From a virus (lineage: Duplodnaviria > Caudoviricetes): a stretch of DNA of 36,974 nt. The position numbers were made by a program, and so were the translations under genes. Shown here one piece after another: positions 1-36,974 of the stretch. Each line of letters starts with the position of its first letter. The first letter of the stretch is position 1. The notes under the pieces were generated by a model. It ran no database searches and was not told where the DNA came from. It saw nothing but the letters and a program-made list of their open reading frames with translations. Location of the stretch: IMG/VR virus record IMGVR_UViG_3300030613_000020, positions 1-36,974 of that record. One strand, 5' to 3'.

Positions 1-254
1 CGTTCAGGATGGCGGACCCGTCTTGGTACTTGGCCATGATCAAACGCCCGTGCCCCTTGATCGGGATCTCATCAATCGTGACCGTGAGCCCAGCTTGAAT
101 ACCGTGCACCATGCCCCTGGGGGCAGACACGATATTGTAATAGTTCGGTGCACTGTAGTAGACCTGAGTCGTGAAGATGATAAACAGACCAAGCACCGTT
201 GCCGGTCGGCCCGTCTCCATCCTGTTGCCGCTACCCACATAGGCTGCATCAACA
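1..254. repeat. Terminal direct repeat, copy 1 (circular assembly overlap)
   Basis: Matches 36721-36974 except at positions 60, 99, 119, 125 and 128. Confidence 0.97.
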
Positions 255-802
255 AAGCCCTGGATATTGAAGAAATTGGCATACTGAGTCGTATCGAACA
301 CACCCCAGCCTGTCATCTCTCCATCTGAACCCAAGATCGTCTGCTTTGCGAGAAGCAATCCAGGTTTTGTGACTGTCGCATCCGTAACGACGCCCGCGTG
401 CGTCGATGCAGCGGCGGCTGCCTCAAGGATTCTCGCATCACCATCAACACGGCAACTCCGCGCAAGCTCGGCCTGGTATCCAGCCTCGTGAGCACGCAAC
501 ACAACGTTGCCTACACCCCAGGGGATAAAAACCGATGACTGACGCGGCGAGCTTGTCATCGTCGCATAATCTTCGGTATTGCCCGTGATGTCCTCATCGC
601 TACCGTCGGTTTTCATTGCCGCAGCTGCAATCGCAGACATCTTGGGTGGATAGACCGTTCCTACACCTATGGGGAACGGCCAATCAACACACATTCCAGC
701 CGCTACAAGTACTGGCGTAGCATATGGCTCGATTTCCGCACCCCATTCTTTTGGGATCCACTTCGCCAGCGTTGTAGTGGTATGAGTTCCACTCCATGCC
801 AT
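1..802 (-). CDS. Major capsid protein, 5' part (277 aa across the circular junction; missing from the ORF track)
   Basis: Manual translation from ATG 802 (RBS AAGGAG): MAWSGTHTTTTLAKWIPKEWGAEIE..., open to position 1 and continuing at 36720 to a stop at 36689. Follows the scaffold gene; the IPxxW N-terminal motif is common in HK97-fold capsid proteins. Confidence 0.85.
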   Translation of the reverse strand, partial: MAWSGTHTTTTLAKWIPKEWGAEIEPYATPVLVAAGMCVDWPFPIGVGTVYPPKMSAIAAAAMKTDGSDEDITGNTEDYATMTSSPRQSSVFIPWGVGNVVLRAHEAGYQAELARSCRVDGDARILEAAAAASTHAGVVTDATVTKPGLLLAKQTILGSDGEMTGWGVFDTTQYANFFNIQGFVDAAYVGSGNRMETGRPATVLGLFIIFTTQVYYSAPNYYNIVSAPRGMVHGIQAGLTVTIDEIPIKGHGRLIMAKYQDGSAILN

Positions 803-819
803 TTGAAATCACTCCTTTG

Positions 820-1425
820 TTACACTAACTCCGCCTGGCCGGATTGAACCATATCCCTTTCTTTGCTGCCAATCCATTTGCCCTGTGCGGAGAGTTCTTC
901 CATGCGCGCTATGGGAACCTGAACGATTCCCGCAGCTCTTGAGGTTGACGGAGTGCCACCAACAGCGATAGGTAAAGGCGTTGCCCCTTCGGCAAGATAT
1001 TTCTTATCTGCGAGCAAAGTCTCAACCATTTCCTTCACCTTATCCTCACTTTCGACTTTGTACTTACCGTCTTGAAGAAGAAAGAGTTTTGCATCGGGAT
1101 CAACTCCGCGCATGAGAAACTCACGTTCGATCATCCCTTCAAGCTTGATTCGCTTCTCGCGTGCATCAAATTCTGCGCGCAATGTTTTCTCTGTCTCTTT
1201 CTTTGCCGCATCTAGCGCCTTCTGGTGTTCTGATTTCTCCGCTTCCTCCCTCGCTTGCTGCTCGCTTTTGAGCCTTGCGAGTTCTGCTCTGTCTTTTTCC
1301 ACATCCCCAAGCTTTGCTTTTTCTTCAGCGCGAACTTTTCCGGCAACCCGGTCGAGATCCTCTTGCGTGAAGGTCTTTCCCTGTGGGTCAGGTTCAACGA
1401 TTTTTTGTTCTGGCTTCTCAGCCAT
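820..1425 (-). CDS. Capsid scaffolding protein
   Basis: KTFTQEDLDR motif followed by a charged coiled coil; directly upstream of the capsid gene. Confidence 0.85.
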   Translation of the reverse strand: MAEKPEQKIVEPDPQGKTFTQEDLDRVAGKVRAEEKAKLGDVEKDRAELARLKSEQQAREEAEKSEHQKALDAAKKETEKTLRAEFDAREKRIKLEGMIEREFLMRGVDPDAKLFLLQDGKYKVESEDKVKEMVETLLADKKYLAEGATPLPIAVGGTPSTSRAAGIVQVPIARMEELSAQGKWIGSKERDMVQSGQAELV

Positions 1426-1444
1426 GGAATCCTCCTATCGAGTA

Positions 1445-1579
1445 TTACGATGCGTGTTTCGCTTTACGCGCCTTCTTGATTTTGGCGAGCGTCCCGTAGA
1501 CGTAAGCCGCCTTGCGCGCTTTGCCCAATCCTAGCTTCTTGGCACTGCGCTTGAGACTACGTTCCACCTTGATTGGCAT
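1445..1579 (-). CDS. Small basic head-module protein, 44 aa (below ORF-track cutoff)
   Basis: MPIKVERSLKRSAKKLGLGKARKAAYVYGTLAKIKKARKAKHAS; fills the gap between neighbouring genes and is very K/R-rich. Confidence 0.65.
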   Translation of the reverse strand: MPIKVERSLKRSAKKLGLGKARKAAYVYGTLAKIKKARKAKHAS

Positions 1580-1581
1580 TG

Positions 1582-1824
1582 TCACATCCCCCTCTCTTTT
1601 CGGTATTCAAAGTCTTCCATCCGAGCTTTCAATAGCTCGTCGTTCTTGCAGTTGCTTCCCGTGCCCCTACAAATCCGGTTCATACGTCTGAGATAGCGCT
1701 CGTCTGATATCGGCTTGCCCGCCCTAAGTTTCTCTTGTGCCTCTTGCACGAGGTCGTGCGCATCCTGTGCCGTGCTACGCTTCAGACCAGACTTGGACGT
1801 TCCACCCTTGATTTTTATTAGCAT
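1582..1824 (-). CDS. Hypothetical protein in head module
   Basis: Tightly packed ORF in the operon. Confidence 0.6.
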   Translation of the reverse strand: MLIKIKGGTSKSGLKRSTAQDAHDLVQEAQEKLRAGKPISDERYLRRMNRICRGTGSNCKNDELLKARMEDFEYRKERGM

Positions 1825-1825
1825 C

Positions 1826-2692
1826 TTAGACTACCATCATTTCGCCAGCTTCTTGCTGTGCGGTTAGAAGCTCCTTCACGTCGCCCCAGCTATCATCCCA
1901 AGGTATGAGCTGACAGCGACAATTTGGATGTCTTGGGGCAAGCCCAAATTCGCTCGCAGCCCACTCATCCTTTGTCATCGGCTCTTGTTGGCTTGCCTCT
2001 GCGCAGATATCTGATTGCCTTTCGTCTGCAACCCCTAGATTCCAGAAACGCTCAATGCCTACATCTTCGTTGAACGCAACCCCGATATCGTTCGTTAGCC
2101 TCGTGCCTTCTGTGCGCACAAGTCTGTTAGCCCACACTTCGGGGTCTGCTACGTCAAGATTAAGCTTTTTGCTTGCTTCAATCAGATTCTCGGCAATGCT
2201 CGGGCCATCAAGCCCCAGGGCGGCCCCACGTGTAATTTCGCTCTGGAGCGTACGCAAATATGTTTCGTTGCGGCCCAAAATCTCATTCCACCATGTCTGA
2301 TAACCCTGGTTCAATAGGGCAGTGTATGCATCCGTCCCCTCAAAGGCCCTGAATGTTGCTACGATATCCTCGGCGCTAAAGCCTGCTATACCCAACATCA
2401 CACGATTGACTGCAAGTCCGCCAATCATTAAATCGGGTATCGTTTGTTGCAACCAATCGGACTGCGCGAAAAGCCCAGTCTCGGATATGCGGCTAATCTG
2501 ATTGACCAGTTCACGCGCCTTGTTCAAGTCGAAATCGCTTACAAGCCCGCGCTGAAGTTTCAGGGCAATGGTGCGCTCCGTGCGGATAAGAATTGTGAGC
2601 AATCGCCGCGCAGATTCATCTTCAATAGTCGATAACCTACGTTTCATGCGTTCAATTGCTATTATGATTTCTTTGCCATTGCCACTAATCAT
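1826..2692 (-). CDS. Minor head / head morphogenesis protein (SPP1 gp7 / Mu gpF-like)
   Basis: RLVRTE and PRHPNCRC motifs; follows the portal gene. Confidence 0.88.
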   Translation of the reverse strand: MISGNGKEIIIAIERMKRRLSTIEDESARRLLTILIRTERTIALKLQRGLVSDFDLNKARELVNQISRISETGLFAQSDWLQQTIPDLMIGGLAVNRVMLGIAGFSAEDIVATFRAFEGTDAYTALLNQGYQTWWNEILGRNETYLRTLQSEITRGAALGLDGPSIAENLIEASKKLNLDVADPEVWANRLVRTEGTRLTNDIGVAFNEDVGIERFWNLGVADERQSDICAEASQQEPMTKDEWAASEFGLAPRHPNCRCQLIPWDDSWGDVKELLTAQQEAGEMMVV

Positions 2693-2694
2693 CC

Positions 2695-4158
2695 TTATTC
2701 CTCTTCACCCGTTGGCACCGCAGCCACAAAGCCCGCTCTCGGAGGTAATAGGCTCCCGCGTATGCGCCTGCTCTCCGCAAAACTCATATCAATCTCTTGC
2801 GCCAGTTTCTTGATCTGATCGTCACTCAAATCCGGGTTGTGCTTTTTCCAGAATTGTTCACGGCTCATAAGCGGTGGAGTGTTGTTTACAAGCGTCAGAT
2901 CATTCATCATTTCGGCGATCTTGTCCTGTGGCAAGAAAGTTTCCGGGAAGTCAGGTATGAACTCCGCCCTTTCACTTATCTTCGGGGTTCCGTAAGTATT
3001 GTGAATTATGCGCGTGATGTTAAACAAGTCACGCTCGCTCTCTATCGCCTGCGTCTTGAGTCTGCCCACAATATCAGAAAGCGGCTTCAGTTCCATCGCA
3101 AGCTGTAGGCCTGAGCTTGCCGTGCCTCCACGAATGGCAGAAATCGGAACAGCGCCAGTCTCGAAAAGTCCCTTGATGAGAAATTCGATTGAACCCTGCA
3201 CTTCGTCAATGGGAGCGTTGGGCTGGAGATAAAGCGCATCACCATCCTCATCAATCTCAATATAGCCGTGCTCCTTGAGTGTCAGCGTGCCGCCCGTTCT
3301 GCCCTTGATGACGAGCGTTGCAAACCCTTGCATAGTCACAAGCACCGTTAGAGCGCTTGTGCGATTGTTTATCTCGGCCTGTATCGTCACTGCATCGCGT
3401 ATGAGAGACAGGCCACTGTACTGCCCAGGCAACGATCTGCCTTTCCAGTGAGCATAGGGAATCGTCTTGTACGGATTCGGCTGCATTACATCAACCGGTT
3501 TTACATCCCCAGCCTTATCACGCACTACAAACCAGCTGGACTTCCCGTCAGCGCTGCTCATAAATTCCGTGAACAAATCCTTTGTGAAAATGTAACCACG
3601 CCGGATTGTTTGCAGTCGCCCATCCGCTGTGAACAACAGCTCGCTTCGATCTTCCATCAGAGCTTCGAGCTGCTCGGCATCGTCACCCTTCGGAATTGGT
3701 AGAATGTTGCGGGAATCCAGCACCGCATATCGCACAGTTTTGAGATCAATATCCCAGTAAGACCGGACGTAATTATCGCCGGTGATTACAGTGTTGGTTG
3801 CGCCGTCGATCATCTTCCGATGTATGTTGTTCACCTTCCAGATGGCTTCAAATACCTTCTGGCCGGCATCGTCATTCTCGATATGTCTTTCTACTGGCGG
3901 GCCGTAAAGTCCGTTGATGATCTGATCCCCCATAGGCGTAGTATAGTTCATACTCACAAAGCGTTGCCGCCGCCTCTCAAAATCTGCGACGCTCTCAGTC
4001 GAATGCCGCACTAATTTGCTTGCAAGATCAGAACCGCCCGCGTAGAACGCAAGATGATTTGCGCATTCCTGCTCATACTGCATACGCTCGTTTGTTCGCG
4101 CATCGCGTAACGAGTCAAGTACATATTCCGCCGTTCGGTTCTCCCACAAACCAGCCAC
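2695..4158 (-). CDS. Portal protein (SPP1 gp6-like)
   Basis: 487 aa after terminase; NPYKTIPY and ASSGLQL motifs; TAG/GTG overlap with terminase. Confidence 0.88.
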   Translation of the reverse strand: MAGLWENRTAEYVLDSLRDARTNERMQYEQECANHLAFYAGGSDLASKLVRHSTESVADFERRRQRFVSMNYTTPMGDQIINGLYGPPVERHIENDDAGQKVFEAIWKVNNIHRKMIDGATNTVITGDNYVRSYWDIDLKTVRYAVLDSRNILPIPKGDDAEQLEALMEDRSELLFTADGRLQTIRRGYIFTKDLFTEFMSSADGKSSWFVVRDKAGDVKPVDVMQPNPYKTIPYAHWKGRSLPGQYSGLSLIRDAVTIQAEINNRTSALTVLVTMQGFATLVIKGRTGGTLTLKEHGYIEIDEDGDALYLQPNAPIDEVQGSIEFLIKGLFETGAVPISAIRGGTASSGLQLAMELKPLSDIVGRLKTQAIESERDLFNITRIIHNTYGTPKISERAEFIPDFPETFLPQDKIAEMMNDLTLVNNTPPLMSREQFWKKHNPDLSDDQIKKLAQEIDMSFAESRRIRGSLLPPRAGFVAAVPTGEEE

Positions 4159-5546
4159 TAGAGCCTTCCTATTGGTGAGAATTGTTGTGCACGAATCAGT
4201 GGCCTACTAACGAAACCCCATGCAGCAAGCATCACGCCTGTAACCATATCGTCATGCAATGCGCCTGGCGCTCCGTACTTCACATGTTTGCTGGGCATAA
4301 TTGTATATTTGTAGACCTTGAGTTCATCTTTTTGTGGTTCATCATTTAGCAATTGGATGCTTCCATCCTCAAGCATTCGCGCAAGATTGTTCACGAGGTT
4401 GGACTTCATCGCATCGGTGAATTTTATGCCCTCTATGCGCAACCCCGCCTTGCGTAGACGTTCCTCTTCGGGATCGCCTACTCCCGTTGAATCCATGAAA
4501 ATCAGGGCATTGTTGTAGCGCTTGGCAAGCTGTGCAATGCGCAGCTCCTGCATACTCCAATCCACTCTCCGGTAGCGTTCAACCCACACCTGTCTTATCG
4601 CTTGCCCGTCACGCGGGATTTCAAATACAGTTGCATCTGTGAAATCTTGTAGCCTAGCGAGGTCAAGCCCCATCACATACTCACAACCAGTTTTCGGAGC
4701 CGTTGGCAGGAGATTGCTTCGTGCATCGACATATCTGAAGATCGCTGTATCCCCGCCTTGTTTGCATTGGCATTCATGCTCAACTGCAAAGCGGTCTCGT
4801 AGCTTGTCACGCTTGTCCTTCTCCCATGCCTCATCATGCGTGGGGTTTACTCGCCAATCGCGCTCAAAGTATTTGAACCCGTTTTCGCCGCGCTTTGCTT
4901 CACGGCAAATGCGATCAAATAAACTACCCTCAATGCCTGGGGTACTTTCAATCCTAGTTGTAGCCTCGGCTACTTGAGCGCCGGTTACTGATGCCCAGTA
5001 ATCATCTTCGCTTGGCCAGAACTCCATCTCTGTGCAGATGAGTCGCTTGCATCTTTCGCTTCTACCCGCGCTTGATTTCTGTGCAGATACTGGACGGCTT
5101 AGAGCCTTAATCCCAAAATCAAACGGCGCGGGCAACTTCAACTCGGTCTCGTTGTCTTTCAAAAATTCATAGATATTTAAGTCCAAGCCAACAATGAACT
5201 GCCTTGCAATCGAAAGCAGATTGATCGCGTTGTCCTCCTTGTCCGCCGCTATGAGAATGTCACCGCCGTCCCACAATGAAAATGTCATATCGACACACAC
5301 GGTTATTGCAGAACTTCCGATCTCTCTGCTTTTCTTGTTGATAGTATTCGGATAAAGTCTTGCGAGTTGAGCATACTCACGCTGCCACGGCCACAAGATA
5401 AACGGCACAATACCCTGGCTCTGAGTTCTGATCGTTCCGAAAGTCTCGATAAACTTTTCGGGATCAGTCAGTGAGCGGGGCCAGCCTTCGCTCTGCACGG
5501 TATTGCCTAACAGCCTCTCTGAATCCGATGTTTGTGTTTGTAACAC
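4158..5546 (-). CDS. terL: Terminase large subunit
   Basis: Walker A-like KSREIGSS, Walker B-like LICTE, RNase H-fold motifs GLDLA..DFT, DSTGVG and HDD. Confidence 0.93.
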   Translation of the reverse strand: MLQTQTSDSERLLGNTVQSEGWPRSLTDPEKFIETFGTIRTQSQGIVPFILWPWQREYAQLARLYPNTINKKSREIGSSAITVCVDMTFSLWDGGDILIAADKEDNAINLLSIARQFIVGLDLNIYEFLKDNETELKLPAPFDFGIKALSRPVSAQKSSAGRSERCKRLICTEMEFWPSEDDYWASVTGAQVAEATTRIESTPGIEGSLFDRICREAKRGENGFKYFERDWRVNPTHDEAWEKDKRDKLRDRFAVEHECQCKQGGDTAIFRYVDARSNLLPTAPKTGCEYVMGLDLARLQDFTDATVFEIPRDGQAIRQVWVERYRRVDWSMQELRIAQLAKRYNNALIFMDSTGVGDPEEERLRKAGLRIEGIKFTDAMKSNLVNNLARMLEDGSIQLLNDEPQKDELKVYKYTIMPSKHVKYGAPGALHDDMVTGVMLAAWGFVSRPLIRAQQFSPIGRL

Positions 5547-6000
5547 CTGTCACCTGTGAGATGTTGATGCCATCTTTCGGGAATGCCCCAGCTGCCTTGA
5601 AAATCGAGTTAACCATTTTGCATTTGCTTTCTTCTTCGCCATAATCGAGGAGCAACTCTGCCATTCCGATTGCCTTTGTGAACAGCGCCCGCACATAAGC
5701 CATTTGACGTTTGAGAAGTTCAGACGCCCACCAAGATTCTTGCTGCCAACGCCATGCTGTCACGTATGAAATCCCGACCTCGGCAGCCTTAACTTCTTTG
5801 TCGCGTTTATCTAGCGGATTTGCAAATAGTTCAACTAGGTGCCGTTGCTTCGCGGTTATGAATGTGGGCTTACGTGGGGTTACGGCTTTATTGCCAGCGG
5901 AGCGCGAGGAGACAAGATCGCTTTGTAGGTTTGATGAGGCCCCTGTGTCTGGAAGCATCTGCTTGCTCGCGCTCTTGCTGGCCAAAAGAAAAGACTCCAT
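5464..6000 (-). CDS. terS: Terminase small subunit (HTH)
   Basis: HTH-like AAEVGISYVTAWRW, RBS GGAGG, overlaps the terL start. Confidence 0.75.
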   Translation of the reverse strand: MESFLLASKSASKQMLPDTGASSNLQSDLVSSRSAGNKAVTPRKPTFITAKQRHLVELFANPLDKRDKEVKAAEVGISYVTAWRWQQESWWASELLKRQMAYVRALFTKAIGMAELLLDYGEEESKCKMVNSIFKAAGAFPKDGINISQVTGVTNTNIGFREAVRQYRAERRLAPLTD

Positions 6001-6059
6001 AGGTTTGCCTCCAAACCCAGAAGTCTCATCACATCTACAAATGCACTATGCTCAGGAAT

Positions 6060-6075
6060 CTGTCAAGTCTTTTTT
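6060..6075 (-). promoter_or_regulatory. A-tract plus TTGACA -35 element upstream of terS (candidate late promoter, no good -10)
   Basis: AAAAAAGACTTGACAG, identical to the 16-mer at 19075-19090. Confidence 0.4.
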
Positions 6076-6356
6076 CCCCAGTTTGATAGCTCGCGTAGAA
6101 ATCCGATAGGGCAATATCCATCAGGAACAGCCTGGCCGTAGCAGATGAGGCACGCCCGCTTCGCGCAACTTTTCATGCGCTTTTGTATCTGACCGATAGG
6201 TAAACAATGCGTCGTGTGCTTACAAGTTCCACAGCTCGTGGGCTTGTTATCTGGCGTTGCCGGTTCCCAGCATTTGATACGATCAGGGATTTTCACGTGG
6301 TTGCTTCCTGGCCTTTTTTGTTTTTGACTGCACAGCTTTCTAGTCAAGTTTTGCAT
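6063..6356 (-). CDS. Cys-rich hypothetical protein
   Basis: Several CxxC motifs; operon context. Confidence 0.55.
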   Translation of the reverse strand: MQNLTRKLCSQKQKRPGSNHVKIPDRIKCWEPATPDNKPTSCGTCKHTTHCLPIGQIQKRMKSCAKRACLICYGQAVPDGYCPIGFLRELSNWGKKT

Positions 6357-6567
6357 TATCCGATTCCTTTTCTTTTTTTCGTTTTTGAATCACCCACTTG
6401 AGTTCGGTTCTTAATGCTTTGCGATATGCATTCCGAGCCTTTTTATCGGGGTGAAGCCAGAATTGCACGTTCACAGGAACCCATGAATAATAGTCTTTAG
6501 TGTAACAAAATAATACAAACGCTGTTGGTCCAACCCCCCCCCCACAGAGTTCAAACTTAACTGGCAT
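6340..6567 (-). CDS. Hypothetical protein
   Basis: Overlaps both neighbours; contains a G10 tract at 6534-6543. Confidence 0.5.
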   Translation of the reverse strand: MPVKFELCGGGVGPTAFVLFCYTKDYYSWVPVNVQFWLHPDKKARNAYRKALRTELKWVIQKRKKEKESDNAKLD

Positions 6568-6688
6568 TGTTCTTTCTCCTCAGTTTCCTCGCCGTCCACA
6601 CAATTCCATAGCCGGTTACAATCATCACGTAGAGCAATGCTGTGATGAGGCAAATCTCATCAATTGCGTGCCATGCTTCTGCGTTCAT
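6557..6688 (-). CDS. Small membrane protein, 43 aa
   Basis: MNAEAWHAIDEICLITALLYVMIVTGYGIVWTARKLRRKNNAS; ATGA coupling to the upstream stop. Confidence 0.55.
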   Translation of the reverse strand: MNAEAWHAIDEICLITALLYVMIVTGYGIVWTARKLRRKNNAS

Positions 6689-6891
6689 ATCCTATCGCCT
6701 TTATGTGTTCGTCTACCTACGCCAAAGCACCGGAGCATTGCGAGCCGCGATTCCTCGTCTGCCAACTCGCGTCTCAGTCGAGCGATCTCTAAGCGCAAAT
6801 CTGAATCGCTTCCGATCTTGAAAATTCCAATCCAGCAAAGCAGAAAACCCATACCGAGAAAGAAGCATAATGCTCGCCATATCCATTCCAT
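6685..6891 (-). CDS. Small membrane-anchored coiled-coil protein
   Basis: N-terminal hydrophobic helix; abuts the upstream stop. Confidence 0.55.
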   Translation of the reverse strand: MEWIWRALCFFLGMGFLLCWIGIFKIGSDSDLRLEIARLRRELADEESRLAMLRCFGVGRRTHKGDRI

Positions 6892-7359
6892 CTAGGTCTC
6901 CTTTGCCTGCAATTCTCCTTGCAGTTTTTGAATCATCGCCGTAAGTTCAAATTGCGTAGTTCCTGCTTTTGCTTCAGGTTGCGAATCGTAAGGGGATATC
7001 ACGGGAGACAATGTACCCCCCACGACGCATGAGCATCTAAATGCTTCAGTCGTCAATTTCCCCAGTACCATCTTCGGGCCTACCAGTAAGCCTCCTGAGT
7101 ACTCGGGTATCTCCTGCACGTTGAAAGCCTCTTGTTCCGCGTCCGTTGCCCTTCTCGTGTGTGTGAAGCGTGCGTAACATCTCAAGCACACTATCGCATG
7201 CGGCCCGAGCTGCTCTACGACTCCGAGCTTCCCAATTATCTTCGTCTGTTCGCTCTCTGTGCTCCCCAGTACTTTGCCCTTCACTATTACCAGGTCCCAC
7301 TTCTTTTTGAGATCGGCTGCGAGCCGCTTCGTTTGCTCTGGTCTGGATTGCGATTGCAC
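6892..7359 (-). CDS. Hypothetical protein (CxxC...CxC) downstream of replication genes
   Basis: ORF track; possible Zn-binding motif. Confidence 0.5.
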   Translation of the reverse strand: MQSQSRPEQTKRLAADLKKKWDLVIVKGKVLGSTESEQTKIIGKLGVVEQLGPHAIVCLRCYARFTHTRRATDAEQEAFNVQEIPEYSGGLLVGPKMVLGKLTTEAFRCSCVVGGTLSPVISPYDSQPEAKAGTTQFELTAMIQKLQGELQAKET

Positions 7360-7591
7360 GTTGTTTCTCCCTTTCTTTCAGTTCACATTCCCAAGCGTAG
7401 CTTCTGATCTCCGCTATGCTTGGAAAAAACTGGCTCCATTTGATTATGTCAGCAATGGCAGCCTCAGCATACTGATATTCTAGGTCAGCAATGTTCTCCG
7501 CGTATGCCCCTACGGTTTCCTTACTTATCTTTTCCCGCGGATAGCATGCCGAAAGTTTCGCTAGTAAATGCAGGGCTTCTTTTAACAGCAT
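7046..7591 (-). CDS. Replicative helicase loader/inhibitor-like protein (SPP1 G39P-like N-terminus)
   Basis: LSACYP...IADL....AEAAI...FFPSIAEIR pattern, directly after the initiator. Start refined to ATG 7591; the C-terminal half overlaps the next ORF. Confidence 0.7.
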   Translation of the reverse strand: MLLKEALHLLAKLSACYPREKISKETVGAYAENIADLEYQYAEAAIADIIKWSQFFPSIAEIRSYAWECELKEREKQRAIAIQTRANEAARSRSQKEVGPGNSEGQSTGEHRERTDEDNWEARSRRAARAACDSVLEMLRTLHTHEKGNGRGTRGFQRAGDTRVLRRLTGRPEDGTGEIDD

Positions 7592-8513
7592 CTTGTTTCT
7601 CCTTGAGTTCCTTGACGAATTCGCGGATACCAGCCCAGCCTTTTGGTTCATTCTCTATCGGCGGTAGCTGGAGTTTATTAGCACACGCGTAAAGGACACC
7701 GATTGTGTAGCCGGACTGCTTGATAAACGGATCATCAATCGTAAACAGGGCATCGTCTATGGCCTTGACTCCATCTTCGTCAAAGGTCTGTAGCAACTTG
7801 CCCAAGAGCTTCCCTTCCTTTGCTCCGTTCACGACATATCGTTTACCCGGGAAATGCTTCCCGAAGTTTTCGAAGTGGTAGTCGATAAGAATCTTGATTC
7901 GAGGATCAGCGACGCGAGGCGGTTTTTTCGCCGATGCGTCAAGAGTAGGAGTCTGGAGTCTGGAGTCGGTGTCAGGAGTAGGAGTAGGAGTAGGAGTAGG
8001 AGTATGCGCGCGCGCGCGAGGGTCACGCTCTAGTAACGGGTCTGTCACGTCTGTGTCACGCGCCCTATGTTTTCGTTGCCGATTTCGCTCGTTGATCTTT
8101 TGCTCTATCGGACGCATTCCCTTGAGTTTGTGCTGATTCCATCCGACAATCCTAACTCGGCCTCTCTGTTCGTAGATTCTTTTTCGTTTCTTTTGAGTTT
8201 CGAGAAGTCTGTTAAAAGTTTCACACCACCCATTATAAAGTACGCCAAATTGTGCGAAAAACTCTTCGCGAAGACTCAAAAGCGATATGCTTCCATCGTG
8301 TCCAAGCTCCGCAGTTCGGTCATAAAGCCAGTACCAAAAAGCCAGATTGAAAAGCTGTTCTTGCATACCATCAATCCCTGGCAATTCTGGTGAAGCCTTA
8401 AACTCAGGCCGGAGACTCCAGCCCGTCATCGCGAACCAGTATTCTCTGTGGTCAGCTCCCATTGTTGCAACTCCGGCTAATCGGCAGAAAACGAAAAAGT
8501 CACTAGGTGTCAC
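7521..8513 (-). CDS. Phage replication initiator protein
   Basis: IVGWNQH..., ERNRQRKHR, DVTD and a (TP)n linker typical of phage replisome organisers; precedes the loader-like gene. Confidence 0.7.
   Translation of the reverse strand: MTPSDFFVFCRLAGVATMGADHREYWFAMTGWSLRPEFKASPELPGIDGMQEQLFNLAFWYWLYDRTAELGHDGSISLLSLREEFFAQFGVLYNGWCETFNRLLETQKKRKRIYEQRGRVRIVGWNQHKLKGMRPIEQKINERNRQRKHRARDTDVTDPLLERDPRARAHTPTPTPTPTPDTDSRLQTPTLDASAKKPPRVADPRIKILIDYHFENFGKHFPGKRYVVNGAKEGKLLGKLLQTFDEDGVKAIDDALFTIDDPFIKQSGYTIGVLYACANKLQLPPIENEPKGWAGIREFVKELKEKQDAVKRSPAFTSETFGMLSAGKDK
7944..8062. repeat. Hexamer (GGAGTA/GGAGTC) repeats, a (CG)n run and three GTCACG copies inside the initiator gene; candidate origin
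   Basis: Repeats are directly visible. Lambdoid-type origins lie within the initiator gene, so the origin call is an inference. Confidence 0.55.
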
Positions 8514-8581
8514 GGCGTCGTGAAAGGAACCCAGCGACTTTTCGTCTCTGCCTTAAATCTATAATTGTGAATATACGCCAT
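8510..8581 (-). CDS. 23-aa leader ORF coupled to the initiator gene
   Basis: RBS AAGGGG, MAYIHNYRFKAETKSRWVPFTTP*, with its TGA overlapping the initiator GTG (GTGA). Confidence 0.5.
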   Translation of the reverse strand: MAYIHNYRFKAETKSRWVPFTTP

Positions 8582-8601
8582 GACTTTCCCCTTTCGCTGC
8601 C

Positions 8602-8630
8602 AGATTATTCCAACCCTCGCGGCGTGTCAA
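8602..8630 (-). promoter_or_regulatory. Sigma70-type promoter for the replication genes
   Basis: TTGACA-N17-TAATCT followed by an RBS and ATG. Confidence 0.75.
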
Positions 8631-9363
8631 GAAGATTTTGCCGGCCCTGTTGCTCCTGGGGCTCGTGGTGAAGCTGATTTGAGCAATTCCCATGCGAGTG
8701 CAGCCACTGCCGGAACTTGTCCTTGTCCAAGCACTCTAATTTGCTCCAGCCAATGGGCCATCCCATGAACCACTCTAGCCATCTCGGGTTCGGACTTCCA
8801 CCAAGAGCACGCGCGAGACTTCGCATCTGACAACTCCGGAAGTTCCCGCGTGCGTCTCGTGTCAGTAATGTTGGCCACAATCCACAACCTATCTCTCTTG
8901 TGCGGCGCTCCCACTTCGGCTGCCGATAACACACGCCAGCGAGCATCATACCCGCTCTCGGCCAGCTCCCTGAGTATCGTCCCAAAGTAGCCATGAGATT
9001 TGGCAAGCAGCCCTGGGACGTTTTCCAGAAAACAGAATCGGGGTTTGATTTCTCTAATAATGCGAATGATGTCAGGCCATAGGTTTCGCTCGTCTGTATC
9101 TGCTCTTCGCTTTCCTGCGACGCTGAAGGGCTGGCAAGGGAATCCCGCACTGATGATATCCACAGCTCCACGCCACGGTTTGCCATCAAAGGTTCGGGCA
9201 TCGTCCCATATCGGCGCGTCATCAAGGAATCCATCTTTGATTCTTGCCTTGATGACTTTGACGCAATAGGCATCGTTTTCGACATAGCAGACAGTTCTCC
9301 ATCCGAGCAGCCACTTGCTTGCGAGGAGTCCACCACCTGCTCCGGCAAATAAACCCAACTCAT
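8605..9363 (-). CDS. C5 DNA methyltransferase beta-type subunit (TRD/motif IX) in an alternative frame
   Basis: 252 open codons overlapping the alpha ORF; LWPT and NPRWLEWFMGWPIGWS (motif IX-like); ATGA-coupled to the upstream gene. Confidence 0.7.
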   Translation of the reverse strand: MSWVYLPEQVVDSSQASGCSDGELSAMSKTMPIASKSSRQESKMDSLMTRRYGTMPEPLMANRGVELWISSVRDSLASPSASQESEEQIQTSETYGLTSFALLEKSNPDSVFWKTSQGCLPNLMATLGRYSGSWPRAGMMLAGVCYRQPKWERRTREIGCGLWPTLLTRDARGNFRSCQMRSLARALGGSPNPRWLEWFMGWPIGWSKLECLDKDKFRQWLHSHGNCSNQLHHEPQEQQGRQNLLDTPRGLE

Positions 9364-9367
9364 TCAA
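8627..9367 (-). CDS. DNA (cytosine-5) methyltransferase, alpha-type subunit
   Basis: LFAGAGG (I), GFPCQPFS (IV), ENV (VI), HKRDR (VIII) and LGQGQVP (X-like); no motif IX. Confidence 0.92.
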   Translation of the reverse strand: MNELGLFAGAGGGLLASKWLLGWRTVCYVENDAYCVKVIKARIKDGFLDDAPIWDDARTFDGKPWRGAVDIISAGFPCQPFSVAGKRRADTDERNLWPDIIRIIREIKPRFCFLENVPGLLAKSHGYFGTILRELAESGYDARWRVLSAAEVGAPHKRDRLWIVANITDTRRTRELPELSDAKSRACSWWKSEPEMARVVHGMAHWLEQIRVLGQGQVPAVAALAWELLKSASPRAPGATGPAKSS

Positions 9368-9782
9368 TCATTTTCTCCATCAGCTTCTTGTGTTTGCATT
9401 CCCATCGCTCGCGCCAGTCGCGTTGCGTCTTTCCCGAGGCCCAGTCACGTGCCGCTCTTCTCGCTGTCGCTTCGGAATCTTTCAGCTGAAAGGTAAATGA
9501 ATTGCGACAATTATCTATTGCATCCTTCATGGCCGCGTCAAGGGTAGACCGATAGGATAGACCACTGAACCCGTTAGCAAAGAAAACGACTTCGCTTTTG
9601 CCCCAGGTGAAAAATAGTCGTTCCTTCGGTGTCACAAAAGATATATCGCCAACCCCGTGACTTCCAGCATGACGTGAACCAAAGAACCCGAAGCGAGCAA
9701 TCTGCGCATTGAGGAAATCGCGCTCCTCGTTAGCTGCCCGTGCATAGTTGCGACGCTTGCTGCGCTTGCGCTTTCCTTTCAT
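9360..9782 (-). CDS. Holliday junction resolvase-like PD-(D/E)XK nuclease (Hjc-like)
   Basis: NY...EER...GF...R.AGS...D...QLK pattern. Confidence 0.55.
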   Translation of the reverse strand: MKGKRKRSKRRNYARAANEERDFLNAQIARFGFFGSRHAGSHGVGDISFVTPKERLFFTWGKSEVVFFANGFSGLSYRSTLDAAMKDAIDNCRNSFTFQLKDSEATARRAARDWASGKTQRDWRERWECKHKKLMEKMIE

Positions 9783-10114
9783 ATCACCTTCACCCATTTC
9801 TTGCTTGCCTTCGGCTTCACGCCATTGACCTTATCGAGCAATGCACGGATAGCGACGACGGCTTCGGTGGCGGCTTTGGGGGTTCCGAAGTTCTGTCGAA
9901 GTGGTCTATCGTCCTCCGTTTTGGAAATCCCTCGCACATACAATGCCTTCTCAGCAAACGATAACTCAGGTTCATACACGCTCAGTAATCGCCAGTTCAT
10001 TGTTTTAGCAAGTTCGTCTTCCCCCCTCAGCCTCTCATCCATGTGCAATACGCGGCCCTTGAGTTCGGCCCCGCGCTGGTACAGCTCAATCACGACTTTG
10101 GGCTTTGGTTTCAT
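9779..10114 (-). CDS. Hypothetical protein
   Basis: ATGA overlaps on both sides; RBS GGAGG. Confidence 0.7.
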   Translation of the reverse strand: MKPKPKVVIELYQRGAELKGRVLHMDERLRGEDELAKTMNWRLLSVYEPELSFAEKALYVRGISKTEDDRPLRQNFGTPKAATEAVVAIRALLDKVNGVKPKASKKWVKVI

Positions 10115-10572
10115 GGCGCCTCCTTTCTGGAAACGAGCGATGCTGCCTCGACACCAGAAATCAGACCCGTCTCTGGCGTGCAGACAAAACTAGGGGCCCA
10201 ACCCTCTTTGATCATAGTTAGCCATTGATCATAAGTAGCCGTTGCCCGTCCTCCGGCACTTACTTCATTATCAACCAACCATCGCGCCAATTGTTCTGGT
10301 GTGGGAAAAGCAGGAGAAAGCGGCGTGCCTTCTGAACAGATTTCGTACATCATCAAATGCGTTGCTTCTTCTGCTGACCATTCGGGCATATAGTCCTTTT
10401 TGTCTGGAGCATCGCCAAAATAATCAAGGGCCGATTGAAGCCCCTCGGCTATCGCCTTCGACAGGAAGTCTTCGGCTTGCTTGGAATAGCCGTTGAGTAA
10501 GGACAAGTAATGCCCCGTATGGTCTTTCGGATGTTCCCAGTTCTCTGGTACTTTTCTAACTTCTCTTCCCAT
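10111..10572 (-). CDS. Conserved phage hypothetical protein
   Basis: MGREVRKVP.NWEHP and YE..SEGTP.SP.F..PE.LA.WL, a pattern I recognise from phage ORFs. Confidence 0.75.
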   Translation of the reverse strand: MGREVRKVPENWEHPKDHTGHYLSLLNGYSKQAEDFLSKAIAEGLQSALDYFGDAPDKKDYMPEWSAEEATHLMMYEICSEGTPLSPAFPTPEQLARWLVDNEVSAGGRATATYDQWLTMIKEGWAPSFVCTPETGLISGVEAASLVSRKEAP

Positions 10573-10765
10573 CTTTTTTCTCCTTTGCAGTACAGCCCTC
10601 CCCCTCATACCACTTGCACGTCTGCCGCTTGGGTGCGAGAAGGACACAACGGGTTCCCACCTCTAACCGATTAGGACAGGTACACGCAGTACTTCGACTG
10701 AAGGTGGCATACCATTTTGTGATCCTTCGCCATTTGCACGGTTTACGTTTCATCGAGTACCTCAA
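10556..10765 (-). CDS. Cys-rich small protein
   Basis: Operon packing; start uncertain. Confidence 0.45.
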   Translation of the reverse strand: MRYSMKRKPCKWRRITKWYATFSRSTACTCPNRLEVGTRCVLLAPKRQTCKWYEGEGCTAKEKKDGKRS

Positions 10766-10934
10766 TTTTCACGCGCACGGGATGACAATGCCGGAGATTC
10801 TCACGTCTCGTTTCCAGCAATAGCTTTTTGGTTCGTCTCATCGGTTCCGCGTAGCACAGGTAATCATGCAGCATCCACGCCCACGCATAGACGGGCTTAG
10901 GTTTTCTTGCCATCGCCATATAAATCCTTTCCAC
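10743..10934 (-). CDS. Hypothetical protein
   Basis: Operon packing; start uncertain. Confidence 0.5.
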   Translation of the reverse strand: MERIYMAMARKPKPVYAWAWMLHDYLCYAEPMRRTKKLLLETRRENLRHCHPVRVKIEVLDET

Positions 10935-11049
10935 AAAACGGGCAATAGTTAATCATGATTGCCTCTCCACTACCGATCTGAAGTGCCCAACCATCGCCAG
11001 GTTTCATCCAGATATATTTATCTCCACTCATGCAACAGTTAGGTTTCAT
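10897..11049 (-). CDS. Small Zn-ribbon-like protein
   Basis: MKPNCC...INYCPFCGKDL. Confidence 0.65.
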   Translation of the reverse strand: MKPNCCMSGDKYIWMKPGDGWALQIGSGEAIMINYCPFCGKDLYGDGKKT

Positions 11050-11629
11050 CGCCTTCCCCTTGTGCCAGTTGCCAAAGCGCATGGCAGAACTTGGCTTCAA
11101 TGGGTGGTTTCCGCGCACCTGACTTTGCTTCGCACTTTCTGAAATGCGGACAGCCGGCACCTCGTTGAAACCAACCCATACAGTAGGTCAAGAGTATCTC
11201 CGCCGCCTTTTCGCTGGTCAACAACCCGCGCAGCCTGGGGTTGTCACGCGAGACCATATCTTCGCTCGTCGGCACCTCTGGTCCCTTGACGCGACCTTGC
11301 TCTGGCGCTGGCTGTGGAAAGGCGTCTTCGTAGGGCAAAGATACATCGGTTTGCGTGGGGCTGCCAGCTTCGATGCGGTCAGCGAAGGCGCGCATCTTTG
11401 CAGCGGTCTCACCGTCACGGCATCGAAACTGCATGATTTCTGCATACTGCCGGATTCGCCCCGCAATCTCGGTTGTGGTCAGCGCGGGGACACCCTCGAC
11501 CTTTTCCGTTTCGACGAATCCTACTGTCGGTTTTCCCCACTTAGGTTGCCATCGAGTTACGTAGACACCAACATAGGTCAGCACATCGCGGTCTTTCGGA
11601 TTTTCAATCAGTTTCCATTCCATAGACAT
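11039..11629 (-). CDS. Hypothetical protein
   Basis: RBS GAGGAGG; overlaps neighbours. Confidence 0.65.
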   Translation of the reverse strand: MSMEWKLIENPKDRDVLTYVGVYVTRWQPKWGKPTVGFVETEKVEGVPALTTTEIAGRIRQYAEIMQFRCRDGETAAKMRAFADRIEAGSPTQTDVSLPYEDAFPQPAPEQGRVKGPEVPTSEDMVSRDNPRLRGLLTSEKAAEILLTYCMGWFQRGAGCPHFRKCEAKSGARKPPIEAKFCHALWQLAQGEGDET

Positions 11630-11790
11630 CTTTTCCTCCTCTCAGAGCAAATTGGTGGTTCGATTTTTTCACTCCAATAGAGACACCAGAATCTATGTGG
11701 TATGCTGATCCAACCAAACCCGCGCCCGAATCGAATTGCAAATCTGAAAACTGGCCGAGGATGAACTGTATGATAATATTTGATTTTCAT
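11608..11790 (-). CDS. Hypothetical protein
   Basis: RBS AAGGAG. Confidence 0.5.
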   Translation of the reverse strand: MKIKYYHTVHPRPVFRFAIRFGRGFGWISIPHRFWCLYWSEKIEPPICSERRKRCLWNGN

Positions 11791-11860
11791 TTTCTCCTTC
11801 CTTTCGGCAACTTCTCAAGCGCCGCCACCAACTTGCGCCGTGCGGCTGCGGCTTGGCGGA

Positions 11861-12070
11861 CTACTTACTATTGGTGACACTCGTGCCACCCCCAAAAAGA
11901 AATCGACCAAGTAAAGAAAGCCCCAATGCCTGCCAAAATCCAATATGGGGCAGATTGAACAGTGTGGGACATAGCCAATTCCAGAGCCACATCACGGGCA
12001 ACGTGAAAATCAATGCGAAGAAAACGCCAACAGCGACTATGCCTAAACCGGCCATCAATACTCTCATCAC
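11861..12070 (-). CDS. Small membrane protein
   Basis: Hydrophobic; MWLWNWL.P.LF.LP.I.FWQA.G motif; RBS AAGGAG. Confidence 0.75.
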   Translation of the reverse strand: MMRVLMAGLGIVAVGVFFALIFTLPVMWLWNWLCPTLFNLPHIGFWQALGLSLLGRFLFGGGTSVTNSK

Positions 12071-12115
12071 AATCTCCTTCCTTTCGGCAGTGCGTCTATC
12101 GCCGCCACATGAAAG

Positions 12116-12343
12116 TCAAATCGAGCATCGCTTCTCCTTCTGCGCACGCTCAATCGCCTTGAGACGGCGGGCTTCTTCCAAATCAGTTATCAATTTGATG
12201 AATTGAGTCATTACAAAGTTGTGCGGGTTAATCGCACATTGAATCTCAAAATCTGATATTATTCGATTGATTCTGAGTCCATAGCGCTCGACCGTAATTC
12301 GTATATCTGCGCTGCTCATGGCGCTAGGCTTCTTTGCTTTCAC
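12116..12343 (-). CDS. Hypothetical protein
   Basis: GTGA coupling to the upstream gene. Confidence 0.55.
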   Translation of the reverse strand: MKAKKPSAMSSADIRITVERYGLRINRIISDFEIQCAINPHNFVMTQFIKLITDLEEARRLKAIERAQKEKRCSI

Positions 12344-12528
12344 GGCTTCTCCTTTGCACGGCGGGCTTCACCTAGAATGATGTACATGGCAGAACTCTGA
12401 CAGTGAACGTCCATTTGTTCAAGCCCATCAGCCCAACAGATACCACCGCATAGTCTACGGTCACGGCAAACGTCTCTATCCCTAAGCCGTCTCAGCGCAG
12501 CCCCCAACTCACTGTCAGTTATTCGCAT
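12340..12528 (-). CDS. Cys-containing hypothetical protein
   Basis: RBS GGAGG. Confidence 0.55.
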   Translation of the reverse strand: MRITDSELGAALRRLRDRDVCRDRRLCGGICWADGLEQMDVHCQSSAMYIILGEARRAKEKP

Positions 12529-12537
12529 GGGGCCTCC

Positions 12538-13521
12538 CTAGGTTAACACGACCGGTCTTTCACTCGTCCCATTCCTGAAGTTCAGCGCCTTTTCTATAGT
12601 GTCGCATTCGGGGGGAACCCCCTCGACGTGGTACACGCCGATGCTAGGATTCAGCATCTTGAGATAGGGCCTTTTGTGATTATCACCAATATCCAACATA
12701 AGCAGTTCATAATCACCGTCCCTAGACACACATTGCGCCGCGAGTTCTCTACACAACCGTTCAACCCCAATCTTTCGCACTATCTCACGGCGCACCTCGG
12801 CGTTCTGCTCGGCCATTGCCTTGCGACAATCAATCTCGTTCCAGGGGGTCATCACAACCCACTCCGGAACACGCACGCCGTTGAGGGCATAGATAGAAAA
12901 CCCGTCGGGATAGCCAATTGCGGGACCAGTCTCACAATGAATCCGTGCGTCACGCAGCTTGCAAACATCGTGGCGTTCCGAGCAGATACACAAGCCCTCG
13001 AGCGGAATACTCCAACCGCAAGATTTCGCCAACCGCCACAGTCCACCTAGGCCCGCAGTTTCGTCCTCAAGGCCAAGCTCGCTGCGAAAATAATCGTAGA
13101 AACCTAACCATGCGGCATCGTGTTGCCCGTAGATGCTGTCCCCCACGCTGTCCCCCACGCTGTCCCCCACGCTGTCCCCCACGCTGGCCCACACGCTGGC
13201 CCCCACGCTGTCCCTCACGCTGTCCCACACGCTGTCCCACACGCTGGCCCCCACGCTGTCCCTCACGCTGTCCCACACGCTGTCCCACACGCTGGCCCCG
13301 CCTTGCCGCGAGACGGCATAAAGCAACCCATTCCCCAGCGGTGATCCCGTCCATATAAACTGCGGTTCCTTGAGTTTTGCCTGCGCATACATCCAGCGTA
13401 TAGCCTCTTCAGCGCATAGTCTGTTGGCTGGTTCCGTGCACAAGCCACGGGCCAGCCATTTTTCCCGATAGACAGGCAATTGTGCTTCCTGCTCTGCCGT
13501 GAGCTGCTCAATCCGCGACAC
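12538..13521 (-). CDS. DUF6745-like protein with SV[WRG][DA] tetrapeptide repeats
   Basis: GQHDAAWLGFYDYF, H.ETGPAI.YPDGF.IY..NGV and NAEVRR motifs; likely GTG start at 13521. Confidence 0.8.
   Translation of the reverse strand: MSRIEQLTAEQEAQLPVYREKWLARGLCTEPANRLCAEEAIRWMYAQAKLKEPQFIWTGSPLGNGLLYAVSRQGGASVWDSVWDSVRDSVGASVWDSVWDSVRDSVGASVWASVGDSVGDSVGDSVGDSIYGQHDAAWLGFYDYFRSELGLEDETAGLGGLWRLAKSCGWSIPLEGLCICSERHDVCKLRDARIHCETGPAIGYPDGFSIYALNGVRVPEWVVMTPWNEIDCRKAMAEQNAEVRREIVRKIGVERLCRELAAQCVSRDGDYELLMLDIGDNHKRPYLKMLNPSIGVYHVEGVPPECDTIEKALNFRNGTSERPVVLT
13135..13299. repeat. 12-bp tandem repeat, 13 full units plus a partial unit (coding)
   Basis: GCTG[T/G]CCC[C/A/T]CAC units, including a higher-order 48-bp duplication. 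Confidence 0.97.
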
Positions 13522-13807
13522 GACGCGCCTCTTCCGCGAAGTGGTCATATTCGCGTACCCTGTCGATAACATAGTCGCCTACGGGCACCGTTACGGCCCT
13601 GTGCTCTTGGTGCGTTACTGTCGCAACCCCCGACAGCACGCGGAGATAAAATGTGCCGTTACGCTCAAACAGTTCCACGTCACCCTCTGTAATTGTGTGG
13701 TGATGCCCAGTCGCTTCACCACGAGCGAGCGTTTTGTCCCTGCATGCCCTAGCATCTAGGGGAATCTGTGCAGACCGGATCAGAACATCTCCTTGTTGAA
13801 TAAGCAT
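13508..13807 (-). CDS. His-motif partner of the DUF6745-like protein
   Basis: QQGDVL, LARGEATGHHH, HQEH and REYD motifs; RBS GAGGAGG. Confidence 0.8.
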   Translation of the reverse strand: MLIQQGDVLIRSAQIPLDARACRDKTLARGEATGHHHTITEGDVELFERNGTFYLRVLSGVATVTHQEHRAVTVPVGDYVIDRVREYDHFAEEARRVAD

Positions 13808-13817
13808 CGCATCCTCC

Positions 13818-14222
13818 TCATTTCAGCGAAACAATCTTTGCGCACTCATCGTCGATACATACGAACCAAGTCCCAGCAGCGGGCGCCTGACAAGCAATTA
13901 GGGTTGTGATGTTGTCTTTGCCATCTTTCGGGTTAAGTTTCAATTCCACTCCTTTCTGCCATATCAACCGCCCGCCGATTGTAAACAGACTTATCTTGAT
14001 ATCTTGTACAGTATCGCCATTAAAATCCGAGGAGCCAGAACGACGGCACAACCCTCGAAATCGCCTAGCGCAGTCCACCAAGGACACTCCTCTCTGTTCT
14101 GCGGGCAACGGCTGGCCGTTATTCCGCGCATCAAGGGACAGAGAACCTCGTTCTTCGCCTTCTTTTTCATCTTTTACCTCCATGTAAAACCAGCCGTCCA
14201 CCGTTGGGTTCGGCCAGACCAC
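13818..14222 (-). CDS. Stand-alone T9SS-CTD/FlgD-like C-terminal domain with an insertion
   Basis: VWPNP...IKISLFTIGGRLI...AAGTWFV...KIVSLK resembles the PNP...IYD..GR.V...G.Y.V...K consensus. Confidence 0.55.
   Translation of the reverse strand: MVWPNPTVDGWFYMEVKDEKEGEERGSLSLDARNNGQPLPAEQRGVSLVDCARRFRGLCRRSGSSDFNGDTVQDIKISLFTIGGRLIWQKGVELKLNPKDGKDNITTLIACQAPAAGTWFVCIDDECAKIVSLK
13991..14170 (-). CDS. Nested 59-aa Cys-rich protein in another frame
   Basis: RBS GGAGGT; MKKKAKNEVLCPLMRGITASRCPQNREECPWWTALGDFEGCAVVLAPRILMAILYKISR. Confidence 0.65.
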   Translation of the reverse strand: MKKKAKNEVLCPLMRGITASRCPQNREECPWWTALGDFEGCAVVLAPRILMAILYKISR

Positions 14223-14653
14223 TATTTCAAATCGTAAATCCTCGACGGGGGGATTATGTCGCTGACCACCTTAACAGCGATATTGGACAACCCCGACCAG
14301 TTGGGCACCTCGTCAGCCGTGCGTATGAGCCAGTAATACGTCCCTGGCACTACATCGCCCGTCCAGCTTTGCGTTGTGCCAGCAACTAGCGGTATGGGCT
14401 CCCCCGTGACTTGTGTTGCTGACGACCACCACGAAGCTGTATCGCCTAGCGCCGGGGCCGTTGTCTTGTAGCGCAAATCATACTGGCTTGCCGTGCCAAA
14501 TAGAGAATCGTCCCCGACACTTGTCCAAGTCAGAGTGATCGGCGCGGCCTCAGCGTGGATAGAAAGGCAAGGGCTCGAAACGAATAGAATCCACAGGAGC
14601 AAAACGAGGCCCAAACGGTGAATTTTCAAAGGGCATCTGAATCGCATCATCAA
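14222..14653 (-). CDS. Secreted fibronectin type III-like protein
   Basis: Signal peptide ending AEA; TLTWTSVGDD..GTASQYDLRY...YY..IRTADEVPNWSGLSN. Confidence 0.8.
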   Translation of the reverse strand: MMMRFRCPLKIHRLGLVLLLWILFVSSPCLSIHAEAAPITLTWTSVGDDSLFGTASQYDLRYKTTAPALGDTASWWSSATQVTGEPIPLVAGTTQSWTGDVVPGTYYWLIRTADEVPNWSGLSNIAVKVVSDIIPPSRIYDLK

Positions 14654-14915
14654 ACTCCTTTAACTCCCGGAAATGACCAAGAATGAAAAAGCAGGTTTGC
14701 TCTTGTGTGAATTTGCCGGCCTGTAGACCTTGCAGACACCGATTGAGAAACTCAATGTCTCTTTGCAATTCGGCTTCGCTTACCTCGCATCGCGTTCGCT
14801 CTGGTGCAATCCACCAACGTATTATCGGCTGGACTAATTCACGGCCATATTGTGGTGCAGCCTCACTGGCCGCTGCTATCAGAATCAGAGCCAGAAGGAT
14901 TAGGAGGAGTTTCAT
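14550..14915 (-). CDS. Secreted hypothetical protein
   Basis: MKLLLILLALILIAAASEA signal peptide; RBS GAGGT. Confidence 0.7.
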   Translation of the reverse strand: MKLLLILLALILIAAASEAAPQYGRELVQPIIRWWIAPERTRCEVSEAELQRDIEFLNRCLQGLQAGKFTQEQTCFFILGHFRELKEFDDAIQMPFENSPFGPRFAPVDSIRFEPLPFYPR

Positions 14916-15117
14916 TTATCACCTCTTTGTTAAGTTTGCGCATCATGTGTATCGCTGCTATCCCCGCCCGTCCAGCGATGTGGCTCATATAGCGCACCAT
15001 TTCAATCAATATGAATTCGCAGGATTCGCAAATATCAAGACCTTCAGAACCAAACGGATAAAGGGGCAGACTTTTTACCTCACCATGTGCTGCACAAATT
15101 CCACATCTACCTATCAT
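14863..15117 (-). CDS. Small CxxC-CxxC protein
   Basis: RBS AAGGAG; two CxxC motifs. Confidence 0.6.
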   Translation of the reverse strand: MIGRCGICAAHGEVKSLPLYPFGSEGLDICESCEFILIEMVRYMSHIAGRAGIAAIHMMRKLNKEVINETPPNPSGSDSDSSGQ

Positions 15118-15133
15118 CTCATCTCCTTCTTGC

Positions 15134-15214
15134 GGCCCGCCCGCCGTATTGCTTCTCGGACAGAAGCGTTACTAGACCAGCGGGCGAGCCAACCGTGGGC
15201 CTAATCTTCGGCCC
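15134..15214 (-). other. Intergenic RNA stem-loops
   Basis: 13-bp stem GGCUCGCCCGCUG/CGGCGGGCGGGCC (2 G-U pairs) enclosing GCUUCU/AGAAGC, plus a GGGCC/GGCCC hairpin. Confidence 0.6.
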
Positions 15215-15223
15215 GTGGGTTTC

Positions 15224-15871
15224 CTATTCCTTCACCGCCTCGACGCCAGGGATGGATAGTTTATCCTTCTGCTCCCGTGCTAGTCGATTCAGTGTAGGCA
15301 TGTTCGGCATTATCAGTTCAATGGCGTCTGGAGGGGCGATGTCCAGAACCCAACGATAGAAGGCTCGTTCATTCACGACCTCTGCGTGCCACTTGTCCCC
15401 GAACGTCCGCATGTCGAGTTTTACTGTTGACTCGATCTTCTCTGGTTCCTTCGTAGCAACTTCGAGCACGGCATTGGCAGCTTCGACATCTCCCTTCTCT
15501 TCGAGTTCTGCGGCAGCCGCAAGTCGTTCGTCCTCCCGGCGCTTTCTTTCTTCGACGGCCTTCCGTTCCTCCTGTGCCTTCCACGCTCTCACGTTTTTGA
15601 CCAACGCGGCATCAAGTGCCTCCAACTTACCCCTCTGTGCCTTGATGAGTCCGAGCCATCCCTGATATGCCTTGTAGGCCGCCTCACGGAATGGGTCCAG
15701 CTTGGCATCGATAAGTGCGAGCTGCATCCTCACAGCTTTACGGATTTCCTCAGCTTTGAGCACATCATCGGCGGTCTTGATATCTGGAATACCAGCCGCA
15801 GAAAGAAACTTCACAATCGCCGCGTCCACTTCCTGCACAACCGGCAGGTTTTTCAATTCATCACCCATCAC
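15224..15871 (-). CDS. Coiled-coil protein of the recombination module
   Basis: Long charged helix, C-terminal IPGV motif, adjacent to the exonuclease gene. Confidence 0.7.
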   Translation of the reverse strand: MMGDELKNLPVVQEVDAAIVKFLSAAGIPDIKTADDVLKAEEIRKAVRMQLALIDAKLDPFREAAYKAYQGWLGLIKAQRGKLEALDAALVKNVRAWKAQEERKAVEERKRREDERLAAAAELEEKGDVEAANAVLEVATKEPEKIESTVKLDMRTFGDKWHAEVVNERAFYRWVLDIAPPDAIELIMPNMPTLNRLAREQKDKLSIPGVEAVKE

Positions 15872-16794
15872 TAATCTCCTAACGGCAGAATCCGTGTCTG
15901 CCAGTAACGGCTTGGTTTGATCTCGAGCCCTTTCTTGTCAATCCACTTTCCTACGATCCGGTAAAGCGGCGTGAGCACCTCGGGCTTTTCCTTGACGAGT
16001 TCCTTGATAGCAGCATGAGCCGCCTCGTACTCGGCGGCGAATGGTTTGCACCTTGCGTACACGGCCAGGAGTTTCTCAAGTTCGTCTCCCCCGATTTCTG
16101 CGACTCGATTCGCCACGTCCGGTAAACAGAGGTGCACAAATGAGCACTCATCACATTGCTCGGGGTCGTAGGACATCCGGTCGGGAAGCGTCCCAGCCGC
16201 GATATGCTCGTTGATCCGTACTGCCTGCTTTGTCGCTCGATCACCAAGGTCTATATCAATCGGCATGGGGATGAATTTGAGCTCACCCGTTCCTTTATTC
16301 TTCAGAATGAACAATCCTTCCTCAACATTGTCCATCCAGAGATAAAGATTCAATTGAACGGGGGCCTTGCGGATATAATGGGGCTGATTCTCTGCAAGGA
16401 AATCCGCGATGGAATTCAGTTTCGCCCACGTGTGCGACGCATATCCTTTGATCTCGAATGGTATCTTGCGATCAGGTTCAACAATCTTCCCATCTACGTG
16501 TCCCGTGATCTCGAATTCCTTCCATTGATAGGGCCGTTGCTGCTCGATAATCTGAAAACCGCTCTCACGCAGAAGTGTGATCGTCGCATCCTCGTGGAGA
16601 CGCCCCTCCCGGAAGATTGACTCAAGAGTCTCAGAGTGCATCGCGGCTTCCTGCCACCGTGTGCGCCAGTAGACAATGAGCCGATTACAATCCCCCCCGA
16701 GCATTGAGGCGCGGTTTGATTTGCAGGGGTAAATTTGCATCTGCCCCCGCACATATTCCCGCACTTTTTCCTGGAACGCCTTCGCGTCTATCAT
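15871..16794 (-). CDS. Cas4-like PD-(D/E)XK exonuclease
   Basis: C.R..., G..HE, GHVDG, EIK, QLNLY and CxxCxxxxxC (Fe-S staple pattern). Confidence 0.85.
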   Translation of the reverse strand: MIDAKAFQEKVREYVRGQMQIYPCKSNRASMLGGDCNRLIVYWRTRWQEAAMHSETLESIFREGRLHEDATITLLRESGFQIIEQQRPYQWKEFEITGHVDGKIVEPDRKIPFEIKGYASHTWAKLNSIADFLAENQPHYIRKAPVQLNLYLWMDNVEEGLFILKNKGTGELKFIPMPIDIDLGDRATKQAVRINEHIAAGTLPDRMSYDPEQCDECSFVHLCLPDVANRVAEIGGDELEKLLAVYARCKPFAAEYEAAHAAIKELVKEKPEVLTPLYRIVGKWIDKKGLEIKPSRYWQTRILPLGD

Positions 16795-17618
16795 ACCCAC
16801 CCCCAATGATTCAACTCCTTACCGTCAGGCATGGTCTTGGTGCAACCCTTTGGGCATTCATAAAATAGTCGACCGGCGTTGGCTTGACTGGTTGAGGTTT
16901 TTGTGATGAGTTCCTCCTTGCATTTTGGGCAATCTTTCTTCGGGGGTCCGGCATTCTCACCTACTGGTATGGCGGATTCTGACGGCGACGTTGCAGGAGC
17001 CGCCTGCCCATTAGCCGGGCCCTTGGCTTTCTCTTCCGGTGCTTTGTTCTCCTTGCGCTTCTTATATTCAACCGCGCAAATCTTCTCCTTCTTCAATCCC
17101 GCCGCTTCGAGTTGTTCCCATGTGAGTCCACGGAGGCCGATGCTCCTGGTCACGGCATTTACGATGAAGTTGGAGAGCGCCGATTTCATCACGTCGGGTT
17201 CGTCGACCTCTTCCATCGGAAGAAGAACGCCGCCGCGCATACAGAAAAACTTGTCATTGCTTGCCCTGGTCCCCATGACTTCGATTTCTACGCCCCCGAG
17301 GAGACGACACCGAGTCCGACCCTTGATCTGGATGAAATAATAATCACCTCGGTCATGCTTCGTGAGTTCTAGGCCGTACCAATCCACCCCGAATGGTGTC
17401 TTGACTTTTTCGCAACCCGTGGCTTCTAGGTACGGCTTCCCATTCTGATTCGACCAATCTCCTTCGACCGTAAGCCTGAGTGCAATACCCACAAGTTTCT
17501 GATAATTCGCAACTGCGCGCTCAAGTTCGGCGAGCGTTGCGTTATCGAGGAGCCGCATTGGAAGATCCTTCCTAGGCTCCTCGGGAATCGCTACCGCGTA
17601 TTCTTCTGGTTCTGCCAT
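16791..17618 (-). CDS. Putative ssDNA-annealing protein with a C-terminal GRF-like zinc finger
   Basis: KPYL...G.EK and K.A...AV motifs, next to the exonuclease; C-terminal CPKC...NAGRLFYEC...C...W. Confidence 0.65.
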   Translation of the reverse strand: MAEPEEYAVAIPEEPRKDLPMRLLDNATLAELERAVANYQKLVGIALRLTVEGDWSNQNGKPYLEATGCEKVKTPFGVDWYGLELTKHDRGDYYFIQIKGRTRCRLLGGVEIEVMGTRASNDKFFCMRGGVLLPMEEVDEPDVMKSALSNFIVNAVTRSIGLRGLTWEQLEAAGLKKEKICAVEYKKRKENKAPEEKAKGPANGQAAPATSPSESAIPVGENAGPPKKDCPKCKEELITKTSTSQANAGRLFYECPKGCTKTMPDGKELNHWGWV

Positions 17619-17660
17619 GTTTTCCTCTTGACAGTCTCGGGGCTGTCCGCTAATAGTGAA

Positions 17661-17798
17661 TTACTCGAACGGAGTCCCGTTCTCTTCCTCATCCTTTTCC
17701 GTACGAAACGGATGCTCGTCTTCCCCGTCCTCCTCCAGAATCTCATCAAAATCCGGCCACTCAATTTCCGGTGGTTCTTTTTTGGGGTTCACGTCCAT
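17661..17798 (-). CDS. Small highly acidic protein (43-45 aa)
   Basis: MDVNPKKEPPEIEWPDFDEILEEDGEDEHPFRTEKDEEENGTPFE; AAGGAG spacing favours a GTG start at 17792. Confidence 0.65.
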   Translation of the reverse strand: MDVNPKKEPPEIEWPDFDEILEEDGEDEHPFRTEKDEEENGTPFE

Positions 17799-17805
17799 CT
17801 CCTTG

Positions 17806-17867
17806 CCCGTGGCCGCCCTGACGCCTTCACAAAGCGACCACGGGGTTCAGCGGCTATCCTCGCCGCT
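17806..17867 (-). other. Intergenic RNA stem-loops
   Basis: 15-bp stem CCCGUGGUCGCUUUG/CAGGGCGGCCACGGG (3 G-U pairs) ending just before the RBS, plus an AGCGGC/GCCGCU hairpin. Confidence 0.65.
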
Positions 17868-18132
17868 ACTCTGTCCGGCCCTGATCCACAACAGGTACCT
17901 TGATTTCAAAATGCTGGCATTCCCTCGGTGTTTGTTTGCTTGGCGCCTCGTCTGCCGCCACCAAGCAAACAACTAAATGTCCCAAATAGGCCGCAAGCAG
18001 TTTGCAATTAGAGGCATGAAACGTGATCGTGCCACTCGGTAAGTCAGATCTGAGACTCCAATATCCATCTACATGTTGCATCGCAAATGTATCTGACATA
18101 GCACTCTCTTCAATCGTGATCGACACTTGCAT
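17866..18132 (-). CDS. Hypothetical protein
   Basis: RBS GGAGG before ATG 18132. Confidence 0.6.
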   Translation of the reverse strand: MQVSITIEESAMSDTFAMQHVDGYWSLRSDLPSGTITFHASNCKLLAAYLGHLVVCLVAADEAPSKQTPRECQHFEIKVPVVDQGRTE

Positions 18133-18325
18133 CTTTTGCCTCCATCTCCGAAGCCAACCGCTCGCCTTCAAGAAAACGATCAAGAGCAGCTGCGCAATTT
18201 TTGCATATCTCTATTTCTTTGCTGCTAGAGCGAAGACGACGTGTTGGCATTTCTTCACCTATTTTGAGCGTGATTTCGTTTTCCCTTAGACATCGTTCAC
18301 ATCTGAAGACTCTGAATATCGCCAT
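18110..18325 (-). CDS. Small CxxC-CxxC protein
   Basis: CERC...CKNC. Confidence 0.65.
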   Translation of the reverse strand: MAIFRVFRCERCLRENEITLKIGEEMPTRRLRSSSKEIEICKNCAAALDRFLEGERLASEMEAKDASVDHD

Positions 18326-18329
18326 ATCA

Positions 18330-18422
18330 TCACCACCATGTATGCCCCGACGCTAATGCGCCGTATATGAAACCAGCGGCGATTGCGGCAATAGATTTGA
18401 CAATGAGCTTCCAAAGTTTCAC
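18330..18422 (-). CDS. 30-aa membrane peptide
   Basis: RBS GGAGG, GTG start, MKLWKLIVKSIAAIAAGFIYGALASGHTWW. Confidence 0.5.
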   Translation of the reverse strand: MKLWKLIVKSIAAIAAGFIYGALASGHTWW

Positions 18423-18482
18423 TTTCGCCTCCCTGCTCTGTCTTGTGCGCGGTCTTGCCAGCGTATGATCTTGGCTTCGAGT

Positions 18483-18570
18483 GCCGCGTTGCCCGGCCTC
18501 GTTGCAGTGCGATGGCAGGGCCACGGTCGAAACGGCCCTGCCTCGGTGACGACTGTGCGAGCAACGCGGC
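18483..18570 (-). other. Long imperfect hairpin (~88 nt)
   Basis: 13-bp outer stem and 9-bp inner stem GGCAGGGCC/GGCCCUGCC. Confidence 0.6.
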
Positions 18571-18576
18571 GGCTAG

Positions 18577-18804
18577 TCATGGCTTCACTTCCTGTATGCG
18601 CTCGCGCTTCCTGGGTCTCACGCGCTTCCAAATATGGCAGGTACAGCCAGTTTCTTTCGAGCGTCGCTTTGCAAGATTGAGCGCGGCTTTGCGCCCAAGC
18701 TCAACTCCAATAGTCTGATCATCCGGCTTCTCACCTACCATCGTAACCTCAAAATGCTTGAGTCTGGACCTTGCCATTGTCACGGCAGCAACTTCGTATT
18801 TCAT
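18577..18804 (-). CDS. Hypothetical protein
   Basis: ATGA-coupled start MKYEVAAV. Confidence 0.55.
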   Translation of the reverse strand: MKYEVAAVTMARSRLKHFEVTMVGEKPDDQTIGVELGRKAALNLAKRRSKETGCTCHIWKRVRPRKRERIQEVKP

Positions 18805-19025
18805 GGTCTCGCTTCTTTCAGGTTTGGGCCGCGCCGTGGGTATTTTCGTCGTCCAACATCTCCGAGTGTAAGTACGAAGGGCAGACTCGGAAGGTGATTG
18901 TAGGTAAGTACGGCGCGGCCCATTAACAAAACGGACAGCAAAAAAGCCAAGTCGCAATCCGGAGCGAAGCACAGATGCGTGACTCGGCTTCTCGCTGTCC
19001 ACAAGTTTTCTATTTTCGGATTCAT
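18801..19025 (-). CDS. Hypothetical protein
   Basis: RBS GGAGGAG and ATG 19025 just downstream of a promoter. Confidence 0.5.
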   Translation of the reverse strand: MNPKIENLWTARSRVTHLCFAPDCDLAFLLSVLLMGRAVLTYNHLPSLPFVLTLGDVGRRKYPRRGPNLKEARP

Positions 19026-19052
19026 GCTTCGCTCCTCCGATCTACGGATACC

Positions 19053-19081
19053 AGAATAACACAGCCCCTTCAACCTGTCAA
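19053..19081 (-). promoter_or_regulatory. Sigma70-type promoter
   Basis: TTGACA-N17-TATTCT with an extended TGn and an upstream A-tract. Confidence 0.8.
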
Positions 19082-19212
19082 GTCTTTTTTTTCAGCCAAC
19101 AATCTACGGCTTCCCGGATGAGTGATGCGATGCTTGCGTGACGATCGAATCCGATTTTCCGCAATCGGTCGTAGGCTTCTGGTTGAAGTTTGACAGATAG
19201 TACTTTCCACAT
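19078..19212 (-). CDS. Ribbon-helix-helix (CopG/Arc-like) regulator, 44 aa (below ORF-track cutoff)
   Basis: MWKVLSVKLQPEAYDRLRKIGFDRHASIASLIREAVDCWLKKKT: beta strand, helix, then an S...LIREAV helix. Confidence 0.8.
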   Translation of the reverse strand: MWKVLSVKLQPEAYDRLRKIGFDRHASIASLIREAVDCWLKKKT

Positions 19213-19231
19213 TTTAGTTGTTCTCCATTTT

Positions 19232-19280
19232 CCCGGATGCCCCACGAGGGGCGTTTCGGGCTCTCGGCCTCATCAGCGGG
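19232..19280 (-). ncRNA. Hammerhead ribozyme-like RNA (type I topology, two mismatches)
   Basis: CCCG CUGAUGA GGCC-GAGA-GCCC GAAA C GCCCC-UCGU-GGGGC AUC CGGG; wholly intergenic. Confidence 0.6.
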
Positions 19281-19496
19281 TTACCAGCAATTGCTGGCGT
19301 CGTGATATTGTGCTTCCTCCCACCATTCCCGCGCGCGGTCTGTCTGCGGCCCACGCACGATACCGCACTTGCAGTCCGACATGCCGCAGAGCATGCGCCG
19401 GACGCGGCGATACTGATTCCGCGTAGGCTTCCCCAGATCGCGGATACGAACCTCCGAATTGTGAAACTCGTTTCTCAGCATTATCATTCTTTTCAC
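19281..19496 (-). CDS. Hypothetical protein (CGxxxCxCG)
   Basis: RBS overlapping the GTG region; start uncertain. Confidence 0.6.
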   Translation of the reverse strand: MKRMIMLRNEFHNSEVRIRDLGKPTRNQYRRVRRMLCGMSDCKCGIVRGPQTDRAREWWEEAQYHDASNCW

Positions 19497-19507
19497 CTCC
19501 TTCTACT

Positions 19508-19852
19508 TTATGTTTCGCAATCTCCGCAACAAAACGTCCCGCACTTTGGGCACAAACCCATCTCTTTCAATTCCTTCGCTCGTTGTTCGTCGGCCTCAAA
19601 TTGGTGAATCCGCCGAGCTTCTTTCTGTTTTTCCTCAGCATCCTCCAGCGCATAAAACTCAGAAAGGATTCTCCGGATTTCCTCAGCTTCTGGAGTAGAA
19701 GAATACTGAAGATATTCCCAGTGAATTCCGACTTTTCCCATCGTATTGTCGTCCGGACTTCCCGGGTCCACCACGACTCCATAGTATCCGGGATTTCCGA
19801 GATCATGAACGTAGGTTCGTCCGTTTTTCTCTACTGTCTGATCGTGCTTCAT
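19508..19852 (-). CDS. First early gene, C-terminal Cys cluster
   Basis: RBS AAGGAGGT; LCPKCGTFCCGDC. Confidence 0.75.
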   Translation of the reverse strand: MKHDQTVEKNGRTYVHDLGNPGYYGVVVDPGSPDDNTMGKVGIHWEYLQYSSTPEAEEIRRILSEFYALEDAEEKQKEARRIHQFEADEQRAKELKEMGLCPKCGTFCCGDCET

Positions 19853-19881
19853 TTCCTACCTCCTTTTCAACCTTCGATACT

Positions 19882-19910
19882 ATCATACTATAATATCGGT
19901 ATGGTGTCAA
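19882..19910 (-). promoter_or_regulatory. Strong sigma70-type early promoter
   Basis: TTGACA-N17-TATGAT. Confidence 0.85.
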
Positions 19911-20113
19911 TAAAAATCGACCTGAAAATGAGCGACAGACAAAAATACTTTTGGGCAAGGTTTTGCGGGCGCGCAAGGCCATTGCAAATGGGCACGCCGG
20001 ACATTGCGATATGCGAGGATTTCTAAGGGCCGATTATGCTAATACCATATCTGCTAGGCATTTACGGTTGTCACGATTCTTGCAACTGGTAGCAGATGAA
20101 AGGAGATAGGAAA

Positions 20114-20272
20114 ATGAAGACAAGACCAAACCCGAAACCGAAAGCGCGAGTCGATTTCTTCGTGCGCACGCTGATTGCTAGGATTCAGGCCGCTATGATA
20201 CTTTGCGCCCTGGGAATCCCACGGCCCACAATTGAAGCCTGGAAGCACATCAACGGCCACGCCTGGTGGTGA
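20114..20272 (+). CDS. Only supported plus-strand gene, 52 aa, partial HTH-like
   Basis: RBS AAGGAG; MKTRPNPKPKARVDFFVRTLIARIQAAMILCALGIPRPTIEAWKHINGHAWW. Confidence 0.5.
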   Translation: MKTRPNPKPKARVDFFVRTLIARIQAAMILCALGIPRPTIEAWKHINGHAWW

Positions 20273-20389
20273 AAAACGCGAATATAACGATTGTGGCGAA
20301 CAGCGACGGCGGGAGGACGGCCTATCCCTCGACTTCTCAGCAGAAACGCATGGGAAAACGCTAATGCCTCCTGGACCTTCCTACGCATC

Positions 20390-20866
20390 CTAGGAGCATT
20401 TTGCGCGGGCGAGCAGCATGTCGACCAGCCCGATCATCCGATTGGCCAGTTTTAGCGCCTGGGGCTTGAGAAACCTACCGGCCAGCCATTTTTGTAGCGG
20501 TATCCCCGCGCCCAAACGTGGCGGCAAGCGATTGAAGAAATGCTCGGTGATGAGCTGCTTTGCCACAAGTCGCTTGATTTTTCGGGTCGTGGGCATCAGG
20601 CCAACGGCTAGGCCTATCGCAAGTGTGCCCTGTGCAAGCTCTTGCACCGTCCAATGGCCATCAGCTTCGATCTTTTTGGCCAGATCGCCAATGAAACTTT
20701 TTACAAGCGCCGCCTGGTCGTGGGCCTTGCCTTCAGCGTCCATGATAATAAAACTGTACGGCAATATCGCTGGCTCAGTCGGGGCATCAGGTTTGATGCG
20801 TGGCTTGAGTGGCTCCTTGCCGAGGGCCTCGATCTCGCGTCGCATGCTTTCGGTGAATTCGGTCAT
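20390..20866 (-). CDS. Hypothetical protein at the end of the late operon
   Basis: 158-aa ORF with RBS AAGGA. Confidence 0.65.
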   Translation of the reverse strand: MTEFTESMRREIEALGKEPLKPRIKPDAPTEPAILPYSFIIMDAEGKAHDQAALVKSFIGDLAKKIEADGHWTVQELAQGTLAIGLAVGLMPTTRKIKRLVAKQLITEHFFNRLPPRLGAGIPLQKWLAGRFLKPQALKLANRMIGLVDMLLARAKCS

Positions 20867-20883
20867 TCCTTTTCAGGCTTCTC

Positions 20884-21003
20884 TCATTGCCAGAACGCTG
20901 TCACGATTCCGTAGATCATCAGAAATAGAAGAAGGCCAGCCCCAACCACTAAAATGGCTATGGCGATGACTTCGGGCCAATCATTTTTCAACCAATCAGG
21001 CAT
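20884..21003 (-). CDS. 39-aa membrane peptide
   Basis: MPDWLKNDWPEVIAIAILVVGAGLLLFLMIYGIVTAFWQ; RBS GAGG. Confidence 0.6.
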   Translation of the reverse strand: MPDWLKNDWPEVIAIAILVVGAGLLLFLMIYGIVTAFWQ

Positions 21004-21017
21004 GTTGCCTCAAGGCA

Positions 21018-21083
21018 AGCGGCGCGGTGTCAGTGATATGAACATCAGACTGTGTGCGCAGCGCAATGGCAGGCCGCGCCGCT
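21018..21083. other. Intergenic branched stem-loop
   Basis: 10-bp AGCGGCGCGG/CCGCGCCGCT clamp enclosing smaller inverted repeats. Confidence 0.5.
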
Positions 21084-21090
21084 CGCATTC

Positions 21091-21618
21091 CTACTTATAA
21101 TCCAGCGCGAATCTCCAAAAGAAAACCCCTTGCCAGCCCATCTTCTCTACGTATCGCACGCCGACACCCGTATCGACGTATTGCCCCATAGCGTCCGGCA
21201 TCGGAATTTGAAAACCAACCTCAGACTTAATACCCATGTAGCTTCCTTCCTCTAACCAGGAAACCGTGGGCCCGAGTGCGAATCTAATCTGTGGATCGTT
21301 GACGGCTTTGCCTTTCAGCACGTATCCGAACATCAATGAACTCGGAACAGAATTCCCACCTTCAGCATTCCAGGGCGGCGCTAGCTCCTGCTCCATGCAG
21401 ACACTCAATTTCCACGTATCGCCGAAGCGATAGTTAAAAGCAGCCTCGACGTTCGACTGATTGAGTCCCGACGGATCCGCCTGGCCGATGCCGCCGGTGA
21501 CTACGAGGCCGGTTCCCATGCCGAACTGTGCTGGACATTCGACTGGACAAAGGCAGGACGCAAACACGCCTATCACTAGGCTAAGTAAAAAGATAGGTAT
21601 GGACAATCTCATGGACAA
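21091..21618 (-). CDS. Secreted, outer-membrane beta-barrel-like protein in the lysis cassette
   Basis: Signal peptide; alternating amphipathic strands; aromatic-rich C-terminal strand FFWRFALDYK. Confidence 0.55.
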   Translation of the reverse strand: MSMRLSIPIFLLSLVIGVFASCLCPVECPAQFGMGTGLVVTGGIGQADPSGLNQSNVEAAFNYRFGDTWKLSVCMEQELAPPWNAEGGNSVPSSLMFGYVLKGKAVNDPQIRFALGPTVSWLEEGSYMGIKSEVGFQIPMPDAMGQYVDTGVGVRYVEKMGWQGVFFWRFALDYK

Positions 21619-21643
21619 TCCTCCAACCCCGTAAGTGGGGCAG

Positions 21644-21847
21644 TTAGGGTGCAGGTGTGATGGTGATATTGTTACCGCTTTTTTTTGCGGGCAAATAATC
21701 CGTAGCCGTTTTCACACCATAGTAAGTCGTGAAGAAAATCAAGATTAGATCTTGTGTCTTATCCAACACGTGAAAGCATGCAGAAACAACGACGCACGTC
21801 ATCGCTATCATCGCAACCAGTGAACGCTTCAATTCCATCTTTGTCAA
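21644..21847 (-). CDS. Putative holin
   Basis: Two hydrophobic segments; adjacent to the endolysin. Confidence 0.55.
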   Translation of the reverse strand: MTKMELKRSLVAMIAMTCVVVSACFHVLDKTQDLILIFFTTYYGVKTATDYLPAKKSGNNITITPAP

Positions 21848-21855
21848 CTCCTTTC

Positions 21856-22338
21856 TTATGCAGCAAAATCCCCGAAAATCTGATCCGGCGAAAGCTCGGG
21901 GTGTCCTCCTAGTGCAACTTCAATTGAATCATATCCATCCCCACGCTTCACGCGATGCCAATGCTCGCCAAAAGTCTCATCAATATCTGCGTGAATGAAT
22001 CGGCGCGGATAAATGATTACACGCGGGAAGGCCTGGATCGCAAAATTGAAAGCTGTCCAGATGCTTTTGTTCCGCAATCTAAAGTCCATCGCCAGCCCCA
22101 TCATATGTCTGCTTGCCCGTGCTCCGCTGACTTCGAGATTATGCTTAGGGCAGCGATAGCCTGAGTTCACATACACCGGCTCCTGTACGAGAAATCGAAA
22201 TCGCTCGGCGGCGTCGATCAACCCTTGCTCTACGTTCCACACCTGACAGCACGGACACATCATTTCAGCGACAGAGAAATGTGATCGTACGCCCTCGGAG
22301 GTCAGGAACTGTCCGCGTTCAATAAGCGCAAGCCCCAT
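21856..22338 (-). CDS. Endolysin, peptidase M15A family
   Basis: SGYRCPKHN, SRH..G.AMD and FIHAD motifs. Confidence 0.9.
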   Translation of the reverse strand: MGLALIERGQFLTSEGVRSHFSVAEMMCPCCQVWNVEQGLIDAAERFRFLVQEPVYVNSGYRCPKHNLEVSGARASRHMMGLAMDFRLRNKSIWTAFNFAIQAFPRVIIYPRRFIHADIDETFGEHWHRVKRGDGYDSIEVALGGHPELSPDQIFGDFAA

Positions 22339-22339
22339 C

Positions 22340-22576
22340 TTACTGCCCTTTCGCTATCCATGTGATAAGCCCACCAAGCGCGAGTATAGCTATGGTTCCG
22401 AGGATGCCCTTGAGCCAGCGGAGATCATTCTTGATTTCCGTGCAGATAGTTTCAACGCCGGTCAGGCGTTTTGTGTTTTCTTCGCCTTCGCCATTCAATC
22501 TTTCGAGATGTTCACGTATGGCTTTGATCGCCTCCCATACGCCTTGAAGTTCAAGTGATGTCGTAGTCAGAGTCAT
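22340..22576 (-). CDS. Coiled-coil plus C-terminal TM protein (XhlA-like lysis accessory)
   Basis: Domain layout and position before the endolysin. Confidence 0.55.
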   Translation of the reverse strand: MTLTTTSLELQGVWEAIKAIREHLERLNGEGEENTKRLTGVETICTEIKNDLRWLKGILGTIAILALGGLITWIAKGQ

Positions 22577-22609
22577 TGCCCTCCTTCTTTCTGCTGCCGT
22601 TATTGTGGA

Positions 22610-23212
22610 CTAAGAACATGCCCCTCGATAGAAATAAGCATAAAGTTCTTTCAGTTTCTTGGGCTGCAATATCCCTCCGGCGCCTCGTTGTCTAATCGGG
22701 CAGCTAACTCTAACCCGTTGAAACGGCGCAAGTATCTGCATGCCATTAGCTATGCTCGGGTTGCCAAGAATATATTGCGTTACAACGCTATCTGCCCCAG
22801 TTGCCGCATTGTAGGTAGCTGCGGAGAAATAGTCGCTATAGGTTCCCGCGATCCAAGTGGTTCCATCAAGACTATAATCTACCGCAAACCGCAAACTATC
22901 AATCACGGTATCCGCAACTGAGCGGAAAAAGAAAAGGCCAACCGTATCCTTTGGGTTTTCCGCAAACAAACCAGCTATCATAAATGCATTTGTCGTATCT
23001 ACATCAACCGTTGCAGTTGTAGATTCCGAAAGAACGCTTGTGTAAAGCGAATCTATACCGCTCAGCGGCCATGTCAATTGCCAGAGGCGCGTACATGGGC
23101 TTGGGCTGGAACGTAGAGCATTCGGGGCAACATCCTTCACCAACACCTTTCCGTATACCGCTGGAACACAAACGAGAGAAAGAAGAACGAAAAGGAGCAC
23201 AATCTTACTCAT
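22610..23212 (-). CDS. Signal-peptide-bearing beta-sandwich protein at the end of the tail module
   Basis: MSKIVLLFVLLSLVCVPAVYG; YSLDGTTW...RVRV motif. Confidence 0.75.
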   Translation of the reverse strand: MSKIVLLFVLLSLVCVPAVYGKVLVKDVAPNALRSSPSPCTRLWQLTWPLSGIDSLYTSVLSESTTATVDVDTTNAFMIAGLFAENPKDTVGLFFFRSVADTVIDSLRFAVDYSLDGTTWIAGTYSDYFSAATYNAATGADSVVTQYILGNPSIANGMQILAPFQRVRVSCPIRQRGAGGILQPKKLKELYAYFYRGACS

Positions 23213-23213
23213 G

Positions 23214-24221
23214 CTAAACCTCCACTACTTGAATGTGATAAACCAATCCCTGCCCTTTTTTGAAGGTACTGGGGTTTTGCGTTACTTGAAATTGTTTGCT
23301 TGCCCATGTTACCGTCCCGCCGTACTTCGGATATACCATATGAGTATCAACGTCGGCATCGAATGTGATTATGTGTCCTACGCGCAAATCCACGGCATTG
23401 TGAAACGTAGAAAAAGATGGACGGAGAACAGGCGCAGCGCGGTCGAAAATATAATTGCGCAATGCAACCGCTGAATCTTTATCCGCAATCCAGGGGAAAT
23501 CAGACTCAAATGTATTTTTCATTCCATAGGTGGTTTCTCGCGTTCCCGCATTCGTAACTCGCGTTCCATCCGTCCCACCCTCTCCGTCGTCACTCCCATC
23601 GGGTGAAATGAAAGCTGTGCGTAAGCACTTGTCTTGAGGTGCAAAGTAACGGTAATGGACATAGACGCGGGTGTAGATTTCGTCAACGGGTGTTTGCGAA
23701 AGCTCGAAAGGTGACTTTTGATCTATATGCGCATTCCAATTGAAAGCGGGTGAATAAATCTTTTCGGCACTAGGGCTAGATTGGTAGCATACCGCTTGCC
23801 ACTTCCCGTCTATCGGTGAACGATATACAAGAAGTCCAGGGCAATGTCTTTGCATTTCTACCCGCGCTTCGTCAACCGTCGTTTCTTCTGTCATAGAAAC
23901 GCAAAGTTTGTAATCGCCCGTGACAAGCGCATTCAAATCCGTTCGTGCCTGTATCCAGCTTCCAAGGGTTAGGTCGCCGTCTGTCGTGATATTGAAATCA
24001 TCGGCAGCCACAAGACCATTTCCCCGTTTCACCATAAGATGACGAATCACATCGGCGGGGTTTTCGATCAAGGCTCCATTTGTTCCCGTAAACGTGCCAG
24101 ACGTATCATCCTTCTGTGCTTTGTAGTTCCCGCAATACAAAAGACTCGGAGTCTGGTAGGTTGTCTTGTATTGCGGGATGGGAAGATTCCAAATGCCCGT
24201 TTTTATGTTGTAGAGCTTCAT
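23214..24221 (-). CDS. Tail tip / baseplate hub protein (C-terminal part-like)
   Basis: IENPADVIRHL and DLRVGHII motifs; tail context. Confidence 0.7.
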   Translation of the reverse strand: MKLYNIKTGIWNLPIPQYKTTYQTPSLLYCGNYKAQKDDTSGTFTGTNGALIENPADVIRHLMVKRGNGLVAADDFNITTDGDLTLGSWIQARTDLNALVTGDYKLCVSMTEETTVDEARVEMQRHCPGLLVYRSPIDGKWQAVCYQSSPSAEKIYSPAFNWNAHIDQKSPFELSQTPVDEIYTRVYVHYRYFAPQDKCLRTAFISPDGSDDGEGGTDGTRVTNAGTRETTYGMKNTFESDFPWIADKDSAVALRNYIFDRAAPVLRPSFSTFHNAVDLRVGHIITFDADVDTHMVYPKYGGTVTWASKQFQVTQNPSTFKKGQGLVYHIQVVEV

Positions 24222-24224
24222 CCC

Positions 24225-25568
24225 CTAACCCCTTATCTTCGGCCCAAAGGGTTGCAATACGACGCGCTTCCAGGGAAACTTTCCCATCCAGGGCAATCTC
24301 GTGACATCCGTTTTCAAATCATAACGGTTCCACAACGCCATCCCCGTTATCCTACAATAACCAGTATCGTCAACAAACTCTGCACGTAGCTCTAACGGGA
24401 ATTCGTTGCTTGATATGTCAACAACGACAAAGCGCCACTCGCGCCAATTGGCCAATAACGTTGTGATGCCGAGCAAATCATACTCGACCCCTGGCAATGC
24501 AATGGTTGTGCTTTGGTGATAGTCACTTGCCGCTACGTCCCAAAGACCATATTTTAGTGTTCCACTTGCGCTAGTATCATCCCAGTAGATGTAAACGGTG
24601 ATGCTGCCCAGAATTCCTGGATTCCCCGTGTTGGGAATCGTGAGACTTAATATTTGCGCATCCATGATTGCAGTGTATGTCGTATGGTTACGATCCATCG
24701 CCTTGGCAGGATCACTCGCCGTGTTGCCATCGCCGATGCCCGTAGGAATTACGCAAACTTCACCGTAAGGATTCTGGTCAAATTCCATCTCTACTTTTTC
24801 TATGCTATTTGTGGGGCTGGGATAGCCCAATTCTTTAAGCGTAGTTAATTCACCGAGTGCATCATCCCACAGACGCAATGGGTCTGTCCCAAGTGTATGC
24901 GCTGCGGACGTGCCGTCATTATCACATACACGGATGACGGGCCGCCCATGATCAGGGCCACTTTTATCAACACAGATTGCTTGTGCAACCGGCCAATGCT
25001 CCCCAAGTATTGGATACCCGGAATATGTTGCACCGGTGAAATCCCCATAATGAAGAGGTACTCGCCTTCCCATGTTGTCATCCGGCGCTTCGGGGAAAGC
25101 AGCTCTTTCGATCACCGTTGGCGGGATTGTGACATCCCACTTATACTGCTCGGTTAAGTTAAACTCAACTTCCGAATCGTCGTAGCGCGCAATCTCCGTG
25201 ATGTAGCCCTTGAAGAGTATCTGGCTTGTGCCTACGCCAACATGCCAGAGCGTGAATGTCACTGCTGCACCGGCAAAAGCGTATGTGCTTAAGACATCCC
25301 CGAATGTCTTTGCCGCTGTTGTCTGATAATTGAGCTTCCGATTCTGGACGGTGAACGATGCACTTAAGGGGGCAATCTCGCCCGTGAGAATATCAGCCCG
25401 CTGACCCGTGAGGCCGATGCTTACGAGCCTCTCTTCATAAACTGTGCCGCCATAAGTTGCGGCACGATCTGTGAGATAGAGCGTCCTTGCGCTTGGCTGT
25501 GTAAGTGCGATCTCACACAAAATTGCATAGTCCCCAAACTTCTTCCGTGCATCGTCTATAAAAGCCAC
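24225..25568 (-). CDS. Tail tip protein
   Basis: LFKGYI and FPEAPDDNMGRRVPLHYGD motifs; follows the distal tail gene. Confidence 0.7.
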   Translation of the reverse strand: MAFIDDARKKFGDYAILCEIALTQPSARTLYLTDRAATYGGTVYEERLVSIGLTGQRADILTGEIAPLSASFTVQNRKLNYQTTAAKTFGDVLSTYAFAGAAVTFTLWHVGVGTSQILFKGYITEIARYDDSEVEFNLTEQYKWDVTIPPTVIERAAFPEAPDDNMGRRVPLHYGDFTGATYSGYPILGEHWPVAQAICVDKSGPDHGRPVIRVCDNDGTSAAHTLGTDPLRLWDDALGELTTLKELGYPSPTNSIEKVEMEFDQNPYGEVCVIPTGIGDGNTASDPAKAMDRNHTTYTAIMDAQILSLTIPNTGNPGILGSITVYIYWDDTSASGTLKYGLWDVAASDYHQSTTIALPGVEYDLLGITTLLANWREWRFVVVDISSNEFPLELRAEFVDDTGYCRITGMALWNRYDLKTDVTRLPWMGKFPWKRVVLQPFGPKIRG

Positions 25569-25569
25569 A

Positions 25570-26355
25570 TTAGCACTCCACTAAGCGAAAACCCAAATTG
25601 TATCTATCGCACTCGGCCAGACTAGATTCCAACTCATCGCCCTCTACGTATACCATGTATGCAGGGTTGTAGTTGTCTGCGCTGTAATATTCGTCCGTGA
25701 ACCAGAAAGGTCTGTACCCTTCGGTGTATGTTTCGTCAAGCTCAGTGAAAATGTATGCGTAGTCGGTCGTGCGGGTGAGCTGTGTAAACTGCACGTCCCA
25801 CACTTTCTTTTGCGGCCCCCACTTTGTGGCGCGCATATAGCCGCCCTTGGTGTAGCTACGACTGATATTCTTGCGCTTCCCGCGTACAAGACCAAGACGC
25901 GGAGAGCGTGTTAGTGTTCGCACAAGACCGAAAAGTCCAATCTCACCAATCTGTACCACGGCATCTTGACCCGTAATGCCGACCCACCAATAGCGCTTGC
26001 TCACGCTATCAACACTTATCACGGCATCCTTGTTGCCAATTGCTCCACTTGTAAGTGCGGTATACGTCGTAAGCTCTGCCCACAAATCCGTTGACGTATC
26101 GGTCGATGAATACTTGACGGTGATACTCGCCGTCTGTATCCCTAGCGTATGTCGAGCAATACCAAAACCAACAACGGCTGCGGCTGCGGTCAGATCATAC
26201 CGCCACACGGTTGTAGCCGTTGTGTTGGGTTTACCTACTGTTTGCACGTCCTCGTCGCTCACGTTGACTAGCGGATAGCTTGCGTTCTCGGCTCCGTCCG
26301 TCACGGTGGGAGTCAAACCATAGATTCGATTATTGAGATATAACTTCCACGCCAT
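25570..26355 (-). CDS. Distal tail protein-like
   Basis: Directly after the tape measure gene; RYWWV, PFWF and C-terminal LVE motifs. Confidence 0.65.
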   Translation of the reverse strand: MAWKLYLNNRIYGLTPTVTDGAENASYPLVNVSDEDVQTVGKPNTTATTVWRYDLTAAAAVVGFGIARHTLGIQTASITVKYSSTDTSTDLWAELTTYTALTSGAIGNKDAVISVDSVSKRYWWVGITGQDAVVQIGEIGLFGLVRTLTRSPRLGLVRGKRKNISRSYTKGGYMRATKWGPQKKVWDVQFTQLTRTTDYAYIFTELDETYTEGYRPFWFTDEYYSADNYNPAYMVYVEGDELESSLAECDRYNLGFRLVEC

Positions 26356-28103
26356 TATGCGAGTCCTCTCGAAGCGCAGCGGGCAATAGCTTTCATGCCG
26401 CCACGAACAAGAAGCCAGTCCTCAACGCTTCGACTATCAAGCGCATGAATCGTAAAGTTGAAATTCGTAGTTCCGCCCGAGGGCGCCATTTTCCGTTGTG
26501 GCGTGACGCTCACATATTCCGTGCCGCGCTCGCCAGCAACAAACATCGTAGGGCGATTGACATAGCCCTGATAGCCTCCCTGAGCCGTGAAGAAATCCCA
26601 AAAGGTTTTTCCAACACCAAACCCCGAAAAAATGCCCTTGAGTGCGCTGAACACCGCAAATTGTGCTATCAATTGCGCAATCATTTGTGTTCCATAAGAA
26701 AGAATCGCATCGAAGAATGCCTTCCAATCCTTGAGGCCACTCATCAACCATGCATGAATGCCAGAGGTTAAGGCGCCCACGCTCCCACGGATTGCATCAA
26801 AGGCCCATTTCTGTTTACTGATCAGTCCTTCATAAAAGTTGTCAAAATCGCTCTTGATTGGTTCGAGAAGTTCCCGGATGTTAACGAGATCGGGTAATTT
26901 GCCGAACAAGTCTTTGATTGCCCTTTCAAACCTATCAATCGAAATGGGCCCCATGATAGCCTTGAAGAGCCAGTTACGACTTAGGGGCGGGTGACTAAGG
27001 AAAGATTTAATGGGCATCATGGCCTCGTTGATGAATACTTGGACTGACTCAGCAGCTTCCTTGCCAGCTTGCTTGGCCTTTGCTTTATCAAGACCCATGC
27101 GACTTACGAGTCCAGCAATATCTTTTTCAGTGATCGCGCCGCCTGTCGTTTTTCCAAGTGCTTCATCAACCCGTGGGCCAATTTCTATAATGGCCTTAAT
27201 CATTTCATCGGTGTAGGAACGAACAGCTTGTCTTGCGGCGGCAATCGCAGCTTCTTGCGGCTTACCAAGTCCACCTGCGAGGATTCCCCACAAGTCAAAA
27301 GCCTTCAGGGTTGCAAGAATGGTGTGTCGCTTGATGATTTCATTGTAGAAAGCATCTGTGTCCTGTCGTGCCTTTGCGATTTTGTCTGCATAAGGGGCTA
27401 GGACATCATTTACAACGGCCCCAACGTCCTCATAGATGTCTTTGAAAACTATGCTGAGATTCCTAAAAGCTCCGACGTTACCTTTGTTTGTTTCTTCAGC
27501 TGCGCCTTTGATATTCTGTTCATAATACTTTATCCAGAAGGCTGCCTTCTGTGTAGCCGTCGCATGTTCTCCAAGTTGCGCGGCAGCAGTACGCATGGTT
27601 ATGAATTGACGATTCATAAGCTCTATTTCGCCCATCAACGCAGCCGAAACCAACTTTGAAGCCATTGCTAAATCTAAAGTCTTTCTGCGAGCAACATCTA
27701 GTGCCATTGGCACAACCTTGAGAGCAAGGTCATAATCGCCAAGATTGTCAACAAGTTCAATCATGGCTTGAGCGGCCTGCTCATCCTCAAAGCCAGTCGT
27801 AACCTTGAGACGATCAAAATATCCTCGTAGCGAACCTTCGACTGCATCGTAACTCTTGCCTAGCGCCTCGACTTGAAATCTGAGAGCTTGATAGACTTGC
27901 TCCGATTCCAATGCTGCTTTGCTGGAAGTCCGGAGAAAGGTTACAATCTGATAGGCACCGAAGGCAACGCCAAGCGTAGCCGCCAATTTCTTGGCGCTAC
28001 CGATGACTCTATCGAAGCTCTGTTGACTTTCCGCGCTCACATGGTCGCGGTAGAAGGCATCGACATAGACATTAGCTGCCACTTGCCAATCCTCCAAGCT
28101 CAC
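26355..28103 (-). CDS. Tape measure protein (582 aa)
   Basis: Ala-rich helical protein; C-terminal AQGG.V.RPT...AGERGTEYV.V.P motif. Confidence 0.88.
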   Translation of the reverse strand: MSLEDWQVAANVYVDAFYRDHVSAESQQSFDRVIGSAKKLAATLGVAFGAYQIVTFLRTSSKAALESEQVYQALRFQVEALGKSYDAVEGSLRGYFDRLKVTTGFEDEQAAQAMIELVDNLGDYDLALKVVPMALDVARRKTLDLAMASKLVSAALMGEIELMNRQFITMRTAAAQLGEHATATQKAAFWIKYYEQNIKGAAEETNKGNVGAFRNLSIVFKDIYEDVGAVVNDVLAPYADKIAKARQDTDAFYNEIIKRHTILATLKAFDLWGILAGGLGKPQEAAIAAARQAVRSYTDEMIKAIIEIGPRVDEALGKTTGGAITEKDIAGLVSRMGLDKAKAKQAGKEAAESVQVFINEAMMPIKSFLSHPPLSRNWLFKAIMGPISIDRFERAIKDLFGKLPDLVNIRELLEPIKSDFDNFYEGLISKQKWAFDAIRGSVGALTSGIHAWLMSGLKDWKAFFDAILSYGTQMIAQLIAQFAVFSALKGIFSGFGVGKTFWDFFTAQGGYQGYVNRPTMFVAGERGTEYVSVTPQRKMAPSGGTTNFNFTIHALDSRSVEDWLLVRGGMKAIARCASRGLA

Positions 28104-28402
28104 GCGCTTTTACAAATCTCCGCACGCACGCTAGGGCCGTGACTTCCTCCAGCGTCAAATCGTTCATGCCGAAATTACATCCTGCATCGACAAAATCATT
28201 CAAGAAAAGCGCTCTCTCCGTCATGGGATCAATCCTGTCCTTTAACTCGCATTGGTCGCAGATGCGTTTCCAATCATCGGGGAAATCCAGTTTCGCCGGG
28301 CAAACATCACAGTTTCTGAAACGCGATTCCGCATGTGCCAAGTCCTCAAGATCATCTTGTACTTTCTTGGTGACATCACTCCGCAACCGTAAGTCGAAAA
28401 AA
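28072..28402 (-). CDS. Tail assembly chaperone, frameshift extension (T-like)
   Basis: Overlaps the chaperone end in the +1/-2 frame, has no good start of its own and precedes the tape measure gene. Confidence 0.65.
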
Positions 28403-28735
28403 CTGCGATACGAACTTCTCGAAATATGGAGCGTAGAAGGCATCCGCAATTAGGAGCTGCTTCCAGCCTTCAATTTCCATGATATTCACAGTTGTCTCAT
28501 CACCCCTTGTGAACTGTACTTGTGCATCAATGAGGAAATCAGCCGCAATGCCCAAGTAAAGTTCCTCTCGTTCACCCGCGTCGATGTTCTCCAATGCCCC
28601 GCGCTTCTCTGAAAAGGCAGCAAGCCCGTCCATGCGTTCCCGCGTTGTGGGACGCTTGAAGGTCAGCGACTCCGGCTGTCCATTCTCATTCAGGAAGCTG
28701 AGGACTATCGGCTTCCGTATCTCGCTCAGCGGCAT
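28376..28735 (-). CDS. Tail assembly chaperone (G-like)
   Basis: FKRPT..ER motif; lies between the tail tube and tape measure genes; RBS GGAGG. Confidence 0.75.
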   Translation of the reverse strand: MPLSEIRKPIVLSFLNENGQPESLTFKRPTTRERMDGLAAFSEKRGALENIDAGEREELYLGIAADFLIDAQVQFTRGDETTVNIMEIEGWKQLLIADAFYAPYFEKFVSQFFRLTVAE

Positions 28736-28910
28736 CGTGAACCTCCTTCACAAAGCTGTACCCAGGGTGATTTGCAAAAAGGTCTAGTGCCTCCTGCAAC
28801 TCGGTTTCAAATTCCCCGTTCTCGTCCGTAATGGCAATGATGCGTCCATCGGGGAACGTCACTGCCACATCACGAACATGCGTGCGCTCGACTCTGAATT
28901 TTGGCATCAT
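28686..28910 (-). CDS. Small tail-associated protein
   Basis: RBS AGGAG; operon context. Confidence 0.6.
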   Translation of the reverse strand: MMPKFRVERTHVRDVAVTFPDGRIIAITDENGEFETELQEALDLFANHPGYSFVKEVHDAAERDTEADSPQLPE

Positions 28911-28915
28911 TACTC

Positions 28916-30028
28916 CTACGAGGCAGCTGCATATTCGACGTTATCGCCATTCCAGTGATATGCCTTCACCGTCGGATTCGTACCATCGGCCTGCACCGTG
29001 GCCGTGCAATTGAGATATTGTGGCCCGTTCGCACCGCTACGATCCGCACTTTCGAGTTGCACTTTCGGAAACAATAGTTTCCATCCGTGATAATAACCCG
29101 TGGCGATAAGAGTGCCGGTCACACAACTCCACTCAAAACCGAAGGGGATAAAAGCCCCAGCATTGTTAAGACAATACTGTTGCACGGCGGCAGTTGTCGT
29201 ATTAAAATCGAGCACAAAAGTCAATGTCTGCGTTCGCCGTCCACGCGGGCATGAAGTACGCACGCCCGTCTCTGATGCGTTCGCCCCATATCCCTCATCG
29301 CCGAGAAGATAATTATCAATGATGTAATGTATCTCGCGCAGATGCGTTGAAAGCGCAAGCAACCCGCTGGCATCTAAGTCCGTGACACGAGTATTGGCGA
29401 CCGTAGGCAAGGCAACGCTGAACGCATCTTCAAGGAATCCCGTCGAGAGCCATGCAGCCGTGTTGCCGAAAAGATAATACTCTAGCGGCCCCGAGAGATT
29501 GGCTTCAGTTTGAGCCGAACCGTCATTGTAATCACCCCTCGGAATGAGATCGGCGGAAAACGTGACCCATCCTTTACGTGTGGCAGTAAGCTCAAATCTA
29601 TTCACCGTGCAGCCAGTCCATTGAAATGAACTTCCAGCAGTCGCATCTGCTGCTCCGATGCTATGCTGCTCATGGGTCAAAGAATATAGATCGGTCGTCA
29701 ATCCGGCTGGTGCTATGAGATGCTGATAGCAGGCCACACCGCCGAGGGTTGATTTCGTATCAGCACCCAAGGCAAAACTAAGAAGAAGCGGCATGAGTTT
29801 ATCGCTCGCCCAACCAGCGATTGGAATAGCTGCATCCTGTGCAAGAAGTCTTTTGGATGTTTCCTCTTCGTAGCCAACAGCCTCTTCCGTATCACTGTAG
29901 AAGACTGGTTTGGGCGTTCCCATCTCGTTGGTGAGATTGGCAACATGTGACAAATCCGTCAACGCTCCATAAGATGACTCTCGTTTGCGGCTGAAATAGT
30001 TCCTTCTTGTGATTCCTAGTTGTAGCAT
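28916..30028 (-). CDS. Major tail (tube) protein
   Basis: ESSYG N-terminal motif, GCTVNRFELT and FPKV; position in the module. Confidence 0.8.
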   Translation of the reverse strand: MLQLGITRRNYFSRKRESSYGALTDLSHVANLTNEMGTPKPVFYSDTEEAVGYEEETSKRLLAQDAAIPIAGWASDKLMPLLLSFALGADTKSTLGGVACYQHLIAPAGLTTDLYSLTHEQHSIGAADATAGSSFQWTGCTVNRFELTATRKGWVTFSADLIPRGDYNDGSAQTEANLSGPLEYYLFGNTAAWLSTGFLEDAFSVALPTVANTRVTDLDASGLLALSTHLREIHYIIDNYLLGDEGYGANASETGVRTSCPRGRRTQTLTFVLDFNTTTAAVQQYCLNNAGAFIPFGFEWSCVTGTLIATGYYHGWKLLFPKVQLESADRSGANGPQYLNCTATVQADGTNPTVKAYHWNGDNVEYAAAS

Positions 30029-30622
30029 TTAGATCGCCTCCTGACGATTCTCAACATCCTTAGTTACCGTGAGCGCAAGATATCCTACGCCCTTACTCTC
30101 CGATGTTCTTATGTCAATCCGGCCAGGGCCGACTGTAAGGCTCGTAGCCCCGGCCCAAAAACCATCACCGCTGATATTGCCAGCCCGTTGTCTGCACACT
30201 CGTTCAATTTCACTTAACCTCCGTTTTGTGTTGTTATCAAGATATGTGATATCGGTTGCTCCCTGTACACAAGCGATGAGAATATGAATGGGGATTGTAT
30301 AGACCCCAGCGGGCGAATCGGGCGAGTCCTCATCTTTCGCAAACGCATGGACAAAAATTGCTGGCATGGTATCCTGTGTCAAGCCTTCGAAGAGCGTATC
30401 GAAATCATCTTCCGTTATCGCCCGCGCCTCTATGTACTGTATGCCAGCATCGCCGCCGTCGCTTCGATGTGTGACTACGCCGGTCGTGGTGTTCCTCACA
30501 TATTCAGCCCTCAGATATCCGTCAGCGTCAAGAATCTCTACGATTGCATCCTCTGCATCATTGTAGAGATCGCTTTCATACGGTATCTCCGGCACTGGCA
30601 GAAAGCCGTCGTCAAATCCCAT
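30029..30622 (-). CDS. Tail terminator-like protein
   Basis: Acidic, PAIFV motif, immediately before the tail tube gene. Confidence 0.6.
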   Translation of the reverse strand: MGFDDGFLPVPEIPYESDLYNDAEDAIVEILDADGYLRAEYVRNTTTGVVTHRSDGGDAGIQYIEARAITEDDFDTLFEGLTQDTMPAIFVHAFAKDEDSPDSPAGVYTIPIHILIACVQGATDITYLDNNTKRRLSEIERVCRQRAGNISGDGFWAGATSLTVGPGRIDIRTSESKGVGYLALTVTKDVENRQEAI

Positions 30623-30640
30623 TGTTGCCTCTTCGCTTCC

Positions 30641-31561
30641 TCATTTTACCACCGTGCACCAAGCCGCAAGCCACGCGCCCTGTCTTACGGGCCGCACTGC
30701 ATACGTAGCACCCGAAGGGACGTAAACCGTGTAGCAACCGCTTCCATCTGTGCGGGCCCAGTATAGCACGGTAGATTTATCGCTGCTTAAGGCCACGATT
30801 ATAGCTACGTCTGCAATCGGCGTGCCCGAAAGCTTCACAGTATCGCAATCCGCTTGTGTGATCGCAGACCAGCCCGCATCACTCGCATGGGTATCAATAT
30901 CATATAGCCGCCCTCCGAAAGTCGTATCATAGACGCCCGAGTCCAATGCCTTGCCGATGCGATAGAGGATAACACTGTCTGCAATTGCCTTTGCATCCGC
31001 GCCTGAGATCGAGACTGAACCCGATGTCACAGTCTTCTCGGCTATTGTCTGAGCCCAGACCGAATCTGCAATAGCTGTGCGTTCGCCCGCTGTCAGCGTC
31101 TTTGCCGCCGCTACGGAGCCATCGAGGTTTCTGATGTTCCCATCCGCAGCGTGGAGCGAGTCTACAGTCCACGAGTCACTGGTTGCTACGACAAGACTCT
31201 GAATCGTAGTCCGATACTGCACCTCACCAAATCCATGGGTCGTGGAGCCACTACTTGCGTTGACCTTACCCCACACTCTGCCCGTTGTTGGAAGCCAGTA
31301 TCGTATTGTGCTTCCAGCCATGCCCGTACTGTCGTAGAGCGTCCCATTCATATAGAAATAGGCCTTGACCGTCGTTGGGTTTTGCGGCGAAGGCTGTGTA
31401 TCGTTCACCGCATAGTGCCAGATAAGCGTATCCGTTGGAGCGCATGGGCCGAGGTAGGCCCGCGCGGATTCACATCCCATACGCCCGAGCAACACAAGTC
31501 CTCCGACGGACAACGCCGTGAGCGCCACGAGCCAGACAATGCCTTGATGCTTTGGTCTCAT
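30641..31561 (-). CDS. Signal-peptide-bearing protein in the neck region (306 aa)
   Basis: ATGA-coupled start MRPKHQGIVWLVALTALSVGGLVLLGRMGCESARA; two AIADSV repeats; C-terminal TDGSG.Y Ig-like strand. Confidence 0.75.
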   Translation of the reverse strand: MRPKHQGIVWLVALTALSVGGLVLLGRMGCESARAYLGPCAPTDTLIWHYAVNDTQPSPQNPTTVKAYFYMNGTLYDSTGMAGSTIRYWLPTTGRVWGKVNASSGSTTHGFGEVQYRTTIQSLVVATSDSWTVDSLHAADGNIRNLDGSVAAAKTLTAGERTAIADSVWAQTIAEKTVTSGSVSISGADAKAIADSVILYRIGKALDSGVYDTTFGGRLYDIDTHASDAGWSAITQADCDTVKLSGTPIADVAIIVALSSDKSTVLYWARTDGSGCYTVYVPSGATYAVRPVRQGAWLAAWCTVVK

Positions 31562-32340
31562 TCGACATCTCCATATATCAGTTGTTTTCGTAGAGGCCAC
31601 ACGTCGGGACTGTCCGCTTTTATCTGTCCCCATGTGCGCTTTCGTTCGCCAGCCGTTGTTGTGTAAACTACGATATAAGGCTTATTCGTAGCATTGTTCA
31701 CGGTCGTAAAAGTTATTCGGTCTTGTAGGCTTACGGTGCATCCGCAGACGGCTGGAATCTCGTTTGAAGTCGTTGCAATCCGTATATCGTATGTGTGACC
31801 AGAGCCAGCCGTGATTGAATCCGAGGTCACTTTGAAACTAACCCATGATGCTGCCGTGAATTGTGATACCGGCCATTGACGCTTCAGAATTGTGCATCTA
31901 GCTGAATCAGTTCCTGCAAGTATACCACTACAACTTGGTATGCCGCCCAAGATACAGCAATCGCCCACGTAGACACCGATATTGGCATCGCCCGTGCAGG
32001 TTGAGACGAGCGAAGGAACGTAAATAAAAACTCTTGCACTATCAACTGGCTCGGTGATCGTATCCAGAACAAAGCTGAAAAACGCACGATCAAAAAGATA
32101 AACGGCGCTGACAAAACTCCGATAACCTGCATAGGCAGCCGCGGTATTGTATGTGGCTACCCAGTCACTAAAATTATCGCAAACATAAGCCTCATCTGCT
32201 CGCTCCAAGTATCCATCTCTATTATCGGTCGCATAAATGGTTGTGCTTGTCGCACTGCCCAGCGATGCCGTCAGACACAGCGTCAACAGGCAAGCCGCAG
32301 ACAAAATCAATATCACAACATAACCAACCCAGGTTTTCAT
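31558..32340 (-). CDS. Signal-peptide-bearing Cys-rich beta-sandwich protein with a TWGQIK motif
   Basis: Hydrophobic N-terminus, 8 Cys after the signal, DNRLRE/CBM96-like ends (DGY...VDSARV...NKPYIVV). Confidence 0.75.
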   Translation of the reverse strand: MKTWVGYVVILILSAACLLTLCLTASLGSATSTTIYATDNRDGYLERADEAYVCDNFSDWVATYNTAAAYAGYRSFVSAVYLFDRAFFSFVLDTITEPVDSARVFIYVPSLVSTCTGDANIGVYVGDCCILGGIPSCSGILAGTDSARCTILKRQWPVSQFTAASWVSFKVTSDSITAGSGHTYDIRIATTSNEIPAVCGCTVSLQDRITFTTVNNATNKPYIVVYTTTAGERKRTWGQIKADSPDVWPLRKQLIYGDVE

Positions 32341-32891
32341 TTTCCCATCCCTGTCTGCGCGATCATCTCATCAAGCCAGCCGTGAAAGGTTTGCTGCAAC
32401 GAAGGCTCATCCTCCGGCGCATAGATTTCACACACGGAACGCCGCTTGTGCTGATATTCTGCGTATCCAACCTTTGGGCCTATGCGCATACGTGTCACCG
32501 TCAAGCTTATCGGGCTCGACACCATACTGCGAAACATCTGTTGTGTATCACGCATGAGCCATGAACCAGGGGTCACGCGGCCACGCACACGTTTGCGGGC
32601 TTTGACTACGCCCTTGCCGTAGAGTTTTTTCACTCCACCCCAGGCTGGCACCAAAGCGCCGTCTGTCTTGCGGATATACTGATATTGAAATGGACGCCAT
32701 GTTATCCCGCGTGTAGAGCCACCCGTCGAGCCACGGCCAATCTGCATATACTTGAGTGTCTGCCTGGTTGCATACCAGCCAAACCAGCGCTTCAACGGTA
32801 CTCGCCCGTCTTTTGCGCGGGCACCAACGAGCTTAGCCTTCTGCTCTAGGTCGATTAGATTTACGCGAACTTCTATAGGTTCGTTAGCCAC
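32337..32891 (-). CDS. Virion morphogenesis / neck protein (Mu gpG-like)
   Basis: W.P..., LMRDT..M..S and IG....YAEYQH motifs. Confidence 0.75.
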   Translation of the reverse strand: MANEPIEVRVNLIDLEQKAKLVGARAKDGRVPLKRWFGWYATRQTLKYMQIGRGSTGGSTRGITWRPFQYQYIRKTDGALVPAWGGVKKLYGKGVVKARKRVRGRVTPGSWLMRDTQQMFRSMVSSPISLTVTRMRIGPKVGYAEYQHKRRSVCEIYAPEDEPSLQQTFHGWLDEMIAQTGMGK

Positions 32892-33546
32892 GTTCGAGCA
32901 CTCCCGTTCTTACCCCAAGGCGTTCAATCTCGCGCAAGCGCAGATAGCTATACTCATAACTCACATGAGTTGCGGCCTGCCCCAGGGTACTCAACCCGCG
33001 ATATACCCACGTGCGATGTGCAATGCTGTAGTAGATTTGAAAATCCCTGTTGTATTCGGTCGGGGTTGCAGGCGTCACAACTTCGACCGTCTCTGGTATG
33101 ATGTTCTTCTTTGTGAGTGGAGCTTCGTCTGTGTGAAGCGCTCCGCTATCCCCGCTGCCAAACACCAGGGCTTCACTTGTCACGCCTTCACGCGGAATGT
33201 CCCGCGTTTCATCATTGATTTCCTTAACAAGCTTGTCCGCCTCGTCCTGATAGTATTGAGCCAATGAATTGGGCTTTGTTCGGTTGGCCGCCGCAATCAA
33301 ACCAAAAAGAATCCACATCGTTCTACATACTGCAATTCTTTGCACTATCGGCGGCGTCGGAGGCGATGCAGCAATGTCGGGAAAGTCCAGATGATTCGGC
33401 AAGTCCGAATCGGTGATACGCGAGCCAGTGAGTATCTCTTCGAGCACAACCGCCTGTGTCAAGGAGGGCGGCAGATTGCCCGCAAACTCGGCAACCACCT
33501 TTGAATACGTTGTGTATGATGCGTTGCTAGAGCCTTCGACTGTCAT
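32884..33546 (-). CDS. Head-tail adaptor (Mu gp36-like)
   Basis: YTT...V, I......DS.L and TP.IV..IA pattern; ATGA-coupled start at 33546. Confidence 0.65.
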   Translation of the reverse strand: MTVEGSSNASYTTYSKVVAEFAGNLPPSLTQAVVLEEILTGSRITDSDLPNHLDFPDIAASPPTPPIVQRIAVCRTMWILFGLIAAANRTKPNSLAQYYQDEADKLVKEINDETRDIPREGVTSEALVFGSGDSGALHTDEAPLTKKNIIPETVEVVTPATPTEYNRDFQIYYSIAHRTWVYRGLSTLGQAATHVSYEYSYLRLREIERLGVRTGVLERG

Positions 33547-35939
33547 TGTAGTGGTATCGCCTTCCATGTTCCATGAATCTGCACGTAGAGCGTATCCCCG
33601 TCCGCGCTCGGCCACACGGGAACGTGTACATCGCGTTCACGAGGAACATTTGCCAATGCCGCCCCTGGCATATCGAATTGCACAAGAAATTTTCCCCCCG
33701 TCGGGAGCGTATGAGTATTGTCTGCATCGTGTATGAGCATCGTGACCTCTGTTGATAGATCGTATGCGAACACGGCCTCGGCCCCATTCTGCCAGCTCGT
33801 TCCAAAAGCATTGCGCAGGCCAATCAGAAGCGAATCATCGTTTGTACTGTATGAATAATTGCACATCGCCTCACCGATTATGAGCGGTTTGAGGCGTCCC
33901 CAAGTCCATAGGCGGCTGACATAAGAACTGCCGCTAAGGGGAGTCTGGCTTAATTGCCATTGTGGATCTGAAACGTAATAATGCATATCGTAGAAATCGA
34001 CACAGTTTGCTAATCTCTGAAACGTCCGAGTATGGCCAGTGGACTGACTAACCGTCACGGGATGTCTGTAGTCGTGCGCACGAATGGAATCATAGCAATC
34101 TTCAAAGAAGGAAATCATCTGACGAACGGTTCCATAACCGCTTGTTGTCATTGCTGCGGCTTCGTTCATCAGGTCGTATCCCACAAGCACGTCATTATCG
34201 GCATACCGGATTGCCAGCGAATCAATCATCTTGAGGTAGTTGGTTCGCATCGTGGTGTGTAATCCATCGAGCGCTTGCCACTGGAAATTTGATGGTAGTT
34301 CCGAATGAAAGCACTCTTCGGGGTATCCCCACCAATTGAAGATACTGAGCAGAACTTTGATACCTAAAGGTCTGCAAATATCATTGAGAAATGTGTCCAG
34401 ATGCCCGATATATGTCTGATTCCATGAGGAAAATCCCGTTGAATCGTTGAAAACTGTTGCTTGATCTAGCGCCCCGAAGACACGAATACAGTTGATTCCC
34501 ATGCCACGAATATAATTGAGGTCGGCCCGTATCGTTGTGCTATTCCAATATTCGGATAACCAGCCATAGGCGTCACTAGCACTACCAGCATTCTCATATC
34601 CAGGCAGAACATAGTTCGCACATTTGTAAGGGAGACCCATCGAGCCAACGGGAATCAGAGAATCGGCGGTCGCATATTCGATCATTACATCATCGATATC
34701 AAGCGTATCGTTTGGGCTCCTCACGCTGAATCCAACGGCTACCTTCGCCGTACCAACGGGGTAGTGAGATGGCAACGGGCCTACCTGCACATAGCGCGTC
34801 CAAGTATTTCCTACATACCAGTTGAGAACATCGGCACAATCCACACCACTTGAAAGCTCATCAATCTGGTTATGCGAGGCATCAAAGAAATGAATGAACG
34901 TACGCCCGAGAGTCCCACGAAAGTAGATGGAGAATACAAACATCTTGGTCGTATCAATGGCGATAAGAGTCGCTGGGAAAGCATACACAAGTTCTGATCT
35001 ATAACCGCCAGTACATGCTCCGTCGCTTCCTGTCGTGAGTCTAACGTAGGCATCGGCAGTGCCAGATCGTCCGCTAGTCGAATGCCAATAGAATTTACCA
35101 CCCGTACTCGTGCAGGTGGTGTCCCACAGAAACGGGGCTGCCGTGGAATCAAAAGTCCCGTTCTCGAAGCTTGGGTTTGGGCACAGATTTGTGGCCGTCG
35201 TGCAGAAAGCACCCGCCGTCCATGCCTGACGCAAATAAGGGGCACGCGTCGCATTGCCAAGCGCAACCGCTGGAGATTGAACGTAGCCTGTAGCTGCAAG
35301 TCCATTCACGCTATCAACAGCTAGACCACGCACACCAACACTCCCCGTTGCCGTGATATTGGGTGCCGTCAATCGCGTCCCTATCGTTGCGCTATCCGCT
35401 GCCAAGCCTCGGGTACCTGTCGTAGTATTGCTTTTGAGCTTTGCGGCTGTGATAATTGTTGCCGCCGTCACACTATCTGTAGCTATGCCACGGGTAGCAA
35501 TGTTCATCACCGTGGCACCTGTAGTTTCGTAGAGACCGCCGATCGCACCATTTACAACAAGCGTCTCGCCCGTTACAATCACAAAGCTACGTGTGTTCAG
35601 CGGATATCGTACCTGCTCGCTGTAATGCGCTGTCTGATAATTTGTGATCTCGATCCAGTAATAGCTATATGTATCGCTAAGAGTCAGCGCAAACGTGTAG
35701 CCGATTGTAGTCGTATCCGTGGTTGTACTCGTGTACGCAGTCTTGGAGTCCAGCGGATAGGCTGTGACCGTAGCCCCCTGTATCTTCTCCGCAATTCCAT
35801 CCTGATTATCGTCGAAGGTGAAACTATCGCGGTAGATAAACGTGCCAGCCCGGGCATCATTCTCGCAGTTAAGATAGATGGCGGCAGCGAAAACTACGAG
35901 AAAAAACAGGAGCGGCAGTATCCAAGTTCTTGCCCTCAC
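33543..35939 (-). CDS. Signal-peptide-bearing multidomain protein: repeat stalk, CBM-like domain and GH5-type glycoside hydrolase
   Basis: Signal ending ARA; NPSFENG...IDDVMIE CBM-like segment; DL..I..MGINCIRVF, YDLMNE, DFYDMHYY and KPLIIGE. Confidence 0.85.
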   Translation of the reverse strand: MRARTWILPLLFFLVVFAAAIYLNCENDARAGTFIYRDSFTFDDNQDGIAEKIQGATVTAYPLDSKTAYTSTTTDTTTIGYTFALTLSDTYSYYWIEITNYQTAHYSEQVRYPLNTRSFVIVTGETLVVNGAIGGLYETTGATVMNIATRGIATDSVTAATIITAAKLKSNTTTGTRGLAADSATIGTRLTAPNITATGSVGVRGLAVDSVNGLAATGYVQSPAVALGNATRAPYLRQAWTAGAFCTTATNLCPNPSFENGTFDSTAAPFLWDTTCTSTGGKFYWHSTSGRSGTADAYVRLTTGSDGACTGGYRSELVYAFPATLIAIDTTKMFVFSIYFRGTLGRTFIHFFDASHNQIDELSSGVDCADVLNWYVGNTWTRYVQVGPLPSHYPVGTAKVAVGFSVRSPNDTLDIDDVMIEYATADSLIPVGSMGLPYKCANYVLPGYENAGSASDAYGWLSEYWNSTTIRADLNYIRGMGINCIRVFGALDQATVFNDSTGFSSWNQTYIGHLDTFLNDICRPLGIKVLLSIFNWWGYPEECFHSELPSNFQWQALDGLHTTMRTNYLKMIDSLAIRYADNDVLVGYDLMNEAAAMTTSGYGTVRQMISFFEDCYDSIRAHDYRHPVTVSQSTGHTRTFQRLANCVDFYDMHYYVSDPQWQLSQTPLSGSSYVSRLWTWGRLKPLIIGEAMCNYSYSTNDDSLLIGLRNAFGTSWQNGAEAVFAYDLSTEVTMLIHDADNTHTLPTGGKFLVQFDMPGAALANVPRERDVHVPVWPSADGDTLYVQIHGTWKAIPLQ

Positions 35940-36043
35940 TTAACAACCTCCACGACACACAAGCTAGTAAGCAGAATAGCCACGAGCCACGGATAGATCG
36001 CAACAATCACTTCCAAGAGACCTCGCTTTCTCGAAGGTGAATT

Positions 36044-36069
36044 GCGGAGCGGGTATGATCCCGCCCCGC
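36044..36069 (-). terminator. GC-rich hairpin after the post-capsid gene (no U-tract)
   Basis: GCGGGGCGGG-AUCAUA-CCCGCUCCGC. Confidence 0.4.
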
Positions 36070-36081
36070 TCCCCGGTCCTC

Positions 36082-36675
36082 CTATTCGACCTTCTCGTAG
36101 TGACATACCCAAAGCCTAAAGCTTGCTATAGTTGTAGCCACCGAAACACCGTCCCAATGTTGAGCGATAAACCGTACCCAACGCCACATAGCCGAAGTAG
36201 GCATAGTGGCCGCCTCTACTAAGATATTGTGAGCCGTCCCAGTAGTAAATGTCGTGGCGGTTAATCCGACTGTTGGAAGCTGCGCAATGACACCCTTGGT
36301 CGTATTGACCGAAAACCAATTGGTATTATCAGGACTCCATTGCACCAGCACACCGATCGAATCATTAACGGCTGTTGCCGCAGCGAATGTAGCCATGAAT
36401 CCTAGAAATGCACTGGCCCCCATCGGCGTTATCCAATTCGATGCGTCGTAGACCTGTGATGTCTCCGGTAGACCCACCATTCCAAAGCCAGTGCTCCCAA
36501 CAAGCAGGGATACAACTTCGCTATCGGCCACCGCAGTTGTCCTGTCCTTGTGCCACATTATTTGTTGACATTTAAGCTCAGACTTGTTCGCGTTTCCGCC
36601 AGCCCCCGCTGCCAGGGCCATAGCCGGTGCAAGTAGGCACACGGCAATCAAAAGAGATATAAAAGTCCTTTTCAT
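36082..36675 (-). CDS. Signal-peptide-bearing beta-sandwich protein directly after the capsid gene (decoration-like)
   Basis: RBS AAGGAGG; MKRTFISLLIAVCLLAPAMALA; VQWSPDNTNW...RWVRF. Confidence 0.8.
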   Translation of the reverse strand: MKRTFISLLIAVCLLAPAMALAAGAGGNANKSELKCQQIMWHKDRTTAVADSEVVSLLVGSTGFGMVGLPETSQVYDASNWITPMGASAFLGFMATFAAATAVNDSIGVLVQWSPDNTNWFSVNTTKGVIAQLPTVGLTATTFTTGTAHNILVEAATMPTSAMWRWVRFIAQHWDGVSVATTIASFRLWVCHYEKVE

Positions 36676-36688
36676 GTCATGCACCTCC

Positions 36689-36974
36689 TTACTGCGTTAG
36701 CCACGGAACGATGAACTTATCGTTCAGGATGGCGGACCCGTCTTGGTACTTGGCCATGATCAAACGCCCGTGCCCCTTGGTCGGGATCTCATCAATCGTG
36801 ACCGTGAGCCCAGCTTGAGTACCGTGCACCATGCCCCTAGGGGCGGATACGATATTGTAATAGTTCGGTGCACTGTAGTAGACCTGAGTCGTGAAGATGA
36901 TAAACAGACCAAGCACCGTTGCCGGTCGGCCCGTCTCCATCCTGTTGCCGCTACCCACATAGGCTGCATCAACA
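36689..36974 (-). CDS. Major capsid protein, 3' part
   Basis: In frame with 1-802 through the terminal repeat. Confidence 0.85.
   Translation of the reverse strand, partial: VDAAYVGSGNRMETGRPATVLGLFIIFTTQVYYSAPNYYNIVSAPRGMVHGTQAGLTVTIDEIPTKGHGRLIMAKYQDGSAILNDKFIVPWLTQ
36721..36974. repeat. Terminal direct repeat, copy 2
   Basis: Matches 1-254 with 5 substitutions. Confidence 0.97.

Follow-up and report, generated by a model that had tools for sequence, protein, structure and literature searches.

Leader-bearing proteins encoded in the virion operon of a siphophage, candidates for periplasmically matured particle appendages

Genome organization and late genes

The window, by which we mean the whole 36,974-nucleotide stretch analysed, holds a complete, circular siphophage genome of 36.7 kb with a terminal overlap of 249/254 nt (Table 1). 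Genes are named here by their lower coordinate. The putative major capsid gene had no family match and no tblastn match in cultured phages, and is named from its position after the portal, MuF-like, and scaffold genes. When the coat, tube, and 36082 genes were used as queries for close relatives, only the same phage or a partial copy was returned. No PDB relative was found for the hub gene (24225-25568), and nothing scored above the NCBIfam cut-off across 18 proteins. The host is likely of the Zixibacteria/Eisenbacteria type; a shared-DNA search among 285 and 206 genomes of candidate host phyla gave no assignment. No integrase was detected among the 47 ORFs scanned, and promoter-like sites occurred at chance level in a promoter scan (19 observed versus 20.4 expected), a result that speaks neither for nor against the lack of a separate promoter noted in the first-pass annotation. 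The stem-loop behind 36082, as stable as which were only 3 of 200 shuffles, is likely a step-down element between coat-level and low-copy genes. As the first-pass annotation had remarked, an ordinary tail fibre gene is not apparent, and none of 22 late ORFs matches a tail-fibre family of Pfam or PHROG.

Table 1. Features of the late region and their positions in the window.
Feature	Position	Strand	Remarks
M15 endolysin	21856-22338		follows XhlA-like/holin gene; PF08291 E 3e-14
XhlA-like/holin gene	22340..22576	-	directly after 22610; PF10779 E 0.0022, below cut-off
Predicted exported small beta-sandwich, 200 aa	22610..23212	-	predicted cut after Gly21; last gene before lysis cassette (xepA-like slot)
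Predicted exported stalk-like protein, 306 aa	30641..31561	-	N-terminal domain 36-157 conserved; D-S/T-rich repeats and C-terminal domain variable
Predicted exported CBM96-like lectin domain, 260 aa	31558..32340	-	8 mature Cys; homologues in 3/3 podophage contigs
Predicted exported fibre-like glycosidase, 798 aa	33543..35939	-	long leader, predicted cut after Ala31
Hydrophobic ORF, 24 codons	35936..36010	-	stop overlaps 33543 start; read from sequence
Stem-loop, G+C-rich, no U tract	36020..36085	-	after 36082 gene; -28.6 kcal/mol, z -2.89
Predicted exported jelly-roll protein, 197 aa	36082..36675	-	predicted cleavage after Ala22; candidate capsid cement/decoration
Putative major capsid gene, 3' end	36689..36973	-	5' part at 2-802; without leader

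Export leaders and translation starts

Five ORFs with export leaders had been reported among these genes, and all were found on the minus strand. All five pass a home-made signal rule (a stretch of 10 uncharged residues whose mean hydropathy is at least 2.0, behind a net-positive n-region), the cut-off of which was fixed before the scores were seen, yet after the N-termini had been read by eye. Each leader has the basic, hydrophobic, and small-residue layout, with small residues at positions -3/-1. The rule flags 10 of 54 genes, namely the five (scores of 2.6-3.4) and five others beyond this set, and none of the coat, portal, terminase, neck, tube, tape measure, Dit, or hub genes; within 14 core proteins it fires at 41 of 3860 internal positions, a background of 1.1%. 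It also passes P0013, a homologue that was read as signal-less, and thus yields false positives. Leader-bearing genes also occur outside the virion operon of the same phage, so that export alone is no marker of virion parts.

A Shine-Dalgarno sequence stands right before the leader in four of the five genes (AGGAGG at 36675, GGAGG at 35939, GGAG at 31561, and GGAGG at 23212). The fifth, 31558, has none, and its ATG overlaps the stop of the neck gene. ATGA coupling to core genes, noted in the first-pass annotation, was seen at the neck/31558, 31558/30641, and 33543/adaptor junctions. The one competing start, a TTG behind GGAGG at residue 24 of 30641, is missing in all three homologues, which do keep the GGAG of the first start. 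With Shine-Dalgarno sequences or ATGA coupling at the leader starts, the true starts do not lie downstream of the leaders. Where relatives exist, i.e. in the families of 36082, 30641, 31558, and 22610, the form of the leader is retained despite sequence drift. It is clear in 10 of 11 aligned 36082 homologues (8 independent clusters; the long, repetitive search matches P0010 and P0014 were left out of the alignment) and kept in 5/5 homologues of 31558 and in both full N-termini of 22610, while 3/3 homologues of 30641 keep the hydrophobic leader and the AxA site.

Sec export of the five proteins is well supported by this conservation under drift, by the correct starts, by the conserved Cys pattern of 31558, and by a motif bias typical of non-cytoplasmic proteins (see below), and the leaders are probably real export signals as judged from sequence. 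We consider it very improbable that the leaders are artefacts of misplaced starts, N-termini hydrophobic by chance, or propeptides removed by a phage protease, and the proteins ordinary cytoplasmic virion parts. The signal-less homologue passed by our rule and the internal GGAGG-TTG start of 30641 would fit such a view, as would the capsid proteins for which PMC10367356 reports predicted signal peptides and assumes their removal by the prohead protease. The low background of the rule, the leader form conserved across four families, the conservation of the Shine-Dalgarno starts but not of the internal start, and the confinement of motif bias and conserved Cys to leader-bearing proteins all argue against it.

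Two of the leaders are unusual. In 33543 and 30641, h-regions of about 18-19 residues are followed by Cys-Glu before the AxA site, and RMGCE is invariant in all four 30641 sequences compared. Together with the 24-codon hydrophobic ORF coupled to 33543, this gives some substance to a doubtful alternative for these two proteins, namely that they are membrane-tethered by an uncleaved anchor or a non-canonical lipoprotein Cys and act as surface adhesin and glycosidase, possibly on vesicles that co-purify with virions. However, a canonical lipobox ([LVIFA][ASTVILG][GAS]C after the h-region) is found in none of the five, the AxA site that precedes mature 30641 is likewise invariant (4/4), and the leaders of 36082, 31558, and 22610 are short and ordinary.

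Predicted architecture of the five proteins

The 36082 gene starts 13 nt after the coat stop. Its AF2 model (pLDDT 64.5) is a single jelly roll with jelly-roll matches throughout. The top fold match (VIA) is the N-domain of XepA (Z 8.2, rmsd 3.1, 105 aligned); the capsid cements of KHP40 (7dou; Z 6.8, rmsd 3.5, 112 aligned) and Pam1 (7eel_H; Z 6.2, rmsd 3.7, 119 aligned) are tied with CBMs. These cements resemble 36082 in fold class, size, and post-coat slot; Z values of 6.2-6.8 are not specific. Foldseek returned only generic jelly rolls (TM at most 0.44), and the sequence had no match in the PDB. Known jelly-roll capsid cements, a further one being BPP-1 Bbp16, are cytoplasmic products that lack a leader, in contrast to the leader-bearing 36082 family. 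No match to the 36082 profile was found in the 285 and 206 genomes of candidate host phyla, and a genomic-context scan with the homologue P0015 returned no locus. The modelled jelly roll, the slot after the coat gene, and the position on the coat side of the hairpin support a predicted decoration character.

The 33543 protein consists of an N-terminal domain, three shaft-like RG(I/L)A.DS repeats (at 150, 177, and 204), a putative CBM recognized by eye, and a GH5 domain (PF00150, E 1.5e-10, 41.5 bits versus a cut-off of 23.5) in which both catalytic Glu, acid/base and nucleophile, are present (NEA 592-594, IGE 688-690). Repeats and GH5 domain support its reading as a fibre-like, predicted glycosidase. 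No homologue was found in cultured phages by tblastn.

The coupled genes 31558 and 30641 encode a putative lectin tip and stalk. The former has no Pfam match by hmmscan and was named by structure (CBM96 in the Atlas, 0.94 by features, TM 0.57); its CBM96 look-alikes are mostly bacterial. Its last 32 codons carry 8-12 synonymous versus 8-11 non-synonymous changes, and the conserved C-terminal peptide is a candidate docking tag. The idea that its TWG.IK tail is a host sorting motif was rejected: none of 270 host proteins in the examined loci ends so, and the Trp is lost in 2/3 homologues. The motif G..WYN....L.Y.DG is common to the C-terminal ends of a 31558 paralogue and of a fibre-like gene with a leader in the podophage G001. 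G001 and the phage L015 have near-identical portal, scaffold, and coat genes and different 31558 alleles, a swapping that resembles receptor-binding-type variation and would favour a virion role. Residues 1-170 of 30641 share 74-75% identity with homologues in three podophage contigs, leader included, with 54-57 synonymous versus 18-21 non-synonymous codon changes; its profile had no match in GTDB contigs. In all three podophage contigs the pair sits between the head and head-tail adaptor genes, and a decoration or fibre character of the pair is supported.

The fifth protein, 22610, is likely a jelly roll; its AF2 model is poor (pLDDT 34). It has the motif DSxGxxW in common with the 36082 family (74% in hhalign, across 19 columns). 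The first-pass annotation had placed it in the slot of a receptor-binding protein, which is not evident: the protein is 58-73% identical, and in the same slot, in two differently tailed podophages, and its position is that of xepA in PBSX. Both genes lie between tail and lysis genes, with 22610 directly before the XhlA-like gene; in PBSX, xepA presumably precedes xhlA. XepA has two jelly rolls with a linker (279 aa), whereas 22610 is a single domain of 200 aa including the leader. In the Atlas, 22610 reaches TM 0.44 to the XepA cluster, a value that comes from a weak model. It is the least certain member of the set and may have a XepA-like lysis role instead.

Cysteine content and a putative O-glycosylation motif

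Of the proteins earlier described as partly Cys-rich, only 31558 is so (8/232 mature residues, 3.45%); the others contain 1.1-1.7%, compared with 0.81% in core proteins (range 0-1.6%). Disulfide formation would account for the export of 31558 alone. O-glycosylation, not raised earlier, is a second candidate reason. Bacteroidota modify non-cytoplasmic proteins by general O-glycosylation at the motif D-S/T-A/L/V/I/M/T (PMC12871550). This motif occurs 32 times in the five proteins versus 8.9 expected (3.6-fold; reached in 0/2000 shuffles), while five control motifs have ratios of 0.72-1.23; in 36082 alone it is not enriched. Both the motif bias and the conserved Cys are confined to leader-bearing proteins. 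Leader-bearing proteins of candidate hosts have motif ratios of 0.67 in Zixibacteria (29 loci, depleted), 1.21 in Eisenbacteria, and 0.94 in Ignavibacteria/Bacteroidota, in loci that are small and non-random. In these loci, the motif enrichment expected of a host with such a system is not seen. The five proteins are alike in motif to Bacteroidota O-glycoproteins, with a host likely outside the Bacteroidota, and are possibly O-glycosylated by that host.

Distribution among phages and a cultured precedent

Among three podophages, with which no core virion gene is shared (0/15 core queries match), homologues of 22610, 30641, and 31558 are present at 33-74% identity. The distribution of 30641, 36082, and 22610 is viral rather than cellular, the nearest Atlas cluster of 22610 being 94% viral (0.90) and its Atlas neighbours 92-100% viral, and the 22610 profile had no match in 285 genomes of candidate host phyla. 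In G001, both the post-coat protein and a tail fibre are signal-less, so that its appendages need not come from the exported set alone. A third phage type, the HK97-head siphophage G002, encodes a leader-bearing protein between portal and coat.

Identities of 58-74% in phages with unrelated capsids and tails mean that attachment needs a docking partner, and none was found. Such sharing fits a host-side partner and thereby a possible alternative with an appreciable, minority chance of being right: that export takes place late and the proteins work on the infected cell or what surrounds it, without ever becoming part of the particle, as XepA-like lysis helpers (22610), Lom/Cor-like receptor blockers, released lectin decoys, or a capsule-stripping GH5 that frees progeny. 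36082 has its best fold match in XepA, which is exported but does not occur in particles, and 22610 shares with xepA the place ahead of an XhlA-like gene. Leader-bearing phage genes are also read as envelope modifiers in PMC10367356 and bioRxiv 10.64898/2026.10.24.761521. Against this stand the constant positions of the genes, translationally coupled, in the head and neck region, the fibre-type repeats, the allele swapping, the lack of an integrase among the 47 ORFs, and two cultured Cellulophaga phages.

In the siphophage phi10:1 (KC821618), gp091-094 all carry leaders (4/4) and are annotated as 'structural protein, experimental MS/MS', as are gp085-087 (3/3 with leaders) of the podophage phi18:3 (KC821620); their structural status is that of the GenBank annotation note. 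The other MS-annotated proteins tested, five of phi10:1 and nine of phi18:3, are all without leader. When 17 late proteins of phi10:1 were compared with part of phi18:3, only gp092-094 and the endolysin matched. These phages therefore resemble ours in having leaders on late-operon proteins and in sipho/podo sharing without a shared core gene in the compared part, and we dropped such sharing as an argument against a virion role. They differ in that their leader proteins are grouped after the tail genes, rather than spread over head, neck, and tail-end slots, and in that these proteins obey the Bacteroidota Gln rule and contain the glycosylation motif less often than expected (0.31-0.46). Their MS status possibly stems from co-purifying vesicle or periplasmic protein.

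A proposed export-then-attach route

The first-pass annotation had suggested export followed by attachment to particles. Export and a decoration or fibre character (36082, 33543, and 31558/30641) are supported; attachment would follow by analogy with the cultured Cellulophaga phages. We give a probability of roughly 0.55 to the reading that the five form a portable, Sec-exported appendage kit that is matured in the periplasm and loaded on particles at lysis. They would be made along with the virion genes, 36082 at a coat-like level since it lies upstream of the hairpin, and signal peptidase I would remove the leaders. Folding in the periplasm would include disulfides in 31558 and possibly O-glycans at D-S/T-hydrophobic sites. 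The swappable lectin tip, 31558, would dock via its C-terminal peptide on the stalk, 30641, while 33543 would form a sugar-cutting fibre and 36082 would coat the head. Holin and endolysin would then bring heads and tails into contact with the exported parts, which would bind to the surface of the particle and aid the phage in attaching to or cutting host surface polysaccharide.

An unlikely, more far-reaching version is that phages of Zixibacteria-type hosts share an interchangeable Sec-routed kit of cement, stalk, lectin tip, and glycosidase fibre, O-glycosylated in the periplasm and fitted to long- or short-tailed particles at lysis; the virion would then carry a cover of host-type sugars, its assembly being spread over two compartments of the cell. 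To our knowledge, the particles of tailed phages are regarded as made of cytoplasmic proteins throughout, and annotators read a signal peptide as the mark of a non-virion gene. If true, the export-then-attach route would extend phage morphogenesis into a further compartment, open the host's disulfide and glycan chemistry to phages, and account for the movement of such proteins between unrelated virion types. In open-access text, we found no description of a periplasm-matured, post-lysis-attached route.

Known systems share parts of this picture. T4 Hoc/Soc, T5 pb10, and P22 tailspike bind completed particles, even outside the cell, which is the late attachment proposed here; unlike the five, they fold in the cytoplasm, and each binds one specific core protein. 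PBSX XepA (PDB 6i56) and SPbeta YomS combine a jelly roll with export, as here, whereas XepA comes from a monoderm host and the proteins described here are single domains with classical leaders. The lambdoid envelope genes lom and cor, which lie within the tail operon of temperate phages and encode an outer-membrane barrel or lipoprotein, are likewise co-oriented, leader-bearing genes of a late operon; each is one barrel or lipoprotein, in contrast to five predicted soluble lectin, fibre, or cement-type proteins in a genome with no integrase found. Lysogenic-conversion morons have a promoter and terminator of their own and a temperate carrier; the five genes are coupled to core genes, and the promoter-like sites, at chance level, speak neither for nor against a separate promoter.

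Genome organisation and leader-bearing genes

The window represents one whole phage genome, circular and about 36.7 kb long, the ends of which share a 254-nt overlap with 249 identical positions. The five mismatches lie inside the coat gene, where two change Thr to Ile, and are population variants or assembly noise. All assigned genes lie on the minus strand; coat, scaffold, adaptor, neck, terminator, Dit and hub were named by position, without family match. No integrase was found among the 47 ORFs scanned.

Gene order and coordinates of features, in the window unless a contig locus is named
Location	Strand	Feature
	-	Gene order, first part: terminase, SPP1-like portal, MuF-like protein, scaffold, coat, 36082, 33543
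	-	Gene order, continued: adaptor, neck, 31558, 30641, terminator
	-	Gene order, last part: tube, chaperones, tape measure, Dit, two hub genes, 22610, XhlA-like holin, M15 endolysin
36082-36675	-	36082, leader-bearing
33543-35939	-	33543, leader-bearing
31558-32340	-	31558, leader-bearing
30641-31561	-	30641, leader-bearing
22610-23212	-	22610, leader-bearing
1-254 and 36721-36974		Terminal overlap
35936-36010		Hydrophobic ORF of 24 codons, coupled to the 33543 (GH5 fibre) start
23214-25568		Hub, seemingly split in two genes
21091-21618		Leader-bearing gene after the lysis genes
13818-14915		Three early genes partly common to podophages, two leader-bearing (14550-14915, 14222-14653)
12538-13572		DUF6745 cytoplasmic repeat protein
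8605-9367		C-5 cytosine methylase, overlapped by a second 252-codon ORF (same strand, other frame)
L005 3-518, L008 1-299		Terminal repeat of podophage G001
L008 13207-14616		Glycosyltransferase-like gene of G001, also in L015 and L016
L011 11402-11956		Podophage leader-bearing gene in the slot matching 21091-21618
L010 13827-14384		Leader-bearing, motif-rich gene of siphophage G002
L010 1092-1866		Further leader-bearing locus of G002

The first-pass annotation had proposed signal peptides on five genes of the morphogenesis operon, and each of the five does carry a leader. Under a home-made, hydropathy-based rule, 10 of 54 genes were positive, including these five, and the core virion genes were all negative; the rule gave 41 positives among 3860 control positions and also passes one homologue of 36082 (P0013) read as signal-less. 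The starts hold as well: four of the five carry a Shine-Dalgarno motif, the remaining one is ATGA-coupled, and the sole competing internal start, in 30641, is absent from all three homologues. Sites in a promoter scan were at chance level. Sec export of the five proteins is predicted and very likely. The product of 21091-21618, which has a possible lipobox Cys and by eye resembles a small outer-membrane barrel, is a candidate spanin substitute or exclusion protein; the matching podophage slot holds a different leader-bearing gene.

The five probably exported proteins

A search of 1.84 billion representatives with 36082 returned nine matches. After two long repetitive matches were dropped and four sequences added, the alignment held 11 homologues, ten of which (eight independent clusters) have a clear leader; the eleventh, P0013, matches phrog_5707 and seems to resemble signal-less post-coat proteins. 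The AF2 model of 36082 is a single jelly roll (pLDDT 64.5), for which VIA-align ranked the XepA N-domain top (Z 8.2, rmsd 3.1, 105 aligned), closely followed by CBMs and the cements of KHP40 (6.8) and Pam1 (6.2). Because XepA, CBMs and cements score so close together, the predicted fold is clear, whereas membership in a particular family is not. The gene begins 13 nt past the coat stop and is followed 3' by a stable hairpin (z -2.89), which together suggest expression at coat level.

The remaining parts of the kit are likewise known kinds of protein. In 33543, three shaft-like repeats accompany a GH5 domain that scores above the Pfam cut-off and has both catalytic Glu motifs; no homologue was found in cultured phages. 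31558 is CBM96-like according to the Atlas and gave no CBM96 match by hmmscan. In 30641 the N-terminal domain is conserved, and the repeats and the C-terminus vary. 22610 is a small beta protein, and the Atlas cluster closest to it is 94% viral. Each of the two hub halves shows weak similarity (E 0.001-0.002) to the same 804-aa protein of G002, an HK97-head siphophage.

A kit common to sipho- and podophages

Homologues of 30641 and 31558 occur in three P22-like contigs (G001, L011/L016 and L015), in which podophage portal, coat, hub and fibre genes were named. In all three the two genes sit together, with the head genes on one side and the adaptor on the other. Identity is 74-75% over residues 1-170 for the 30641 homologues and 33-43% for those of 31558, and none of 15 core packaging or virion queries matched the podophage contigs. 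Codon changes in 30641(36-157) number 54-57 synonymous versus 18-21 non-synonymous; the parts common to sipho- and podophages are under purifying selection. G001 and L015 are almost identical in portal, scaffold and coat; their 31558 alleles differ with the C-terminal peptide kept, the pattern of a putative receptor-binding tip on a constant dock. After the ejection genes, the podophages have another two genes with leaders, one of them a 31558 paralogue; they also retain a post-coat protein and a fibre that both lack signals.

In G002, a third architecture, a gene between portal and coat encodes a protein of 185 aa that bears a leader and has no sequence similarity to 36082. Two further leader-bearing genes of G002 follow its hub.

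Virion attachment or envelope function

We consider attachment of the exported proteins to particles, fitted at lysis, the candidate slightly better placed than an even bet (roughly 0.55). The main rival is that they are exported envelope or lysis factors that never join the particle. A 22610 homologue (58-73% identity) lies directly 5' of the lysis genes in two long podophage contigs, and this same slot in three phages speaks for the rival, as does the reading of leader-bearing phage genes as envelope modifiers in two reports (PMC10367356; bioRxiv 10.64898/2026.10.24.761521). It is quite possible that both readings apply, with 22610 working in lysis and the other proteins on the particle; the attachment reading includes this combination. 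The terminal repeat of G001 contains two copies of the 22610 homologue that differ slightly, near the N-terminus.

Two cultured Cellulophaga phages offer a precedent for attachment. GenBank annotates phi18:3 gp085-087 and phi10:1 gp091-094 as structural from MS/MS, an annotation for which co-purification with particles is possible; leaders are present on all seven and on 0 of 14 other MS-annotated proteins tested from the two phages. Because only gp092-094 and the endolysin, among 17 late phi10:1 proteins, matched the 43 kb of phi18:3 compared, this siphovirus and podovirus of one host appear to share, among late proteins, leader-bearing MS-annotated ones plus the endolysin. The argument that sharing across virion types excludes a virion role was dropped, as the Cellulophaga pair shares likewise. 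A small signal-less MS-annotated protein, phi10:1 gp090, precedes gp091-094 and could be a cytoplasmic dock; no clear counterpart was found in the window.

It is known that accessory parts can bind to completed particles. No description of a periplasmic route for virion parts was found in open-access text. The window contributes a kit common to a siphophage and podophages, a swappable lectin allele and a motif bias.

Candidate reasons for export

The earlier suggestions that several of the five are Cys-rich, and that export serves disulfide formation, fit 31558, where the pattern of Cys residues recurs in the two closer homologues, and do not fit the other four. O-glycosylation is a lead to a second candidate reason. 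In Bacteroidota, D-S/T-A/I/L/V/M/T is the signature of O-glycosylated proteins outside the cytoplasm (PMC12871550). The five mature proteins contain this motif 32 times versus 8.9 in shuffles (0/2000), with 36 versus 8.1 occurrences in five podophage leader proteins and 6 versus 1.1 in the G002 protein; it is depleted in 14 core proteins (8 versus 15.1), and five control motifs were flat. Many sites keep their columns among homologues. 36082 by itself is not enriched, and one conserved site is also present in P0013 and may be structural. The motif is depleted in Cellulophaga leader proteins (0.31-0.46) and in leader-bearing proteins of Zixibacteria loci (0.67), and the DUF6745 protein, with 11 motifs in tandem DSV-type repeats, is a counter-example to the enrichment. 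The podophage glycosyltransferase-like gene (phrog_34859, E 3e-4), which immediately precedes the 31558 homologue in the head operon, may be relevant to glycosylation of the virion.

Host and early genes

A diderm host of the Zixibacteria/Eisenbacteria group is likely, because the family of early gene 14222-14653 is common in those phyla: the best 75 of 552 confirmed GTDB matches include 29 Zixibacteria and 12 Eisenbacteria loci. No DNA common to the phage and the candidate-host phyla was found in 285 + 206 genomes. The third gene of the early cluster resembles, by eye, a detached C-terminal sorting domain.
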